From positions 288,001-352,000 of the forward strand of contig CAXXDV010000001.1 in NCBI GenBank assembly GCA_963674745.2: 64,000 bases of DNA, written 5' to 3'. Origin of the DNA: Desulfosudaceae bacterium (GTDB taxonomy: Bacteria > Desulfobacterota > Desulfobacteria > Desulfobacterales > Desulfosudaceae). The position numbers were made by a program, and so were the translations under genes. This document shows, one piece after another, positions 1-64,000 of this stretch. The notes under the pieces are model-generated. The model did not search any database. It saw only the letters and a list, made by a program, of their open reading frames with translations, and was not told where the DNA came from. The stretch's first letter is position 1; the number at the start of each line of letters is the position of its first letter.

Positions 1-126
1 CTGAGGCACATCGCCACTCCCGCCGCCAGAAAACAGCCGCCGCCCCGGCAACAGCCGGGCATACATCCGCTTGTTCGGGATGCCCTGGATATATTCGGCG
101 GCGATATCGTAACCAACAGGACTTGA
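1..126 (+). CDS. dnaX: 3' end of probable DNA polymerase III gamma/tau subunit (partial)
   Basis: Frame 1 reads ...HPLVRDALDIFGGDIVTNRT* (TGA 124-126), resembling DnaX C-termini. It lies directly upstream of ybaB-recR, the conserved gene order. Confidence 0.7.
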   Translation: MRHIATPAARKQPPPRQQPGIHPLVRDALDIFGGDIVTNRT

Positions 127-150
127 GTATTATCAAGCAGGAGGACAAAA

Positions 151-462
151 ATGAAAAATATGGGCAATATGATGAAGCAGGCACAGAAGCTTCAGGCCAA
201 AATGATGAAAATGCAGGAAGAGCTTGCGGACAAAACAATTGAAGCCAGTGTCGGCGGCGGTATGGTCAAAGTGGTTGCCAATGGCCGGCAGCAGATCGTC
301 TCACTGACCATCGAAAAAGAAGTCGTCGATCCCGAAGACGTGGAAATGCTTCAGGACCTGGTCCTTTCGGCCGTCAATGACGCACTGGCCCGATCACAGG
401 AGATGGTATCATCGGAAATGAGCAAGCTGACCGGCGGCATGAACATCCCCGGCCTGATGTAG
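151..462 (+). CDS. ybaB: YbaB/EbfC nucleoid-associated protein
   Basis: MMKQAQKLQ...GGGMVKV...DVEMLQDLV motifs; GGAGG RBS; precedes recR. Confidence 0.95.
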
Positions 463-469
463 CCCGCGT

Positions 470-1069
470 ATGAACCAATACCCGCAATCCATCCGCAATG
501 CCATCAACCAGCTGGTCCGCCTGCCGGGCATCGGCCAGCGAACCGCCGAGCGACTGGCCATGCACCTGCTGCGCACAAGTGAAAAAGACATTAACAACCT
601 CGCCCGGAGCCTGGTCGACCTGAAAAAGCAGACCGTATTGTGTTCAAAATGTTTTACCTTGAGTGACAGCCCCCTTTGCCGGATATGCCGGGATCCTTCA
701 CGGACCCAAACGTTGTTGTGCGTTGTCGAAGGGCCGGCGGAAATGATGGCCGTTGAAAATACCGGCGCCTATAACGGTATTTATCATGTCCTTCACGGCG
801 TGCTGTCGCCCATGGACGGCATCGGGCCTGACGACATCAGAATTAACGAGCTGATCAAGCGGGTCGGGCAGGGGGAGGCCACCGAAATCGTTCTGGCCAC
901 CAGCACCCAGGTTGAAGGCGAGGCGACCGCCGCCTATCTGGCCGAACGATTGAAGCCATATAATATCACCGTCACCCGCATCGCCTCCGGCATGCCGGTC
1001 GGCGGCGACTTGAAATACACCGATCCGGTTACACTTAAAAACGCCATGGAAAAACGCCATGCCATATAA
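470..1069 (+). CDS. recR: Recombination mediator RecR
   Basis: LPGIGQRTAERLA HhH, CSKC...CRIC zinc finger, Toprim CVVE, YHVLHGVLSP. Confidence 0.97.
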   Translation: MNQYPQSIRNAINQLVRLPGIGQRTAERLAMHLLRTSEKDINNLARSLVDLKKQTVLCSKCFTLSDSPLCRICRDPSRTQTLLCVVEGPAEMMAVENTGAYNGIYHVLHGVLSPMDGIGPDDIRINELIKRVGQGEATEIVLATSTQVEGEATAAYLAERLKPYNITVTRIASGMPVGGDLKYTDPVTLKNAMEKRHAI

Positions 1070-1478
1070 AAGTATTACGGCCGAAGATATATTCCAGTGC
1101 CAGATGTGCGGCGAGTGCTGCCGCGGTTACGGCGGTACCTACCTGACGGAAAAAGACGTCACCGCCATTTCCGCTTATCTCAAAATTGATGAGGCATCTT
1201 TTTTGAAAACATATTGCACCTATTCCGGAAGCCGTCCCATCCTGGCCCAGAAAGAAGACGGATTCTGCATGTTCTGGGAGGACAAGATGTGTTCTATCCA
1301 TCCGGTCAAACCCCGCATGTGCAAAGCCTGGCCGTTCATCGAAAGCGTGCTGGCGGATATCGGGAACTGGGAAATCATGTCCGCCTTCTGCCCGGGCATC
1401 CGGACTGAATTTCCGCCGGAAGTGATTCAGTCCTGCGTCCGAAAAGAACTGGAGAAATCCCGTGATCGGCATTTTTGA
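1059..1478 (+). CDS. YkgJ-family cysteine-cluster (Fe-S/Zn) protein
   Basis: CQMCGECC...C...CSIHPVKPRMCKAWPF pattern. Confidence 0.85.
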   Translation: MPYKSITAEDIFQCQMCGECCRGYGGTYLTEKDVTAISAYLKIDEASFLKTYCTYSGSRPILAQKEDGFCMFWEDKMCSIHPVKPRMCKAWPFIESVLADIGNWEIMSAFCPGIRTEFPPEVIQSCVRKELEKSRDRHF

Positions 1479-2247
1479 CTCAGGCCTGGGCGGGCTGACC
1501 GTGGCCCGTGCCATTATGGACGCCCTTCCCGGCTACGATATCGTCTATTTCGGCGATACGGCCCGCACCCCCTACGGCGCGAAAAGCGCCAGCACGGTTG
1601 AAAAATACGCCCTCGAAGATACGGACCTGCTGCTTGACCGGGGCGCCAAAATCATCGTCATAGCCTGCAACAGCGCCGCCAGCGTGGCCACCGACAGTAT
1701 CGTAAAGACCTTCCATGTGCCCGTATTTGAAGTCATCACCCCGGCGGTTGAAACAGCTATTTCAATGACGAAAACCGGCGCCTTCGGCGTTATCGGCACC
1801 CGCGCCACCATCGCCAGCGGTATATACGAAAAGAAAATCATCGAGCAGCGTCCCGATGCCAGGGTCTATTCCCTGGCCTGCCCCCTGCTGGTGCCGCTGG
1901 TGGAAGAAGGGTGGATGAAAAAGCCGGAAACCGCCATGATCGTCAAAAAATACCTGCACCCCTTAAAGACAAAGCCCATTGACGCCCTGATTCTGGGCTG
2001 CACCCATTATCCTATCTTAAAAAAAACCATCCAGCAGAAAATCGGCAAGGGGGTAAAAGCCATTGACTCGGCCACGGTGGTGGCGCAAAGCGTCAAACAG
2101 CACATCGACACCCATCCCGAAACCGCAGCCATGCTGTCAACCGGCGGCGAAACCCGTTTCCTGGTTTCCGATGTCACCGATCAGTTCAAAAAAACGGCCC
2201 AGATGATCCTGAACCGGAACGTCCGGCTGGAGCATATCAGTCTTTAA
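1462..2247 (+). CDS. murI: Glutamate racemase
   Basis: IGIFDSGLGGLTV, IACNSA and LGCTHYP catalytic motifs. Confidence 0.97.
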   Translation: MIGIFDSGLGGLTVARAIMDALPGYDIVYFGDTARTPYGAKSASTVEKYALEDTDLLLDRGAKIIVIACNSAASVATDSIVKTFHVPVFEVITPAVETAISMTKTGAFGVIGTRATIASGIYEKKIIEQRPDARVYSLACPLLVPLVEEGWMKKPETAMIVKKYLHPLKTKPIDALILGCTHYPILKKTIQQKIGKGVKAIDSATVVAQSVKQHIDTHPETAAMLSTGGETRFLVSDVTDQFKKTAQMILNRNVRLEHISL

Positions 2248-2250
2248 TTT

Positions 2251-2631
2251 TTATTTCAGCAGATCTCTGATGGACATCAGTTCGGCGGTGATTTCTTCTA
2301 AAAAATCCGTACTCTCTTTTGACTTCTTTCTTGATTTCAAGTACTTTCTGGCGCCTTTTAAGGTGAATTTCTTTTGATAAAGCAGGTACTTGATTTTTAA
2401 TACCTGCTCGATGTCGGACCGGCTGTAAAGGCGCTGACCGGCCTCGGTTCGACCGGGCGAAAGCTGCGGGAATTCGGATTCCCAGAAGCGCAGTACATGG
2501 GCGGCCACACCGGTCAGCCCGCAGACCTCCCCGATCCTGAAATACAGCTTGTCGGGAATAGGTGGCAGGTCTTCAAATTCCTGGGGAATCAATGAAATGG
2601 TGGTATCGCCTTTTTTTTCCGGCATGGGCAT
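2251..2631 (-). CDS. MerR-family transcriptional regulator
   Basis: IPDKLYFRIGEV...HVLRFWESEF...GQRLY; this subfamily typically follows pheT/ihfA. Confidence 0.9.
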   Translation of the reverse strand: MPMPEKKGDTTISLIPQEFEDLPPIPDKLYFRIGEVCGLTGVAAHVLRFWESEFPQLSPGRTEAGQRLYSRSDIEQVLKIKYLLYQKKFTLKGARKYLKSRKKSKESTDFLEEITAELMSIRDLLK

Positions 2632-2670
2632 CCATCCGTCACGTTGGCCTGAATAACCGTCAACCGGGGT

Positions 2671-5088
2671 TCAGGCAGGCAACTGTGCTGAAAATGCCTC
2701 GATGAGCCTGCCAGCGATCTCGCTGTGAATCCGGTTGACGAATTTGTCTTTCAGTGTTGCGTCCTGCGAACGATATACAACCCTGAAGGAGAGACTCTTT
2801 TTTCCGGCCGGTATGTTCCCCCCCTCATAAACATCGAGCACCTCAATATTTTCTATCAGATTTCCCCCGTCTTCTTCAAGAAAATTCAAAATCCGCTGTG
2901 CTTCGACGGTCAAATCGACAATAACCGTAATATCCCTTGAGACCGACGGGAATCTGGATAACCGGCCGGCCTCAAGCAGGTCGGACAACAACGGCACCAC
3001 CGCCGACATGTTCAGTTCAAAGACAAAGGCCGGCTTTTTTAGATCAAATTTTTCCAGCAGCCCGGCGGCCACCTCTCCGACCATCCCCACTTCCACACCG
3101 GAAACGTCGACCCGCGCCGTATATCCCGGCCGGGTAATAAGACAACGTTCTTTCGGCATGGCGGTAAAACCGCACGTCGGCGCGCCGAGTTCTTTCAACA
3201 GAGACTCCAGAGCGCCCTTGATGTCAAAAAAGTCACACGGTTCTTCAGGCAAATGCCACGATTTTCGCCTGACGGCCCCGGCCATCAAGGCGGTGATCAT
3301 TTCCGGCTCCTCGGGCAGGTCTTCATCAGCGTTGTTTTTCCAGAACACCCGCCCGGTTTCGAACAGCTTCATATCACTGATCTGTTGTGACAGGTTATGC
3401 CGCATGGTTGAAAGAAGCCCCGGGATCAATGACGTCCGCATGACCGATTGATCGGCCGCCAGGGGATTTAAAATATTAATCGGTTCAACCGGCCCGGCCG
3501 TATTGAGTACGTCCATCCGCTCACAGGCCGTTTCACTGATAAAAGCGTAAGACACGATCTCCGAAAAGCCGAACCCCCTCATCGCCCCCCGGAAACGCTG
3601 CCGCCAGTCGAACATCAAGGCCGGATTGCCGCTGTCGCCGCTGATGACGGGAAAGGTAACCGGTATCTTGTTATATCCCCAGAGCCGGGCGACCTCTTCC
3701 GAGATATCCTCCGGCCGTTCCACGTCCACCCGGAAAGAAGGGACCGTAATCGACATCAGGTCATCATCCGTTTTATCGACACCAAATCCCACAGACCCTA
3801 GAAGATCGGACATTTCATTAATATTAAGGCCGGTGCCCAGCCGTCGATTGATGGCGTCAACGCTGACCGTTATGTTTTTTTCTTCGGCCGGCCGGGGATG
3901 GTTGTCAATCACGCCTTTGGCCATCGTTCCGCCCGCGATCTCGACCATCAGCTGCGTGGCCCGATCAGCCGCCAAAAGGGTCCCCAGCGGGTCCACACCC
4001 CGTTCAAAACGATGGGCGGCATCACTGCCAAGGCCCAGGAGCTTGGCCGTTTTTCGAATACTGGTGGGATTAAAGCAGGCGCTTTCAAGCAGAACGCGGG
4101 TAGTCTGTTCGGTGATCTCGGAATTCATGCCGCCCATGACACCGCCCACGGCAACCGGTTTTTGGGCATCACAGATCATCAGCATGTCCGAAGAGAGCGG
4201 CCGCTCCTTTTCGTCCAGCGTTACAAAAGATGAAACGGAACCGGCCCGCTGGACCACAATCCGGTTCTCAGCCAGCCGGTCAAGGTCAAAGGCATGCAAC
4301 GGCTGCCCGGTTTCCATCATCACAAAATTGGTAATATCAACAATGTTATTGATGGGCTTCAGGCCGACCGACAGCAAACGATCCTTCAACCAGAACGGCG
4401 ATTCAGCAACCTTTATATCCAGCACCACCCGGGCGACATAGCGCGTGCACAGTTCCGGGTCCTTGATCTCAACCGACGAGTAGTCGCTGATATTATCGAC
4501 GCCTTCGGGCAGTTCAAATTCGGGTAAAGTCAGTTTCTGACCGGTAAAACCGGCCACCTCCCGCGCCACCCCGATAATGCTGAGGCAATCGGGACGATTC
4601 GGGGTCAGGTCGATTTCCAGCACCCAATCGGACAAAGACAAGGCCTCGGCCAGCGGTGTCCCGGGGTTTACGGCTTGTTGAATTTCCATAATCCCGTCGC
4701 TGTCCGGACCAACGGCCAACTCGACTGCGCTGCAAAGCATGCCCCGGGACACAACCCCCCGGATCTTGCTTTTCTTGATCGTCATGCCGTTGGGCAGAAC
4801 AAAACCGGGCCGCACCAGCGCGGTCAGCATGTCTTTCTTGACGTTCGGCGCCCCGCAAACCACGGCGACCTCCCCGTCCCCGGCATCTACCCGGCAAACC
4901 GTCAGATGATCGGCGTCAGGATGGGCATCGACGCTGATGACTTTGCCGACAACGGCACCGTCCAGATACGCGAATCGATCAAAAACCCCGTCGACCTCGA
5001 GCCCGGCCATGGTCAGGGCATCGGCTATCTCGGACACGGGCAGAGAAACCGGCACATATTGATTTAACCAGCTTAAACTGACTTGCAT
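2671..5088 (-). CDS. pheT: Phenylalanine-tRNA ligase beta subunit
   Basis: 805 aa; VVCGAPNV, LTPNRPDCLS, RFERGVD and FDX-ACB C-terminus. Confidence 0.98.
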   Translation of the reverse strand: MQVSLSWLNQYVPVSLPVSEIADALTMAGLEVDGVFDRFAYLDGAVVGKVISVDAHPDADHLTVCRVDAGDGEVAVVCGAPNVKKDMLTALVRPGFVLPNGMTIKKSKIRGVVSRGMLCSAVELAVGPDSDGIMEIQQAVNPGTPLAEALSLSDWVLEIDLTPNRPDCLSIIGVAREVAGFTGQKLTLPEFELPEGVDNISDYSSVEIKDPELCTRYVARVVLDIKVAESPFWLKDRLLSVGLKPINNIVDITNFVMMETGQPLHAFDLDRLAENRIVVQRAGSVSSFVTLDEKERPLSSDMLMICDAQKPVAVGGVMGGMNSEITEQTTRVLLESACFNPTSIRKTAKLLGLGSDAAHRFERGVDPLGTLLAADRATQLMVEIAGGTMAKGVIDNHPRPAEEKNITVSVDAINRRLGTGLNINEMSDLLGSVGFGVDKTDDDLMSITVPSFRVDVERPEDISEEVARLWGYNKIPVTFPVISGDSGNPALMFDWRQRFRGAMRGFGFSEIVSYAFISETACERMDVLNTAGPVEPINILNPLAADQSVMRTSLIPGLLSTMRHNLSQQISDMKLFETGRVFWKNNADEDLPEEPEMITALMAGAVRRKSWHLPEEPCDFFDIKGALESLLKELGAPTCGFTAMPKERCLITRPGYTARVDVSGVEVGMVGEVAAGLLEKFDLKKPAFVFELNMSAVVPLLSDLLEAGRLSRFPSVSRDITVIVDLTVEAQRILNFLEEDGGNLIENIEVLDVYEGGNIPAGKKSLSFRVVYRSQDATLKDKFVNRIHSEIAGRLIEAFSAQLPA

Positions 5089-5089
5089 A

Positions 5090-6094
5090 TCAAAACTGCC
5101 TTAAAAACCTTATATCGTTCTCAAAAAACTTCCGGGTATCGTCAATATTGTACTTCAGCATGGCAATGCGCTCCACCCCCATTCCAAAGGCAAACCCCGT
5201 GTATTTTGACGTGTCATAGCCGATATTTTCAAACACGGCCGGATGGACCATACCGGCACCGAGAATTTCCAGCCAGCCCGTTTGGGAACAGATCCGGCAG
5301 CCCCTGCCCTTACAGGCGACACAACGGATATCGACTTCGGCACTCGGCTCGGTAAAAGGAAAATAACTGGGGCGGAACCGCAGGGCGGTTTCCTTGCTGA
5401 ACATTTTATGAACAAACACCGTGAGCGTACCCTTGAGATCTCCAAAAGAGACATTCCGGTCGACCATCAGACCTTCGACCTGATGAAACATCGGCGTGTG
5501 CGTCACATCAGAGTCACACCGGAAAACCTTGCCGGGAGCAAGAATACGAACAGGGGGAGACTGCTTTTCCATGGCCCTGGGTTGCGATGGTGATGTGTGC
5601 GTCCTTAAAACAACATTATCGGAAATGTAGAAGGTGTCCTGCATGTCCCTGGCAGGGTGGTGTTTGGGAATATTCAGGGCCTCGAAATTATAATAATCTG
5701 ATTCGATCTCCGGGCCTTCGACAATATCAAAGCCCATTTTCGAAAAGATATCACATATCTGTCGGGTAATACGGGTGATGGGATGGAGGGTGCCCCTTTC
5801 AAAGCAGCGCCCCGGAAGAGACACGTCGATAGCCCCGCCGGCCTCTTTTTCCGCCGACAACGCCGCCTGGGCGTCGGCTATGCGGTCTTTTAAAAAAACT
5901 TTTACTTCATTGGCCTGTTGGCCGGCTAAAGGTCTTTCTTCAACGGGCAGGTCGGAGATACTTCTTAAAAAACGTGTCACCACGCCCTTCCTGCCCAGAT
6001 ATTTTACAGACACCGCTTCAAGACGCTCCACATCACCGGCATCCAATATGTCGTTTAAAGCCCTCGCCTTTATCTCATCAATTGATTCTGCCAC
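5090..6094 (-). CDS. pheS: Phenylalanine-tRNA ligase alpha subunit
   Basis: HPARDMQDTF, LRTHTS, FRPSYFPFTEPS, GFAFGMGVER. Confidence 0.98.
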   Translation of the reverse strand: MAESIDEIKARALNDILDAGDVERLEAVSVKYLGRKGVVTRFLRSISDLPVEERPLAGQQANEVKVFLKDRIADAQAALSAEKEAGGAIDVSLPGRCFERGTLHPITRITRQICDIFSKMGFDIVEGPEIESDYYNFEALNIPKHHPARDMQDTFYISDNVVLRTHTSPSQPRAMEKQSPPVRILAPGKVFRCDSDVTHTPMFHQVEGLMVDRNVSFGDLKGTLTVFVHKMFSKETALRFRPSYFPFTEPSAEVDIRCVACKGRGCRICSQTGWLEILGAGMVHPAVFENIGYDTSKYTGFAFGMGVERIAMLKYNIDDTRKFFENDIRFLRQF

Positions 6095-6223
6095 TTGTCA
6101 TCAAGCCTGTTTGCCAACACAAATTCTTTTGATCGCAGGGCCAAAAATGTTTCTGGTCCACCTCTTAATTTAATTGGGAAAAACGGTCTCCAGACCCGGG
6201 GAAAATGCTGCCTGCCAGCCGGA

Positions 6224-6574
6224 TCAGGCGTTCTCGGCGGCCAGGCCGACAACCTTGGCGAAACCGGTAGGATCCGAAATGGCCAGCTCGGCCAGCACTT
6301 TACGGTCCAGTTCCACACCTGCTTTTTTAAGGCCGCTCATGAACCGGCTGTAGGTCATGTCATGCATCCGCACGGCCGCGTTGATCCGGACAATCCAGAT
6401 CCGCCGGAGTTCCCGCTTGCGCTGTTTTCTGTCACGATAGGCATAGGCCAGAGCCCTGTCGACCGTGCTGGCGGCAGTCCGAAACAGCTTGCTGTGTCCG
6501 CCGCGAAAACCTCTGGCCAGTTTTAATACCTTTTTTCTTCTTCTTCGGGCTTTAAAGCCTCTCTTCACTCGCAT
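6224..6574 (-). CDS. rplT: 50S ribosomal protein L20
   Basis: MRVKRG...YAYRDRK...WIVRINAA...[10 protein letters not shown]. Confidence 0.98.
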
Positions 6575-6663
6575 AATACGCCTCCTGATACAACTCCGCC
6601 GCCATCAAACGACGGAATAAGAATAAACGAATCAAAGCTGTCGCAAAACAGCCGCCGGCAGGA

Positions 6664-6861
6664 TTACATCCCGGGCAACAGTCTTTTCAACGCCTTGGTA
6701 TTGGTTGTGTCACAAATATGTGATTTTCTCAACGACCGTTTACGTTTACGTGTCTTTTTGGTCAGAATGTGGCTGCCATGTGATTTAGAATAGACAAACT
6801 TGCCGGTTTTGGTGCGTTTAAAACGCTTGGCAGCAGCCCGGTTGGTTTTTATTTTCGGCAT
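6664..6861 (-). CDS. rpmI: 50S ribosomal protein L35
   Basis: [15 protein letters not shown]...HILTKK. Confidence 0.98.
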
Positions 6862-6994
6862 TACGGTACTCCTCTTTAATCTTTAAAAATTTATAATATC
6901 ATTTAACGGCTTAACACAGATACCCGGCAGGCGCCTTTCCCTGCCCTTTAAACCCATCATTTACAACCAATACAAAGTATCAAGCCGGCTCCTG

Positions 6995-7516
6995 TCAGGA
7001 CTTCGGGGCCAGTATCATAAAAAGATGCCGCCCTTCAAATTTAGGAGCGAATTCAACATTAGAGATATCTTCAACTTCCTCGGCTATCTGTTCCAGCAGG
7101 GCCTCGCCCTTTTCCGAAAGGGCGATTTCTCTACCCCGGAAAAAAACACTGACCTTGACCTTATCCTTACGCTCCAAAAACCGCCTGATCGACCTGATTT
7201 TTGTGTCCAGATCGTGTCTGTCGGTTTTGGGGCTGACCTTGACCTCTTTAAGGTGAACGATTACCTGCTTTTTCTTGGCCTCCTGCTGTTTTTTGGCCTG
7301 CTCATATTTATACCGCCCGTAATCCATGATTTTGCATACCGGCGGATCAGCGTGAGGTGACACTTCAACCAGATCCAGGCTTGCCTCGGCTGCTTCGGCA
7401 AGGGCTTGCTGTATGGATAAAATACCCAGCTGATCTCCAGTCGCGCTGATCACCCGTACTTCCTTTGCCTTGATGTCACTGTTGACATTGGTCCGTTGCT
7501 GTTTTGACTTAGCTAT
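6995..7516 (-). CDS. infC: Translation initiation factor IF-3 with non-canonical ATA start
   Basis: LDLVEVSP...PPVCKIMDYG. The frame is open 21 codons upstream of the track's GTG to an ATA (7516-7514) just after AAGGAGG, adding AKSKQQRTNVNSDIKAKEVR. Confidence 0.93.
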   Translation of the reverse strand: MAKSKQQRTNVNSDIKAKEVRVISATGDQLGILSIQQALAEAAEASLDLVEVSPHADPPVCKIMDYGRYKYEQAKKQQEAKKKQVIVHLKEVKVSPKTDRHDLDTKIRSIRRFLERKDKVKVSVFFRGREIALSEKGEALLEQIAEEVEDISNVEFAPKFEGRHLFMILAPKS

Positions 7517-7818
7517 GCCTGCCTCCTTATTTTAATGTTATCATCTCTTAAGCAAACAACAATTCTGCCAGTCGAAGCCTATCTTACTAACTAAATTTTT
7601 TTGTTTTATAAAAATACAAACCCAAAAGCAAGAAAAATATGATTCACCCCCTTGATTTTAACCCAAAAAAGAACAACTATAGAATCAAAGCCGTCAGGTC
7701 GCCCGAAATACGGCGATCTGTTTTTTCTTGCCTTTTAGACGACACGGGTTATATTTTAAAACCAGCAATCACAAAAGCCATCTTTCGATCTGAATAAAAT
7801 AATCAAAAGGAGTTTTTT

Positions 7819-9723
7819 TTGAACAACCAGTTTACAAAAAATATGGCCTTATGGCTTGTCATCATTCTGATGATGGTAATGCTCTATAATATTTTCAATC
7901 AGCCCAATAACAGGGAGAACCCCATTGCCTACACCGAATTCCTGACCCAGGTGGAAAGCAACAGCATCAAGAAAGTCATTATACAGGGGCGGAATCTTTA
8001 CGCCACCAGCGTCAGCGGCGAAAAATTCAAGGTATATACACCGGAGGACGACGAACTGATCAAAATCCTCCGGGAAAAAAATATTTCCATCGAAGCGCAG
8101 CCGCCGGCCGAAGCCCCCTGGTTCATGTCGGCCCTGATATCATGGCTGCCGATGATTCTGCTGATCGGCATCTGGGTCTATTTTATGCGGCAGATGCAGG
8201 CCGGCGGCGGCAAAGCACTGTCATTTGGTAAAAGCAGGGCCCGCCTTCTGTCTGACGAATCCAACAAGGTGACGTTTGACGATGTCGCCGGGATCGATGA
8301 GGCGAAAGAAGAAGTTGGTGAAATAATTGAGTTTTTAAGGGACCCCAAAAAATTCACCCGTCTGGGTGGTCGCATCCCCAAAGGCGTTTTACTGGTAGGG
8401 TCACCCGGTACCGGCAAAACCCTCCTGGCCCGTGCGATTGCCGGCGAGGCCGGGGTGCCTTTTTTCAGCATCAGCGGTTCGGACTTTGTGGAAATGTTTG
8501 TCGGCGTGGGTGCTTCCCGTGTCAGGGACCTTTTCGTTCAAGGGAAAAAAAATGCCCCCTGTATCATCTATATTGATGAAATTGACGCCGTAGGAAGGCA
8601 CCGGGGTGCCGGCCTTGGCGGTGGGCATGATGAAAGAGAACAGACATTAAACCAGCTTCTGGTGGAAATGGATGGCTTCGAGTCCAACGAAGGCGTCATT
8701 CTGATATCTTCAACCAACCGGCCGGATGTACTCGACCCCGCACTTTTGCGGCCGGGTCGGTTTGACCGCCAGGTGGTGGTTCCGCTCCCCGATATCAGGG
8801 GCCGCCGGGCCATCCTTGACGTTTATATTAAAAAAATCCCCGCTGCGCCGGATATCAGCATCATCAATCTGGCCAAAGGGACCCCGGGCTTTTCGGGCGC
8901 CGACCTGGAGAACCTGGTCAATGAAGCCGCCCTGTATGCCGCCAAACGGAACCAGGAACAGGTCACCATGAAAGATTTTGAAGATGCCAAAGATAAAGTG
9001 TACATGGGCCTGGAGCGGAAATCAAAAGTCATCCGCGAAGAAGACCGCAAGATTACGGCTTATCATGAAAGCGGGCACGCTTTGGTGGCCCGGATGCTGC
9101 CGGATACGGACGCCGTCAACAAGGTCACCATTATTCCCCGGGGTCGCGCCGCCGGGGTCACCTGGTTTCTGCCCGAAGAGCGGGATTTTAAATTCAAGGA
9201 TCAACTTGAAAGTGAACTGGCCATATCCCTGGGCGGCAGAGTGGCGGAAGAAATTATTTTTAACCGCGTCAGCACGGGAGCGGCCAACGACATCATGCAG
9301 GCCACGGAACTGGCCCAAAAGATGGTCCGCAACTGGGGCATGAGCGAAAAACTGGGACTGTTGTCCTACTCCAAAAATGATGAACAGATTTTTCTGGGCC
9401 GGGAAATCGCCCAGCACAGAGACTATTCTGAAGCCACCGCCCAGAAAATCGACGAGGAAATCGAGCGCCTCATCAAGGAAAGCCATTCCAAAGCCAGGGC
9501 TATTCTTAACGAGAACCTGGACATTCTTCATAAATTATCGGCGTTACTGCTTGAACAGGAGACCGTCCTTGGCGCCGAACTGGATGATCTGATCCGTTCC
9601 ATGCGGCCCGGCATCCAGCTCTCTGTTCCGGAAGCAGACGACCCCCCGGATGTTGAAGCGCCGGCCGAAGGCGCACCTGAGGCGCCCGGCCCATCTGCTG
9701 AAAATCAAACAAGCGCTGAATAA
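7819..9723 (+). CDS. ftsH: ATP-dependent zinc metalloprotease FtsH
   Basis: Two TM segments, Walker [26 protein letters not shown] zinc motif. Confidence 0.98.
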
Positions 9724-9731
9724 AATAACGT

Positions 9732-10604
9732 ATGAAACCTTACACGCTGAACTGGGGCGACCATTCCCTTGAACTGGGGAAACGTGCCCTGATAATGGGA
9801 ATATTGAACACCACGCCGGACTCATTTTCCGATGGCGGCAGATTTGAAACCTTCTCCGACGCCATAACCCATGCCCGGCAAATGATCGCCGACGGTGCCG
9901 ACCTGATTGATATCGGCGGAGAATCCACCCGCCCTTTTTCCGATCCGGTATCCGAAACAATGGAGATAAAACGAACCATACCCGTCATCAAACAACTTGT
10001 GCAGGAGACGGGTATCCCGCTGTCCATTGACACCAACAAAGCGGCTGTGGCCGAAGCCGCCCTGGCGGCAGGCGCGTCCATCATCAACGACATCAGCGCC
10101 CTGCGCAATGACCCGAAAATGGCATCACTGGCGGCCGAGACCGGCGTTCCCGTCATTCTCATGCATATGCAGGGGACACCCAAAACCATGCAACAGGAAC
10201 CGACGTATAAAAACGTTACGGCGGAAGTAATGGCCTTTTTAGAATCAGCCGCGGCCGAAGCAGAAGCGCAAGGCATATCTCCATCAAAAATTTTCATCGA
10301 CCCGGGCATTGGCTTCGGTAAAACAACCGACCATAACCTGACCCTGATAAAACATTTATCCCGCTTTCAATCCCTTGGCTTGCCCGTTGTGATCGGCACG
10401 TCAAGAAAAGCCTTCATCCGTAAAATCCTGGCCGGAAAATCAGCAGAACCGATTGCACCCCATATGCCGGTCGTGGAAACCGGTACCCAGGCCACGGTGG
10501 CCGCATCGATTCTGGCCGGCGCCCATATCATCCGTGTACATGACGTGGCCGGCGCAGTCGCCGTTGCTAAGATAACCGAAGCGATCAAAACCGCACCGGA
10601 TTAA
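9732..10604 (+). CDS. folP: Dihydropteroate synthase
   Basis: MGILNTTPDSFSDGG, DIGGESTRP, DPGIGFGK, SRK, RVHDV. Confidence 0.97.
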   Translation: MKPYTLNWGDHSLELGKRALIMGILNTTPDSFSDGGRFETFSDAITHARQMIADGADLIDIGGESTRPFSDPVSETMEIKRTIPVIKQLVQETGIPLSIDTNKAAVAEAALAAGASIINDISALRNDPKMASLAAETGVPVILMHMQGTPKTMQQEPTYKNVTAEVMAFLESAAAEAEAQGISPSKIFIDPGIGFGKTTDHNLTLIKHLSRFQSLGLPVVIGTSRKAFIRKILAGKSAEPIAPHMPVVETGTQATVAASILAGAHIIRVHDVAGAVAVAKITEAIKTAPD

Positions 10605-10633
10605 CCAACATCCATATATACAAGGAGTTCACC

Positions 10634-11401
10634 GTGCTGCTCGTCATCGATATCGGCAATACCAACACTGTCCTGGGACTTTTCAAGGGGAACACGCTGG
10701 TGTGTGACTGGCGTATCCGGACCGAAAAAGATACCACAGCCGACGAACTGGGCGTGCTTGTGGCGCACCTGTTCACCGCCGCAGAAGTATCACTGACCGA
10801 TGTTGAAAAAACGGTCATCTCCTCCGTCGTGCCGCCGGTCGACCGGATATATGATGCCTTCTGCACAAAATACCTGAAGCATAGGCCCCGCTGGATAGAT
10901 GCCCTCGCCGCCCAGGAGATACGTATAGACTATCTCAATCCATCGGAGATCGGCGCGGACCGGATCGTCAATGCCGTGGCGGCTTACAAAAAATACAAAA
11001 CCGCCCTGATTGTCATCGATTTCGGCACGGCCATTACCTTTGACCTGATATCCGCCGAAGGGGTCTATACCGGCGGTATTATTTCACCCGGTATCGCCAT
11101 CGCCGCCGAAGCCCTGTTTCAGAAAGCTTCCAAGCTGCCCCGGGTCGACTTGTTAACGCCGCCGGAAAATCTGGTCGGGCATGATACGGAAAGTGCCATA
11201 AAATCCGGTATTATTTTCGGTTATGCCGGGCTTGTGGACGGAATTGTTGGTCGCATTAAATCAGAAAAAGGGGGGGGGCAATGGAAAGTCATTGCAACCG
11301 GTGGGCTGGCAACACTGATCGCGGATGTGTCGGAAACGATTGAATGCGTTGAACCGAATCTCACCCTGGAGGGGTTGCGAATCATCGGCACGGACGCCTG
11401 A
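10634..11401 (+). CDS. coaX: Type III pantothenate kinase
   Basis: IDIGNTNT, GADRI, DFGTAITFD, ATGG. Confidence 0.96.
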   Translation: MLLVIDIGNTNTVLGLFKGNTLVCDWRIRTEKDTTADELGVLVAHLFTAAEVSLTDVEKTVISSVVPPVDRIYDAFCTKYLKHRPRWIDALAAQEIRIDYLNPSEIGADRIVNAVAAYKKYKTALIVIDFGTAITFDLISAEGVYTGGIISPGIAIAAEALFQKASKLPRVDLLTPPENLVGHDTESAIKSGIIFGYAGLVDGIVGRIKSEKGGGQWKVIATGGLATLIADVSETIECVEPNLTLEGLRIIGTDA

Positions 11402-11410
11402 GCAAGGCGG

Positions 11411-11572
11411 TCACTCCATATCCATTTCTCTGGTCAACCGGTCAAGGGTTTCACTGATTTGCTTTTTTTCCTCTTCAGACAAATCAGCCCGGGACAACTG
11501 TCGCCGCAGGTTAAGCAACATCATCTCTTCCCGGTATTCCTTACAGGTATATCGACCTCCCGTATTTTTCAT
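11411..11572 (-). CDS. Small hypothetical protein (53 aa), absent from ORF track
   Basis: ATG 11572 to TGA 11413-11411: MKNTGGRYTCKEYREEMMLLNLRRQLSRADLSEEEKKQISETLDRLTREMDME. It fills the gap, is co-oriented with the pilT operon, and looks helical and amphipathic. Confidence 0.7.
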   Translation of the reverse strand: MKNTGGRYTCKEYREEMMLLNLRRQLSRADLSEEEKKQISETLDRLTREMDME

Positions 11573-11612
11573 CGATCCGCTCTTATCATCATCCGACAGC
11601 GCCGGCGGCGAG

Positions 11613-12284
11613 TTAAATCATGCCCAGTGCTTTTTGTTCTTCCATATAAATGCGATAAAACTGGTCGTGATCCGTCAGGGCACGCTTTAATATTTTTTCA
11701 AAGTGCTCAACATCATTAACGTTGACGATCAATTCAACACTTCTTTCAAAACTGGTCATGGCGTCCATGGTTTTAAAACGTTTGGTCAGCAAAACCACGA
11801 AAATCTTACGCCGGGTTTTCATCTTCAGCCGTTCAAGATAAATAAGCACCCCGTTGGAATCCGGCGACCGCGAAGAGAAAGACTCGTTGACCACAATCAG
11901 ATCATAGTCATGGTAACGCATTTTTTTAAGGGCGTCCCGGGTATCAGCGGTTTCGGAAATATGGTACTCCATAAAATCAAGCACCTCCTTGACCTTATTC
12001 TTAATACCGCCGTCGGCCTCACATATCAGAGCGGTTTCGCCTTCTTCTTCAATAAAATCAAATGGTTTTTCCGAGGCGTCGTACGTGCTTTCATCCGGCC
12101 TTTCATCAAAGCCGAAAGCACCGCCGCCACCGAATGATGGGGCGGATGATGGCTCAGGTGCGGGGCCGGTTACAGAAATCTTGTTTTTACACTTGGGGCA
12201 TTTAACCACCGCACTTTTTCCCGCGGGAAGCTTCTCATCCGGAATTTTAAAACTGCCGCCACATTGGTCGCAACTGATATCCAT
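11613..12284 (-). CDS. MJ0042-type zinc-ribbon protein with C-terminal receiver-like domain
   Basis: CDQC...IPDEKLP...VKCPKC N-terminus; the C-terminal alpha/beta region resembles a degenerate receiver domain. Confidence 0.75.
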   Translation of the reverse strand: MDISCDQCGGSFKIPDEKLPAGKSAVVKCPKCKNKISVTGPAPEPSSAPSFGGGGAFGFDERPDESTYDASEKPFDFIEEEGETALICEADGGIKNKVKEVLDFMEYHISETADTRDALKKMRYHDYDLIVVNESFSSRSPDSNGVLIYLERLKMKTRRKIFVVLLTKRFKTMDAMTSFERSVELIVNVNDVEHFEKILKRALTDHDQFYRIYMEEQKALGMI

Positions 12285-12321
12285 TTGAATGCCTGTGCCT
12301 TTTTTTGAATTAATCTGCCGT

Positions 12322-13485
12322 TTAAGCTTTCTCGATCTTGGTGGCCATCTCCAACCGTTCTATTTCCGTCGTGGCTTCACCTCGAGCACTTTTTACACCA
12401 TCAATGCCTCTGCCCACGATTCCTTTGCGGGAGGCATACATTCTGGCTGTTTCTTCGGTAATCAGCCCCTCGGCGAAAAGCGTTACGATATAGTCATCAA
12501 AAGTCGTCATGCCGAAGGGCTTACCCTGCTGGATCATTTCATAAAAAGTCCGCCCCTCACCTTCACCGTTAAGAATGGCATCCTTGACACGCAGGTTGGC
12601 GCCCATGATCTCAAAAGCGGCGATTCTGCCGCCTCCGATTTTGGGCAGAAGTCGCTGGCAGACCGCCCACCGGAATGTTTCCGCCAGACGGATCCGGATC
12701 TGATGCTCCTCATCTACATCAAACATACCCATAATACGATTGATGGTGGACCCGGCATCAACGGTATGGAGCGTTGTAAAAACCAGATGGCCGGTTTCTG
12801 CGGCCCGCAATCCGATTTCGATGGATTCTTTGTCCCGCATTTCGCCCACCAGAATCACCTTGGGTGCCTGCCTCAAGGCCGCCCGCAGTCCGTTGCTGAA
12901 GTTGTCAAAATCCGTTCCCATCTCCCGCTGGTTAAAGGTGGCTTTTTTATGGGGGTGCTGATATTCAACCGGATCTTCCAGGGTAATGACATGCACCGAT
13001 TTATTGGCATTGATGTTATCCAGGATGGCGGCCAGAGACGTGGTTTTACCTGTTCCGGTGGCACCGGTAAAAAACACAATACCGTTTTTCTCCAGGGCGA
13101 TATTGTAAAAAACCTCCGGCAGGTTCATATCATCGATGGTCGGAATCGTCGACTCAAGACGCCGCAGGACAATGGAGTACTGGCCTGACTGCTGGAAAAT
13201 ATTCACCCTGAACCGGGCTTTCCCGGGAAGGCTGTAGGAAAGGTCGCATGAGCCGGTAGACAAAAGCGTTTCCGTCAACCGGCGGTCATGGTCGATCAAT
13301 GACAGTGCAAATGTTTCCGTCTGAAACGGTGTCAGGGTCTTTAAACCGTAACCGATATCCACATGGATAAGTTCTCCCGAGCTTTCCACCTGAAAGGGCT
13401 TACCGGCTGTCAGGTTAAGATCCGACACGTTTTCATAGGAATCAAGCAACTTGGTTAATACATGATCTATTTCTGTCCGTTGCAT
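12322..13485 (-). CDS. Type IV pilus retraction ATPase, PilT/PilU family (PilU-like)
   Basis: GATGTGKTT, TLEDPVE, ALRQAPKVILVGEMRD, TGHLVFTTLH. Confidence 0.92.
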   Translation of the reverse strand: MQRTEIDHVLTKLLDSYENVSDLNLTAGKPFQVESSGELIHVDIGYGLKTLTPFQTETFALSLIDHDRRLTETLLSTGSCDLSYSLPGKARFRVNIFQQSGQYSIVLRRLESTIPTIDDMNLPEVFYNIALEKNGIVFFTGATGTGKTTSLAAILDNINANKSVHVITLEDPVEYQHPHKKATFNQREMGTDFDNFSNGLRAALRQAPKVILVGEMRDKESIEIGLRAAETGHLVFTTLHTVDAGSTINRIMGMFDVDEEHQIRIRLAETFRWAVCQRLLPKIGGGRIAAFEIMGANLRVKDAILNGEGEGRTFYEMIQQGKPFGMTTFDDYIVTLFAEGLITEETARMYASRKGIVGRGIDGVKSARGEATTEIERLEMATKIEKA

Positions 13486-13517
13486 AACAAACCACCCCTC
13501 ACCGCTTGTCCATGTTC

Positions 13518-14606
13518 TTAAGCCTCCGTAAAATCCATCGGCGGCGTTCTCAAAAACGCTCTGAACTGGGATTTATCGTTGGCCTTATTGTACGCCTCCT
13601 CGGCGCTGATCCATCCTTTCTGGTACAACCCCATAATAGCGTCATCGAGAAGCTGCATGCCATATTTTTTCCCGGTCTGCATGGATGAAGGCAATTGATG
13701 GGTTTTGGCCTCCCGGATCAGGTTACGAACCGCCGGGGTGGCGATCATGATCTCCGGTGCCACGCACCGGCCCGGCTTGTCTACCCGCTTGAAAAGCACC
13801 TGAGACACCACCGCCCGGATACCGTCGGACAGGGTCGACCGGACCTGTTCCTGTTGCTCGGAAGGAAAAATTTCAATAACGCGATCCACGGTCTTGGCGG
13901 CGCTGCTGGTATGGACCGTCCCGAAAACCAGATGCCCTGTCGAGGCGGCTTCAATGGCCAGAGAGGTCGTTTCCAGGTCCCGCATCTCGCCGACCAGAAT
14001 AATGTCCGGGTCCTCACGCAAAGCCCCCCGAAGGGCCGCAGAGAAGGACTTGGTATGAACGCCCACTTCACGATGACTGACCGTGCACAACTTGGGCTCA
14101 TGCACAAATTCGATAGGGTCTTCAACGGTAATGATATTGTCTTTACGGGTTCTGTTGGCCTCGTCAATGATCGCGGCCAGCGTGGTTGATTTGCCGCTGC
14201 CGGTCGGTCCGGTGACCAGGACAAGCCCTCTCGGCAGGGAAGCCAGCTTGCCGATAACCTTTGGCAGGCCCAGTTGATCCGTTGTCAGGATCGTACTGGG
14301 AATTTCCCGGAATACAGCGCCGATGCCGCCGCGATGCATATAGAAATTGGCCCGGTACCTGGCCAGGCCCTGAATTTCATAACCGAAATCGACGTCGCCG
14401 GTTTCTTCAAACACCTTGGTCTTTTCTTCCGGTGTGATTTCATACAGCATCCCGCGCAGGCCATCCTCATCCAGGACATCGTAGTTTACACGCTCAATAT
14501 CCCCCCTGATTCTAAGGGCCGGCTTCAAACCACTGACCAGATGCAAGTCCGATGCGCCCTGCTCGTGCATCAATTTAAAAAACGCGTCAATCTTCGCCAT
14601 ACGCAA
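13518..14606 (-). CDS. pilT: Type IV pilus twitching motility ATPase PilT
   Basis: GPTGSGKST, EDPIE, LREDPDIILVGEMRD, AVRNLIRE signature. Confidence 0.95.
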   Translation of the reverse strand: MRMAKIDAFFKLMHEQGASDLHLVSGLKPALRIRGDIERVNYDVLDEDGLRGMLYEITPEEKTKVFEETGDVDFGYEIQGLARYRANFYMHRGGIGAVFREIPSTILTTDQLGLPKVIGKLASLPRGLVLVTGPTGSGKSTTLAAIIDEANRTRKDNIITVEDPIEFVHEPKLCTVSHREVGVHTKSFSAALRGALREDPDIILVGEMRDLETTSLAIEAASTGHLVFGTVHTSSAAKTVDRVIEIFPSEQQEQVRSTLSDGIRAVVSQVLFKRVDKPGRCVAPEIMIATPAVRNLIREAKTHQLPSSMQTGKKYGMQLLDDAIMGLYQKGWISAEEAYNKANDKSQFRAFLRTPPMDFTEA

Positions 14607-14667
14607 CCTCCGGCCGTTTTACAACCGCCATCCACATTAATTTGATTATAATCACAAGCCGGCCGGG

Positions 14668-14967
14668 CTATACCAGCCGCTGTGCCAGCATCACCATGCT
14701 GTTAACGACAAACCGCTGAAGAAAAACAATCCCAAGGATCACAATAATCGGGGAAAAATCGATCCCCCCGTAAATCACGGGCAGCTTCGACCGGATCTGA
14801 TATAACACAGGCTCCGTAATATTCCGGATAAAGCGAACAATCGGGTTATATGGATCCGGGCTGACCCATGACAGAACCGCCTGGGCGATAATGATATACA
14901 TATACAATGTCAACACCATCTGCAGCACTTCAGCCGCCGCTATCAAGAAATTTGCCAGAATAAACAT
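14668..14967 (-). CDS. yggT: YggT family membrane protein
   Basis: LSWVSPDPYNPIVRFI...TEPVL...GIDFSPI. Confidence 0.93.
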   Translation of the reverse strand: MFILANFLIAAAEVLQMVLTLYMYIIIAQAVLSWVSPDPYNPIVRFIRNITEPVLYQIRSKLPVIYGGIDFSPIIVILGIVFLQRFVVNSMVMLAQRLV

Positions 14968-15084
14968 AGGGTTAAACCGTATCGAAATATATTTTAATGA
15001 TTTAGATCAATTATCAGGTCATCTTTATGCAGCATGTAATAATGTAAATGTACCCTGACAAATAGTCAAGCATTCAATGATATC

Positions 15085-15366
15085 TCATATGACGACCGTG
15101 CGTCCGTCGATGATAAGCGAAAGCGGGCCGGTGCCGTCTCCCATCAGAACCACTTCATGGGCCTGGCCACCGGCAAGCTCCCGGTAATCGGCCCGGAGCC
15201 TTGAAAAATCGCAGGTTTCAAGGGCCTTTCTCAAAAGTTCAAGTTTTTTCTCAGCACTGTCGTCCCCGGCAGCCGATTTAAGGCAGGTTGAAAGAAGACG
15301 GTTATATTGCCGCCGGGTCTCGGTCTGGATGCAGTGTTTCGAAAGGTCAAGCGGAATGCGTATCAT
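15085..15366 (-). CDS. Hypothetical protein
   Basis: ORF co-oriented with neighbours; start uncertain (15366 or 15411); no recognisable motif. Confidence 0.6.
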   Translation of the reverse strand: MIRIPLDLSKHCIQTETRRQYNRLLSTCLKSAAGDDSAEKKLELLRKALETCDFSRLRADYRELAGGQAHEVVLMGDGTGPLSLIIDGRTVVI

Positions 15367-15436
15367 GGCTGCCCGGCAAGAGAAGATACGATTAAAAAAC
15401 ATGCCTGCCAAAACATGTGTTCAGGCAATGGCAACG

Positions 15437-15901
15437 TTACCAGGCGAGGGAGCTGTGAATCCAGCCTGCATCTCCGTCGGCATGCTGGATGTTGATCCAT
15501 GCCCCCTTACTTTTTAAACATCTGAAGGGCACGCCCTGCTTGGCCCGAAAAACAACCGGGAAATCCGTTCCCGGTCCTGAACGGACATTACAGTTTTTCT
15601 TTTTAACCACAACGGTTTTGGTTTTATCCAGCAATGAATTGTGTACCCAGCCCTTGTCACCTTCAAAATCTTCAACTTTATACCACTTTTCTTTTTTTTC
15701 GAGCACGGTGAAGGGATAATAACGTTCCACTTTCCAGATAACGTCAAAATCTGTTCCCGGACCACTGCGGATGTTGGCAATCGCACCGGAGACGGCATAA
15801 CGCTCCGCGCCCGATGCGATGTCCGGAAGGGAAAACGCAGCCAGACATAAAATCAGCGCCAGAATGATTTTTTCTGTTTTTGTATTTGATATCATGGCCA
15901 A
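15437..15901 (-). CDS. Secreted protein with two bacterial SH3 domains
   Basis: Signal peptide; two N(I/V)RSGPGTDF...GW(V/I)H repeats. Confidence 0.9.
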   Translation of the reverse strand: MAMISNTKTEKIILALILCLAAFSLPDIASGAERYAVSGAIANIRSGPGTDFDVIWKVERYYPFTVLEKKEKWYKVEDFEGDKGWVHNSLLDKTKTVVVKKKNCNVRSGPGTDFPVVFRAKQGVPFRCLKSKGAWINIQHADGDAGWIHSSLAW

Positions 15902-15936
15902 ATTAAATGGTGTACGCCTAAAAAGTCAAAATTGTA

Positions 15937-15981
15937 ATGGTTTCGTAAAAAGTTCAAAAATTATTTTTTTTACGGAACCAT
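15937..15981. repeat. Inverted repeat, short MITE-like element
   Basis: ATGGTTTCGTAAAAA ... TTTTTACGGAACCAT (14/15 match). A related half-site lies at about 29592-29611. Confidence 0.7.
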
Positions 15982-15985
15982 CAGG

Positions 15986-16612
15986 CTATACCTGATGAAA
16001 AATCATGCCCGGTAATTCCAGGCAGGTCAACTGATAGCCATAAACGGCTCCCGTATCAATTCCGATCTTATTGTCTTGAATCAGCACTTCAGTATACGGT
16101 GTATGCCCGAAAACAACAAGCTTGCCGAAATCATAGCTCGAATCAATGAACGACTTACGGATCCACAACAGATCCTCAGCTTTCTGATGTTCGAGGGGGA
16201 TACCTTCCCGCAGGCCGGCATGAACAAAAATATAATCATCGGTCTCATAATACAGCTGAAGACAATTAAAAAAATCAAGATGTGCCTGAGGAACCGAGAC
16301 ATTCCCCTTGTCATTCGTATAGGCTTTAAGGGTCTGTTCGCCACCGTTAAACAAAAAAGTGATTTCATCTTCTCCGGAAAGGTAATTGAAGAACATCTCC
16401 TCATGATTGCCTTTTAAGAAAACAATGTTGCTGTGTTGTTTTCTCAACCCGGCCAGATAATCAACAACCTGGTAGGAGTCCTCACCCCGATCAATATAAT
16501 CTCCCAGAAAAACCAGTGTGTCTTTATCATAACTGATCTTGAGCTTTCCCATAAGCTCTTTCAGCTTTTGATAACTTCCATGTATATCGCCGACCGCAAA
16601 AATTTTCCCCAT
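15986..16612 (-). CDS. Metallophosphoesterase (PPP Ser/Thr phosphatase-like)
   Basis: GDIHG, GDYIDRG, GNHE, HAG, GHTP, IDTGA. Confidence 0.93.
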   Translation of the reverse strand: MGKIFAVGDIHGSYQKLKELMGKLKISYDKDTLVFLGDYIDRGEDSYQVVDYLAGLRKQHSNIVFLKGNHEEMFFNYLSGEDEITFLFNGGEQTLKAYTNDKGNVSVPQAHLDFFNCLQLYYETDDYIFVHAGLREGIPLEHQKAEDLLWIRKSFIDSSYDFGKLVVFGHTPYTEVLIQDNKIGIDTGAVYGYQLTCLELPGMIFHQV

Positions 16613-16719
16613 GATCCTACTTACATCGCTAAAGGTTTTATGCCTGCCAAAGCATTAATTGTCTGGTAACATCAATATATTATCTCAATTAAAATTCATA
16701 CCTTTTTTAAGAAAAAAAA

Positions 16720-18903
16720 TCAACCGCCAAAAAATAAAAGCCCCGTCCGATAAACCGCAAAGGAGACACACCAGGCGACAAGAGTGGAATATAGGATATT
16801 GAAAAACGCCCATTTAATTGAAGCGGTTTCCCGCATGATCATCAGGACCGTGGCCAGACAGGGAACGTAAAGCAGCACAAAAACCATCATCGACAGGGCC
16901 GACAGCGGTGTCATTCCTGAATTAATAAGGGCCTTGCCCAGGGCCGCCCGGCTATCTTCCTGGCCTTCAACCGCATGCAGGATCCCCATGGTACTGACCA
17001 CAATTTCCTTGGCCACAAAACCCGTCAACAGGGCCACGCTGCCACGCCAGTCAATGCCGATCGGCGCAAACACCGGCTCAATAAACCGGCCGATTTTTCC
17101 CATGTAAACGTTCTGTGTACGTTCTTTTTCCCGATCACGCAGGACGCGGTCTATGGCCCTATCCCGCCTGTCCATCAACAGTTTACGCCGGTTCTGGTCT
17201 GATTCCCGGGACAGTTCGGTATTATAATGCGTATGGATATCAGCCAGCATGCTTTCATAATCGGTTGAAAACCGGATATCCTGAGGGAATACGGTCAACA
17301 CCCAGATAATGATGGAACCGAAAAGAATGACCCCACCCATTTTTTTTAAAAATTGCCTGGCCCGATCCCACATGTGGATCAACAACCCCTTTATCATGGG
17401 GGCCCGATAAGGCGGCAGTTCCATGACGAAAGGGGCGTCCTCACCACGCAGCAGGGTCGACCGGAAAATCCTTCCGGAGACCATGGCGACAAGAATACCG
17501 GTCAAATAAATGAAAAAAATTACCGTTCCGGCACTGTTGGGGAAAAATGTCCCGGCCAGCACAATATAAACCGGCAGCCGGGCGGAACAGGACATGAACG
17601 GTGTAATCAGAATGGTCAGTATGCGATCCTTTCTGTTTTCCAGCGTACGGGTGGCCATTATAGCCGGAACACTGCAGCCGAACCCCATCAGCATGGGAAT
17701 AAAGGACTTACCGTGAAGGCCGATAATATGCATTATTCTGTCCATCAGGAAGGCTGCCCGGGCCATATAACCGGTGTCTTCGAAAAGCGCGATGCAGAAG
17801 AAAAGAATCAATATATTCGGCAGGAACACGGCCACACTGCCGACTCCGGCCATCACGCCGTTTACCAGAAAGTCCTTAAACAGACCGTCAGCAAGGAAAT
17901 GATTCATGAACAGCGACAGGAGCGCAAACCCCTTGTCAATCACCTCCATGGGAAAAGCGCCAATGGAAAACGTCAGCTGAAACATGAGCCAGATAAAAAA
18001 TATAAAAATCGGGAAACCCAGAAATTTGTTGGTCAGTAAAAGATCGATATTGCGGGACATATCGACACGATTTTTTTTGGTGACGGAGACGACCTCCCGG
18101 GTAATTCCGGCGATAAAGCCGTATCGTTCATCCGTCATAACGATTTCAATATCGTCATCATAAATGTCCGCCAGACGATTACGATGGGCTTCAGCCTTCT
18201 CCAGGATGGCCGTTCCCCAGGTCCCGGCCTCATTTCTGACCCGTTCGCAGATAATCTGGTCATGCTCGAGAAGCTTGATGGCAATCCAGCGGGTGCTGTA
18301 AAAAAGCCCGCCCTGATCGTCGATCATGGATTGAAGGTCTGCCAGGGCCCCTTCTATATCCCGATTATAGTGGACCCGTCTTTCGGGCAGCGCGGGCTTA
18401 CCCTCCTCGGCCAGAAGGATGGCCTTTTCCAGAATATCGGTGACGCCCTCTCCGCGGTTCCCGACGGTATAAACAATTTCAACGTCAAGCAACTCGGACA
18501 GTTTCCCGGCGTCAATGCGGACCCCTTTGGACTCGGCCAGGTCGGCCATGTTCAGAACAAACAGAACCTTGCAGTCCAGTTCCCTGATCTGGGTTGCCAG
18601 GTAAAGATTCCGTTCAATATTGGAAGCGTCTATAATATTAACGACCACATCCGGCGATTCATTAACAATAAAATCCCTGGCGATCACCTCTTCCACTGAA
18701 AAAGGCGTCAGGCTGTAAGTACCCGGCAGATCAATGATATGAATCTCACGCTCATCATGGTGTATAACCCCCTCTTTTTTTTCAACGGTCACACCCGGCC
18801 AGTTGCCGACTTTCTGTCGCGTACCTGTCAGAACGTTAAAAATGGTGGTCTTGCCGGCATTGGGGTTTCCGGTCAGCGCGATTTTAATATGCTTTTTACT
18901 CAT
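16720..18903 (-). CDS. feoB: Ferrous iron transporter FeoB
   Basis: GNPNAGKT, GNWPGVTVE, DLPGTYSL, GFGCSVPA, PFMSCSARLP. Confidence 0.97.
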   Translation of the reverse strand: MSKKHIKIALTGNPNAGKTTIFNVLTGTRQKVGNWPGVTVEKKEGVIHHDEREIHIIDLPGTYSLTPFSVEEVIARDFIVNESPDVVVNIIDASNIERNLYLATQIRELDCKVLFVLNMADLAESKGVRIDAGKLSELLDVEIVYTVGNRGEGVTDILEKAILLAEEGKPALPERRVHYNRDIEGALADLQSMIDDQGGLFYSTRWIAIKLLEHDQIICERVRNEAGTWGTAILEKAEAHRNRLADIYDDDIEIVMTDERYGFIAGITREVVSVTKKNRVDMSRNIDLLLTNKFLGFPIFIFFIWLMFQLTFSIGAFPMEVIDKGFALLSLFMNHFLADGLFKDFLVNGVMAGVGSVAVFLPNILILFFCIALFEDTGYMARAAFLMDRIMHIIGLHGKSFIPMLMGFGCSVPAIMATRTLENRKDRILTILITPFMSCSARLPVYIVLAGTFFPNSAGTVIFFIYLTGILVAMVSGRIFRSTLLRGEDAPFVMELPPYRAPMIKGLLIHMWDRARQFLKKMGGVILFGSIIIWVLTVFPQDIRFSTDYESMLADIHTHYNTELSRESDQNRRKLLMDRRDRAIDRVLRDREKERTQNVYMGKIGRFIEPVFAPIGIDWRGSVALLTGFVAKEIVVSTMGILHAVEGQEDSRAALGKALINSGMTPLSALSMMVFVLLYVPCLATVLMIMRETASIKWAFFNILYSTLVAWCVSFAVYRTGLLFFGG

Positions 18904-18906
18904 GCG

Positions 18907-19158
18907 CTATGCTTTATGGCTGTCTGTCACGTCTGTAACCGTTATCAGAGCAGCCTCCTCCACGCGAAGTGAAATGGAATATCCTTTAATGAAAAGCTCA
19001 ATAGGGTCCTTGAGGGGGGCGTATTTTTCCACGTAAACGACAGTGCCTTTAACCAGCCCCATCTCAAGCAACCGCCTGCGGAAAGCGCCTTTACCGCCTA
19101 CCCGGAAAATGGTGGCTGACTGACCTTCTTTAATTTCGTTCAGCTGCATCGACGTCAC
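18907..19158 (-). CDS. feoA: FeoA family protein
   Basis: RRRLLEMGLVKG...APLKDPI...ISLRVEEA. Confidence 0.93.
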   Translation of the reverse strand: MTSMQLNEIKEGQSATIFRVGGKGAFRRRLLEMGLVKGTVVYVEKYAPLKDPIELFIKGYSISLRVEEAALITVTDVTDSHKA

Positions 19159-19248
19159 TTCTCACAACGTTAATAAAACCATAGTAAAACTTTATATATT
19201 TATCAAAATTCTTAACCGATCACAAGAGAATATAATGAAGAGCGGCGC

Positions 19249-19929
19249 TTATTTGCCGGCGGGCTTGACCTGAATTTTTTTTGCCAGCCCCCGGCCGATG
19301 GCATATCGTTTATTTCCGGTGGCCACGACCAGCTGCCCGGTGGGGTCGCTGGTGATGACATCCAGGACATCCCCCACCCGGAGCCCCATGGACATCAAAC
19401 GCATACGCGCGTTGGAACCGCCGGTAAAATCATCGATTGAGACTTTTTCGCCCTGCTTGGCGCGAACCAGGGGAACAATCATATCCCGCTTGTTCAGACA
19501 GTCGGCACAGATGCCGTATATTTCCATGCGGTGCTGAAGCATATGAAATCCATGAGTCGCCGCCACCTCTTCCTGAAGCTGCTCCAGCTGATCATCCACA
19601 AACTCCAGAATTTTTCCGCATTTCATACAAATCATATGGTCATGATGGTCTTCCAGATGCCGTTTTTCATAACGAATGGCACCGTCCTCAAACCGATGCT
19701 TGTATGCGAATCCGTAATGGCAAAGCATCTTGAGCGTATCCCGGATAAAAGCCGTGTCAAAATCATACCCGTTTTCCGCTAAAATCACTTTTAATTCCGA
19801 TACGGTTAAATGGCAATCGGTTTGCAAAAAAACTTCCAGGATGGCCAGGCGGCCATCAAAATCCTTGAGTTCTTCTTCATTAAACAGCTTTTTAAACTGT
19901 TTTTTTTCCCGCTCGTGTAATCTTTTCAT
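19249..19929 (-). CDS. Fur-family regulator fused to a C-terminal FeoA domain
   Basis: HHDHMICMKCGKILEF and YGICADC (Fur), then RMRLMSMGLRVGD...IGRGLAKKI (FeoA). Start taken at MKRLHERE (19929). Confidence 0.88.
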   Translation of the reverse strand: MKRLHEREKKQFKKLFNEEELKDFDGRLAILEVFLQTDCHLTVSELKVILAENGYDFDTAFIRDTLKMLCHYGFAYKHRFEDGAIRYEKRHLEDHHDHMICMKCGKILEFVDDQLEQLQEEVAATHGFHMLQHRMEIYGICADCLNKRDMIVPLVRAKQGEKVSIDDFTGGSNARMRLMSMGLRVGDVLDVITSDPTGQLVVATGNKRYAIGRGLAKKIQVKPAGK

Positions 19930-20181
19930 ATCCGTTTTCTTCCTGATCGTCCCTAAAAAAACGCCTGCCCGACGATTGTCTCTGCGAGGCATATTACAGC
20001 CGGCAGCACAAGTCAACCCACCGCCGGGGACGCCTTTTTCTACTTGTTTAGTATATTATTTTCTGATATTATAATTAAATTTGTAAAATTGTAAACTATC
20101 GAATAATATTGTTTCGAGTCTCAACCGGGCACTGCTCGGAACCAAACTCGTAAGTAACACGAGTCCTTTTGTAACTTTAAG

Positions 20182-20238
20182 GGTTTTAAGGTTTTAAAGT
20201 GTTAAAGTTTTAGGTTGTTATGTGATTAGCGGTTTTAA
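20182..20238. repeat. Degenerate ~8-nt tandem repeat array
   Basis: ggttttaa ggttttaa agtgttaa agttttag gttgttat gtgattag. Confidence 0.65.
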
Positions 20239-20277
20239 CCGTTAATACAATTTTGTTATCAAAATCGAAGATATATC

Positions 20278-21135
20278 ATGGATAAGCTTACTCAGAAAAT
20301 CGGTTTTATCGGTGGCGGTAACATGGCCGAAGCCATTGCTGGGGCGCTGATCAACGCCGGCATCAGCTCCCCGGCACAATTGATGGCCAGTGACCTCAGT
20401 CCCGATCGGCAGGCATACCTGAGAAATACTTACGGCATTAATGCCGTTGCGGATAACAGCGAGGTGTTTCTTGACTGCGATGTGGTGATTCTGGCGGTCA
20501 AACCCCAGGTGATAGACGCTGTTCTGACACAACTGGGCGATCTGCTGGCTGAGAATAAGCCTCTTGATGCCAGAAAACTGATCATCTCCGTGGCCGCCGG
20601 CATTCCCATTCAAAAAATTGAAGACCGGCTGTACGCCGGAATTGATGATATGGCAGCAGCCGGGCTTCCCATTATCCGTGTCATGCCCAATACACCCGCC
20701 CTGGTAATGGCCGGCATGAGCGGCATCAGTGTTAACCGTAACGTAACCCCCGGCGACAAAGCCGTTGCCATGGCCATCCTGACTGCGATCGGCAATGTCC
20801 TGGAATTTAAAGAAGATGATCTTAACGCGGTCACGGCGGTATCCGGTTCTGGCCCGGCTTACGTGTTTTACCTGATTGAAGCCATGATTGAAGCCGGCGT
20901 TTCCCTGGGACTTTCGGAATCCGACGCTTCCGCCCTGACCCTGCAGACGGTCAAGGGCGCCGTGAAGCTGCTTGAGGAGCGGCAGGAGCCCCCGCAGGAA
21001 TTACGCCGCAAGGTCACGTCTCCCGGAGGGACAACCGAGGCTGCCATTTCGGTCCTGGACGACGAAAAAGTCAAAAAACATATTATCGCCGCCTTGACGG
21101 CGGCCTGCCGTCGGGCACATGAACTCAGCGGCTGA
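20278..21135 (+). CDS. proC: Pyrroline-5-carboxylate reductase
   Basis: IGFIGGGNMA, LAVKPQ, RVMPNTP, SGSGPAY, VTSPGGTT. Confidence 0.97.
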   Translation: MDKLTQKIGFIGGGNMAEAIAGALINAGISSPAQLMASDLSPDRQAYLRNTYGINAVADNSEVFLDCDVVILAVKPQVIDAVLTQLGDLLAENKPLDARKLIISVAAGIPIQKIEDRLYAGIDDMAAAGLPIIRVMPNTPALVMAGMSGISVNRNVTPGDKAVAMAILTAIGNVLEFKEDDLNAVTAVSGSGPAYVFYLIEAMIEAGVSLGLSESDASALTLQTVKGAVKLLEERQEPPQELRRKVTSPGGTTEAAISVLDDEKVKKHIIAALTAACRRAHELSG

Positions 21136-21186
21136 TCCGCAGTCATCAGCTTACATTTTCCGCCGGCAGCGAAAAGGAAAAATTTA

Positions 21187-21891
21187 GTGTTTGGAGATAC
21201 CGTTACAATGTCGGCCGCTTTTGGCGCCGGCCTGCTTTCTTTTCTGACACCCTGTGTGTTCCCTTTGATTCCGGTCTATTTTACTTTAATTACCGGCCTG
21301 TCTTTAGAGGACCTGACCACTGAAACCCGGGCCCAGCTTCGACTGAAGGTGTTCATTTCAACCCTGGCCTTTGTCCTGGGTTTTTCAACCATTTTTGTTC
21401 TTCTGGGCGGTCTGGCCTCATTTCTGGGTGGTCATATTGTTAAATATCGTATGGGGCTGCAAATCACAGGCGGTATCCTGATCATTGTGCTTGGCGTCCA
21501 TCTGACCGGTATTATTCGTCTTCCCTGGCTTGAAACCGAAAAGCGGCTACAGATCAAAAAAAGCAAGGTCCACTTTCTTGAAGCCGTGATCGGGGCCTTC
21601 ATCGCGGGTATGGCTTTTTCAGCCGGCTGGACCCCCTGCATCGGTCCCATCCTGGGGTCCATCCTGATCGTTGCCGGCAACGAGACCACCGTTTTAAGGG
21701 GCATGTTGCTGCTGTCCGTATTTTCAGCCGGCCTTGCCCTCCCATTTCTATTACTATCCGTTTTTATTGATTTTTTACTTGAAGTCATCAAGAGAGGCCG
21801 CCGTGTGATCCAATTTATCAACCCCGTGGCAGGGGCCTTAATGATTGCCGTGGGGTTATATTTACTCATCGGTGTTTTAAAAACCATCTAA
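21187..21891 (+). CDS. ccdA: CcdA/DsbD-beta disulfide transport membrane protein
   Basis: SFLTPCVFPLIP and WTPCIGPILG; about six TM segments. Confidence 0.93.
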   Translation: MFGDTVTMSAAFGAGLLSFLTPCVFPLIPVYFTLITGLSLEDLTTETRAQLRLKVFISTLAFVLGFSTIFVLLGGLASFLGGHIVKYRMGLQITGGILIIVLGVHLTGIIRLPWLETEKRLQIKKSKVHFLEAVIGAFIAGMAFSAGWTPCIGPILGSILIVAGNETTVLRGMLLLSVFSAGLALPFLLLSVFIDFLLEVIKRGRRVIQFINPVAGALMIAVGLYLLIGVLKTI

Positions 21892-21908
21892 ACGCGATTG
21901 GATTTGAT

Positions 21909-22373
21909 ATGCAGTATTCAATATTTTACCGTTGTCTGTGCACCCTGCTGACATGTGTTCTTTTGTTCTGTATTAGCGGGGCTGATTCTGCTGCGGCCGA
22001 ACAGAAAGAATCAACCGCCGGCCTCAAAACCATTGAGTGGTTGTCTTATGAAAACGGACTGGCCCGGGCCAAAGCGCAAAACAAAAAAACGTTTATCTAT
22101 TTTTATACCGGCAGATGCCCTTACTGCACCATGATGGAGAAAAAAACACTTTCTGACGAAAGTGTGATTGCGCTTTTGAAAGAAAAATTTGCCTGCGTCA
22201 GGGTAAATCTGAACGAATCACCGTCACTGGGCGCCATATACCCGGTCAGTGGTGTACCCACAGCATGGTTTCTGGAGAGCAACGGCAATAAAATCGGCGG
22301 CCGCCCCGGATTCATCCCGGCGAAAAATTTTCTTGAAATGCTGAATTTCATCATTGATGAAAAATACAAATAA
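21909..22373 (+). CDS. Periplasmic thioredoxin-like protein (SoxW-like)
   Basis: Signal peptide, CPYC, cis-Pro GVPT; follows ccdA. Confidence 0.87.
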   Translation: MQYSIFYRCLCTLLTCVLLFCISGADSAAAEQKESTAGLKTIEWLSYENGLARAKAQNKKTFIYFYTGRCPYCTMMEKKTLSDESVIALLKEKFACVRVNLNESPSLGAIYPVSGVPTAWFLESNGNKIGGRPGFIPAKNFLEMLNFIIDEKYK

Positions 22374-22379
22374 CGGATC

Positions 22380-22979
22380 ATGTTGAAAATTGAAAAGCCG
22401 ACAATTAAAAGAGCCCTCCGGTCAACAAGTGGTCCACCGGCACCGTCATGGGCCCATCGGCCGGCAAGTGTCTCTCTGTTATTATTCGGTGAAGAAACAA
22501 CCCATATTCTGGCGATTTTAAAGGCCGATAACCAGGGATACGTCTGGCGGAATCAGATCGCCTTACCCGGCGGGCGAATAGAGGAAGACGATCCGGACGC
22601 ACTGTCCACGGCTGTCCGTGAATTAAAAGAAGAGCTGAATATCTCTGCGGAAAATGTGGAATACATCGGTTCCATGGGACATTTTGTGACCCTGCAGGAC
22701 ACGGTTATCGAAGTTTTTGTGGGCATCTGGAACCAGCGGGACACAATCTACTTTGACTCCCGTGAAATATCTAAAGTCCTTGAGATTCCTTTGGAATCAA
22801 TTGTCAGCACGCACCTTGACAAACAGTTGAACGGTCGTCTCCCGGCCATGGAAGAGTTGCTCTATCCCTTCGAGGGCATGGTCGTCTGGGGCGTTACCGC
22901 AAAAATTCTGCATCATTTTATCGAGCGGTTGTATCCCGAGCTGAACATCTCAACTGCACGGAACGTGGTTGACGGCTGA
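22380..22979 (+). CDS. Nudix hydrolase, CoA pyrophosphatase (NudL-like)
   Basis: QIALPGG...TAVRELKEEL Nudix box; VWGVTA. Confidence 0.88.
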   Translation: MLKIEKPTIKRALRSTSGPPAPSWAHRPASVSLLLFGEETTHILAILKADNQGYVWRNQIALPGGRIEEDDPDALSTAVRELKEELNISAENVEYIGSMGHFVTLQDTVIEVFVGIWNQRDTIYFDSREISKVLEIPLESIVSTHLDKQLNGRLPAMEELLYPFEGMVVWGVTAKILHHFIERLYPELNISTARNVVDG

Positions 22980-23185
22980 TTTAACATGAAGGGTCAAGCG
23001 TTCGAGAGCCTGTCCCCAACAGTTTTTATCAGTGCATGCAACAGAAAAACATTTAGGAGGGCAGCCAGGCTAACCCGAATATTTCATGAATTTTTTTGAT
23101 ATTGAATTTATTATGATTACATTTCAATCTGTTATGACATATTTTATCCGTTTTGACAAAAGACAAACTGTAATTGTTGTTTTGA

Positions 23186-23340
23186 AGGAATCCGGTCAAT
23201 TTATATCAAAAAATTTCACCCTCCGGGCGAGCCGATTTCACCGCACCTGCTTTGTTGCAGCATACTCGCAGTAGTTCACTACAGCTTCACATGCTGCGCC
23301 TCGCATCTGCGGCAAACTCGACTCGTGAAATAACCGGGCT
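23186..23340. mobile_element. ~155-bp palindromic MITE/REP-like element
   Basis: Nested inverted arms CCGCACCTGC/GCATCTGCGG, GCAGCAT/ATGCTGC and GTAGT/ACTAC; imperfect termini; abuts the TAG of the 23339-23611 gene. Confidence 0.6.
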
Positions 23341-23611
23341 AAAAGGAGCGGTATTTGTCGACTACCCTTTTCAACAAGCGGACACAACTGAACGTAATCA
23401 AGACAGCGCTCATGATCAGCAACAATCTGGGTACCCAGGCATAACCGCTGAATTTCGGCACATCTTTGGCCACCTGAATCCCGACCAGGGAAAAAACCGC
23501 TGTCCCCAGAGAGAACAATGCCAGGCAGATATAGACCGCCGTGGTGTCATACCAGGCCAGAATCTGTTTTTTTTCCAGAATCAGGCCGCTTGGGCGCATG
23601 TTTAAAGCCAT
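23339..23611 (-). CDS. Small membrane protein
   Basis: Two hydrophobic segments. Confidence 0.7.
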   Translation of the reverse strand: MALNMRPSGLILEKKQILAWYDTTAVYICLALFSLGTAVFSLVGIQVAKDVPKFSGYAWVPRLLLIMSAVLITFSCVRLLKRVVDKYRSF

Positions 23612-23618
23612 GATAATC

Positions 23619-23666
23619 AGGTTTTAAAGTTTTAGCGTTTTAGGTTTTAAAGTTTTAGGTTCAGGG
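23619..23666. repeat. Degenerate 7-8-nt tandem repeat array
   Basis: ggttttaaagttttagcgttttaggttttaaagttttagg. Confidence 0.65.
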
Positions 23667-24125
23667 TTATTCAATCGTCTTGGCCATGGCGGTCTCATCA
23701 CAGTCGGGAAATTTAACGCAGGTAATACAGTCCGACCAGATTTTAATCGGCAATTCGTTCTTATCAATAACCGAAAAACCAAAGCGGGCAAAAAAATCAA
23801 CCTTGTATGTCAGCACAAAAACTTTTCTGATTTCAAATTCGCCGGCCTCAGCCATGCACTTTTCAACCAGCTGTTTGCCGATTCCCCTGCCCCAGGAATC
23901 GGCGCGGACCGCCAGTGAACGGATTTCCGCCAGGTCTTTCCAGCAGATGGCCAATGCGCAACAGCCCAACACCTTACCACCGGGCTCATCCACGTAGACC
24001 GAAAAATTCCGGATATTGTCGTAAAGTTTGGACAACGGCCGGGACAATAAATAGCCTTCTGCCGCAAAATCGGTCAGCAGGTGATAAATGGTTTCAACAT
24101 CCTTGACAGTCGCTTTTCTGATCAT
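23667..24125 (-). CDS. GNAT N-acetyltransferase (short ArgA-like N-acetylglutamate synthase)
   Basis: LAEIRSLAV...GRGIG...VFVLTY...KIWSDCITC..FPDCDE. Confidence 0.85.
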   Translation of the reverse strand: MIRKATVKDVETIYHLLTDFAAEGYLLSRPLSKLYDNIRNFSVYVDEPGGKVLGCCALAICWKDLAEIRSLAVRADSWGRGIGKQLVEKCMAEAGEFEIRKVFVLTYKVDFFARFGFSVIDKNELPIKIWSDCITCVKFPDCDETAMAKTIE

Positions 24126-24189
24126 TGTTTACCCGCCTTTTCCAGGATTTCCAAAAACACGACGAAAATTCATTCATGAAGCATCCAGA

Positions 24190-26157
24190 CTAATACGTTA
24201 TATTACCCGAAGCATGGTCCTGTCTGACTAATGAAGAGACACCCGACGCCTCATCCGAAACGGCAGCACCGGTCACAGGATCAAACCGGACCCGGATCAA
24301 TCCTTCGGGTATGTCAAATCCCTCACAACCGACCTGCCTGATCGCTTCGCCCATAAACGCCTTCCATATGGGCAATGCCGCCATGGCCCCGGTTTCATGC
24401 TTACCTAATGTAGAGTAATTGTCTGTTCCTGTCCATACCCCGACCGCTATTTCTTGTGAATAACCGATAAAAAGCGCGTCCTTACAGTTATCCGTGGTAC
24501 CGGTTTTCCCGGCCACAGGGCAGGGCAGGTCTCTCGCCCGCCGGCCGGTACCTTCCTGGATCACGGCCCTTAAGAGATCCGTCATGACAGCGGCATCAGC
24601 CGCTGAAAGCACATTTTTAGAAACCGGTCGGGCTTGCCACAGAATCCGTCCGTTACTGTCCACAACCCTGTTGACACCGTATGGTTTGATAAAATTGCCC
24701 AGCCTGGGAAAAACCGAGTAAGCAGCGGTCATTTCCAGCAGGGTTGTCTCAGAGGTTCCCAGGGCCAACGACAGATAAGGTGACAGGGGCGAAGAGACCC
24801 CCAGGTTGGTGGCAAAATCGGCCACAGAGGCCGGCCCCAGACGATTAATAACCCGGGCGGCCGGAAGATTCAGGGAATGCACCAGTGCTTCTCTTAAAGT
24901 GACTTCACTCGAGTAGGTCTTGGAAAAATTTTCAGGTTCCCAGGGCTCATTTTTAATCGCCCCCGGAAAAACCGCCGGCGTGTTTAAAATAGGGGTTGCC
25001 GGTGAAAAACCATGGCTGATGGCATAAGCGTAAAGAATCGGTTTAAAGGCTGATCCGGGTTGTCGCCTGGCGCTGGTTGCCCGATTAAAAGCTGACGCCG
25101 CGAAATCCCCGCCGCCGACCATGGCCAGGATACCACCGGTTTTTATGTCAAGGGCGACCAGGGCGGCCTGGGGTTTGTCGGACAACTGTTTCTGTTTCAT
25201 ACGTTCTGCCAGATCCATCAGCCCTTTATTCACGGCCTGTTCAGCCGCCTGCTGCAAAGGATAAGACAGCGTCGTGTAAACCGAAAGACGGCCCCGGTAT
25301 AACTGTCCGGCTCCCACGGTATTCTCCAGAAAGGGCTTGATGTATTCAATAAAATAAGACGCTTTGGCGACATTCCCGCCGGAAGGGATGCCGGTCAGGG
25401 GTTCCTTGATATATTTTTCATATTCCTTTGGGGAAATGATATTATGGCGCCTCATCTGAAGCAAAACCGTGTTCCTGCGGTCAGTCGACAGGTCTTTGTT
25501 GACCAGCGGAGAAAGACGGGACGGGGCTTGGGGCAGGCCCGCAATCAGCGCGCACTCGGCCACGGTCAACTGGTCCGGTCTTTTATTAAAAAATTTTCTG
25601 GCGGCCGCCTTTACGCCATAAGCGCCGCTGCCCAGATACACCTGGTTCAGGTACAGTTCGAGTATTTCCTCCTTGGTATAACGGCGCTCCAATTGGATAG
25701 CCAACAAGGCTTCTTTCAACTTGCGCAGCAGGTTTTTCTTACGGGTTAAAAACAATGTTTTGGCCAGCTGCTGGGTAATGGTGCTGCCGCCTTCGACAAA
25801 TTCACCGGCCGCGATATCTTTTACGGCAGCCCGCAAAATACCTTTTAAATCGATACCGCTGTGTGCGTAAAAACGGCGGTCCTCGGTAACGACCAGGGCG
25901 GAAACGAGTACCGCTGGAATCTGGTCGTAGGAAATCGGGTCTCGTTTTTCCGCATACAGCTCCGCCAGAGGGGTACCATCGCTTCCAAAAATCCGGGTTA
26001 CCCCGGAGGGGGAAAAATCCTCCAGACGTCGGATCTGGGGTAAATCATGGGCCAGTGCCAGATACACCCCGGCGGCGGCTCCGACAAAGGCGGCCGCAAC
26101 CAGTAGCGATAAAATGATCATCCGGCTTTTAAGCCGGCGTTTCCTTGATTGATCCAT
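24190..26157 (-). CDS. Class A penicillin-binding protein (PBP1A family)
   Basis: EDRRFY.H.GID and GGSTITQQLAK (transglycosylase); SAFK, SLN and KTGT (transpeptidase). Start taken at MDQSRKRR. Confidence 0.95.
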   Translation of the reverse strand: MDQSRKRRLKSRMIILSLLVAAAFVGAAAGVYLALAHDLPQIRRLEDFSPSGVTRIFGSDGTPLAELYAEKRDPISYDQIPAVLVSALVVTEDRRFYAHSGIDLKGILRAAVKDIAAGEFVEGGSTITQQLAKTLFLTRKKNLLRKLKEALLAIQLERRYTKEEILELYLNQVYLGSGAYGVKAAARKFFNKRPDQLTVAECALIAGLPQAPSRLSPLVNKDLSTDRRNTVLLQMRRHNIISPKEYEKYIKEPLTGIPSGGNVAKASYFIEYIKPFLENTVGAGQLYRGRLSVYTTLSYPLQQAAEQAVNKGLMDLAERMKQKQLSDKPQAALVALDIKTGGILAMVGGGDFAASAFNRATSARRQPGSAFKPILYAYAISHGFSPATPILNTPAVFPGAIKNEPWEPENFSKTYSSEVTLREALVHSLNLPAARVINRLGPASVADFATNLGVSSPLSPYLSLALGTSETTLLEMTAAYSVFPRLGNFIKPYGVNRVVDSNGRILWQARPVSKNVLSAADAAVMTDLLRAVIQEGTGRRARDLPCPVAGKTGTTDNCKDALFIGYSQEIAVGVWTGTDNYSTLGKHETGAMAALPIWKAFMGEAIRQVGCEGFDIPEGLIRVRFDPVTGAAVSDEASGVSSLVRQDHASGNITY

Positions 26158-26249
26158 ATCTTGGCGATTGTATACCGATAATTTGCTTGACGCGTTTATT
26201 ATATCGACTATAGGGTAATACAAACGCAAAAACAACAGGAGAAGCGCCC

Positions 26250-26519
26250 ATGAGCAGCCATCACGACCATCACCATCATCATAGCCATGATCATCATCAT
26301 GAAGAAACCGGAGAACTCTCTTTTGAGGAAAAGCTGATCAAAATCTTTGATCACTGGATCAAACACAACGAAAGCCACGCCCAGACCTACCTCGACTGGG
26401 GTGAAAAAGCCAAAGCGCACGGACGGGAAGACATCGCCGCCCTGCTGGACGATATCGCCGGGTTAAGCGACCAACTCACGGAAAAACTGCAGGCCGGCCT
26501 GAGCAAAGCCAAAAATTAA
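26250..26519 (+). CDS. Histidine-rich small protein, putative Ni/Co/Zn-binding
   Basis: 11 His in the first 17 residues, then a helical HWIKHNESHA segment; AGGAG RBS. Confidence 0.8.
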   Translation: MSSHHDHHHHHSHDHHHEETGELSFEEKLIKIFDHWIKHNESHAQTYLDWGEKAKAHGREDIAALLDDIAGLSDQLTEKLQAGLSKAKN

Positions 26520-26662
26520 GGGTATCTCTAAAAATTAGAATTTTGGTTCGAGGTCAAGGCGTACGAAAATTTTAACCAGAGGAATACATTGACGTATTTC
26601 GAGGATTAAAATTTGAGCACAACGCCGAGATCGGGCCAAAAGGCAATTTTTAGAGGTGCCCT
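26519..26662 (+). mobile_element. ~143-bp MITE-like element, copy 1
   Basis: TIRs AGGGTATCTCTAAAAATT / AATTTTTAGAGGTGCCCT; internally palindromic; near-identical inverted copy at 42771-42913. Confidence 0.85.
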
Positions 26663-26806
26663 TAAATGAAAAATGGTCTAAGCCTTCCCCCCCTGGTGCA
26701 GGCCCGGAAAGGTTCTACCGTTCCGGCGAGAAAGGTAATAGGTTCTTCTTCCAGGTAAGTCTTTTATGGCGAGAATCACTATCAATTCTTTTTTGTTTTT
26801 ATCAAA

Positions 26807-28804
26807 TTAACGGCTATGGTGATGATACAAACAATATGCCGACTGAATCAGCGACAGGCAATCATTCTCCATATCAGCGCGTATCTTTTGATACCCAAGG
26901 GTATTTTGCTCTAGCGCAATCAATTTGCCAGGAGATTGGAAACGATATAATTGAGTTGTTTTTTGATGCGGCGCGACTCTGACCGCATATTTTTTTCCAT
27001 CAATTAGCCACAATACCCCCTCAGTGTTTTGCAGCAAAGCCATCCCCTGTTCATCGGAGCGAGATAAAACACTTGATCCGAAAAAACTGTGCTCATATTT
27101 TCCGCCTAACAAATCCATAATCGTAGGCGCTATATCTGTTTGGCTGCATATTTGAGAAAGGCTTTTACCCTTCTCACCAATGATGGCAGGCGCATAAATT
27201 AAAAACGGAATATGATGGCCGGTCGGCTCGGGTCTTAAGCTTAAAAAGCCTCCGCAGTTATCTGCCGTTATGACGAATATGGTATTGTCAAAATAATTCG
27301 AATGCCGCGCTTTCTCAAAGAACTGACCAAGCGCCCAATCACCATACTGCAGCGCATTGATCTGATCGGAATGTGGATGATCCGTATACGCCGGATGAAT
27401 TTTCCCCTCCGGAACGATATAGTCCCGGTGAAACGCTAACGTTAAGAGGACTGCAAAAAACGGTTTTTTCTGCTCGGTAAAGGTTTTGTGAGCAGCCATA
27501 AACAAATCTTCATCACACCACCCCAAATGATTTCTGAATGTTTTCTCCGGAAACTTGTTTTCAAAAACAAAACTGGTAAATCCGTTGCTGGCCAGAAATG
27601 ATTGCCGGTGATCATAATACGGCTGCCCTGCGTAAACAAATATGGTGTTGTAACCCCGATCCTTAAGAATTGTACCAATGGTTAAAGTATTCCCAACGCT
27701 TGCCTCTCTTATCGTTATACTTGGACCGTGCAAATCCGGAAAACCGGCAATAAGGCCGCTGAATGACCGTGTTGTACGGGTGCCGACGGAAAAACAATTA
27801 TTCATAAACAGACTATGACTGGCCAATCGGTTAAGATTGGGGGTTAACTTCTGCATTTTACCCACAGGCTCACCCACAGGCTCAATATATGACCGGCAAG
27901 TACTTTCCAAAATTATGAGCACTACATTGTAGTTTTTCCTTTCCCGGCCGGTATCTGTCATCCGCCATAATGGGTTACCGTTCCGGTTTACGAATTGATC
28001 TTGAGGGGTTTGCAATATTTTTTTGACTTGGTTAAAGGCCATGTCTTCCTGCGGCAAACGATAATAAAACTGATCAATATCCCAATTGCTGATAATGTTG
28101 GACCAAAAGGCCTCCCTGAACGCAAATATGCCGTTTAATGTCAACTGAGCCAATAGGTTGGACTGGCTGAAATATGCCGGTCCTGTATTTATGGGCATGG
28201 GCCCGAGGGTGCCGCGGATGCCGATAAAGAGCATGATATTTATTGTCAGAAAGCCGACAAGGTTAACTACCCATGAGGGCGGAAGGTCCGGCGGTAGAAT
28301 TATTTTTTTATAAAAAAAGACGCTAAGTCCGCAAAATGTCCAAAAACATCCGATGAGAATGGGAATTATATAAAAATCATGAACGAGAATTTTGATAATA
28401 TAATCATAATGAAAATATTGAATCACATTGCCGTTTAATCTGGAGCCGAACTCAAGAAAGAAAAAATAATCTGCGATGCAAACAAATAATACCATTACGA
28501 GTATAAATCCGGCATAGGCAGCTATTAGTGACCTGAATAGCGGATGGCGATCAAAAGACGGCGGAATAAAAAGAAAAACAAGAGATATGGGAGCAAGCAG
28601 CATAGCGGCTACCACCAAATCAAAACGCATCCCTACGATAAAGGATGTAATTATTCCTGACATATCACAATCGTAAAAATTCTCCCACGCACTGAGATAA
28701 ACAGCCATGCGCTGCAAAAAAAATAAGGTCATCAGAACAACGAAAAGTAGTATAATTATTTCATATCTAATATGTTTTACATGTCGCCATATCCAGTGCA
28801 TCAC
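26807..28804 (-). CDS. LTA synthase / sulfatase-fold membrane phosphotransferase
   Basis: N-terminal TM bundle with GMRFDL; NVVLIILES, LTPNL, TRT, TADN, HIPFLIY; visibly AT-rich. Confidence 0.88.
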   Translation of the reverse strand: MMHWIWRHVKHIRYEIIILLFVVLMTLFFLQRMAVYLSAWENFYDCDMSGIITSFIVGMRFDLVVAAMLLAPISLVFLFIPPSFDRHPLFRSLIAAYAGFILVMVLFVCIADYFFFLEFGSRLNGNVIQYFHYDYIIKILVHDFYIIPILIGCFWTFCGLSVFFYKKIILPPDLPPSWVVNLVGFLTINIMLFIGIRGTLGPMPINTGPAYFSQSNLLAQLTLNGIFAFREAFWSNIISNWDIDQFYYRLPQEDMAFNQVKKILQTPQDQFVNRNGNPLWRMTDTGRERKNYNVVLIILESTCRSYIEPVGEPVGKMQKLTPNLNRLASHSLFMNNCFSVGTRTTRSFSGLIAGFPDLHGPSITIREASVGNTLTIGTILKDRGYNTIFVYAGQPYYDHRQSFLASNGFTSFVFENKFPEKTFRNHLGWCDEDLFMAAHKTFTEQKKPFFAVLLTLAFHRDYIVPEGKIHPAYTDHPHSDQINALQYGDWALGQFFEKARHSNYFDNTIFVITADNCGGFLSLRPEPTGHHIPFLIYAPAIIGEKGKSLSQICSQTDIAPTIMDLLGGKYEHSFFGSSVLSRSDEQGMALLQNTEGVLWLIDGKKYAVRVAPHQKTTQLYRFQSPGKLIALEQNTLGYQKIRADMENDCLSLIQSAYCLYHHHSR

Positions 28805-28819
28805 ATGGTCACCTTTTGC

Positions 28820-29440
28820 CTAAAATCGATATTTCACACCTGCCCCCACGATGTTCGACCCCCTGATTACGTCGTTGAATGTGCCCCACGCCCCGGAACG
28901 GTGATGAACGCGTACGATAAAGCGCCATCGGCTCCGTTCCGGCGGGGCGAATTCCAGCTCGTACATCATGTAGTTGAGCAAGTGCGATGTCTTGTCAGGC
29001 GACCTTTCCCGCTCAATGGTGGGAATGGAAGAGGCGTAGGAAATCCCTTCGCCGATAGCGAAGCTGGTGCGGACGCGGTTGTTCCACGGGAACTTCATCC
29101 AGCGGGCCACCATCAACAAATTGGTTTCGAAGTGATCCTGTTTTTTGAAATGTTGCGCTACCTGGACCTCGACCTCCAGCGCCAGCCGATCCTGCCACCA
29201 CCGTGACACCTCCCGGCTGCAGGCCACATCCAACATGTAGGCGTTGTTGAATTCAGCGGTTAAGCTGGGGATATCGGCGATTCCGCCGTCGATACCGATG
29301 CCGCCATAAACCGTCAGCGCCCACTTGCCAGGCGTCGTGGTGGCCACGGGTGCTTCAGTCTTCGTATCGACTGCGAGAGCTAAGCACGGCCATATTGTGA
29401 CCGCCAGCCAAAGGGATACTGCGACGAAAACGCTACGCAT
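28820..29440 (-). CDS. Outer-membrane beta-barrel protein (PagL/acyloxyacyl hydrolase-like)
   Basis: Signal peptide from MRSVFVAV; RVHHRSG motif; C-terminal GVKYRF barrel signature. Confidence 0.65.
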   Translation of the reverse strand: MRSVFVAVSLWLAVTIWPCLALAVDTKTEAPVATTTPGKWALTVYGGIGIDGGIADIPSLTAEFNNAYMLDVACSREVSRWWQDRLALEVEVQVAQHFKKQDHFETNLLMVARWMKFPWNNRVRTSFAIGEGISYASSIPTIERERSPDKTSHLLNYMMYELEFAPPERSRWRFIVRVHHRSGAWGTFNDVIRGSNIVGAGVKYRF

Positions 29441-29608
29441 TTGTTTCTCCTGGGGCGACGGGCTGAAAAAACGCCAAGGGTTGATAAGGACCGCTTGTTT
29501 TTGATTCTCGACTCGTATCATTTGATATGCAAAAATATTGAAGAATTTATGCCACAAGAGGCGATGGGCATTGGCTGTTAATACCGCACATAACTTTTTA
29601 CGAGATCA

Positions 29609-30628
29609 TCAGTATTGAAATGAGAAACTGATTGACCCGTACACCTCCGGATCGGGCTGGGTATCAAAAGACTTTGTCCTGACCACATAGGCGAAAACCG
29701 TTTTCGTTCTTTTTACCACCAGGCCGATACCACCCGTAAATATACCGACCAGCGGTTTCTTATCCACGCTGTGGCTGTCTCGAAAGGTATTTCCGTCAAG
29801 GAAAATATTATGAAAAACCAACTGACTGCCGGCGGACAGAAAAAAATGGGCTCCGAAACGATCTTTATTCAGACGACAGCTCGCCTGCCTGAGTTCGGCA
29901 TTAAAACAGGTTGCCGGTTGAATGGGAAAATTTCCGCAATCAAAGGGAATATTCCATCCATACCGGCCCATAATTCCGGCGTTTAAGTATGTCTGCGACG
30001 TGCCCAGTCCGCCGCCGGCATTTACAACAACATCCCCCCCGAACCCAATGTTGATATTCTTTTGAAAAATTTTCCTTTTGTAATCATAAATCAAACAGAA
30101 CACCGGCTCATCTTCCAGCTGGTTATCCCACCCATTTATTTCATCATTGTTCAGCAGCGCATGAGTCTCAGTCTGAATTTGTTCGGCATAGGAATGAGGG
30201 CCAACGATTCCCAAGCAAAGCCCCAGCGTATACATCCGATACTCTAGTTTTCTGTGAAAGCCGATTTCAACATATGTCACCCCGGCATAAGGCCGGTCAT
30301 CCCGGATCAGGTCAGATGATTCTACATCTCTTGGCGTATAGATATTCTGGCCCACGGAGAAGGTCAGCGCTTTTTCTGCGTCAGGGTCGTCAAATCCCAA
30401 ACGCCGGACAACCGGATAAAACCAGTGGTGAATCCAGGCGTCATCCGGCAGTTCGGCCAGGCCATAACGGCTCCAGGTCAGCTTCAACCCGTTGGTGTAC
30501 TGATCATCATCACCGGCAAACACATCGTTTTCGACATATAGGCTGAATGTCCGGAAATCATGGTCCTGGCAGACAGGCTCAGCATACAAGTCAGCCGGCA
30601 TTATCCAGAATGCACAAATGGCCAACAA
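29609..30628 (-). CDS. Lipid A deacylase LpxR family protein
   Basis: ENDVF...QYTNG, GQNIYTP, DRPYAG, GWDNQL, NIFLDGNTF; aromatic C-terminus. Confidence 0.88.
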   Translation of the reverse strand: MLAICAFWIMPADLYAEPVCQDHDFRTFSLYVENDVFAGDDDQYTNGLKLTWSRYGLAELPDDAWIHHWFYPVVRRLGFDDPDAEKALTFSVGQNIYTPRDVESSDLIRDDRPYAGVTYVEIGFHRKLEYRMYTLGLCLGIVGPHSYAEQIQTETHALLNNDEINGWDNQLEDEPVFCLIYDYKRKIFQKNINIGFGGDVVVNAGGGLGTSQTYLNAGIMGRYGWNIPFDCGNFPIQPATCFNAELRQASCRLNKDRFGAHFFLSAGSQLVFHNIFLDGNTFRDSHSVDKKPLVGIFTGGIGLVVKRTKTVFAYVVRTKSFDTQPDPEVYGSISFSFQY

Positions 30629-30652
30629 TGTTATGAATAGATGAACGCCGAT

Positions 30653-31228
30653 TTACTCACCCTTTTTCATCTCTGCGTCCGGGTGTACCCGAAACGTATG
30701 AGAACTGTGGGGAAAAATCTTTTTAACTTTGATGTTGTCCCCCTTGGGCGGCAGTTTTTTATCCTTGACCAGGACAAACTCATCCATACCATCGACACGC
30801 ATATGGCATTCCCAGCAGTTTCTGCCAAGGCTCTCACCCTCCCGGTCCGTATGACATCTTAAGCAGACATCATTGCCGCTGGTTTCCATCCATTTTTCGT
30901 GGCCGTCATAATAACCAAGATGATAGAAACTGCGTTCCTTGGATTCGTACTTGTTAGCCTGGGCTTTGCCGGGCACATGACATTCCAGGCAACTCATATC
31001 TTCATGCGACGAACCTGAGAGCTCGTCATAAATTCTGGGCACATTATGGCAGACCGCACAATCCTTTGTATCAGGAAGAACTCCCGGCTCAGGGCCTTTA
31101 ACAGGGCCCGCACACTTTTCACTCATAGCAAAGGCTTTCGGGTCGGCGCTATTGGATTGATCTTGTCCAAAAACAAAAAGAGATCCCGTAAAAAAGAATA
31201 CCAGCGTAATCAAAACCATTCGTTTCAT
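30653..31228 (-). CDS. Periplasmic tetraheme cytochrome c
   Basis: Signal peptide and four CxxCH motifs (CAVCH, CLECH, CLRCH, CWECH). Confidence 0.88.
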   Translation of the reverse strand: MKRMVLITLVFFFTGSLFVFGQDQSNSADPKAFAMSEKCAGPVKGPEPGVLPDTKDCAVCHNVPRIYDELSGSSHEDMSCLECHVPGKAQANKYESKERSFYHLGYYDGHEKWMETSGNDVCLRCHTDREGESLGRNCWECHMRVDGMDEFVLVKDKKLPPKGDNIKVKKIFPHSSHTFRVHPDAEMKKGE

Positions 31229-31321
31229 GTTTTTGCTCCTGTTGATTGCGTTTAAATGTTAATTATTGCGTCACTATTTAAACCCTTAAACGGGCACTTA
31301 CAATAGTTTATCCGGCACGAC

Positions 31322-32674
31322 TCAACACCGCCGTTTATGAATGATGGCTTCGGCCGCCTTGACCAGGGGCGGGATGATAGGCGTCGCTGTCAGCAACGGA
31401 TGGGTACCGATTTGCGAGGTAAACAGGGCGTCCACGGACATCCTGTTCTGGACGATAAACCCGATCATGTTGGTCAGCTCACCGACCGATTTCCCACCCA
31501 TTACCTCACCGCCCAAAATAATGCCAGACTCCCTGGAAACAATCAATTTAATAATCAGTTTGTGGGTATCCGCCAATGTCCCCGGATGGCGGTCAACACC
31601 TTCAAAGGTGGCGGTTACGATATCAAATCCCCGTTCCCTGGCCAGGCCCTCCGTCACCCCTGCCGCCCCAAAACCGTCTTCACCGAGACAGGTGCAAAAA
31701 ATTGAAATGGTTCCGCCGAACATGCGGACCGTGGACACTTTATACAGATTCGTGCCCGCGATTCTTGCTTCCGCGCAAGCCGTCGAGGCCAGCATGGTCG
31801 GTTTAATGGTACGGGTGACAAAGCTGGTTTTCTGAGCGCAGTCACCGACCGCGAAAATATTCGGGTTTTCCGTGCGCATGTATTCATTGACGACGATAAA
31901 CCCCATTTTATTGACCTGCAGTCCGGCCTGCCGGGCCAGAGCGGAGTTGGGACGATACCCGACCGAAAGGATAACAGCATCCGCTTCCAGCACCTCGCCA
32001 TTTTCCAGGGTGACACCCGTTACCTTGTCATCGCCGTTTACGGCCTTGACGCTGATACCGGTTTTCACCTTCACGCCCCTGCTCTTGAGGACATCTTCAG
32101 CCATGACGGCAAACTCCTCATCAAAGGCCAGGCTTAACACATGGGGCAACAATTCCACCAGGGTGACATCTTTACCGGATTTGCAGAGTTCATCAGCCAT
32201 TTCAACGCCGATAAAACCGCCGCCGATCACGATAATCTTCTGAATTTCTTCCAGGCGTTCGATAAACTGATCCAGGTATTGTTTGTCCTTGGGAATCATA
32301 AAAACATTCTTCAGGTCAGCCCCTTTTAACCATCCCGGCATAATCGGCGTAGACCCGGTGGCCAGCACCAGTTTTTCAAAACCGATCTCTGTCCCGTCGG
32401 CCGTCAGGCAAACATTTCGATCAGCGTCAATAGAGGTAATTTCGGCTATCTTGAGCGTTACATCGGCTTTGGACAGAAGCGCGTCAGGAATCACGTTCTG
32501 GTCGCTTTTGCCTTTCAATTCTCCGAATACATATGGAATTCCGCAGGGTACCAGCACGATGGATTCCTTGCGGACAACCGTAACGGCCTTGTCCGGATAA
32601 AACGATTTTGCCGTGATGGCCGCCACAATTCCCGCCGCGCTGCCGCCGATGACCAGGACATCTGTCTTTTCCAT
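31322..32674 (-). CDS. Flavin-disulfide oxidoreductase (CoA-disulfide reductase/NADH oxidase family)
   Basis: GGSAAG, single redox Cys PCGIPY, GGGFIGVE, FAVGDC. Confidence 0.92.
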   Translation of the reverse strand: MEKTDVLVIGGSAAGIVAAITAKSFYPDKAVTVVRKESIVLVPCGIPYVFGELKGKSDQNVIPDALLSKADVTLKIAEITSIDADRNVCLTADGTEIGFEKLVLATGSTPIMPGWLKGADLKNVFMIPKDKQYLDQFIERLEEIQKIIVIGGGFIGVEMADELCKSGKDVTLVELLPHVLSLAFDEEFAVMAEDVLKSRGVKVKTGISVKAVNGDDKVTGVTLENGEVLEADAVILSVGYRPNSALARQAGLQVNKMGFIVVNEYMRTENPNIFAVGDCAQKTSFVTRTIKPTMLASTACAEARIAGTNLYKVSTVRMFGGTISIFCTCLGEDGFGAAGVTEGLARERGFDIVTATFEGVDRHPGTLADTHKLIIKLIVSRESGIILGGEVMGGKSVGELTNMIGFIVQNRMSVDALFTSQIGTHPLLTATPIIPPLVKAAEAIIHKRRC

Positions 32675-32705
32675 TATCTGTTTCCTTTTTATTTGTGATT
32701 ACTAT

Positions 32706-33371
32706 TTATGCGTCTGTTTGAGCGATCAGTTTGTTCAGTTGATCCAGCAGCAATAATTTCAACCGGTCCAGTGTCGCGGGCCAGGCCTGCATGGGAATGC
32801 CCATCCAGTCACAGTATTCCAAAAAGTCCTCGGGGCTTTCCGCCATGTACTGATCCAGGTAACCGAGACTGTCTAAAACAATGGCACCACCGGTATGCTG
32901 GGGGAAATTTTCATTGGCCAGACCTTTATCCCAGCCCTTGAAAACCAGTTTCCGGAACCGGATCCAGCCGGGGGTCATCCACCAGACCTTTTCACCACCC
33001 GCCAGTTCCGCCGCGATTTGTTCCTGCTCGGCCTCGTCGGCAATCATATTCATGCAATGGGTGGCGTCAATTCTGACCACGCCCGGCCCCTGCTCTTCGA
33101 TAATGGTCTGCATGGTCCTCAAAGGATCGTCCGCATTCACATAACAGAACTTGCCGCCGTAAACGACAATCACTTTATCGACTTTTTCCCGGGCCTTATT
33201 AATTCTGTCTACGAGCTGGCGTTCCAGTTCATGGACGTCCTGATGAAGTCCGGGTGTGGTAAAATAAATATGTTCCGTGTCCAGAAAGCCTTCTTCCCGT
33301 AGTTGTTCAAGCTCCATTCGCATGGTTCCGCATGCGACAATGGCAACTTCTGAAAATGACTGGTTTTCCAT
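32706..33371 (-). CDS. DUF1638-like protein (corrinoid-system associated)
   Basis: IVACG...PGLH...YGGKFC...HCMNM...MTPGW pattern; adjacent to the ASKHA activator. Confidence 0.78.
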   Translation of the reverse strand: MENQSFSEVAIVACGTMRMELEQLREEGFLDTEHIYFTTPGLHQDVHELERQLVDRINKAREKVDKVIVVYGGKFCYVNADDPLRTMQTIIEEQGPGVVRIDATHCMNMIADEAEQEQIAAELAGGEKVWWMTPGWIRFRKLVFKGWDKGLANENFPQHTGGAIVLDSLGYLDQYMAESPEDFLEYCDWMGIPMQAWPATLDRLKLLLLDQLNKLIAQTDA

Positions 33372-33422
33372 GTATTGTCCTCTGTTTTATATTACGTTTT
33401 CAAATCCTAAAATGTGTTTGAA

Positions 33423-33468
33423 TTGCCGGCGAGCCGTGCGCTGCTGAATACACACGACCCGCCGGCAA
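33423..33468. terminator. Intergenic stem-loop
   Basis: TTGCCGGCG...CGCCGGCAA arms with an inner CGTG/CACG pair. Confidence 0.5.
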
Positions 33469-33520
33469 TGGAAAAAGGAAGATATAAATGGAGGTATGCC
33501 AAGCTTCCTTTAACACGCGC

Positions 33521-35605
33521 TTAAAATTTCCCCTTCATGCTTGGGAAATCTTCCATATTGGTATGCGGTAAGAACAGTGCCGAGACGAACTCATCCATAA
33601 ACCGGTTATTGCTGGAAAAGTCGATATAGGTCATATTGTTTGAGATTTCGAGCGCCTCTTTCCGGTTCTGTTCGGACAACAGGGCCATGTAGGCACCAGC
33701 TATGGAACTGTTACCCTTGTAAAAAAACTTTTCCCGGTCAACGTCCGGCAGCAGACCGATGGATACGGCTTTGTTCAGATCGAGATACTGGCCGAAACCA
33801 CCGGTTATGATAATCCGGTCCACCATTGAAAAATCCATGCCCGCTTGATCCAGCAGGACTTTAAAGCCGGCGTATACGGCTCCTTTACTGCGGATGATGT
33901 TGTCGATATCCGATTCCATGAACAGGATGTCCCGGCCCACGGAGGTCTCATCGGCCAGAGCCACAATATAGGCTTTTTCATCACCGTCCCGGGTAATCCT
34001 GGGATGATTTTCATCGGCCTGTATTTTGCCATTCTGCTGAATAATGCCGACCTTAAGCATTTCCGAAATCAGATCGATCATTCCGGACCCGCAGATACCG
34101 CGCGGCGGCAGGTCACCGACAACCGTCAAGTCGGGAACAAACGTTTCCGAATCGATTACAACGTTTTCAATGGCACCTTCTTCGGCCCGCATCCCCCAAC
34201 GGACCCCGCCGCCTTCAAAGGCAGGCCCGGCCGAACAAGAAGCGGTCATCAGCCAGTCCTTGTTCCCCAGGACGATTTCTCCGTTAGTTCCCACATCGAT
34301 AAACAGGGTCACAGGGTCTTCCCGGTGAAAACCGGTGTAGATTAGCCCGGAAACAATATCACCACCCACATAACTGGCAGGCCCGGGCATAACAAACACG
34401 GCTGCTGAAGAATTGACCTTCAGGCCGACGTTGCCAGCCTTTAATACAGGAAAAGCCGAAACAGAAGAAACATAGGGGTCTCGCCGGATATGGCGCGGTT
34501 CGATCTGAAGCAGCAGATGTACCATGGTCGTATTGCCGGAAAGCACCACATTATCGACCTGCTCACGCTTTACACCGGCACTGTCAATGGCCTCATTGAT
34601 CAGGCCGTTAATCGTAGCCAGTCCCATACGGCTGAGTTTTTTGACCCCGTCTTTTTCCGCGCAGACAATCCGGTTGATGACATCGTCTCCGCAGGCGGCC
34701 TGCCGATTATGTCCTGAAGTCGCGGCCAGAATGGTCCCGTCCGTCATATCCACCAGGTAAACCACAATGGATGTTGTCCCGATATCAACGGCTAGTCCCA
34801 GGGAACGATCTCCTTCATTGCCGGGCAGCACACCGACGATTTCCGAAGAACAACGCTTTTGCGTCACCAGGGCAGTCACCTTCCAGTCTTCATTGCGCAT
34901 GGCTTCGGCCAGTTGCCGCATAACGTTCAAGCCGATACTCATCCGGCTGACATCGCATCCGGCCCGGGATAGCCCCCGCAAAAGCCGGTCCAGATCGCTG
35001 ATCGAGTCATCCAGGGTGGGCGGGTTCATCTCAAGCGGAATATGCCTCAACATGGGGGAAATACCTTTGACCAGACCCTGTAGACGATCCGTTTCCGCCT
35101 TTCCCATGCCGGCAATCTTGAGCTTCTTTTCCAGTGTTTCCTCGGGAATCCGAACCGTCACATCACCATGGACCGTGGTTTGACAGGCCAGCACATAATT
35201 CTTTGCTTTTTCTTCATCGCTTAACAGGGGGGTTTCGGTTTTTTTCACATCCCCGGACTCCAGGACCAGTTTGCATTTACCGCAGGACCCTTTTCCATTA
35301 CAGGAGGCATTGATAGGGACATCCCCGGCCACGGCCGCTGTCAGAAGCGTTTGTCCATCCGAAACAACAACCTCTTTATTATCCGGCAGAAACAGCACCC
35401 GGTGCTGATCTGAGCCGGCCGTTACGGCAGTATCGTCGATTCCCTTGCCGCCCCTTTTTTCCATAAACCAGATAGGGCAGGAAGAACGGAATTTACAGTG
35501 CAAATTCGGGTCCCGACATTTCAGACAGTCTTCGCATAAATAGACATTATGCTTCATACACAAAAAACTGGTCTCACGATCCGGATGATTGATACATTTT
35601 CCCAT
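33521..35605 (-). CDS. RACo/ASKHA ATP-dependent reductive activator of corrinoid proteins, with 2Fe-2S domain and extra Cys/His-rich N-terminus
   Basis: CNGKGSCGKC...LACQ; AVDIGTT, IDVGTNGE, SAGPAFEGG, GICGSG. Confidence 0.92.
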   Translation of the reverse strand: MGKCINHPDRETSFLCMKHNVYLCEDCLKCRDPNLHCKFRSSCPIWFMEKRGGKGIDDTAVTAGSDQHRVLFLPDNKEVVVSDGQTLLTAAVAGDVPINASCNGKGSCGKCKLVLESGDVKKTETPLLSDEEKAKNYVLACQTTVHGDVTVRIPEETLEKKLKIAGMGKAETDRLQGLVKGISPMLRHIPLEMNPPTLDDSISDLDRLLRGLSRAGCDVSRMSIGLNVMRQLAEAMRNEDWKVTALVTQKRCSSEIVGVLPGNEGDRSLGLAVDIGTTSIVVYLVDMTDGTILAATSGHNRQAACGDDVINRIVCAEKDGVKKLSRMGLATINGLINEAIDSAGVKREQVDNVVLSGNTTMVHLLLQIEPRHIRRDPYVSSVSAFPVLKAGNVGLKVNSSAAVFVMPGPASYVGGDIVSGLIYTGFHREDPVTLFIDVGTNGEIVLGNKDWLMTASCSAGPAFEGGGVRWGMRAEEGAIENVVIDSETFVPDLTVVGDLPPRGICGSGMIDLISEMLKVGIIQQNGKIQADENHPRITRDGDEKAYIVALADETSVGRDILFMESDIDNIIRSKGAVYAGFKVLLDQAGMDFSMVDRIIITGGFGQYLDLNKAVSIGLLPDVDREKFFYKGNSSIAGAYMALLSEQNRKEALEISNNMTYIDFSSNNRFMDEFVSALFLPHTNMEDFPSMKGKF

Positions 35606-35631
35606 TATTATTTATATCCTTAATATTTAAT

Positions 35632-35952
35632 TTAATTGACCAGTCGCGCCAGGGCGCCGGCCAGCGCGATTTCCGGCTGCAGGCCGACAAACCGCTGAAC
35701 TTCCTTACCGCTTTTAAAAACAATCAGCGTCGGAATACTGTGAATGCCCAACCCACTGGCAATGTCCGGGTGATTATCAATGTTGACTGTCGACACCTTG
35801 ACCCGTCCATCAAACCGGTCCGCGATTTTCTCCAGAATCGGTTCCTGCAAACGGCACGGCGTGCACCATGGCGCATTAAAGTCAACCAGGCTGGTGCCCT
35901 TTCCGGTTGCCGCATCAAGTTCCGTTTGAGAAGTGATCGTTAACAATGCCAT
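35632..35952 (-). CDS. Thioredoxin
   Basis: DFNAPWCTPC, SIPTLIVFK. Confidence 0.93.
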   Translation of the reverse strand: MALLTITSQTELDAATGKGTSLVDFNAPWCTPCRLQEPILEKIADRFDGRVKVSTVNIDNHPDIASGLGIHSIPTLIVFKSGKEVQRFVGLQPEIALAGALARLVN

Positions 35953-35998
35953 TTTCTTTTCTTGATAATTTCTTGCAAATCGTTACAGTTAAATCCTT

Positions 35999-36014
35999 TA
36001 CAAAGAGCATGCCA
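35999..36014 (-). promoter_or_regulatory. Putative sigma54 (-24/-12) promoter
   Basis: Minus strand TGGCATG-CTCT-TTGTA versus consensus TGGCACG-N4-TTGCW; 46 nt upstream of the trx ATG. Confidence 0.6.
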
Positions 36015-36103
36015 AACGATAAAAATTGTCCTCTTTTATATTCAACTATTTAAATTTATTTACAATATTGTCAATATCAGGGAGATTGGCTGACAGCCAG
36101 AAG

Positions 36104-36144
36104 AGCGCTACTTACGCCATTGGTAGCGCTACAGTGGCGCCACT
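36104..36144. promoter_or_regulatory. Clustered palindromes, candidate enhancer (bEBP) sites
   Basis: AGCGCTAC-N11-GTAGCGCT; perfect palindromes GTAGCGCTAC and AGTGGCGCCACT. Confidence 0.5.
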
Positions 36145-36184
36145 AATGGTGAAAAAATATGGGGGGATAACTGCGGCGGCTGTT

Positions 36185-37006
36185 TTACTTCATCCTGCCC
36201 ATGATCTGACCGGTTCGCCTGACCGTATCCACGGGGAAGAGCCTTTTCAATAAATCCAGGATATGGGCATCGAGGCCCACCAGCTGGCACTGCCGGTTCT
36301 TTTTCATTCCGGCGATAATCACGCGGGCGGCCTTGTCCGGGCTGGTCCGGGCGACCTTGCCGAACATGTTGACGGTCGCCTCCTGATCCAGGGATGGGTT
36401 GGCGGCCTTGCGAAAACGGGCATTCCTGGCAATATTGGTATCAATACCCCCGGGATGCACCGACATGACCTGCACCGGTGTTCCGGCCAGTTCCATCATC
36501 AGGGTTTCGTTCAGCCCCCGGACAGCGAACTTGGCACAATTATAAGGTCCGTTGTTCCGGAACGGCACCATGGCGTTAATGCTCGAAATGTTGACGATAT
36601 AGCCTTCGGCCTGCTTTTTCAGATAAGGCAGAAAAGCCTTGGTGCCGTAGACCACGCCCCAGAAATTGATGTTCATGACCCATTCAAAGTCATCGTAACT
36701 GACATCCTCGACCGTATCGGCCACCGCAACCCCGGCATTGTTAATAATAATATCCACCCGGCCGTGTCGATCGACCACGTCCCGGGCATATTGTTCCATC
36801 TGGTCACGTTTGGCCACATCCACCACGTGGGTGGTGACGTTCACATCATAGCCGGTCAGCATTTGCGCGGTTTCATTCAAACCCTGCTCGTTGACATCCG
36901 AGACGGCCACATGACAGCCCTCTTTGGCCAGGGTCACGGCCAGCATACGACCGATGCCCGATCCGGCCCCGGTCACCGCGGCGACCTTGTCTTTTAATGT
37001 TTTCAT
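36185..37006 (-). CDS. Short-chain dehydrogenase/reductase
   Basis: TGAGSGIG, NNAG, YNCAK. Confidence 0.94.
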   Translation of the reverse strand: MKTLKDKVAAVTGAGSGIGRMLAVTLAKEGCHVAVSDVNEQGLNETAQMLTGYDVNVTTHVVDVAKRDQMEQYARDVVDRHGRVDIIINNAGVAVADTVEDVSYDDFEWVMNINFWGVVYGTKAFLPYLKKQAEGYIVNISSINAMVPFRNNGPYNCAKFAVRGLNETLMMELAGTPVQVMSVHPGGIDTNIARNARFRKAANPSLDQEATVNMFGKVARTSPDKAARVIIAGMKKNRQCQLVGLDAHILDLLKRLFPVDTVRRTGQIMGRMK

Positions 37007-37063
37007 TTTGCTCCTTAGGGATGACCTTTTATGTTCTTCTCTGATTTTATCGGCACACAGGGT

Positions 37064-37819
37064 TTATGGGGTAGTGGAAAAGCCCGCTTCTTTCATAATC
37101 TTTTTGGCCTTAGCATTTAACCATATTTTCCGAATGATATTGACCGGAAAGACAAGCTTCCAGGTCATTAAAATCGCCCCTTTCCAGGAGGGACGAAATT
37201 TTTCCCCATCTTTGTCAAGATAATAAAAGCCCAGCTCCGCCTGAACGATGAAATCCCGTGTAATGCTGGCCTTTAAATATTTCAGCGCATTGTCCCTGCC
37301 GACCATGACAACTGTTTTATTCCTGAAATGTATACCTGATAAATAATGATGAAGTTTGAGCAACGTGCCGGGGTCGTTCACTTTCGGAAATTGAAACATT
37401 TTTTTGCCCGGCGTCCTGATAAACGCCTGCAGCTGAGAACTGTTGTTGGTACAAAGCTCTTCTCTATCTGAAAATTCCGTAGAGAACTCCACATAACAAA
37501 CTTCCAGTGCCTTGCTTCTCAAAACCGGCACCATTGCCCAAATTTTAAGCGTTGCGTTCTGTAATAGCGCGAACGTTACCTGGACATTCGGCATTAAATC
37601 AGGGATGTCATAATAACCGATAAAATCAAACCCGAGCGCTTCCAGCTCTTTGCGGTAGGCTGCGACCTTGTCCATGCGGGGTTGCGCCAGCTCATTGGGG
37701 AGCACCGGTAATATTTCCGGATCTGTTCGGGCCCACTGCATATACCGGACAAGCACCGGACCCAATAAGACCTGGGATAAGAAAAAAATGACCAGCAGCG
37801 TTAAAAGAAATTCAAGCAT
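37064..37819 (-). CDS. Hypothetical membrane-anchored protein
   Basis: N-terminal hydrophobic helix; GGAGG RBS. Confidence 0.7.
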   Translation of the reverse strand: MLEFLLTLLVIFFLSQVLLGPVLVRYMQWARTDPEILPVLPNELAQPRMDKVAAYRKELEALGFDFIGYYDIPDLMPNVQVTFALLQNATLKIWAMVPVLRSKALEVCYVEFSTEFSDREELCTNNSSQLQAFIRTPGKKMFQFPKVNDPGTLLKLHHYLSGIHFRNKTVVMVGRDNALKYLKASITRDFIVQAELGFYYLDKDGEKFRPSWKGAILMTWKLVFPVNIIRKIWLNAKAKKIMKEAGFSTTP

Positions 37820-37952
37820 CGATGACCTCCAAACAGGACACTCTAATTATTATCGGCCACGGGTATTTAGTCATAGCTTATGATTTGCTGAAAGGTATTA
37901 CTGTGAGCACCATCTGAGCCTTTTGAGGAGCAGCCGATGAAAAGCGGCTGCG

Positions 37953-39002
37953 TTAATCGATCCGGATAGTTTCTTCAGCACCGTCTACGACTTCGCCCAC
38001 CAGGGCCGCGTCTTCGACACCGGCAGCTTTTAAGGCCCCTACCAGGTCCTCCCCCCCGGACCGGTCGACACTGATCAGCAGGCCGCCCGAAGTCTGGGGA
38101 TCGACCAGCACGTCCTGCAGTGAACGGGAGACAGTACCGGAAAAGATCAGCATGGCATCCCGGAACTCCCGGTTTTTGTGCGCACCGGCCGGAATCAGCC
38201 CCATGTCGGCATACGCCAGGGCTTCCTTGATCACCGGTACATCGGCCGCATAAACCCGGATGCCCATAGCCGAGCCCACGACCATTTCTGCCAGATGGCC
38301 CAAAAACCCGAAGCCGGTGATATCCGTACAGGCGCCGACATTAAACTGCGCCATCACTTCCGCCGCCGTCCGGTTGAGTTCGGCCATCTGCCGGCAAACC
38401 CGGTCAACCAGATCCGCCGGAGCCAGCTCCCCCTTGATGGCGGTATTGACGATACCCGTACCCAGCGCCTTGGTCAGCACCAGACGATCCCCGGCACGCA
38501 GCGCTTTCTTGGTCAGCACCCGGTCAGGATGCACAAACCCGGTAACCGACAGCCCGTATTTCAATTCTTCGTCTTCAACGCTGTGGCCGCCGATCAGCAC
38601 AACCCCGGCTTCGGCCATTTTATCGATGCCGCCCTGCAGGATCATGCGCAGCACGGACATATCCATCTTTTGAGCAGGGAATGCCACCAGGTTCATGGCG
38701 GTTTTGGGAACGCCGCCCATGGCGTAAACATCGCTCAAGGCATTGGCGGCCGCGATCTGTCCGAACCAGTAGGGGTCATCGACGATGGGTGTAAAAAAGT
38801 CCACCGTCTGGATCAGGGCCAGATCATCGGAAATTTTATACACGCCGGCGTCATCGGCACGCTCAAGCCCGACCATGACATTTTCATCAGACGGAAACGT
38901 CATACCGCACAAAGCCCTGTCCAGGTCCCCTGGCGCCAGCTTGGACGCTCACCCGGCCCCGGCCACAGTTGCGGTCAGACGGATATCTTTCGTTTTATCC
39001 AT
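37953..39002 (-). CDS. selD: Selenide, water dikinase, selenocysteine-containing (TGA at codon 18)
   Basis: MDKTKDIRLTATVAGAG-TGA(38951-38949)-ASKLAP, then DDAGVY, QTVDFFTPIVDDP, GGHS, DITGFG, DPQTSGGLL. Confidence 0.96.
38921..38933 (-). promoter_or_regulatory. SECIS-like hairpin of selD
   Basis: CCAGG-GGA-CCTGG beginning 15 nt after the in-frame UGA. Confidence 0.7.
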
Positions 39003-39075
39003 GGAAATCACCTTTATTAAACCCTCTGCTGATGTTTGTAGCTTGGAAGGGGCAATCAGGTCAAATGGAAATCAA

Positions 39076-40524
39076 TCACACCTCAAATGACGCCAACTTC
39101 AACGAATCCTGATCGAAATAAGTAATGTGAACTTGATAGGTATTCAGATCGATAGCCGCCGTTACCTTAAAAGGTTCTTTGACCCAGGTCAACGCGAGCT
39201 GATCTTCAGCCGAATCTTCAATGACCAGTTCCCCGTCAAAAGCGGGATAGCTGCTCCTGAACGCCATCAGACGGATCAGCCGCCTGACCACATCCTTTTC
39301 CACCTCTTCAGCGATTTCATCCAGGGTGTAATTGTGGCGATTGATGTCGCGGCCGTTTCGGGTCTCTTCCACCAGCGACACGTCGTTTTCACCGGCCAGC
39401 AACCCCACGTAATAGACCTGCGGGACACCCGGCGTGAAAAACTGAATGGTTCGCGCCGCCAGATAGGAGTCGTCGTTACACTCCAGAGCCGAATAATAAG
39501 TACAGTTGACCTGGTAAATATCGAGATTATTATAATCCGCGCTGGAATAAATCGGCTTGATGTTTGACCCTTTTTCATACAGGCCGTTAACGGTCAGGTC
39601 GATTTCCTCCGGAGACATCAGATCAGCCACATCGACCACGCCCATGCCGTCATGGGTATCCAGGGTGGTAAACTGTTTGCGGGGGCAGATTTTGAGCCAA
39701 TCAATCAGCCGTTTGTTGGTATGGTGATAAAGCGTGTGCAGCACCAGCATGGGCAGCGCGAAATCATAACACCAGTATCCCTTTTCCGCCAGTTTCAGCT
39801 GGTATGAGTAATGTTCATGGACTTCAGGCAGCAGGCGGGTATTAAAAGGGGACACAAAACCGTTCAGCATTTCCAGCACCTCCCAGACGTCCGGCTCCAG
39901 AAAAAAACAATTGGTTCCCAGCTTAACGGTGGTGTAGGCAAAGGCGTCCATACGGATGAATTCCGGTTTCTTGCGGGCCAGAAAGATCAGAAAATCCCGG
40001 AACAACTCCCGGGTGACCGGGGAATTTATGTCGATATCGATCTGCTCATAATCAAACGTGGCCCAGATCAGTTCCTTGGAGCCATCGGGGCGTTCGATAA
40101 ACTGATAGGGGTGGGACGGTTTTCGGGTGTACACTTTTTCAAGATCCGCTTCGCTGACGTTGCCGCCCGGCGCCAGCTTATTAAAGCTTAAAAACATGTC
40201 GGCATATTCGGACTTGTCCCCCTGATTGATATAATCAACAAAATATTTTGACTGCCGGGAAATATGGTTGACCATAAAGTCGATGGTGATATCAAAATCT
40301 TCCTGGATCATTTCAAGGTCACGCCAGGTCCCAAAAGACGGGTCCACTTCATAGTAAGTAATCGGCGAAAAACCCCGATCGGCGGACGAAGGGTAAAAAG
40401 GCAGAATATGAACTCCGCCCACGGCGTCCGCGAAATAACGCCTTAACACATAATGAAGTTCCTGGAGATTCTTTCCCAGGCTGTCCGGATAACTGATCAC
40501 CTGAATTTTGTTGGGTATACGCAT
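39076..40524 (-). CDS. gtfA: Sucrose phosphorylase (GH13_18)
   Basis: HILPFYPSSADRGF, RMDAFAY, LPEVHEHY, TLDTHDG, YNNLDIYQVN. Confidence 0.9.
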   Translation of the reverse strand: MRIPNKIQVISYPDSLGKNLQELHYVLRRYFADAVGGVHILPFYPSSADRGFSPITYYEVDPSFGTWRDLEMIQEDFDITIDFMVNHISRQSKYFVDYINQGDKSEYADMFLSFNKLAPGGNVSEADLEKVYTRKPSHPYQFIERPDGSKELIWATFDYEQIDIDINSPVTRELFRDFLIFLARKKPEFIRMDAFAYTTVKLGTNCFFLEPDVWEVLEMLNGFVSPFNTRLLPEVHEHYSYQLKLAEKGYWCYDFALPMLVLHTLYHHTNKRLIDWLKICPRKQFTTLDTHDGMGVVDVADLMSPEEIDLTVNGLYEKGSNIKPIYSSADYNNLDIYQVNCTYYSALECNDDSYLAARTIQFFTPGVPQVYYVGLLAGENDVSLVEETRNGRDINRHNYTLDEIAEEVEKDVVRRLIRLMAFRSSYPAFDGELVIEDSAEDQLALTWVKEPFKVTAAIDLNTYQVHITYFDQDSLKLASFEV

Positions 40525-40548
40525 CTTTTATCCTTAATATCATCAAAT

Positions 40549-42738
40549 TCATTTATCGGTAGCTGTTCTGACGAATTTATAATGTTCCAGGCCTTCAATA
40601 ATCCCGCCGGCGCTAAATGCTTTGGCAAAATAGATATTGCGCCGTTTTCTAAATGTTTCCAGCTCGGAACTGTAGTTGCCTACCACAACCCCCTTGATGT
40701 CCCCCGTCAGCATTTCCGCGTCATTTCCCGAATCGCCGCACACCAGAAAATTGGCCAGCGGGATCTGCCATTTATAAGAAAAGTAGCGGATCGCCTTGCC
40801 CTTGGAAGCCCGGTAAGGAAGGATATCAAGATACTTGTTATGAGAATAAATCAGGTTATAACGGCATTTGTTTTTCAAAAGCGTGTCGTGAATTCTGGCG
40901 ATCCGGTCTTTTCCGGGCGACATGTCATAACTGATCTTAAACTTTCGCTGCGTCTCTTCGTCCTGGTATTTGAGAAACGACAGATCGCTCAAAAGAGAAG
41001 CAATCTTTTCCCGATTCCAGTCCTTTGCGATATGTGTTGCCCAGGCATTGGAAAACTGCAACTTGCGGCCATAATAAATTTCCGCCCCCACTGAAGAAAT
41101 AATGATATCCGGGGGTTTGATACCCGTTCTTTTCAAAAAAGCGACGGCTGAGTCGACTGTTCGGCCGGTTGCCACACCAAAACCGAAGCTGGGCCGGTGT
41201 TTTTGAATCAGGTCACACAGTTCCGGCAACCGGCTGTTATCATCACCCACCAGCGTATTGTCAATGTCACTGATTAAAAAATAATCCAGGCCCATAATAC
41301 GCCGGCCGATAGCGTCCCGGGGTCTGGCCACAGCGACGCCGGTTTTACCGGTTTCCTGGATGGTTTTATTCACATCCCGCATATATTTTTCGGCATGGCT
41401 CTCCCAGGTGTAATGTTTACGGACATTGATGATACCGTTTTTGGAATACCGCTTCCAGGTATCACTGTTGGTGATAATACGCTTAATCGCCCGGCTGATC
41501 GCCCGGCTGTCGGAGGGATCAACCAGGATACCGTTTTTACAGTTGTCGACAATATCCCGTGGTCCGCCGTCATTGGTGGCCACAATGGGCAGGCCGGAAG
41601 AAGCGGCTTCGATAAGCGTCAGGCCGAAGGGTTCGGTCAGGGCCACATTCACAAAAACCCCTTTACGGTCAGCGGCGATTCGATACAGTTCCGGCACCTC
41701 GAATTCAAAATCATGTTTTTTGGGAATGGCCATTTTACCGTAAAGATCATACTTGTCCATGGACAGCAGCATCATGGTCAGCACTTCCCGTTCGTTGTCC
41801 TCCTTGTCTGTTATGTCTTTTCGAATGCCGGCAAACACTGCCAAATTGGCCATGGACGACAACTCCTTGTCTTCGCCATAAGCTTTAATCAGGCCGGAAA
41901 TGTTTTTCCGTTTATCAGGCCGGGACAGGGCCAGTATCAGGGGCTTGTCCGGATAGGTAAAAAAGCGGTTCAACTCCTCGAGCACCGACGCCCGGGCAAA
42001 CCGTTCCTCTTCATAGCGGACATCATCGACCGCATTTTCATGATAAAAGGGATGAAACCGCTCCACATCGATACCCGGCGGCAAAACACTGAACCGGGAC
42101 GGCATGTGGTGGTCGACATAAGCGCCATACTGCTTTTCCACTTCCTGTTTGGTACTGGCCACGATCAGATCACACGTTTTAAGCACATCTTCTTCAGCGT
42201 ATATCCGGCGATCGATTTTGTACTTTTTTATAATGTCCGCTTCCTTCATGCCGTCCGCCATCAGGCGTTCTTTTTTCTGCCGCCCCAGGGAATGGCCGGT
42301 AAACACAAAACTGATATTAAACAGCTGCGCCAGCTGGGAAGCCACGTAACCGGCATCCGCGTAATGGCCGTGAACAATGTCGGGGACCCGCTGTTCCTGT
42401 TTGATAAATTGAATGGTTTTGTCGACAAATTCATCCAGGTGGGGCCATAGCAATTCCTTGCGGATATATTTTTTGCCGCCGCATTGAATGCGGATAATCC
42501 TGAACTTGTCATCCACCTCGCAAACCGGCTCGGCATAATCTGCGGAAACGCTTTTATCTGATATAAGCCTTGTCATCAGGTCTACCCGGGCCACGTCTTT
42601 CCGACGGCTCAGGTTACGGGCCAGCTCCACGACATAGAGTACCTGTCCGCCGGTATCCGCGTCGCGCCCCATCTCCATGTTCTTTTCACGTACCAGTCCG
42701 TGAATGCTGAACATCTGGATATATAGCGGTTTCTTCAT
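40549..42738 (-). CDS. sps: Sucrose-phosphate synthase fused to HAD-IIB phosphatase
   Basis: SIHGLVR...GRDADTGGQ, HGHYADAG, SRPDKRKN, EPFGLTLIEA; C-terminal DIDNTL...SKG...GDSGND. Confidence 0.9.
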   Translation of the reverse strand: MKKPLYIQMFSIHGLVREKNMEMGRDADTGGQVLYVVELARNLSRRKDVARVDLMTRLISDKSVSADYAEPVCEVDDKFRIIRIQCGGKKYIRKELLWPHLDEFVDKTIQFIKQEQRVPDIVHGHYADAGYVASQLAQLFNISFVFTGHSLGRQKKERLMADGMKEADIIKKYKIDRRIYAEEDVLKTCDLIVASTKQEVEKQYGAYVDHHMPSRFSVLPPGIDVERFHPFYHENAVDDVRYEEERFARASVLEELNRFFTYPDKPLILALSRPDKRKNISGLIKAYGEDKELSSMANLAVFAGIRKDITDKEDNEREVLTMMLLSMDKYDLYGKMAIPKKHDFEFEVPELYRIAADRKGVFVNVALTEPFGLTLIEAASSGLPIVATNDGGPRDIVDNCKNGILVDPSDSRAISRAIKRIITNSDTWKRYSKNGIINVRKHYTWESHAEKYMRDVNKTIQETGKTGVAVARPRDAIGRRIMGLDYFLISDIDNTLVGDDNSRLPELCDLIQKHRPSFGFGVATGRTVDSAVAFLKRTGIKPPDIIISSVGAEIYYGRKLQFSNAWATHIAKDWNREKIASLLSDLSFLKYQDEETQRKFKISYDMSPGKDRIARIHDTLLKNKCRYNLIYSHNKYLDILPYRASKGKAIRYFSYKWQIPLANFLVCGDSGNDAEMLTGDIKGVVVGNYSSELETFRKRRNIYFAKAFSAGGIIEGLEHYKFVRTATDK

Positions 42739-42770
42739 GGGATAACTTCCTTTCGAAGAAGTAAGTAATT

Positions 42771-42913
42771 AGGCCACCTCTAAAAATTGCCTTTTGGTCC
42801 GATCTCGGCGTTGTGCTCAAATTTTAATCCTCGAAATACTCAATGTATTCCTCCGGTTAAAATTATCGCACGCCTTGACCTCGAACCAAAATTCTAATTT
42901 TTAGAGATACCCT
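42771..42913 (-). mobile_element. ~143-bp MITE-like element, copy 2
   Basis: Reverse complement of 26519-26662 with about 6 differences by eye. Confidence 0.85.
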
Positions 42914-43795
42914 TTATATTTTCATTTGATCGTAAAAATCGCCGCTGGCCGGGACCGCACCGGGAATACCGCAAATGCGTCCGGCAAAAGCCGTGGCCGC
43001 CGATAACGTCTGCCGGATATCACGATTTTTCAAATATCCGGCCGCCATCACGGCCGCGAAGGCGTCACCGGCGCCGACAGTGTCAACGCATTCAACATTT
43101 TGACTCAGCGGCATTTCAATATGCGCGTCAGGGGTAAACATTTCACTGCCACGATCGCCTTTGGTCAATGCCACCAGCGACAGGCCATAATCTTTTATCA
43201 GGCGCGCCACTCTCGCCGCTGTGTCTCCGCTCAGGTCGAACATCTCCGCAATCACACCAAGCTCCTCATCGTTCAGTTTCAGGATATCCGTATATAATAA
43301 TGACTGACGGACAATACTCCGGCTGTAACAGCCGGGACGCAGGTTGATATCATAAAAAACAACGGTTTCCGGTGAACATGATCGAAGAATGCGTTCCATG
43401 GTCTGGCGTCCCGTCAGCGTGCGCTGCACCAGGGTACCAAAATATATCAACTTCGGCGGTGTTCGCAGAAGTTGTTCAATGGCATCGGTAAAGGCGATAT
43501 AATCATAAGCCGCGTCCCGGACGATATCGAAGCGGTGACCACCCGCCGGGTCAGGGTAAACCATGACTTTTCCGGTTTTATGCACTTTATCGTTCTGCAC
43601 ATACGTTAAATCGAATCCCGACCGCTGCATAAAATCCCGAAGGCTGTCACGCTCCTCGTCCTCGCCCACGCGTGTGAGGAACTTGACTTCAAAGCCCATC
43701 TGAACCAGATGAAAGGCAAAGTTAAACGGCGCTCCGCCGATACGCCTGGCGTCCGGAAACACATCGTACAACACCTCACCGACTACAAGAAGCAT
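42914..43795 (-). CDS. PfkB-family fructokinase
   Basis: GGAPFN, YDINLR, LKLNDEE, DTVGAGDAF. Confidence 0.92.
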   Translation of the reverse strand: MLLVVGEVLYDVFPDARRIGGAPFNFAFHLVQMGFEVKFLTRVGEDEERDSLRDFMQRSGFDLTYVQNDKVHKTGKVMVYPDPAGGHRFDIVRDAAYDYIAFTDAIEQLLRTPPKLIYFGTLVQRTLTGRQTMERILRSCSPETVVFYDINLRPGCYSRSIVRQSLLYTDILKLNDEELGVIAEMFDLSGDTAARVARLIKDYGLSLVALTKGDRGSEMFTPDAHIEMPLSQNVECVDTVGAGDAFAAVMAAGYLKNRDIRQTLSAATAFAGRICGIPGAVPASGDFYDQMKI

Positions 43796-44082
43796 AAGGT
43801 TGATTACCCTTTAAAATTAAAGATTTAAAAGAATGACAATTCTTGTATTTTGGACAAAATTGATTCGCATCGCAGAAGGGATAACGCTTTTTTTATAAAC
43901 CATATCACATCCGCTCCGTTTGCACAACACCCCAGGGCCGGCACCCTCCGCCCTACGGCCACAACGGGTGAGTATGATATCAACATCCTGCGATACGCAT
44001 TTATACCTCGATTTTTTTGTTGTAAAAGAGGCGATTAAACATAATAATGTTAAAAATATGTTTTAATTGAAAAAGTGTTTTC

Positions 44083-47000
44083 ATGGATATGTCCCCCATA
44101 TTTCCGGTATCTGCAATCGCCCTGGTTTTTCTGCTCGGTGTGCTTGCCGCCCTGTTGCTGAGTCGCGACAAACTTAAAAAAAGGCTCGAAGAAACCCGGG
44201 CAGCATATCAACATCTTGAGGAAGCCTCGAAAAGCTATCGCCTGCTGGCGGAAAATATCAATGAGGTTATTTATATTATTGATATCGCCACCCTGCAATA
44301 CACGTATGCCAGCCCTTCGGTCCTCCGGACGCACGGTTTTACACCCGAAGAACTGACCGAGCTGACAATAAACCGGTTATTAACACCGCAATCCCTGGAA
44401 AAGGCATTAAAACATATAGCCGAAGAGCTTGAGCGGGACAACCTGCCCGGAGTAGATCCTGCCCGGCATATCACCATCGAGCTCGAGCAATATCGGAAAG
44501 ACGGCTCGGTTATACTGGTCGAAACATCTGCCAAGTTCTTGCGGGATGAAACCGGGCGGCCTGTTTCCATCGCCGGCGTCGTCAGGAACATCGGGGAACG
44601 TAAGCAGGCGGAAAACGCCCTGCGGGAAAGTGAAAAGCTGTATCGCCTGCTGGCCGACAATATCAACGAAATTATCTTTATAATCGACCTTGAAACATTT
44701 CGACATACCTATGCCAGCCCTTCGGTAAAAAACATACTGGGATATACACCGGAAGAGATGCTGGCATTGCCCATTGAAAAGGTGCTGGCGCCGAAATCAC
44801 TGGAGCATACCGCAAATATCCTTGCCGATGCGTTTGTCTGGGAGCCCGCATCCGATGCTGCCCCGGACAAAAATGTTATCCTGGAACTGGAAGTCTATCA
44901 CAAAAACGGTTCGATTGTGTGGGTGGAAACCAGCGCCAAAGCGCTGCGTGACATAACCGGAAAGCCCGTGTCAATACTCGGCGTTACCAGGGATATCTCG
45001 GAACGGAAGAAGTCCGAAGCCGCCCTGCGGGAAAGTGAAGAACGCTATCGCCTGCTGGCAGACAATATCAGCGAAGTCATTTACATCATTGACCTGGATT
45101 CCCTTCGCCATTTTTATATCTCCCCTTCCGTATACCAGGTGCATGGATATACGTCGGAAGAGTACCTGGAGCTCCCGCTAGAAAAAGTTCTGACGCCGCA
45201 CTCTCTTGACCTGGCACTCAAAACGATTGAATCAGAAGTTGCCAGAGGATACGATCCGGAAACCGATAATAGCCGGTTTATTACCCTTGAGCTTGAGGAG
45301 TATCGGAAAGACGGATCAACCCTCTGGATGGAAAATATTGCCCGTGTTTACCATGATGAAAAAGGAAAACCGGTATCCATTATCGGTGTGGCCCGGGATA
45401 TCACCGAACGGAGAAGATCCGAAATCGCCCTTCGCGAAAGCGAAAAATTGTATCGCCTGCTGGCCGACAATATCTCTGAAACAATTTCCATTCTCAACCT
45501 GAAAGACCTGTCTCATCAGTATGTTTCCCCTTCCGTAAAAAAGCTCAAAGGTTTTACGGCGGAAGAAGCCCTGGTGCAACCGATTGACCAGGTATTAACA
45601 CCCCCGTCTCTTCAACTGGCCACACAGACCATCACCGAGGAACTTGCCAGGGATGGGCAGCCCGGCGTAACGCCTGACCGTCATCGCACGCTGAAACTGG
45701 AGCAATACTGCAAAAACGGCACCACTGTCTGGACCGAAGTAGCAGCCTCTTTTTTAAGAGACGAAACCGGAAAACCGGTATCGCTTCTGACAGCGGCCAG
45801 AGACATCTCAGAACGGATAAAAGCGGAAATGAATCTTCGTGAAAGTGAGGAACGCTACCGCATGCTGGCCGACAACATCAGCGAATTGATTTATCTCTTC
45901 GACCCGCAACGGCTGCGCTTTACTTTTGCAACACCTTCCGTCCATTCTATGTTTGGTTATACAATAGAAGAGTTTCTGGAACTTCCATTTGACAAATTAT
46001 TGACCCCGCCATCCTTTGAGACAGCCATTCAGGCCATAAAAGACGAACTGGCCAGGGGCCAGGAGCCTGAAAACGGTAATCTTAAATACATCACCCTTGA
46101 GCTCGAGGGTTATCGAAAGGATGGTTCTACGATCTGGACGGAAACGATTGGCCGGATTTTTTTTGATAAAGACGGCAACCCGTTATATCTTCTTGGCGTC
46201 AGCCGTGATCTTACCCAGCGCAAAGAGACAGAAGAAGCCATGAAACAGGCCCGGGACGCAGCTGAAGCGGCCAATCGGGCCAAAAGTGAATTTCTGGCCA
46301 ACATGAGCCATGAAATCCGCACCCCCATGAACGGTGTGATCGGTATGACCGAACTGCTGCTGGGCAGTCCGCTTTCAACGGAACAGCATGAATACGTGGA
46401 CAGTTTGAGAAGCAGCGCGGAAGCGCTCCTGGTGATCATCAAGGATGTGCTTGATTTTTCCAAAATCGAAGCCGGGATGCTCAACCTTGAAATTATTGAT
46501 TTTGACCTGAATCAACTCTGTAAAGAAGTACATGACAATATTAATATCAAAGCCATACACAAACAAATCACCTACCATACATCCATCGAAAAAAACGTCC
46601 CACTCATTCTCAAGGGAGATCCGGTCAGGCTGCGCCAGGTGCTTTTCAACCTCTGTGAAAACGCAATCAAATTTACACAGGAGGGGTCGGTCAGGGTCAC
46701 GGTTTCCCTGAAGGAAAAAACCGGCACAAGGGCCACTCTTTTATTCGAAGTCACGGATACCGGTATCGGTATTCCTTTGGAGCACCAGGATATTATTTTT
46801 GACTCTTTCTCCCAGGTGGACGCCTCCACCACCAGGCGTTTTGGCGGTACCGGACTGGGACTGGCCATATCAAAACGGCTGGTGACCTTACTGGGCGGAG
46901 AAATCAGTGTTTACAGCCGACCGGGCCAAGGCACGACGTTCAGATTTTCAGCCCCTTTTGACATTTTGGAACAACAACCTGCGCCCCTTACCCCATCGGC

Positions 47001-47403
47001 CGGACAGGATCTGGAAACGGTCGTGAATACCAAACCGGCCAAAATCCTTCTGGTCGAAGACAATGATATCAGCCAGAAAGTCATCACACAGATGCTTGAG
47101 CATTTCGGGCATATGGTGACCATTACCGCAAACGGAGCAGAAGCGGTGAAAATATTCGGCCAACAGGATTTCGACCTGGTACTCATGGACATCCAGATGC
47201 CGGTCATGGACGGCGTTACCGCCACAAAAAAAATTCACGAGCTGCAACAGGGCAAAAGCAGAAAAACGCCGGTTGTTGCCCTCACTGCCAACGCCATGGC
47301 CGGTGACCGGGAACGTTTTCTCAGCCAGGGAATGAACGATTATATTTCCAAACCGGTAACACTGGAAACGCTGGAAGTGGTTATCAGGCGGAATATCAGT
47401 TAA
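44083..47403 (+). CDS. Hybrid sensor histidine kinase (TM, 5x PAS/PAC, HisKA, HATPase, receiver)
   Basis: FLANMSHEIRTPMNG, NAIKFT, DTGIGI, GGTGLGL, LMDIQMP; five YR(L/M)LA(D/E)NI repeats. Confidence 0.96.
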   Translation: MDMSPIFPVSAIALVFLLGVLAALLLSRDKLKKRLEETRAAYQHLEEASKSYRLLAENINEVIYIIDIATLQYTYASPSVLRTHGFTPEELTELTINRLLTPQSLEKALKHIAEELERDNLPGVDPARHITIELEQYRKDGSVILVETSAKFLRDETGRPVSIAGVVRNIGERKQAENALRESEKLYRLLADNINEIIFIIDLETFRHTYASPSVKNILGYTPEEMLALPIEKVLAPKSLEHTANILADAFVWEPASDAAPDKNVILELEVYHKNGSIVWVETSAKALRDITGKPVSILGVTRDISERKKSEAALRESEERYRLLADNISEVIYIIDLDSLRHFYISPSVYQVHGYTSEEYLELPLEKVLTPHSLDLALKTIESEVARGYDPETDNSRFITLELEEYRKDGSTLWMENIARVYHDEKGKPVSIIGVARDITERRRSEIALRESEKLYRLLADNISETISILNLKDLSHQYVSPSVKKLKGFTAEEALVQPIDQVLTPPSLQLATQTITEELARDGQPGVTPDRHRTLKLEQYCKNGTTVWTEVAASFLRDETGKPVSLLTAARDISERIKAEMNLRESEERYRMLADNISELIYLFDPQRLRFTFATPSVHSMFGYTIEEFLELPFDKLLTPPSFETAIQAIKDELARGQEPENGNLKYITLELEGYRKDGSTIWTETIGRIFFDKDGNPLYLLGVSRDLTQRKETEEAMKQARDAAEAANRAKSEFLANMSHEIRTPMNGVIGMTELLLGSPLSTEQHEYVDSLRSSAEALLVIIKDVLDFSKIEAGMLNLEIIDFDLNQLCKEVHDNINIKAIHKQITYHTSIEKNVPLILKGDPVRLRQVLFNLCENAIKFTQEGSVRVTVSLKEKTGTRATLLFEVTDTGIGIPLEHQDIIFDSFSQVDASTTRRFGGTGLGLAISKRLVTLLGGEISVYSRPGQGTTFRFSAPFDILEQQPAPLTPSAGQDLETVVNTKPAKILLVEDNDISQKVITQMLEHFGHMVTITANGAEAVKIFGQQDFDLVLMDIQMPVMDGVTATKKIHELQQGKSRKTPVVALTANAMAGDRERFLSQGMNDYISKPVTLETLEVVIRRNIS

Positions 47404-47470
47404 CTTCTTATATTTAAATTCATCCCCCCGTTTTTTTCATCATTTTCAATTCAGTCGATGACACTTGAAT

Positions 47471-47505
47471 GGGTTCAAGGAGTCAAGGGGTCGAGGGTTG
47501 AAGGG
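47471..47505. repeat. 8-mer tandem array, copy A
   Basis: gggttcaaggagtcaaggggtcgagggttgaaggg; 32/35 identical to 52733-52767. Confidence 0.75.
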
Positions 47506-47521
47506 ATTGTAAGGCAAGCCT

Positions 47522-48388
47522 TTACCTTAACCACTTAACCGAGGGGCTTTTGCGGAACGCCGTGTTGGTATGCCTGTAGGCGGGATATCCCAGAACAAGG
47601 CCGACATGAACACACCGGTCCCGGGGAATTTGCAACAGACGTCGAAGCTTGCGGCTGCGTTTTAACATCAGCACCAGAAAGCCGATATAGCAGGTTCCCA
47701 ACTCCCGGGCATGGGCGTAATTGATCATATTGGTAGCGGCGATGTTACAATTGTCCGGGCCAAAGGCCGCGCCTCTGGGCGTCGCGATCAGGATCAGTAC
47801 CGGGGCGTTATGCAGGATAAAATCCCGTCCTTTTTTATTCTCCGCGATATAATAATCCATGGTACCCAAATAACGGTTCAATGTGCGAACCAGGCCGGTG
47901 TTTTGAAAAACCGCCAACAACTTCCGTCCGATGCCTGAATTGGCCCACCTGTTCAACCGTACACCGAAGCCAAAAATGTGCGCGGCGACCTGATCCAACA
48001 CCTGCCGGTCGGTCACCACCGTGTAGACGACATTTTGTAAATTACTGGCCGTGGGCGAAAACCGGGCCAGATCAATCAGTTCTTCAATCACCTCATCCGG
48101 CACCGGATCTTTTTTATAACGACGAATGCTTCGCCGGGAAACAGCGATTTCCCGGTAAACTTCCGGATCAAGCCGCTTTTTATCAATCCGTTGGGTCTGT
48201 AACTCGTCCAGCAGGGAATGTTGCACTGCTCCGGACGGGCATACCGCCAGGCAGTGGCCGCAGGCATTGCACATTTTCGGATTGACCGGCCGTGGCACGC
48301 CATCTATCTCTCTCCACACCCCGGCCACGCATTCCTGAACGCAAAGCATGCACAGGGTGCATTTTTCTTCCCGCCTTTTGATTTCCAT
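47522..48388 (-). CDS. Nitroreductase with N-terminal 2x[4Fe-4S] ferredoxin domain
   Basis: CTLCMLCVQEC, CNACGHCLAVCP; SRRSIRRY, PTASNLQ. Confidence 0.92.
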   Translation of the reverse strand: MEIKRREEKCTLCMLCVQECVAGVWREIDGVPRPVNPKMCNACGHCLAVCPSGAVQHSLLDELQTQRIDKKRLDPEVYREIAVSRRSIRRYKKDPVPDEVIEELIDLARFSPTASNLQNVVYTVVTDRQVLDQVAAHIFGFGVRLNRWANSGIGRKLLAVFQNTGLVRTLNRYLGTMDYYIAENKKGRDFILHNAPVLILIATPRGAAFGPDNCNIAATNMINYAHARELGTCYIGFLVLMLKRSRKLRRLLQIPRDRCVHVGLVLGYPAYRHTNTAFRKSPSVKWLR

Positions 48389-49234
48389 TTATGATTTGTT
48401 CCCGCCATTTGAATTCAAATAATTGTCAAACCAGCCTTTTTTATAGATATACCCGGAAATGCGCAAATAGCTTTCAGGAAACAGTCGTTTCATTAACCAG
48501 ATGGCCTTCCCATCGATCTGACAGATGGCATAAAATTTTTTCTTTTCAGCGCAGTTATAGGCGTGACGGGCCACATCTTCGGCCGTCACTTTTGATTTTT
48601 CGAAAAATGAACTGGCCATATTGACCTGACGGGCCTGGGGGGATTTAAACTGATCCATCAGGTTGGTCTTGAAAAATGTCGGGGCAATGACGGTAACACC
48701 GATATTTTTCGGCGCCAGTTCCATGCGCAGGGTCTCGGAAAGCGAAATCACGCCGGCCTTGGGTACGTTATAACAGCCCATCTCGGGAAAAGAAGCAATT
48801 CCGGCCGACGAAGCCATATTCATCAGGTGACCGAAGCCCTGTTTCGCCATAATCGGGATGAAGGTCCGGCACCCGTAGATGACGCTCATCAAATCCACGT
48901 CAATCATCCACCGCCAGAGATCAAGCGGCGTTTCTTCCACGTATCCGGCACTGGCCACACCGGCGTTATTGACCATGATATCCACACCGCCCCATTTATC
49001 CAGATAATAAGCCGCCATGGCATTTATTTTTTCCGGATCGGTGACATCACAGACATACATGTCACCCGCACCGCCGGCATTATTGACCAGACGGACCGTT
49101 TCCCCGGCCCGTTCTTCGTTAATATCCGAAACACCTACCCGCCAGCCTTTTTCGGCGAATACCAGGGCCAGGGCCCGGCCGAATCCGCTGCCCGCGCCGG
49201 TAATGACCACCCGTTTTTGCGGAAACCGCTTCAT
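48389..49234 (-). CDS. Short-chain dehydrogenase/reductase
   Basis: TGAGSGFG, NNAG, YNVPK. Confidence 0.93.
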   Translation of the reverse strand: MKRFPQKRVVITGAGSGFGRALALVFAEKGWRVGVSDINEERAGETVRLVNNAGGAGDMYVCDVTDPEKINAMAAYYLDKWGGVDIMVNNAGVASAGYVEETPLDLWRWMIDVDLMSVIYGCRTFIPIMAKQGFGHLMNMASSAGIASFPEMGCYNVPKAGVISLSETLRMELAPKNIGVTVIAPTFFKTNLMDQFKSPQARQVNMASSFFEKSKVTAEDVARHAYNCAEKKKFYAICQIDGKAIWLMKRLFPESYLRISGYIYKKGWFDNYLNSNGGNKS

Positions 49235-49350
49235 ATTTCCCTCCTGCCATCAAGTTTTTTTCTACGACTGAGTAGTTTTTTTCTCACAGGACGGGCCTGT
49301 TGTCAATATCATAATACAAATGCATATTCGAACCCGACTTCATTTTTTTC

Positions 49351-49397
49351 TTGACAGGCACACCCCACCCCCTTATATTGAACAAACAGTCAATATA
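49351..49397 (+). promoter_or_regulatory. Sigma70 promoter with overlapping palindromic operator
   Basis: TTGACA(49351)-N17-TATATT(49374); TATATTGA-N8-TCAATATA at 49374-49397. Confidence 0.75.
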
Positions 49398-49413
49398 AGA
49401 GGACCGCTTAACC

Positions 49414-50103
49414 GTGACCCAAAAAACGCTCGGACTCAGAAGGAATCTGAAAGAACAGCAGCGTCGCGCCCAGATCAAAGAGGCGGCCATCAATCTCTTT
49501 TCTTCAAAAGGCTACCAGCAATCCACCATGGATGACCTGGCCGCGGAAGCCGGGGTCAGCAAATCGCTCATTTACTGGTACTGGGACAGCAAGGCCGCTT
49601 TATTGACGGAGCTGATCGACACCTGCATGAATCAATATATTGACCTGCTGACCGAGGCGGTTGAATCCGACGATCCGTTCATGGACAAATTCCACCGAAC
49701 CCTGTGGCAGTACCTTGACATGTCCCGAAAAAGCGACCGGCTCAACAAGCTGGTTCATTTCTGTTCTCTCCACAATACCTCAAAGAACAAGGATAATTTT
49801 GCCAAACGGGTTAATGATCATTACCGCCACGTCCTGGTTTTGATTGAGAAACTGATCGACCAGGCCGTTGAGGCCCGGTTTTTACCGCAAACGACAGACC
49901 GATCCGCAATTTCCCTGCTCCTGCTCTCCCTGACCGAAGGTCACATCTACATGTCAATCCTGGAAGAACGGCTTCCTCTGGAGCGTATTTTCACCGGCAT
50001 GTTTCTGCTGTTGATGGAAGGCCAGAACGTGTCTCAGGAACAGGCAACCACAAATAATATCGGCGATAATATTGAACAACCAGTACCGAAACAAAAAGAA
50101 TAA
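49414..50103 (+). CDS. TetR/AcrR-family regulator
   Basis: AAINLFSSKGY...TMDDLAAEAGVSKSLIYWYWDSK HTH. Confidence 0.94.
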   Translation: MTQKTLGLRRNLKEQQRRAQIKEAAINLFSSKGYQQSTMDDLAAEAGVSKSLIYWYWDSKAALLTELIDTCMNQYIDLLTEAVESDDPFMDKFHRTLWQYLDMSRKSDRLNKLVHFCSLHNTSKNKDNFAKRVNDHYRHVLVLIEKLIDQAVEARFLPQTTDRSAISLLLLSLTEGHIYMSILEERLPLERIFTGMFLLLMEGQNVSQEQATTNNIGDNIEQPVPKQKE

Positions 50104-50127
50104 AAACCCATTTTTTCAGGAGGCATT

Positions 50128-50799
50128 ATGAGTGACCGGCAATTTCAGGCATTATCATCGTTCCGCGAGAAATTTCTGAGTTTTGACATTGACGCCATAA
50201 ATCAGGAAGCGGACAACATGCTGGCCGCAGGTGTCGGTGTCAGGCAGTTTCTTGACACCTGCACGCCGATCATGGCCGAGATCGGTGACAAATTCGAAAA
50301 AGGCGAATATTACCTTCCCCACCTGGTCATGGCCGGCGAAATGTTCAAAACCGCCAGCGCTAAAGTCAAAAGCGCCATGCAGGCCGAGGACAGCGGCAAT
50401 GCCATTGCCGATATTGTACTGGGAACCCCCAAAGGCGATATCCACGACCTGGGCAAGGATATTTTCGCGGTCCTGGCCGAAGCCAGCGGTTTTGCCGTTC
50501 ACAACCTGGGCGTCGACGTCCCGCCGGAAGCCTTTATCGCCCGGGTGGAAGAAACCGGCGCCGGCATTCTGGGCCTGTCTTCCTTGTTGACGACCACATT
50601 TGAAACAATCGAAGAGATTATTTCCCAGCTGGACAAGAAAGGACTGCGCAAACAGACACGTGTCATCCTCGGCGGCGGTGCCACCGAGCAAAGCCTGATC
50701 GAAAAACTGGGGGTTGATTTTCAGACCAGGGATGCCTACGAGGGCATTACCATTCTTAAAAACCTGACCGACGGAGAGACGAAAGGAGCCATGGCATGA
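50128..50799 (+). CDS. Corrinoid (B12-binding) methyl-carrier protein
   Basis: Cap IGDKFEKGEYYLPHL; GDIHDLGK (DxHxxG), NLGVDVP, GLSSL, GGG. Confidence 0.93.
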   Translation: MSDRQFQALSSFREKFLSFDIDAINQEADNMLAAGVGVRQFLDTCTPIMAEIGDKFEKGEYYLPHLVMAGEMFKTASAKVKSAMQAEDSGNAIADIVLGTPKGDIHDLGKDIFAVLAEASGFAVHNLGVDVPPEAFIARVEETGAGILGLSSLLTTTFETIEEIISQLDKKGLRKQTRVILGGGATEQSLIEKLGVDFQTRDAYEGITILKNLTDGETKGAMA

Positions 50800-51983
50800 A
50801 AACGCCGAAAATGATTTATGAAAAAGACACCATGACGGCCCAGCAGCGGCTTGACGCCGTGGTTCGCCTGGAAAAGCCGGATCGCGTTCCGCTTTCTTTA
50901 ATGCTGTATTATTTCGCACCCCTGCAGGTCGGGACCAAAATGAGTCAATATATGACCGATCAGGCGACGTATAAAAGCGTCATGAAACAAATCTGGGAGG
51001 ATATCGGCCCCTGGGACATTTACTACAACATCAACCCCTATTCCCGGATGATGTACAATTATGTCATGATGATGCGCGAACTCTGGCCCGGCATTGAGCT
51101 GGAAGAAGACGCCATGGCCAAGATCGATGAAATTCAATACATGGAACCCGAAGATTATGATGAGGCCGTCAAAACCTCTCCGCTGCTGGCGGACATGAGA
51201 TTCCGTCTGCGCATGCTCCCCCGCTTCTGCCAGGAGGCCCAGGGTAAAAGCATGCCGGTCCTGCTTGCCAAGATGGCCAAAGGCCTCATCGGACAGGCCC
51301 TGTTCTGGAGAAGCGATTTTAAATGGTGGCGTGACCAGGGGGCCGTCATCCAGATCGGTTACCAGGCGGAGATGCCGTTTGATACCTTTTCCCAGGCCCG
51401 TAATGTCATCAATTTTTCAGCCGACCTGTTCAAACGCCCTGAAAAAATCGGCCGGGCAGCCGAGCACTTGTCCCGCAATTTTGCGGACTCGGCTATCCTG
51501 GCCTGCAAACTGATGGGCGTGCCGATTGTCCAGTGTTACTGCCACCGCACCTCCAACAGTTTTATCTCTCCTAAGCAGTTTGAGGAACTGGCCTTTCCCA
51601 GCATGGAGATTATCGTTAACCGGATTGTCGATGCCGGGTTGACACCGATTCTGCATTGTGACGGTGACTGGTTGAAAAATCTCAAAACCCTGCGCCGTCT
51701 GCCCGCCAAAAAAATCATCATCCAGCTGGACGGGCTGACCGATATTTTCGCGGCCAAACAGGAAATCGGCGACCATATGTGTATATTCGGCGATGTACCG
51801 GCCGCCAAGCTGGTCACCGGAACGGTTGATGAGGTAGACGAATACTGTCATCGATTGATTGAAGAAGTCGGAAAAGGGGGCGGATTTATTCTGGCCGGTG
51901 GCTGAGAGATCCCGCCAAACGCGAAAGCGGAAACCGTCCGTGCGATGGTTCAGGCAGTACAAAAATATGGGTATTACAATTAA
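50796..51983 (+). CDS. URO-D/MtaA-family corrinoid methyltransferase, probable selenoprotein (TGA 51903-51905)
   Basis: KPDRVP, ISPKQFEE, ILHCDGD, GGFILAGG-TGA-EIPPNAKAETVRAMVQAVQKYGYYN-TAA; the TAA overlaps the next ATG. Confidence 0.85.
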
Positions 51984-52699
51984 TGAACAACCCCGAAATC
52001 AACCTATCACTACCCGATCATGCAAAGATCCTGTCCGGGACGATATTACGGCTGGGATATCCCGGCCCGGAGGCCGTTACCGGGAACATTTCCGTCCAGA
52101 TCGAGCAGGGAATCGAGACCTGCCTGGAACTGGCCCGGACAAAAGAAACACATCACACAACGGCTTTTACCGGTCTGGACAAAACCGCCATTCGTGGAGA
52201 CGGCCTTTGCCTGGAAACCGTCAACTGGACGCGGCTGGCCGCCCGCATGTCGGGTATCTGTGAGTTGTGCTGTTTCGCTGTCACCCTGGGCAAGGCGGTT
52301 GATGAACGCATCAAACAACAGGGTAAGACCGCCATGCTGCAAGCGCTGATGCTGGACTCAGCCGCTTCGGTTCTGGCCGACCTCTATGCCGACCAGGTTC
52401 AACAGCAGATCAATCACCATTACCGACAGCAGGGGCTGCAATCAAGCGTCCGTTTCAGCCCGGGATATTGTGACTGGCCCATGAAAGAGGGGCAGGCGAC
52501 ACTGGTCCCCTTTCTGGGCCCGGCATCCATCGGCATCAGCGCTTCGGACACGGGATTGATGACACCCCGCAAATCCATCACCGCCGTGGTTATTGCGGCC
52601 GAACAGATGCCGGCGGTAAGCCCCTGTTTTCTGTGTGTCCGGGAGTGTCCTCACCGGCGCGCACCCTACGAAGGCAAAAAAGACAATCCCAGAAAATAA
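51983..52699 (+). CDS. Standalone MetH activation-domain-like protein with C-terminal Cys cluster
   Basis: FAVTLG, LDSAAS, RFSPGYCDW, MTPRKSITA; CFLCVRECPHRR. Confidence 0.88.
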   Translation: MNNPEINLSLPDHAKILSGTILRLGYPGPEAVTGNISVQIEQGIETCLELARTKETHHTTAFTGLDKTAIRGDGLCLETVNWTRLAARMSGICELCCFAVTLGKAVDERIKQQGKTAMLQALMLDSAASVLADLYADQVQQQINHHYRQQGLQSSVRFSPGYCDWPMKEGQATLVPFLGPASIGISASDTGLMTPRKSITAVVIAAEQMPAVSPCFLCVRECPHRRAPYEGKKDNPRK

Positions 52700-52732
52700 T
52701 ATCGGATCTTCTTTTAATCCAGTTTCCGCAAA

Positions 52733-52767
52733 GGGTTCAAGGATTCAAGGGGTCGAGGGTTCAAGCG
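52733..52767. repeat. 8-mer tandem array, copy B
   Basis: gggttcaaggattcaaggggtcgagggttcaagcg. Confidence 0.75.
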
Positions 52768-52838
52768 TTTGTTGGTGGAAGCAGGGGCGACCCCATAAGC
52801 GCTAAGTTGTTTTTAACATGTAAGGGGTGAAGTCAGGT

Positions 52839-53062
52839 TTGAACACCGAACATCGAACGTCCAACATCGAATTTTGAATAATGTATTCTGTCAATTCCAA
52901 AAATGTGGTGGACAGTGCGGAAATAGAGAAATTGCCTAAAATTTTCGTCACAAGTATCAAGACAACTGAAAAGAAGAAGAAATAGTAATCAGGCTTCCAT
53001 TTTGAAATTGGCAGAATACCTCATTGGATGTTCGACGTTGGACGTTCAATGTTCGATGTTCA
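52839..53062. repeat. Inverted pair of 7-mer arrays enclosing a gene remnant
   Basis: ttgaacaccgaacatcgaacgtccaacatcgaa ... ttggatgttcgacgttggacgttcaatgttcgatgttca. Confidence 0.8.
52902..52985 (+). pseudogene. Remnant resembling a four-helix-bundle (IVP-like) protein C-terminus
   Basis: NVVDSAEIEKLPKIFVTSIKTTEKKKK*; no credible start. Confidence 0.5.
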
Positions 53063-53169
53063 TCCTAACGCTTATGGGGCAGCATGGACGTGATTCACAA
53101 TCGGGTACGGCACGCCTTGCTCCTACAGGAATTCGTGATCTGTGCCTTGCAGATGTGACCCGGTTTTGG

Positions 53170-54006
53170 TCAGACCGGATGGGCGGCCATAAAGGCAAGC
53201 AGCTCATCGGCCAGACGATCGGGTGCCTCAATGGCGGTCATATGCCCCACACCTTCCAGCATCACGTGGCGGCAGTCAGGAATGGCCTCAGCCATAATCC
53301 GGGAAGGCTCGATAAACAGGTCGTCTTTTTCTCCCACGACAATCAACACCGGGCAGGTAATCTTTTTTAGCCCGGCCACCATCATATCCGGGTCCTGGTA
53401 AAAAGAACGCACAAAAGCGGCTATGCTGGTTCTATTGCCAATACGGATAATGTCAAAGGCCTTATCCCACATGGCGGCGTTATCTTCTGCTTCGGCAATT
53501 CCCCGGAAAAAGGGGAACGGTTTCTTCTTAACAAATTCGATGGTCTGTTCCCAGGTGCGCTCCTCAAAGCTTTGGGCAAAGCGGTCATAAAAAATAGCCC
53601 TTGCTTCTTTTTTCCCGGGAAACGGGCTTGTGGCCGAAGAGGTATTGGTTAACATCAGACCGGCCAGACGGGAACTGTTTTCCATGGCCCAGCGGGAGGC
53701 CGCAAACCCGCCGGTGGAATGCGTCAGCAGATAAAAACGATCCACTTCCAAATGATCCGCCAGGGCCTCGAAGTCGGCGGCAACGGTGTCGGCGTCATAA
53801 CCGGTCGGCTCCCCATCGACCGAACTGCGGCCATGGCTACGGATGTCCATGGCGATAAACCGGTGTTTTTGGACCAGCCGCTCCGTAATCCCTGAAACAC
53901 GCCAATAGGTCGTGTTCTCTATCAGGCCATGGACCGCGATAACCGGATCACCGGATCCCGTCTCTTCGTAGTAGATGTTCGCGTTGTTTCTGGATAAATA
54001 AGGCAT
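53170..54006 (-). CDS. Alpha/beta hydrolase
   Basis: VHG, THSTGG nucleophile elbow, GEKD, GVGH. Confidence 0.92.
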   Translation of the reverse strand: MPYLSRNNANIYYEETGSGDPVIAVHGLIENTTYWRVSGITERLVQKHRFIAMDIRSHGRSSVDGEPTGYDADTVAADFEALADHLEVDRFYLLTHSTGGFAASRWAMENSSRLAGLMLTNTSSATSPFPGKKEARAIFYDRFAQSFEERTWEQTIEFVKKKPFPFFRGIAEAEDNAAMWDKAFDIIRIGNRTSIAAFVRSFYQDPDMMVAGLKKITCPVLIVVGEKDDLFIEPSRIMAEAIPDCRHVMLEGVGHMTAIEAPDRLADELLAFMAAHPV

Positions 54007-54041
54007 AAAACGTCGCCCCCTAATTTCTCTTCAAACCAGAG

Positions 54042-54310
54042 AGTGCTTAGGTGGTTAAGTGGTTATGTGATTATGTGGTTAGGTGGTTAGGTTTGCGGTG
54101 CTTAAGATTGTACAGGCTGTGTTTTGATGGGCTGATTTGGCCCGGCATCATCAGCAATACGATTTATCGTTATCGAATTTCATGGCCTTTATAGACGGCA
54201 ATAACATAAACGTAGCCACATAATCACTTAATCACCTAATCACTTAATCACCTAATCGCCCGAAGCGCTGAAACCCGGAGCCTGAGGCCTCGAACCCCGA
54301 ACCTCGAGCC
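54042..54310. repeat. Inverted pair of 8-mer arrays plus a 7-mer array
   Basis: GTGGTTAR-like units at 54042-54092 versus TAATCACY units at 54215-54258; CCCGAAC/CTCGAGC-like units at 54260-54310. Confidence 0.75.
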
Positions 54311-55041
54311 TACGCCCCCTTCTTTCGAAGCATTTGTCGTTCGTCAACGTATATCCGTTCTTTGACCAACTTTTCCTCAAGCTTACTCAAATCAGCAAAC
54401 ATGAGACCGAAACGGAAAGTGCCGCTGTTGGGCTCAAGGGCGACGCTCCTGACCTCGGCCTGGTTGACCCGCAGAGCATGTTCGTATTTTTCTCCGGGCA
54501 GCAGCTTTATCCGAAGATCCGTCAACTCCTGACCGGTGGCCAACATCCGGTTTTCATTTTCCTTGTCGGCAAACATGACCAGCGCGCCGCCCTGACTGAT
54601 ATCGATCACTTTCAGTAAAGCCGGCTTCCCCTCAATACTGGCCCGCAACCTGGCCGCGGGATGGGCCTTGATTCTGAAATGTTTTCGGCGATGGAAGCGA
54701 TCAATCGCATCCGGCACCCTGAGCAAAACATCGCAGTCGCCGATCACCCTGCCGCCGGAAGTATTAAAGCGATAATGAATTCCCTGTTCACCGATAAAGG
54801 CAAACCCCATTCGCCACTCATCCATGGTACTGATTCTTTCTTTGATGATCTGTGAACATTCGATCAGAAAAAACCAGTTGCCGTTCTGAGCTGTTAATCG
54901 TTTAATCACTGCCAGCTGGGTTAACCCGGTTTTAAACAGGCGGGCATTGAGAAGGATCCCCTCTTTCTCCAACAGCCTAAAAATATTAAGCTTCTCTTCC
55001 CCGTTGATGCTCTCGCTGGCGACCATAACACCTCTGTTCAT
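54310..55041 (-). CDS. PilZ-domain (YcgR-like) c-di-GMP effector
   Basis: HRRKHFR (RxxxR) and DISQGG (DxSxxG). Confidence 0.88.
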   Translation of the reverse strand: MNRGVMVASESINGEEKLNIFRLLEKEGILLNARLFKTGLTQLAVIKRLTAQNGNWFFLIECSQIIKERISTMDEWRMGFAFIGEQGIHYRFNTSGGRVIGDCDVLLRVPDAIDRFHRRKHFRIKAHPAARLRASIEGKPALLKVIDISQGGALVMFADKENENRMLATGQELTDLRIKLLPGEKYEHALRVNQAEVRSVALEPNSGTFRFGLMFADLSKLEEKLVKERIYVDERQMLRKKGA

Positions 55042-55385
55042 GGAAAACGCTTATTTATTAGCCGGTGGCGAACAACATTCCTTCCGGTAACACAATTTTT
55101 TATTATATCTAATTCACAACCGTTTGTCAGCCTTCTGTTTGATTTGTGTTCAATTTTACGGCAAACAGCCCCTGAATACCGTTTTTTGCCTTTAGCCCGA
55201 ACATGTCATTAAATTTACCCACAAAAAACAATAAAGCGCAAGATCACAATAAGTTGTAAAAAAATCGGACTGTTTTTATGGAGTTTAACCGGCATAATGT
55301 TAAAAGCTTCACCATACGGCCGGAGCACCCGGAAAACGCCTTTATCCCTTGACTTTACCGTCAAAAACACATACCTCAAATTGAC

Positions 55386-56849
55386 ATGGATGCCGAAAAG
55401 ATTAAAAAACTCGACCGCATGTTCGCTCCAAGGGGGCTGGCCGTCTTCGGCGGCGTTTCCAAGCCGGGTGCTTTTGCCAACCTGATCCTGACCAGCCTGA
55501 TCACTTATGGCTACAAAGGAAAACTTTATCCCATATCTCCGGCCGGTGGCACGGTGGCCGGTCTTGACGTTCTGCCTGATCTTGGTGCTGTTGACGGCCC
55601 CGTTGACCTGGCGTCGATATCGGTCCCGGCGGAGGCCGTACCCGATGTTCTTGAGCAATGCCTGAGGCACGGCGTGGCCGGTGCCGAAATCCATACCTCC
55701 GGTTTTGCTGAAACCGGCCAGGCAAGCGGTATTGAACTGCAGCAGAGAATGCAGGAAATCTCACATCAGGGACTTGTCATCGTCGGGCCCAACTGTTTCG
55801 GACTCCATTCACCGGCCGGCGGCGTGACCCTGCTGCCGGGATTTGACTTTTCAAAAACGCCGGGTAACATCGCCATGATTTCCCAAAGCGGCGGCATTGC
55901 CAATGATTTCGGGCATGATGCCATTGCCGCCGGGCTGAACATCAGTAAAATCATCTCTTTTGGTAACGGCTGTGACCTGGAAGCCACCTCACTGATGGAA
56001 TACCTGGCTCAGGACAACGATACCCGCTTTATCGCGGCTTACCTGGAAGGCGTCCGGGATGGACGCCGCTTTCTTGACACTGTCCGTGCCATATCAAAAC
56101 AAAAACCGGTGGTTATATGGAAGGGTGGGCTCACCCCCCTCGGCGCCCGGGCAACTTTCAGCCATACCGGATCACTGGGAGGTGAGGCCCAAATCTGGCA
56201 AGGCGCGCTTAACCAGGCAGGTGCCATCCAGGTAAACGGCCTGGATGAAATGGTGGACACCCTTACCGCCCTGACATTTTTCAACCGTCGGGGTCGTCGC
56301 CTGGCCCTGGCCGGCGGCGGCGGCGCCATCGGGGTTTTCAGCTCAGACCTGGCGCACCAGTGGGGTCTGGAGATACCGGCCTTCAGCGCCGAAACACAGA
56401 AAGTGCTGGCCGGCTATTTCCCCACACCCGGAAACAGCGTCGTCAACCCCCTTGATACGGGAACCCCCATGTTCCCATTAGAGGGATTAAACGGCATGAT
56501 CCGGGAAATCATCGACCGCGAACCCATTGATGTCCTGCTGCTGATCATGCTCATGCATCCTTTGGAAGTGGTTACCACCACCTTTATGAAAATGGCCGGC
56601 GCAACGGTTGACGCATCACCGGCCGAAGAATACCTGTCGAAACTCTTAGCGGCCTTAACCGACATCAGAAAAGAAACCGATAAGGACATTGCCCTTGTAC
56701 TGGAGAACAAAACCTGGCGAGTCGAAGACGTAAGCGTGGAGCTGGTAAGACGACGTCTGAGCAAAGCCTTTCAACAACAGGGGATTGCCGTGTTTCCGTC
56801 GGCTGAAAGAGCCCTGCGCGGTATTCGTAATGCCGCTCTCTACCGGTAG
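55386..56849 (+). CDS. NDP-forming acyl-CoA synthetase alpha-type subunit (CoA-binding)
   Basis: SGFAETG, GPNCFG, SQSGG, SFGNGCD, SHTGSL phospho-His, NPLD. Confidence 0.9.
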   Translation: MDAEKIKKLDRMFAPRGLAVFGGVSKPGAFANLILTSLITYGYKGKLYPISPAGGTVAGLDVLPDLGAVDGPVDLASISVPAEAVPDVLEQCLRHGVAGAEIHTSGFAETGQASGIELQQRMQEISHQGLVIVGPNCFGLHSPAGGVTLLPGFDFSKTPGNIAMISQSGGIANDFGHDAIAAGLNISKIISFGNGCDLEATSLMEYLAQDNDTRFIAAYLEGVRDGRRFLDTVRAISKQKPVVIWKGGLTPLGARATFSHTGSLGGEAQIWQGALNQAGAIQVNGLDEMVDTLTALTFFNRRGRRLALAGGGGAIGVFSSDLAHQWGLEIPAFSAETQKVLAGYFPTPGNSVVNPLDTGTPMFPLEGLNGMIREIIDREPIDVLLLIMLMHPLEVVTTTFMKMAGATVDASPAEEYLSKLLAALTDIRKETDKDIALVLENKTWRVEDVSVELVRRRLSKAFQQQGIAVFPSAERALRGIRNAALYR

Positions 56850-56858
56850 TCACTAAAA

Positions 56859-58667
56859 ATGAAAATTTTCCGCTTTTCCCTTCTGCTTCTCTGCGTCTTC
56901 ATCTTGGCGCTGTCCTTTTCCTTGCCCGGCCATACGGTGGAAACCGATGATAAAAAACCGCAACCCATGGATTATGTCAGCCGGAAACAACTGGGCATAC
57001 TCAAAAAAATTATTACCAAGAACCTGCCCCGGGATATTGGCGTGGGCGAAATGGACACGTTTTTATTCGGTCTTCAGGGCGCCTGGATCAACCGTTTCCT
57101 CATGACGGAAAACGAAGAGTTTGTCGCATCACACCCCGGCATTGACCCGGTTTTCATCAGGGCGCAAAGCATTCTGGTGCGGATCAACCCTTTAATGCTG
57201 TTATTGGGTCAGGTTTATATCAACGAAATGCAGATCAATTCCCCCCGCTTCCAAATCATTCATGACGCGGAAGGCAATTTTAATTTTGATGACCTCAGTG
57301 AAGCCCAGGACAGCAAGCTGCTCAAGTGGCTTCGCGTCAAAAATCTCTCTGCTTATAACGGCCAGTACCGGGTGTTTGATGACGGTGCCCTGGATAATCC
57401 TGTAACCTATTCTGTCAACAAGGTGGACATCCGGGTCAGCGACTTTACCATCGGCAAAGTCTTCAACCTGGATGTCAGGGCCGCGTCACCGGGGTCGGAC
57501 AAACAGAACATGTTCCTGCGCGGCAAAGCCGGCCCCATGGAGTTAAACCAGAAAAACGAACAGATCCCGGTCAACGCCGACCTGACCGTTGTCGACCTGC
57601 CCATCCTGCCTTATCTAGGATATACGTTTCCGAAAAACTCTCCGGCCAAACCCGTATCCGGGTTGATCAATATCAACTTTCACCTGAACGGTGACGCCTG
57701 GTCGGGCATGACCATGGCCGGCGACCTTAGTCTGACCGATGTGGTTTTTCAATCCGTTGACGGCGCCTTAAGCGGCGACCCCCTGAACATGAACATGATT
57801 TTAACGGAACCGATTACGCTGTCTTACCAGGACGATCTTTTGAGAATGGGCGCCCTGGATATGATCATCAACGGCAACCGCTTCAGCCTGGCGGGAGAAC
57901 TGACCAATCTCAAGGGGCTTACCCGGGCGGATCTTCGAATGGTAACAGGCGATCTGGATATTGACGTGGTTAAAGCCGCCTATCCCTTTCTCCTTGATGC
58001 CCTGCCGGACCAGGCCGATTTCAGCGGCTTTTTCGATATGAACGTCCGTTTAACGGGCAACCAGCTGGATTCAACCATTGCCGGATCTATGGATATGGCC
58101 GGGATGACGTTTACGTTTGCCGACTATTTTTATAAGCCGCTGCAGGCGCCCATGAAGATGGATTTTTCGGCCAGGGTCAGCACCAGCGAACTTAAAGAAG
58201 CTTGCGGACGTTTTGAAATGGGCAACTTCAAGCTGGGCCATTATAATTTTATTGAAGACGTCCTGATTCGGCTGCTCAAAAACGCCACCAACCAGACGGC
58301 AAAAGAAAAATTGCTGGCCCGTTACCACCAGTTGCCGCACACAATGGAAAACATCAGCGGCAATGTCACCTATAAAGATGACCAGGCCCGGATAACCGAC
58401 ATTAATATTGTCAACCTGAGGCCGGAGAAAGAGGCGGGCCTTGACGCCGTTCTGGACGGGGTGGTCGACTTTTCCGACAGTACCCTTGACATCAAAGGCG
58501 ATATCATCATCTCCGAAGAGCTGAGCCGGGCCATTGTTGCCATCGCCCCCGAAAACACCGCCTATCTGTGTGGCGATTCCATTGTCATCGGTTTTCAACA
58601 CACCGGCACCATCGATCATTTCAGCCTGGAAATTTTTCCCCGGGCCATACGGTTGCCCTCCGAATAA
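56859..58667 (+). CDS. AsmA/DUF748-like envelope protein
   Basis: Signal peptide; beta-rich; INSPRF...GNFNFDDL pattern. Confidence 0.65.
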   Translation: MKIFRFSLLLLCVFILALSFSLPGHTVETDDKKPQPMDYVSRKQLGILKKIITKNLPRDIGVGEMDTFLFGLQGAWINRFLMTENEEFVASHPGIDPVFIRAQSILVRINPLMLLLGQVYINEMQINSPRFQIIHDAEGNFNFDDLSEAQDSKLLKWLRVKNLSAYNGQYRVFDDGALDNPVTYSVNKVDIRVSDFTIGKVFNLDVRAASPGSDKQNMFLRGKAGPMELNQKNEQIPVNADLTVVDLPILPYLGYTFPKNSPAKPVSGLININFHLNGDAWSGMTMAGDLSLTDVVFQSVDGALSGDPLNMNMILTEPITLSYQDDLLRMGALDMIINGNRFSLAGELTNLKGLTRADLRMVTGDLDIDVVKAAYPFLLDALPDQADFSGFFDMNVRLTGNQLDSTIAGSMDMAGMTFTFADYFYKPLQAPMKMDFSARVSTSELKEACGRFEMGNFKLGHYNFIEDVLIRLLKNATNQTAKEKLLARYHQLPHTMENISGNVTYKDDQARITDINIVNLRPEKEAGLDAVLDGVVDFSDSTLDIKGDIIISEELSRAIVAIAPENTAYLCGDSIVIGFQHTGTIDHFSLEIFPRAIRLPSE

Positions 58668-58736
58668 CATCCTAACCAGTCCCTGATACCCCCGCAATAA
58701 CCGACACTTCGATGGCAAAGTAAAAAGCCATTAAAT

Positions 58737-59063
58737 TTACCGGGTTTTGTTGAATGTATAGGAGGCCACGGTATTGTCATCATTAAAAGAGATATACAGG
58801 TCCTTGGTGTCGGTCGGGCCGAAAGCCCGGTACCTGTAATATCCATAGGTCCAGGTTTTGCGTCCGTTTTCGAGCCCGGTCCGCCAGGGTTCGCCCAGCA
58901 TTCTCAAAAGATCGGCGTTGGTGGTCCGGTCGATAACAATGCTTTCCACCGCGCTGGAAGGAAAATCATGCCCTACCGTGGCGCAGCCGATGGTCACCAG
59001 AAGCATCATCATGCAGATACCGGTCAGGAAAATTTGTTTCTGTTTCATCATGGTTTTCTCCAC
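58737..59063 (-). CDS. BamE/SmpA-like lipoprotein
   Basis: Lipobox TIGC; TT..DLLRMLGEP...WTYGY...ISFNDDNTV. Confidence 0.8.
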   Translation of the reverse strand: MEKTMMKQKQIFLTGICMMMLLVTIGCATVGHDFPSSAVESIVIDRTTNADLLRMLGEPWRTGLENGRKTWTYGYYRYRAFGPTDTKDLYISFNDDNTVASYTFNKTR

Positions 59064-59224
59064 GAAAAATATTGTATAGTATACCCGACAGGGTTATACC
59101 CTGTTATCCGTAGACGGGGCTACCGTCCGGATTTCGATATTACCGCAGTCCAATATGATTTTGCAAAGGAAACCGATATTCGGTTTTACCGTATATGGTT
59201 AGGCTGGTTATGCGTGCTTAAAAG

Positions 59225-62200
59225 ATGAAAAAATACAAACCGCTGAAACTATTGATAGCCGGCACCGGCATTACGGTCGCCGTCTTGTTCGGCCTGCTTC
59301 TCGCCGGCATCATGCTGATCAATTCGGACGCGACCGGGCAATGGCTTGAAAGCCGGATCAACAGTCGTCTGAACGGTCATCTGACCATCGGCAAACACCG
59401 GTTGTCCCTGGCCGGGCAATACCTGGAGGTCACCGGGCTATGCCTGTCTTCAGCCGGAGACCGGCCGCTGATCAGCGTCGGACGGCTGATGGTGGGACGT
59501 CAGCCTGCCGCACCTCGTCAACCGCACCCTGAAAATAAACACCCTGCACCTGGAAGACATGACGGCCGACCTGGAAACCGGTCCCGAGGGCGAATTGAAC
59601 CTAATGTCCATCCTTCGCCGGGAAGAAAAGCCTCAACCGGATACCCATCCGCCGGACAGGCACTTTTCCGGCCTGTTTCTGCCCCGAACAGTTTCGGTGG
59701 ATTCCCTCCTGCTGACCAACCTTCATATCGCCCTTAAAACCGTCAAAGGAACGGTTGATTTGCGTTGCCCGGCCATGTCACTTTCCGGCAAAGCCGATCT
59801 GCAGGATCAGTCCGGACGGCTTAACGTTGACAGCAGAGACTGGCTGGTCACCACCCCGGACCTTTCCCTGCAGATAAACACCTTTACCGCCAAAGCCGCC
59901 TTTAGTGACGGTCAATTCGACCCACTGGTAGTTGAAGCAGACTCGTCCGCCGGCTCGGTAAAAATCACCGGCCGGATCCGGCAGGTCTTGATGGACCCGC
60001 AGGCCGATCTGTCCATGGAAAGCAGCCTTGACTTAGCTGGTGTCAAAAACCTGTTGGGGTTCAATCAACCCGTTTCCGGCAAGGCCGACCTCAAAGCAAC
60101 ACTCAAGGGTAATTTCAATGATCCCGTTTTACAGGCTGAACTGACAAGTCAACAGGCGTTTATCGGTCCTGTTTCACTTATCCTTGATATGGCCGGACAT
60201 CTTGAAGGCGGCGTCTTGCATCTTGACAGGCTGTCAACCCGGGCCGACGGCATCGACCTGAACGGCCGGGGCCAGTACGCCATGAAGACAGGTGATATCA
60301 GTGCCATCCTTGAAGTGACCGCGGAAAACATTCACCAAACCGCCGCCATTACCGGATTCAAGAACGTTTCCGGCCGTTTGGACATGACGGCCGAGGTGTC
60401 GGGAAAAATCACCGATCCGACCGCCGTCCTGGAAATTGATGCCAGTGATTTTGGCATTCCGTCCCTCACCCTTGATCAGATCAGCGGCCGGGCGGATCTG
60501 TCAGGCGGGCGCCTGGTTGTTCAACATCTGGATCTCGAGCGGCTGGATTCACACTGCCAGGTCACCGGAAGCATGCAGTTGATGGACGAAAAAACCGGAA
60601 AGTTTTCATCCGATCCGGCGGTTGATTTCACCATTACGCAAGGCACTGTCAACCTGGCGGACTTTAAACGTGACCAGTTAAAAGGCCGGGTAGCGATCCG
60701 GGGTCACATCAACGGCACGGCCCAAAATCCGACCGGGAACCTGTCCTTGTGGGCCGACGAACTTGAAACACCCGCCATGCGTGTACAACAGGTAGAAGTA
60801 GCAGCGGTGCTTTCCGATGATACTGTCGACATCACCTCTTTCACGGCCGGTTTTTCCGGCGGCCAACGCGTGATCGGTTCCGGCAATCTGTCCCTGAAAA
60901 AGAGAACCTATGATTTTAACCTTGAATCCTCGGGGATATCCCTTGCCCGGATCAAACCGATCCAGGCCGGGGGCCTTGTGGACGGGACCGCCCGGTTTGC
61001 CGTATCGGGCCGGGGCAACTGGTGGGAAATCCCTTCATTGGATGGCAGCCTGCGTCTCGATCGGCTGTTGTTTGCAGACAAGGCCTTGGACAATTTTGCG
61101 GTTGATGTCAGCTTCAACCATCACCTGATGGATATCCTTGTTCATGGTGACCCGGCAGCCAGGGGCACGGTGGACCTGACGGACATGCGCTTTTCGGCCC
61201 AATGCGAAATGGCGGAAACGGCACTGGCACCCTGGTTCGCCCTGGCCGACCGATCTGATCTGGGTGGACTGGTATCGGGCCGATTGAAAGCCGAGGGCAG
61301 CCTGACCGATATTACCGCCATGACCGCCTCAGCCGAAATCGAGCAGGTGGTCCTGTCTCACGATCGCCACGGCGAAGTCCGGACGCGCCCCTTTCGCCTG
61401 AATTATCAGGATGGGCTATTGCATGTTCCGAATATTCGTCTGGTCGTTGCTGAGACGGAAACCGTCGACATCAATGGCCGTATCGGCATTGACGGAACCA
61501 TGGATATGGCGATCAGCGGCGCAGTGCCTTTTGCCATACCCGCCATGTACATCCCTGAAGTCCTGAATCCCGACGGACAATTGCTGGTGGACGCCGCTGT
61601 TTCAGGGACAACCGTTAGCCCGATCGTGACCGGCGGGCTTTCGCTGTCCGACGTCGGTCTGCAGTTACCCCAGATGGCCAATAAACTTCATGATATCAAC
61701 GGCCGTATTGATCTTAAGCCGGGAGAAATCCAGATCACCGATCTTCATGGCGGCCTGGGGAAAGGCCGGTTCCGGATTTCAGGCAGCGCCGGTCTGGAAG
61801 GATATCTACCAAAGACCATGAACATCCGCCTGCAAGGCGATTCATTGCCGATCGTCGTACCGGATGTAATGGACCTGAAAGTGGATACCGACCTGACCCT
61901 CGTCAGAAACCCGGACCAGTCGCTTGTCCGGGGGGGTATCATCCTTCTTGACGGCGTATACTATAAAGACGCGAAAATTGCCGGATATACGGACGTCATC
62001 CTGTCCACGCTTGAGAAGAAAAGAGCTCTGCAGCCTGATGCCGAACAAGGATTGCCTTCGTTTATTACCGACATGGCCCTGGACATAACCGTCGGGTACC
62101 GTCATCCGCTCAAAATAGACAACAACATCGCCCAGCTGGCTGTTCAGCCGGATATAACCGTCAAGGGCAGCGCGGGCAATCCGGTCGTTCTGGGGGAGGC

Positions 62201-62792
62201 CAGGACCAATTCCGGTGAGGTCCAGTTTCAAGGCACCATTTTCCAGGTAGAAAGCGGCATCATCAGTTTTACCAATCCCTACAAAACAGAACCCCATATC
62301 AACATCACGGCCGTAACCACCGTCAAACAGTGGCAGATCCGCCTTGCGGCCACCGGCACTCCGGATCAGCTCGAGGTGTCGCTGACCTCCGATCCCCGGG
62401 AAGAGCAGGGAGACATTCTGTCCTTGCTGCTTTTCGGCAAACCTGCACGGGACATGAACACCGGCGCCTCTCAAAAACCGGCGGAGATTCTGGCGATCTT
62501 TTTAGCTGAAAAAGCGACGGATAACATTAAAAACATAACCGGACTGGATATCGTTGAAATTTCCGCCAATGGTGATACCGGCGAAGAAGAGGTCGCCCAG
62601 GGAAGAATCACCCTGGGCTCCAAGCTGTCTGACCGCCTGTCCTTCAAATACTCCGTCAAATCGGGGAAGGACGGGGTTGTCCAGGAAAACGCTTCGGAAT
62701 ACCGGTTAACGGAAAATACGACCGTGTCGGGTTTTCAGGACAACCAGGGCATTTTCGGAGGGAGGTTGATTTACAGGCTTGAATTCAGATAA
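59225..62792 (+). pseudogene. tamB: TamB-family translocation/assembly protein split by a +1 frameshift near 59495
   Basis: The N-terminal anchor ORF and a 1077-aa ORF with a DUF490-like end join if one G of GTGGGAC is removed. Confidence 0.8.
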
Positions 62793-62802
62793 AGAGCTCA
62801 TA

Positions 62803-64000
62803 ATGTCGGAAAACATTACAACTCGGAATGCGCTGATAATCTGGGTATTGATGTTGTGGAGCCTTCTATGCTGCGTCTCCGCAATGGCCGATACTTCTTC
62901 CGTAAAGCAACCGCCGGACGTTGACCAGAGCCAGTTATCCGGCAGGCCGGTTTCGGGGCTGGATATCAATATTATCGGGCCGGAGAAAGGCACGTCCCGC
63001 TGGACCGATATAGCTGCAGCTTTAATCGACTTTTCCGAAGGAGATCCGTTTTCTCCAACCCGCCTGCAGCGATCCCTGGATCATTTAACGGCCTGCGGCT
63101 GTTTTGACGATATAAAGGCCCTCGCCGAACCGGAAAATGAATCCGTTGCTGTCCGGTTCGACTTAACCGTCAACCGTGTCATCCGTGAAATTGATATTCA
63201 AATCAAAGGACGAGATGGTATTTTTAAGAGTGATATTCTTGAAGCCATGTCCGTTTATCCGGGCCAGACCTTCTCCACCCGGAAGGCGGCCAGGCAGAAA
63301 GATATTATCACTGAGCTGCTCAACGCCCGGGGATTTTCCTCGCCGACAATCGAAATCGAAATCCGCGAGAACGATACGGATTATACGGTGCTGTTACGCG
63401 TGATAATATCACTCGGACCGCGTAAAATCATAAAAGCCATCAATGTTTCCGGAAACACGGTTTTTTCCGACCTGCGACTGAAAAGCCGATTGAAGACCTG
63501 GCGAAAATTTCTTTTTTCCGGCCGATCAACCCGACTGAATGAACGGATATTAAACCAGGATATCAAAGCACTGGCCGAGTTCTACTGGCGCAAAGGGTAC
63601 CCGGAAGCGACGGTCGACTATAGGCTGGAGATGAACGAGAAAGGCAACCGCGTTACTATCCTGCTCAACGTCCTGGAAGGCCCCCGATACAAATTCACGT
63701 TTTCCGGCAATGAACATTTCTCAGGCCGAACCCTCAAAAAAGAACTGACCTTTTTTTCAAAAGGTGACCAGAACGGCCTGGGAATCCGAAAAAGCGTGAA
63801 AAACATCAAAACCCGCTACCAGAATACCGGATATCTGAACCCGAACATAATCGTTGAAGAGAATGTCCGTCAAGCAGATGACGGGCCGGAAAAGGAACTT
63901 GTTTTCCGGGTGAATGAAGGCCGTCAAACCCTGGTTCGATCCGTCAAGATTATTGGCAATACCGGCCTTACCGATGAGCAGATACACGAACAGATGCTGA
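62803..64000 (+). CDS. Omp85 family (TamA/BamA) protein, POTRA region (runs off the window)
   Basis: ATG 62803, signal peptide MSENITTRNALIIWVLMLWSLLCCVSAMA; POTRA-like motifs EGDPFS, FYWRKGYPEA, EGPRY, FSGN; follows tamB. Confidence 0.85.
   Translation, partial: MSENITTRNALIIWVLMLWSLLCCVSAMADTSSVKQPPDVDQSQLSGRPVSGLDINIIGPEKGTSRWTDIAAALIDFSEGDPFSPTRLQRSLDHLTACGCFDDIKALAEPENESVAVRFDLTVNRVIREIDIQIKGRDGIFKSDILEAMSVYPGQTFSTRKAARQKDIITELLNARGFSSPTIEIEIRENDTDYTVLLRVIISLGPRKIIKAINVSGNTVFSDLRLKSRLKTWRKFLFSGRSTRLNERILNQDIKALAEFYWRKGYPEATVDYRLEMNEKGNRVTILLNVLEGPRYKFTFSGNEHFSGRTLKKELTFFSKGDQNGLGIRKSVKNIKTRYQNTGYLNPNIIVEENVRQADDGPEKELVFRVNEGRQTLVRSVKIIGNTGLTDEQIHEQML

Follow-up and report, generated by a model that had tools for sequence, protein, structure and literature searches.

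We examined a 64,000-nucleotide stretch of the genome of a Desulfosudaceae bacterium (hereafter the window), in which positions 49351–52699 hold a four-gene array on the plus strand behind a promoter and a palindromic operator. The first gene, tetR (49414–50103), starts with GTG and encodes a 229-aa TetR-family regulator (PF00440, E 7.8e-17). Its stop lies 24 nt before the ATG of the second gene, which is preceded by AGGAGG and encodes a corrinoid (B12-binding) methyl-carrier protein of 223 aa with PF02607 and PF02310 domains (CP; 50128–50799). The third gene (MT; 50796–51983) encodes a URO-D-fold corrinoid methyltransferase, 395 aa long with an in-frame TGA taken as selenocysteine (PF01208, E 1.1e-28 on readthrough), and the fourth (ACT; 51983–52699) a 238-aa stand-alone MetH-activation-domain protein (PF02965, scoring 35.7 bits where the cut-off is 25). 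ORFs and Pfam matches confirm the gene order and families given in the first-pass annotation (tetR, corrinoid protein, methyltransferase, MetH-activation-like protein). The overlaps that it had described among the last three genes are also present: the CP stop and MT start share ATGA at 50796–50799, and the MT stop TAA (51981–51983) shares one base with the ATG of ACT at 51983 (TAATG). The same holds for the CxxCxxxC tail of the MetH-activation-like protein, the C-terminus of ACT reading CFLCVRECPH.

The promoter is of the sigma-70 type (49351–49379, plus strand; TTGACA at 49351–49356, a 17-nt spacer and TATATT at 49374–49379) and is the top promoter-like site of the interval 49200–53200, with 11/12 matches; a TTGACA and TATA(T/C)T arrangement likewise stands upstream of tetR at orthologous loci. 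Its –10 hexamer is covered by the palindrome CTTATATTGAAC-AAAC-AGTCAATATAAG (49372–49401), the presumed site at which the TetR encoded in the operon binds. The strict operator pattern has a single match in the 5.55-Mb genome, and of the 15 orthologous upstream regions examined 13 contain the full palindrome, the exceptions being L047, where a contig end cuts the region, and L072, which has none. Two sequence features of a TetR-family repressor with an operator of its own, the TetR_N HTH domain (PF00440) and a palindrome at the gene's own promoter, are both present. Among solved structures TtgR and MbdR are nearest to the regulator, with the match confined to its N-terminal half, and no NCBIfam equivalog matches it at or above its cut-off.

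Divergent genes for an SDR (48389–49234, minus strand, adjoining the module upstream) and for a Fer4+nitroreductase protein (47522–48388, minus strand, paired with the SDR gene) lie where they had earlier been described. They could belong to the same pathway under shared TetR control, an idea suggested by the 179-bp intergenic region common to the pair and the operon, by the identical divergent arrangement in genome G002, and by SDR genes that fall inside 8 of the 79 loci examined. However, G002 is of the same genus and is the only other genome with the pair beside the module; G007, G009 and G027 lack it there. The operator, moreover, covers the –10 box on the tetR side, roughly 140 bp away from where the SDR gene starts, and the genome has more than 40 SDR paralogues, which makes chance adjacency likely. 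We therefore regard a common pathway as quite unlikely: because recurrence beside the module is confined to the genus, the pair is probably unrelated to it, and the functional link proposed in the first-pass annotation finds no support here.

The four genes themselves are co-conserved, their order recurring in other genomes. In the organism's family (f1), tetR-CP-MT is present at all 10 loci that carry the TGA-containing (Sec) form of MT. ACT lies directly 3' of MT at seven of these, one further contig ends just past MT, and two genomes (G011 and G005) encode a 48–49% identical ACT elsewhere, not beside the module. Across a 32-locus Thermodesulfobacteriota clade, CP is directly 5' of MT in 28 loci, tetR is upstream of CP-MT in 19, and ACT is present in 11; it is not beside the module in 21, some of whose contigs end too early to tell. 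The tetR-CP-MT core with its operator was found across several classes of Thermodesulfobacteriota. Relatives L056, L057 and L060 have a RACE-type activase in the cluster, and the genes neighbouring the module gave no consistent hint of a substrate.

The TGA at 51903–51905 (plus strand), codon 370 of MT, almost certainly encodes selenocysteine. It aligns with a cysteine (C370) that is invariant in 43 full-length Cys homologues and that corresponds, in a profile alignment, to the third zinc-ligand Cys of MtaA. Beyond it the MT frame has 25 sense codons; all 10 orthologues of family f1 carry one TGA at this place, and in all 10 genomes the following 25 codons are open and read EIPPNAKAET(V/I)RAMV...YGYY, a match to the C-terminus of the Cys homologues. 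In a set of 76 genome loci, nine have TGA at codon 370, and among the 120 database homologues listed, 19 end exactly at ...FIL(A/G)GG, full-length ones reading GCE(I/V)P. The genome encodes tRNA-Sec, selA, selB and selD, the last with a TGA of its own, as well as two fdhA genes with TGA. The TGA at an invariant Cys, the conserved frame beyond it and the Sec machinery bear out the earlier description of MT as a Sec-methyltransferase. In the family tree the Sec forms fall into two separate clades (SH-aLRT 99 and 100), which requires at least two changes; taken with the zinc-ligand position of the residue, the pattern suggests that the chemistry of the site has been under selection.

Gene callers and the NCBI annotation terminate these MT proteins at 369–372 aa, as they would if the TGA were a true stop that leaves a truncated protein of 369 aa or a decaying gene, with the 25 downstream codons untranslated. 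The lack of an Rfam SECIS match and the unusual distance of the downstream hairpin from the UGA would also fit such a stop. We nevertheless hold it to be extremely improbable. Codons past a true stop would hardly stay open and match the C-terminus of Cys homologues in 10/10 genomes, the stop of the extended frame overlaps the ACT start, the last helix of the MT model (residues 378–391) needs the post-TGA segment, and the TGA sits exactly at the invariant Cys in two clades.

The candidate SECIS hairpin, AACCGUC-CGUGC-GAUGGUU (51932–51950, plus strand), has 7 bp and a G-containing 5-nt loop and matches no Rfam model. It starts 29 nt past the U of UGA, whereas the fdhA and selD hairpins of the same genome start at +14 to +18. 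It is found in all 10 Sec forms and does not form in the two Cys forms examined. Pairing holds in all 63 of 63 alignment cells, with a single compensatory change from A-U to G-C and a single G-U/A-U pair; the covariation statistics are weak, the observed score being reached by 50 of 500 shuffles, and folding of the region gives a z-score of 0.11. Synonymous constraint is raised over MT codons 371–386 (6 of 13 codons vs 48 of 228 gene-wide).

MT combines a URO-D TIM-barrel with an N-terminal extension of the MT1 type. With its AlphaFold2 model (mean pLDDT 95.6), Foldseek retrieved UroD and MtaA 4ay7 (TM 0.65/0.75), with MetE as a remote structural match. By sequence the best solved relative is CdmB (9rui; phmmer E 1.1e-25, profile E 1.3e-39), whose profile alignment spans MT residues 17–74 and 96–394, while the match to MtaA is weak (profile E 0.016). 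No NCBIfam model reaches its cut-off on MT, and all curated MtaA/MtbA models fall short (PRK06252, 68.8 vs 244 bits; MtaA, 49.6 vs 400; mtaA_cmuA, 49.1 vs 235.4; MtbA, 31.9 vs 600). MT thus resembles MT1-type, substrate-side enzymes (CdmB and O-demethylase-like proteins) more closely than MtaA, judged from sequence.

The putative active site comprises H287, C288, D289 and C370, invariant in 44 sequences. In the profile alignment H287 pairs with His in the MtaA motif LHICG, and U370 with Cys in PGCG (APGCGIA), but the second zinc Cys of MtaA pairs with D289 and not with C288. The MT ligand set is thus ambiguous: MT reads H-C-D, with Sec at the third ligand position. According to PMC10418091, S-methyltransferases of the UroD superfamily have a His-Cys-Cys zinc site, whereas O-methyltransferases have carboxylates in place of Cys. 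Likeness to MT1 enzymes is uninformative on the metal site of MT, since CdmB lacks zinc as well as catalytic residues (His or Cys) at the aligned places.

CP scores under the cut-offs of the MtbC, MtgC and MtaC families and contains a D104-x-H106-x-x-G109 (DxHxxG) motif that is invariant in 21 orthologues. Both CP and ACT match the metH model TIGR02082, each in its fitting region. The ACT model (pLDDT 89.3) has MetH activation domains as its top 19 Foldseek matches, and the protein aligns with TM0269 (1j6r) at E 1.4e-9. In MetH, the SAM-binding region of the activation domain is R-x-x-x-G-Y, and ACT keeps a motif of this type, R157-F-S-P-G161-Y162, and may bind SAM. Its four conserved cysteines are C163, C215, C218 and C222; R157-F-S-P-G-Y-C163-D and P214-C215...C222 are invariant in 23 sequences and C218 nearly so. 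This Cys motif may bind an Fe-S cluster, in a four-Cys tail modelled at low confidence (pLDDT 39–65). ACT belongs to a large uncharacterised four-Cys family, of which 312 cluster representatives match at E ≤ 1e-30, and PGYC together with a C-terminal CxxCx3-5C occurs in 142 of the best 150. The family lies beside URO-D/CP systems and MetH-like genes: the neighbours in 29 ACT loci of other genomes include a URO-D methyltransferase in nine, CP in seven, RACo in four and a MetH-like gene in three.

The first-pass annotation had reported no second methyltransferase (pterin-binding or MT1), and we found none in the operon or its flanks, nor a pterin-binding MT2 or RACE-type activase. The sole PF00809 gene of the window (9732–10601), between ftsH and a pantothenate kinase gene, looks like folP, and RACo genes are present elsewhere in the genome, e.g. 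at window positions 33524–35605. The reading that we favour, with somewhat better than even confidence, is a TetR-repressed, ligand-inducible corrinoid methyl-transfer operon with a substrate-side-like Sec MT, CP, and ACT as SAM/Fe-S reactivase. The four genes form a conserved unit with one promoter and a TetR-type operator, and the ligand-inducible corrinoid (de)methylation system proposed earlier remains the best account, once the SDR/nitroreductase link is removed from it. TetR would sit on the palindrome over the –10 box until released by a small-molecule ligand, and a single transcript would then yield TetR, CP, MT and ACT. MT, apparently built like the MT1 enzymes of anaerobic demethylase systems (CdmB, O-demethylases), would dock on CP and shuttle methyl groups between the CP cobalt and a small substrate. 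Unlike CdmB, it would retain a metal- or heteroatom-activating site made up of His287, Cys288/Asp289 and residue 370, the last almost certainly selenocysteine instead of cysteine in this lineage, with UGA presumably read with the help of the downstream hairpin. ACT would most likely bring CP back from the oxidised Co(II) state, methylating it reductively with S-adenosylmethionine while electrons enter through a putative Fe-S cluster. With its fold, R-x-x-P-G-Y motif and four Cys, it would stand in for an ATP-dependent RACE/RamA activase. The second half-reaction may fall to the same MT or to a methyltransferase encoded elsewhere; MtsA is said to perform both half-reactions with methylthiols, and MtsAB reportedly shows that one URO-D enzyme and one corrinoid protein can suffice. 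Weighing against this reading are the distant hairpin with its weak covariation statistics, the ambiguous ligand set, the lack of zinc and catalytic residues in CdmB, the loci where ACT is not beside the module, the RACE-type activase of several relatives, the low-confidence model of the four-Cys tail and neighbours that hint at no substrate consistently.

The same proteins could instead form a self-contained SAM-driven methylation system, in which ACT routinely loads a SAM-derived methyl onto Co(I)-CP and Sec MT works in the MtaA (MT2) direction on a soft acceptor such as a thiol, selenol, sulfide, selenide or metalloid, a second methyltransferase being unneeded. The MetH activation domain transfers a methyl group from SAM to cob(I)alamin, CP, MT and ACT form a closed set, no further methyltransferase being encoded within or close to it, URO-D/CP pairs repeatedly have ACT-type proteins as neighbours, and U370 and H287 fall on MtaA zinc ligands. 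Sulfur or selenium substrates would suit a soft Cys/Sec site (PMC10418091). Yet the far greater closeness of MT to the MT1-type CdmB than to MtaA and its scores under the MtaA/MtbA cut-offs argue against this direction, ACT is present in just 11 of 32 clade loci while CP-MT persists, and the use of SAM via B12 for ordinary methylation has no known precedent or energetic reason. We consider the SAM-driven scheme unlikely. Somewhat less likely still is a combined proposal, in which the selenolate is a direct ligand of the catalytic metal (His/(Cys or Asp)/Sec) and CP, ACT and MT are a SAM-fuelled B12 methylation machine for a soft S/Se/metalloid acceptor, with ACT loading the methyl and Sec MT delivering it. 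Such a machine would account for the lack of a second methyltransferase gene; we know of no natural zinc-selenolate catalytic site that has been described.

The operon might also be a non-canonical cobalamin-dependent methionine synthase, with CP as the MetH B12 domains, ACT as the activation domain and MT as the homocysteine barrel, passing a methyl onto homocysteine from methyl-tetrahydrofolate or another donor. ACT has no evident MetH partner: PF02574 has no match in the genome (99.96% complete), and neither PF02574 nor PF01717 has one there or in 12 other genomes of the family. The TIGR02082 matches of CP and ACT and the MetE match of the MT model agree with this assignment, and a PF02574 protein in or beside the related clusters L056 and L057 ties such modules to homocysteine. 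However, that protein is a dedicated homocysteine methyltransferase, so that activity does not belong to the URO-D enzyme there. Moreover, G004 (87% complete), G006 (94%) and G008 (79%) have no MT at E 1e-40 and no MetH or MetE, MT is likewise missing from 10 of 12 further genomes in the order that have neither domain, and a TetR-repressed promoter is atypical for methionine synthesis. This makes a methionine synthase a very doubtful identity for the operon.

Among known systems, CdmBCA, the chloromethane methyltransferase system of Acetobacterium dehalogenans (PDB 9rui), and related aryl-methyl-ether O-demethylases consist of MT1, a corrinoid protein, MT2 and a RACE-type activase, according to PMC13222342. 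The operon shares with them a URO-D-fold MT1-like enzyme with an N-terminal extension and an adjoining gene for the cognate corrinoid protein, but has a MetH-activation-type protein in place of the pterin-binding MT2 and RACE activase, is predicted to be under TetR control, and encodes an enzyme with invariant H287, C288, D289 and Sec/Cys370 where CdmB has no His or Cys. The methylcobamide:coenzyme M methyltransferases of methanogens (MtaA, MtbA and MtsA; 4ay7) have the same fold, with His and the third zinc Cys on H287 and U370. MT, from a bacterial host, is only weakly similar to them in sequence, is about 55 residues longer, with an MT1-like N-terminal part, and has Asp289 at the second zinc Cys and Sec for Cys.

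Type 1 mlp gene clusters, for which Kountz and Balskus (PMC10418091) require a Ram protein and two or more Mlps, likewise pair a corrinoid protein with a URO-D-superfamily methyltransferase without a tetrahydrofolate methylase, and there too occur in selenium-using anaerobes, methyl-sulfur or methyl-selenium chemistry being proposed. With one URO-D methyltransferase and no Ram, the operon is not such a cluster as so defined, and the selenium link described there is one of substrate and genomic context, whereas here selenium would be inside the enzyme. ACT itself is comparable to the stand-alone reactivation domains of split methionine synthases, such as Bacteroides BT0249, named in the GapMind preprint (10.1101/741918). 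The Thermotoga TM0269 (1j6r) type shares the PF02965 fold, the R-x-x-P-G-Y motif and a length of about 215–240 aa, and 3 of 29 ACT-family members examined directly follow a MetH-like gene. Unlike these domains, ACT has four conserved Cys (PGYC and the CxxCx3C tail), and its partner is the separate CP of a URO-D system in a genome without a MetH homocysteine domain; TM0269 has G at the C163 place and its 214-residue chain ends about 10 residues past the aligned stretch.

We came across no URO-D-family methyltransferase with Sec in the literature searched, and the main text of a 2026 selenoproteome review has no PF01208 or uroporphyrinogen entry. If the Sec reading is true, a URO-D-fold corrinoid methyltransferase would be added to the list of bacterial selenoproteins, and the natural Sec/Cys pairs of MT would offer a test of how the ligand tunes methyl transfer. 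The ACT family may give anaerobes a corrinoid-activation route that depends on SAM and Fe-S, as an alternative to ATP-dependent activases. Finally, since the organism's whole family has no recognisable MetH or MetE domains (13 genomes), corrinoid modules like tetR-CP-MT-ACT are candidates for methionine synthesis in this lineage.

Our sequence analysis identifies a predicted TetR-controlled corrinoid methyl-transfer module in which the enzyme would carry selenocysteine (Sec) at a metal-ligand position and a four-cysteine MetH-type activation protein would be the repair factor. ORF listing and family scans bore out the gene order and overlaps proposed in the first-pass annotation: tetR (49414–50103, PF00440), a corrinoid protein (CP, 50128–50799, PF02607 and PF02310), a URO-D-family methyltransferase (MT, 50796–51983, PF01208) and a member of the MetH activation-domain family (ACT, 51983–52699, PF02965) with the C-terminal end CFLCVRECPH, all on the forward strand. 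An AGGAGG motif precedes the CP start, 24 nt past the tetR stop, while an ATGA overlap joins CP and MT and a TAATG overlap joins MT and ACT. The interpretation as corrinoid methyl transfer also holds, except for the link that had been drawn to a divergent pair thought to share the control region, an SDR (48389–49234) and a ferredoxin-nitroreductase fusion (47522–48388), both recovered by the same listing and scans. This pair lies beside the module only in a genome of the same genus (G002), and for this lack of conservation we rejected both genes as members of the pathway. Just past the nitroreductase gene, and syntenic in G002 only, is a gene for a 1106-aa hybrid histidine kinase (44083–47403, forward strand), with about five repeated segments, counted by eye, before its kinase and receiver parts.

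HMM scans of all loci found tetR-CP-MT in 10 of 10 loci of the family, with ACT directly 3' in seven. At one locus (L049) the contig stops just past MT, and in two genomes (G011 and G005) ACT is missing from the module and a 48–49% identical copy is encoded elsewhere. Of the 32 loci in a Thermodesulfobacteriota clade on the MT tree, 28 have an adjacent CP, 19 have tetR upstream and 11 have ACT within the cluster, several contigs being too short at the end to tell. A promoter (TTGACA-17-TATATT, 49351–49379, 11/12 matches) precedes tetR, and a palindrome, CTTATATTGAAC-AAAC-AGTCAATATAAG (49372–49401), overlaps its –10 box as a putative TetR operator. Of 15 upstream regions from orthologous loci, 13 show the full palindrome, among them those of cysteine (Cys) forms, Desulfomonilia and Smithella, and its strict pattern has one match in the genome. 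Autoregulated TetR operons that have one target usually look like this. A search for the TetR ligand by homology gave no assignment, the nearest structures, TtgR and MbdR, aligning over the N-terminal half only.

No intrinsic terminator was found past ACT. A gap of 470 bp separates ACT from a convergent hydrolase gene, and much of it is occupied by a 63-nt imperfect inverted repeat (52840–52902 and 53000–53062) whose arms are 83% complementary and lie 97 nt apart. The repeat is made of units resembling GAACNNCNAACATC and contains other, nested repeats. A recurring neighbor of URO-D/CP modules is a CoA-binding, succinyl-CoA-ligase-like protein of about 490 aa (55386–56849 on the forward strand here; L044 7316–8788; L056 1997–3499; L059). 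It is encoded 3' of the module here and in G001 and G002, directly after the second URO-D/CP pair of the source genome, and upstream in two Desulfomonilia loci, beside an enoyl-CoA hydratase. This neighbor may hint at acid substrates activated as CoA esters.

The MT gene has a single in-frame TGA at codon 370 (51903–51905), followed by 25 more codons, and we read this TGA as selenocysteine on comparative grounds. Among the 120 best database homologs of MT, 19 stop precisely at ...GGFIL(A/G)GG, 14 of them 78–90% identical and five from groups at 60–66% identity; the truncated 369-aa forms carry the NCBI name 'uroporphyrinogen decarboxylase family protein'. Full-length homologs continue with GCE(I/V)P, and in an alignment with 43 of them Cys is invariant at the TGA column. 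At E 1e-40, MT matches were found in 13 of 41 relatives' genomes, and within the family itself in nine of 12 genomes plus the source genome. All 10 family orthologs have one TGA, at codon 370, and all 10 encode EIPPNAKAET(V/I)RAMV...YGYY 3' of it. The source genome encodes Sec machinery: tRNA-Sec, selA, selB, selD (with its own TGA) and two TGA-containing fdhA genes. A wider survey of 76 loci, drawn from species-representative genomes that are all metagenome-assembled, found TGA at this place in nine (seven of the same family and two Desulfomonilia) and 67 Cys-codon hits, certain loci having two or three paralogs and nine loci leaving the motif used for the Sec/Cys call unmatched. In a maximum-likelihood phylogeny with 87 rows, built by quick search and supported by SH-aLRT values only, the Sec forms fall into two clades (10 and 2 rows; support 99 and 100), both nested among Cys forms within the Thermodesulfobacteriota clade, and at least two Cys/Sec changes are needed.

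A candidate hairpin (AACCGUC-CGUGC-GAUGGUU, 51932–51950; 7 bp with a 5-nt loop) lies downstream of the TGA in 10 of 10 family Sec forms and does not form in the two Cys forms examined. In its favor, all 63 aligned cells are paired, with one compensatory change (A-U to G-C in G011) and one pair alternating between G-U and A-U, and the 50 nt past the TGA are 92% identical at the DNA level. At residue-conserved codons of nine full-length orthologs (excluding G012, in which the gene lacks its 5' end), the same codon is used in 48 of 228 gene-wide versus 6 of 13 in codons 371–386, and the best 16-codon window of constraint begins at codon 375. Against it, the hairpin starts 29 nt past the U of UGA, versus +14 to +18 for the fdhA and selD hairpins of the same genome, and shuffle statistics are weak because little varies. 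An Rfam scan of 49200–52900 (E up to 10) returned no SECIS element or riboswitch, only four chance-level matches, and the single-sequence fold 3' of the TGA is uninformative (z-score 0.11). A different hairpin, weaker and closer to the UGA, is seen in the Sec forms of Desulfomonilia. The Sec call therefore leans mainly on the comparative evidence of homologs, orthologs, machinery, survey and tree. The selD gene (selenide, water dikinase; 37956–38981, reverse strand), some 10 kb upstream of the operon, also encodes a selenoprotein: a single in-frame TGA lies close to its 5' end, and a hairpin, CCAGG-GGA-CCUGG, about 18 nt past the UGA.

The AlphaFold2 model of MT (mean pLDDT 95.6) is a URO-D barrel whose top structural matches are UroD enzymes and MtaA (4ay7). 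Among proteins of solved structure, MT is nearest to CdmB, which is the Acetobacterium chloromethane:corrinoid methyltransferase (E 1.1e-25 with a single sequence, 1.3e-39 with a profile), in a match that takes in the N-terminal part. MtaA reaches E 0.016 only, and MT scores far under the cut-off of all MtaA/MtbA NCBIfam models. Given the closeness to CdmB, the weak MtaA match and the scores below cut-off, the predicted architecture of MT is of the substrate-side (MT1) kind. Residues H250, R251, H287, C288, D289, C329, C351 and C370 are invariant in the MT family; CdmB has no zinc and no residues like the H287/C288/D289/C370 set. When MT is aligned to MtaA by profile, H287 falls on the LHICG His and residue 370 on the PGCG Cys, with the middle Cys of MtaA aligned to D289 and C288 adjoining. 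Counted along the 4ay7 chain with the tag allowed for, these MtaA positions correspond to the zinc ligands His240, Cys242 and Cys319. Kountz and Balskus (PMC10418091) describe a His-Cys-Cys site in UroD-superfamily S-methyltransferases and carboxylates in place of Cys in the O-methyltransferases. The predicted His/(Cys,Asp)/Sec site of MT would fall between the two types. We found no Sec-containing URO-D-family enzyme described in the open-access literature searched, and a term search of the main text of a 2026 prokaryotic selenoprotein review (PMC13188914) turned up none; a protein atlas lookup returned generic URO-D clusters only. Distant MT homologs (42–46% identity, mostly Actinomycetota) have as neighbor a glycyl-radical enzyme from the glycerol-dehydratase/PFL2 group in five of the 76 surveyed loci (L054, L065, L081, L097, L101) and an aldehyde:ferredoxin oxidoreductase in six (L063, L084, L085, L089, L090, L115).

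No second methyltransferase (MT2) was found in the operon or its flanks, and a pterin-binding gene at 9732–10601 was rejected as the missing MT2, lying between ftsH and a pantothenate kinase gene and being read as folP. The source genome has other corrinoid systems as well: on another contig, a URO-D gene of the His-x-Cys...Cys type paired with a dedicated CP; two MttB genes accompanied by a CP; and three RACo genes. Since neither PF02574 (the homocysteine S-methyltransferase domain) nor PF01717 (MetE) has a match in the source genome (G000, 99.96% complete) or in any of the 12 other family genomes (G001–G012), it is tempting to see the module as a replacement for methionine synthase. However, three of these family genomes (G004, G006 and G008) lack MT as well, and of 28 further genomes in the order, 12 are also without both domains and 10 of these have no MT either. 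The absence of both domains from genomes without MT weakens this reading, which we retain as a minor alternative.

Related clusters contain more genes. At one Sec-form locus (L056), tetR, CP and MT are followed by an ORF of 270 aa whose Cys tail is similar, a PF02574 homocysteine methyltransferase, another URO-D gene and another CP, then RACo and ACT; L057 and L060 resemble it, and in G027 another URO-D/CP pair lies upstream. At L056 (8067–12375; a Desulfomonilia MAG) and L057 (350–4869; another deltaproteobacterial MAG), the stand-alone homocysteine S-methyltransferase-domain protein (about 300 aa) and the second URO-D, second CP and RACE activase that follow it stand next to the module ortholog. 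The arrangement resembles a methionine synthase that would take its methyl groups from a donor other than folate. The window also encodes a RACE-type activase (Fer2 and RACo; 33524–35605) beside a DUF1638 protein (32709–33371) and a pyridine-nucleotide disulfide oxidoreductase (31325–32674), all on the reverse strand, and the genome has no MetH for this activase to serve. Phaeobacter fitness data (PMC5764234) link the DUF4445/DUF1638 pair to B12 reactivation.

The ACT protein matches Thermotoga TM0269 (E 1.4e-9), and the top 19 structural hits of its model (pLDDT 89.3) are all MetH activation domains. All 23 sequences compared keep R157-F-S-P-G-Y-C163-D, P214-C215 and C222, and nearly all keep C218. 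The Cys tail is modeled poorly, as would be expected if it needs a cofactor, and we infer that the four Cys form an Fe-S site and that ACT binds CP. Searching 1.84 billion cluster representatives with a profile gave 7892 matches at E ≤1e-3 and 312 at ≤1e-30, and 142 of the 150 best family proteins have both PGYC and a C-terminal CxxCx3-5C. Family members occur in 29 of 150 other genomes of the phylum; at one locus per genome with 1.5-kb flanks, the neighbors are a URO-D methyltransferase (adjacent in 9), a corrinoid protein (7), a RACE-type activase (4) and a MetH-like gene (3). A second ACT-type gene of the source genome (G000:C3:100623–101339; L043 6624–7337) is 34% identical and shares both PGYC and the Cys-rich tail. 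It is a lone gene flanked by sigma-54 regulators, and some 2.4 kb separate it from a B12-binding subunit/mutase/MeaB cluster. Price et al. (PMC5764234) discuss PF02965, DUF4445 and DUF1638 for methionine synthase only, and our open-access search found no literature linking PF02965 proteins to non-MetH corrinoid systems. The ACT family may be a general corrinoid reactivation factor of anaerobes, serving both MetH and URO-D/CP systems.

The operon appears to function in the manner of other anaerobe corrinoid methyltransferase systems (CdmBCA, O-demethylases, MtsAB, MtaABC) but is without the MT2 and RACE activase that round off bacterial demethylase clusters, and its MT falls outside the MtaA/MtbA equivalogs. 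Membership in the type 1 mlp clusters was rejected on their published definition. The general type of system is a known one, and what this operon would add to it is a TetR-controlled module that combines Sec at the metal-ligand position with a four-cysteine MetH-type repair factor.

Follow-up and report, generated by a model that had tools for sequence, protein, structure and literature searches.

A UroD-superfamily corrinoid methyltransferase encoded by a Desulfosudaceae bacterium almost certainly carries selenocysteine (Sec) where its relatives have a zinc-binding cysteine. Its gene lies in the stretch of 64,000 nucleotides that was analysed, hereafter the window, and contains an in-frame TGA codon. 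Recurrence of this TGA across genomes of the family and in a second lineage is far beyond chance.

A methyltransferase gene with an in-frame TGA codon

The gene belongs to a module with the following features.

49414..50103, plus strand: TetR-family regulator, first gene of the module (Pfam TetR_N, 7.8e-17)
50128..50799, plus strand: corrinoid (B12-binding) methyl-carrier protein (Pfam B12-binding_2, 5.8e-11; B12-binding, 9.8e-22)
50796..51983, plus strand: UroD-superfamily corrinoid methyltransferase, 395 aa, putative Sec at residue 370 (frame with TGA read as U, Pfam, AlphaFold2, Foldseek)
51903..51905, plus strand: UGA codon 370, putatively read as Sec, matching the column of the C-terminal zinc-ligand Cys of MtaA (homolog column, 4ay7 alignment)
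51983..52699, plus strand: MetH-activation-domain-like protein, 238 aa, with C-terminal CxxCxxxCP (Pfam Met_synt_B12, 8.6e-09)

Direct reading of 50796-51983 finds one in-frame TGA, at 51903-51905 (codon 370). After ...GGGFILAGG and TGA, translation with TGA as U runs on as EIPPNAKAETVRAMVQAVQKYGYYN, that is, through 25 conserved codons up to TAA at 51981-51983, which overlaps the downstream ATG (TAATG). At its other end, the start ATG at 50796 is overlapped by the TGA stop of the corrinoid protein gene (ATGA, 50796-50799). The read-through product comprises 395 aa, while in a table 11 ORF list the gene ends at 51905 and encodes 369 aa. The preliminary description had reported the TGA, the frame leading to the TAATG overlap and the 395-aa product, all of which are seen in the sequence and its translation. 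It had also asked whether reads would show TGC or TGT instead; two Logan contigs (runs X1 and X2, one sample and possibly the source of the assembly itself) show 0 differences to the window over 51400-52200. Contigs of run X4, which stem from relatives, do not enter the comparison at TGA, and no RNA run was among those listed.

Annotated length is 369-370 aa in all database clusters among the close ortholog matches listed. The closest 14 protein clusters among these matches all end at TGA, without the last barrel helix; two of them are named "hypothetical protein" and "uroporphyrinogen decarboxylase family protein". Because such entries end at TGA, methyl-transfer capacity and selenoproteome size of sulfate reducers are probably under-counted.

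TGA alternates with cysteine codons among homologs

We found TGA at the codon-370 column in 10 of 13 Desulfosudaceae genomes (window genome G000 and nine others), representing five of six genera. TGA-form orthologs in these ten genomes share 78-87% protein identity, and the Cys forms closest to the methyltransferase share 67-72% identity with it. The gene was not found in the three other Desulfosudaceae genomes (completeness 87, 94 and 79%), and when 401 genomes of the phylum were sampled, only 31 had any homolog at E<=1e-40. Two metagenome contigs contain the TGA form as well. On genome contigs, 77 of 78 loci could be aligned over the column, with 9 TGA, 68 Cys and no other codon; on metagenome contigs, 64 of 74 loci could be aligned, with 4 TGA, 59 Cys and a single Asn, the latter in a 29%-identical paralog. 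The sum at DNA level is 13 TGA, 127 Cys (TGC/TGT) and 1 Asn. Since TGA alternates with Cys codons only, the one Asn apart, this distribution bears the signature of Sec. Behind the codon follows a conserved tail, EIPPNAKAET[VI]RAMV..KYGYY, whose homology to the tail of Cys forms can be traced to ~30% identity. Cys/TGA alternation at this column and conservation of the downstream residues, both proposed as checks in the preliminary description, are thus observed, and all refuting tests named there turned out in favour of Sec.

The second Sec lineage consists of Desulfomonilia MAGs with selB and appears to have switched from Cys to Sec independently. Fifteen DNA-verified Sec sequences need two changes on the tree. 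An AU test rejects a single Sec clade (delta lnL 150, p 1e-122), the tested group having been defined once the tree was known. The phylogeny therefore suggests that the methyltransferase family switched at least twice independently. A distinct URO-D subfamily of ~344 aa has TGA at the same column too, which points to a further switch from Cys to Sec. That the switch occurred at the same column more than once argues for a real catalytic advantage, one that would be measurable by comparison of natural Sec and Cys forms.

A third group of proteins, ending with ...GFILGGG (P0081, P0087), is represented by protein entries only and is a candidate Sec form. DNA for these two entries was not found in one metagenome scan.

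Fold and predicted metal site

Pfam URO-D (PF01208) matches residues 191-391 only (1.1e-28; 100.7 bits, cut-off 23.9). The AlphaFold2 model of the methyltransferase is confident (pLDDT 95.2, pTM 0.93), including tail helix 378-391 (pLDDT ~96); with the tail conserved, this upholds the earlier statement that a stop at TGA would cost the last barrel helix. Top Foldseek matches of the model are UROD and MtaA (E ~1e-11 to 1e-12, TM on target 0.66-0.75), and MetE is also among the matches.

In a profile alignment to MtaA (4ay7), LHlDgdW corresponds to LHICGNV and LasGCeiPa to LAPGCGIAP. U370 falls on the C-terminal zinc-ligand Cys of MtaA, which supports the earlier proposal that TGA occupies the position of the zinc-ligand Cys of MT2 methyltransferases. 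The preliminary description had also pictured an active site made of LHCDG plus U. Placement of U at a ligand column stands, but Cys288 is not a ligand in this alignment, whose register puts His287 and Asp289 on the H-x-C motif of MtaA. Across 34 sequences with identities as low as 26%, His287, Asp289 and C/U370 never vary. These residues define the predicted metal site, His287-x-Asp289...Sec370, for which we infer from the alignment that zinc is bound and that selenium ligates it.

These aligned residues differ from the His-Cys-Cys zinc set of the MtaA/CmuA type, so that ligand positions of MtaA-type enzymes appear to be kept and their chemistry changed. The best NCBIfam matches are to MtaA/CmuA-type models, with 49-69 bits against cut-offs of 235-400 (TIGR01463, 49.1 vs 235.4; NF040654, 49.6 vs 400), scores that place the protein outside these families. 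According to the passages of Kountz and Balskus (PMC10418091) that treat metal ligands, S-methyltransferases of the UroD superfamily have a His-Cys-Cys zinc sphere, whereas O-methyltransferases have Asp or Glu instead of Cys. That Sec370 serves as a selenolate ligand of a catalytic zinc, and that UroD-superfamily corrinoid methyltransferases in anaerobes have come under selection for this substitution more than once, is a proposal whose chances we judge to be evenly balanced.

Gene module and its probable role

The order TetR, corrinoid protein, methyltransferase and Met_synt_B12-like protein is conserved. TetR gene precedes the corrinoid protein gene also in genomes G002, G007, G009, G027 and G370 and in the second Sec lineage. 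The corrinoid protein matches NCBIfam "methyltransferase cognate corrinoid protein" (1.8e-37, below cut-off). The 238-aa protein gives the sole above-cut-off Met_synt_B12 match in the genome (35.7 bits, cut-off 25). In G002, G007 and G009 a counterpart likewise follows the Sec gene, and the protein encoded behind the Cys gene of G027 shares 34% identity with it (E 6e-32). The 238-aa protein is a probable reactivator of the corrinoid protein. At some loci, for example L076, L077 and L239, ORF picking took antisense ORFs, and the neighbourhoods there are only partly read.

The operon of the second lineage ends with a stand-alone homocysteine S-methyltransferase domain. A 270-aa protein encoded after its Sec gene was considered as a homolog of the 238-aa protein and rejected (E 0.079); by its sequence it looks like a QueG/ferredoxin-type Fe-S protein.

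There is only one methyltransferase in the window operon and in its orthologs. Neither a pterin-binding MTII nor an ATP-dependent activator was found in the operon. Elsewhere in the genome, a methyl-THF:corrinoid methyltransferase (NF005719, 346 bits, cut-off 259) is encoded beside DUF1638 and a RACo activator.

We consider it highly probable that decoding by SelB and tRNA-Sec at TGA, with its hairpin, yields a UroD-fold Sec370 corrinoid methyltransferase, most likely with MTI role. SelB and tRNA-Sec would decode TGA 51903-51905 as Sec, aided by an mRNA hairpin just downstream, to give a full-length 395-aa corrinoid-dependent methyltransferase of UroD (TIM-barrel) fold. The His287-x-Asp289...Sec370 site would lie at the C-terminal ends of barrel strands, facing towards the corrinoid partner, presumably the co-translated corrinoid protein (50128-50799). 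Most likely as a substrate-specific MTI, the enzyme would transfer the methyl group of a small methylated compound to Co(I); both this direction of methyl flow and the substrate of the module are putative. The methyl-THF:corrinoid methyltransferase encoded elsewhere could pass the methyl group onward, and the RACo-type activator, likewise encoded elsewhere, could keep cobalt reduced. Inactive Co(II) is probably methylated again by the MetH-activation-like protein encoded downstream, and the TetR protein would make the module inducible. As the operon has no MTII, assignment as MTI rests on similarity to CdmB, the chloromethane MTI of Acetobacterium, and on genes elsewhere in the genome.

Alternatively, the Sec enzyme might be an MT2-type methyl-corrinoid:thiol/selenol methyltransferase (MtaA-like) or a bifunctional MtsA-like enzyme, which we regard as unlikely, though it is the strongest of the competing explanations. 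It would explain why the operon has no second methyltransferase, and a soft Se ligand would suit soft S or Se substrates. U370 and H287 do align with zinc ligands of MtaA, but the set is His-Asp-Sec and not His-Cys-Cys, and by the rule given in the relevant passages of PMC10418091 a carboxylate points to O-methyl substrates. Similarly, the best NCBIfam matches are of MtaA/CmuA type, yet all remain below cut-off by the margins given above (49-69 bits against 235-400). MtaA homologs are tied to methyl-selenide metabolism in part of the text of Kountz and Balskus (PMC10418091); on the other hand, the closest solved sequence relative, CdmB, is an MTI, and the separate homocysteine S-methyltransferase domain of the second lineage would there be the unloading enzyme.

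The same domain can be read differently, with the module as a split, non-canonical MetH-like methionine synthase that fills the lack of MetH and MetE. We find this improbable. Its pieces would be a cobalamin domain (corrinoid protein), an activation domain and a zinc enzyme of UroD/MetE fold; the operon of the second lineage ends with the stand-alone homocysteine S-methyltransferase domain. MetE and UroD folds are related, as seen in the Foldseek matches to MetE and stated in PMC539065. Searches with PF02574 (MetH homocysteine domain) and PF01717 (MetE catalytic domain) gave no match in any of the 13 family genomes, that of the window (99.96% complete) included, and the operon holds the only MetH activation domain that scores above cut-off in the genome. 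A MesB-type protein may, however, have slipped past the PF01717 search, and Price et al. 2021 report that many Desulfo- genera have no methionine synthase other than such divergent core enzymes (MesB). The distribution of the methyltransferase also speaks against a housekeeping role: it is missing in 3 of 13 family genomes (completeness as above) and has a homolog (E<=1e-40) in only 31 of 401 sampled phylum genomes. TetR control would be unusual for a housekeeping enzyme, and His-Asp-Sec is not a thiol-type set.

Decoding of the TGA codon

Three further features bear on decoding of TGA as Sec.

38061..38981, minus strand: selD, selenophosphate synthetase, with one in-frame TGA (TIGR00476, 368.6 bits, over cut-off)
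51920..51929, plus strand: invariant mini-hairpin CGC-GAAA-GCG, 18-27 nt from U of UGA, possible part of a SECIS
51932..51950, plus strand: 7-bp hairpin with loop CGUGC (CGGGC in some orthologs), 30-48 nt from U of UGA, best SECIS candidate

The preliminary description took the nearby selD as a sign that the genome uses Sec, and this holds: selA (607.9 bits), selB (369.8), tRNA-Sec (75.1) and selD (368.6) are all present over curated cut-offs. Sec machinery occurs in all TGA-form genomes tested, as the full set in G000 and as selB in both Desulfomonilia MAGs. TGA also functions as a stop codon, ending 12 of the window's 39 long ORFs and being a true stop in 6 of 10 Sec orthologs of the methyltransferase.

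A bacterial SECIS is a stem-loop shortly after UGA with G in its apical loop. In 11 distinct Sec sequences, 98.7% of the cells of the 7-bp hairpin are paired. Its variation consists of a single double change (AU to GC), alternation of GU with AU, and one cell, the closing pair in sequence L159, in which pairing is broken. Ten Cys orthologs folded likewise lack this hairpin. Its covariation score was reached by 52 of 500 shuffles with 10 sequences and by 84 of 500 with 12 sequences. All three pairs of the mini-hairpin are unchanged in the 11 distinct sequences and are thus uninformative for covariation. Both the mini-hairpin and the 7-bp hairpin fall within a zone of frozen synonymous sites: nine Sec orthologs have a pairwise synonymous difference of 0.207 over codons 371-386 and of 0.379 on average over the gene, and only 6 of 216 windows reach values this low. 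The values for nine Cys orthologs are 0.500 and 0.517, with 51 of 141 windows as low. Single-sequence folding of 68 nt after TGA is no better than that of shuffles (z -0.32). A scan of 51850-52050 against Rfam at E<=10 retrieved no family, the sole hit being DicF noise (12.7 bits).

The loop of the 7-bp hairpin begins 34 nt past UGA, compared with ~21 nt in selD of the same window, where a hairpin CCAGG-GGA-CCUGG lies 19-31 nt after UGA. The mini-hairpin, rather than the 7-bp hairpin, could be the real SelB site.

This larger distance from UGA, together with the weak covariation of the hairpin, might suggest that TGA is read through without Sec, by a near-cognate Trp/Cys tRNA or at a local recoding signal. 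Such decoding is highly improbable, given a column of 13 TGA, 127 Cys and 1 Asn, Sec machinery in every TGA-form genome tested (G000 and both Desulfomonilia MAGs), and at least two independent lineages with the same switch and a downstream hairpin in each. Least credible of all is a nonsense mutation, assembly error or true stop, leaving a 369-aa protein and 25 untranslated codons: it accords with the 369-370 aa of all database clusters listed for close orthologs, but TGA is shared by 10 genomes of five genera at 78-87% identity and by metagenome contigs, the amino-acid sequence of the tail is conserved, with homology to the tail of Cys forms to ~30% identity, helix 378-391 would be lost from a confident TIM-barrel model, the next start is overlapped (TAATG) by the stop of the long frame alone, and the Logan contigs agree with the window.

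Comparison with known systems

Prokaryotic selenoproteins known so far are overwhelmingly redox enzymes. Sec at a zinc-ligand position, if true, would bring selenium into non-redox methyl-transfer chemistry, and if Sec370 indeed contacts zinc, selenium would tune a methyl-transfer centre and not a redox centre. To our knowledge, Sec370 would then be the first Zn-Se enzyme site, and nothing in the 2026 selenoprotein review cited below contradicts this. The module itself is a candidate route to demethylate a methylated compound in anoxic sediments.

No UroD/MtaA-fold entry is among the 119 selenoprotein families in Table 1 of a 2026 review (PMC13188914), in agreement with the preliminary description, which did not recall this as a classical selenoprotein family. 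The families of Haft and Gwadz 2023 were compared through that table only. No Sec-containing UroD/MtaA family was found in NCBIfam, and full-text literature searches retrieved no report of a Sec-containing UroD or MtaA enzyme. The text of the supplementary file of PMC8318568, outside which its selenoprotein tables may lie, has no such entry.

MtaA of Methanosarcina mazei (PDB 4ay7/4ay8) shares the UroD TIM-barrel fold (TM on target 0.74-0.75) and the logic of a corrinoid protein partner, and its H-x-C His and the Cys of "APGCGIAP" align with H287 and U370. Identity is ~16%. In contrast to MtaA, the methyltransferase has Asp and not Cys as its predicted middle ligand, Sec and not Cys as its last, an extra N-terminal ~190 residues beyond the Pfam match, and sulfate reducers instead of methanogens as hosts.

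CdmB (PDB 9rui) is the closest solved sequence relative (E 1.1e-25 in single-sequence and 1.2e-52 in profile search), with an alignment spanning most of its length. Both belong to the same O-demethylase-related UroD branch and share the arrangement of MTI and corrinoid protein; as in O-demethylase/CdmB-type systems, a UroD-superfamily MTI, as assigned here, stands next to its corrinoid protein. CdmB has S-F-Q at the ligand columns where the methyltransferase has H-x-D, with neither Cys nor Sec, and Bernhardt et al. 2026 (PMC13222342) report that its cavity contains neither zinc nor any other metal. In addition, its operon carries an MTII of its own (CdmA), unlike the window operon.

Sec replaces a metal-contacting Cys in FdhA (Mo/W-Se), [NiFeSe] hydrogenase (Ni-Se) and Sec-form HgcA of selenoprotein-rich anaerobes (PMC13188914). 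HgcA, the corrinoid protein of mercury methylation, likewise concerns corrinoid methyl-transfer chemistry. Compared with all three, the metal predicted here is a catalytic zinc in a non-redox methyltransferase.

Type 1 mlp clusters also combine UroD-superfamily methyltransferases with a corrinoid protein, in hosts mostly with Sec machinery. In the passages of PMC10418091 devoted to them, Mlps are of His-Cys-Cys type and not described as Sec-containing, and several Mlps accompany a Ram/RACE activase. The window module lies outside this type, with a single methyltransferase, a predicted His-Asp-Sec site, TetR, a MetH-activation-like protein and no Ram/RACE in the operon.

Finally, the corrinoid protein shares the cap and B12 domains of MetH (NCBIfam metH, 8.5e-27), the activation domain of MetH is matched by the downstream 238-aa protein, and the homocysteine domain is a separate gene in the second lineage. 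In contrast to MetH, these modules are encoded by separate genes and the operon has no pterin-binding domain; a UroD-fold enzyme with putative Sec takes the place of the methyl-donor module.

Reading frame and selenocysteine machinery

The methyltransferase gene starts with ATG at 50796 and meets an in-frame TGA at 51903-51905, preceded by ...GGGFILAGG. Beyond this codon, 25 further codons (EIPPNAKAETVRAMVQAVQKYGYYN) lead to TAA at 51981-51983, overlapped by the next ATG; the window sequence thus bears out the 395-aa frame proposed in the preliminary description. Under table 11, the ORF encodes 369 aa. Residues 191-391 match Pfam URO-D (1.1e-28) and the NCBIfam matches are to MtaA/CmuA-type models only, all far under cut-off. 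The product is a UroD-superfamily corrinoid methyltransferase with selenocysteine (Sec) at the zinc-ligand column.

That the genome uses Sec had been supposed from selD. The whole set of genes, including the selA, selB and selC that were to be looked for, is present over cut-offs:

selA, 607.9 bits
selB, 369.8 bits
tRNA-Sec (selC), 75.1 bits
38061-38981, minus strand: selD, 368.6 bits, containing its own TGA

SelD is itself a selenoprotein here (TGA context AGAG-U-ASKLAPGDL).

TGA as a sense codon

We consider it very probable that this TGA encodes selenocysteine. In 61 genomes searched in six frames, the gene has exactly one TGA in the window's own genome (G000) and in nine further genomes (78-87% identity), and no more distant homologue contains an internal stop. 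The TGA form occurs in 10 of 13 genomes of the taxonomic family and in five of six genera; completeness of the three genomes without it is 87, 94 and 79%. When loci were translated, TGA was confined to one column, opposite Cys in all nine TGA-free homologues examined, and the tail was conserved. Both the Cys/TGA alternation and the conserved tail, anticipated as marks of a selenoprotein, were thus found. The column holds U or C in 39 of 45 alignment rows and a gap in one; the remaining five are the most distant paralogues (<=29% identity).

Codons at this column in wider scans
Genome contigs: aligned in 77 of 78 loci; TGA 9, Cys 68, other 0
Metagenome contigs: aligned in 64 of 74 loci; TGA 4, Cys 59, other 1 (Asn, in a 29%-identical paralogue)

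Cys orthologues (60-67% identity) occur in four further families (f131, f122, f87, f98) of a 401-genome sample of the phylum, in which no TGA form was found outside G000.

A genetic code with TGA as sense codon is excluded, because TGA terminates 12 of 39 long ORFs in the window and is the true stop of six of ten orthologues. Assembly error is excluded by recurrence of TGA over many independent assemblies. Two Logan contigs, from one sample that is possibly the assembly's own source, match the window; neither they nor the nine further genomes show the TGC or TGT that an error would have hidden.

RNA downstream of the TGA

Two hairpins are predicted behind the codon:

51920-51929, directly ahead of the next: small hairpin CGC-GAAA-GCG
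51932-51950: 7-bp hairpin, loop CGUGC or CGGGC

Either could be the SelB site. Among 11 distinct Sec sequences, 98.7% of cells in the large stem are paired; AU changes to GC by a double substitution once, GU alternates with AU, and a single closing pair is broken. Since 84 of 500 shuffles attain its score, covariation is weak on its own. Synonymous-site constraint is the stronger RNA evidence: over codons 371-386, synonymous differences amount to 0.207 versus a gene mean of 0.379 in nine Sec orthologues (windows as low, 6 of 216) and to 0.500 versus 0.517 in nine Cys orthologues (51 of 141). The hairpin fold is absent from Cys genes. Rfam gave no match for the region around the TGA. The window's selD, taken as local control, has a hairpin CCAGG-GGA-CCUGG 19-31 nt past its own UGA.

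Recurrence of selenocysteine at the column

A second lineage with TGA at the same column, about 66% identity and a conserved tail comprises two Desulfomonilia MAGs (L092, L094), both with selB, and two metagenome contigs (L168, L172). Its candidate hairpin is placed differently (stem 18-21/27-30, loop CGUGU). A 54-row tree displays two Sec groups with Cys forms between them, behind starred branches, and the 15 DNA-verified Sec rows require two changes on it. A single Sec clade, named after the tree was seen, is rejected (AU test, delta lnL 150, p 1e-122). Sec at this column is recurrent. Protein clusters P0081 and P0087 (60-63% identity) stop exactly at ...GFILGGG and form another group on the tree; from protein entries alone, they are only a candidate third Sec group.

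Of 150 URO-D matches listed from 121 genomes of the order, 23 contain one internal TGA. Thirteen of 14 such loci examined (L244, L245-L247, L249-L257) belong to a distinct subfamily of about 344 aa (MtaA-sized), in which TGA again falls on the 'APG-C' column (...G[YF]TFAPG-U-D[MIL]P[YF]) and a clear hairpin, AUGUUCC-GGYG-GGAACAU, follows about 16 nt past UGA. Where the MtaA-type H-x-C would stand, it has FFICGDC. This TGA-bearing subfamily is widespread in the order. The TGA of the fourteenth locus is an ordinary stop, and it was rejected as a Sec gene. A few matches have one internal TAG or TAA (G461:C113:5369-6364 and several places in G489); because the TGA counted at G461:C113:2983-3978 proved an ordinary stop, these may be artefacts of matches overrunning a stop.

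Novelty and annotation

The selenoprotein type was found in none of the catalogues compared. Table 1 of a 2026 prokaryotic selenoproteome review (PMC13188914) lists 119 families and subfamilies, none with UroD or MtaA fold, which agrees with the initial impression that this is no classical bacterial selenoprotein family; the words uroporphyrinogen, MtaA, MtbA and PF01208 are absent from the review. NCBIfam 20.0 has no over-cut-off model for the window's protein, the second lineage or the 344-aa subfamily. Among the matches listed, the closest 14 database clusters are all 369-370 aa long and two are named ('hypothetical protein', 'uroporphyrinogen decarboxylase family protein'). Our literature search found no report of such a Sec enzyme; a mention in Haft and Gwadz 2023 or in the supplementary tables of PMC8318568 is possible.

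Gene neighbourhood and proposed pathway

Three genes accompany the methyltransferase gene on the same strand:

49414-50103: TetR regulator
50128-50799: corrinoid protein, its stop overlapping the methyltransferase start
51983-52699: 238-aa protein with MetH activation domain match

This order is common to three compared genomes (G002, G007, G009) and to the Cys form of G027, whose fourth gene is 34% identical. Neither a further methyltransferase nor an ATP-dependent activator is encoded in the operon. Elsewhere in the genome, a methyl-THF:corrinoid methyltransferase (NF005719, 346 bits, cut-off 259) adjoins DUF1638 and a RACo activator. We therefore propose that the enzyme would act as the substrate-specific MTI in an inducible module for methyl transfer, loading methyl onto Co(I) of the corrinoid protein, with shared MTII and activator encoded elsewhere. 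It might instead have an MT2 or bifunctional role.

The 238-aa protein would serve as reactivator of Co(II). It carries RFSPGY, fitting what we take to be the RxxxGY SAM-binding motif of MetH, and its C-terminus (52598-52699, CFLCVRECPHRR) has a CxxCxxxCP motif of the kind seen in Fe-S proteins, a region also found in the G027 homologue (C..C....C.HRR). This motif may be its own electron-entry site.

G000 has another corrinoid methyltransferase module, a URO-D/B12-binding pair (G000:C3:1733147-1735062, L238:4147-6062) adjoining a Cache/PAS sensor kinase; its URO-D protein (397 aa, 187 bits) has no internal stop. At 9795-10541 on the plus strand, about 40 kb upstream of the methyltransferase gene, there is a strong Pterin_bind match (290.5 bits).

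It seems unlikely that the module supplies or constitutes a non-canonical methionine synthase. The idea is kept alive because PF02574 (MetH homocysteine domain) and PF01717 (MetE catalytic domain) have no match in any of the 13 family genomes (G000-G012) and no MetH activation domain in G000 scores over cut-off except the one in the operon. However, these searches may have missed a MesB-type enzyme. According to Price et al. 2021, many related genera rely on divergent enzymes of this type as their only methionine synthase, and the 13 genomes may possess one.

The second-lineage operon (L092:1030-5457, L168:542-4970) consists of TetR, corrinoid protein and Sec methyltransferase, followed by a QueG/ferredoxin-like Fe-S protein of 270 aa and a homocysteine S-methyltransferase domain of 297 aa encoded on its own. 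This arrangement suggests that methyl is moved there from some donor to homocysteine.

Structure and predicted metal site

An AlphaFold2 model from 34 family sequences (pLDDT 95.2, pTM 0.93) places U370 three residues past strand 364-367. Helix 378-391, formed by the tail, is the last barrel helix and would be lost by truncation at the TGA, as had been predicted. Foldseek matches the model to UROD and MtaA, with TM on target reaching 0.75.

All 34 sequences share H287 and D289 and have Cys or Sec at position 370. When the family profile is aligned with MtaA 4ay7, LHlDgdW stands opposite LHICGNV and LasGCeiPa opposite LAPGCGIAP: H287 and D289 correspond to His and Cys of the MtaA H-x-C motif, and U370 to its C-terminal Cys. 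We take these three MtaA residues to be the zinc ligands; the TGA had been assigned to just such an MT2 ligand. Zinc would then be bound at His287/Asp289/Sec370, with Se as ligand.

According to Kountz and Balskus (PMC10418091), UroD-superfamily S-methyltransferases have a His-Cys-Cys zinc sphere and O-methyltransferases have Asp or Glu in place of Cys. By this rule, a His-Asp-Sec set would rather point to an O-methyl substrate. By sequence, the closest relative with a solved structure is CdmB, a zinc-free chloromethane MTI (PMC13222342) that lacks all three residues matching H287, D289 and U370. The present protein family therefore appears to keep a metal-type site lost in its nearest solved relative, and one predicted ligand of this site is Sec in some lineages.
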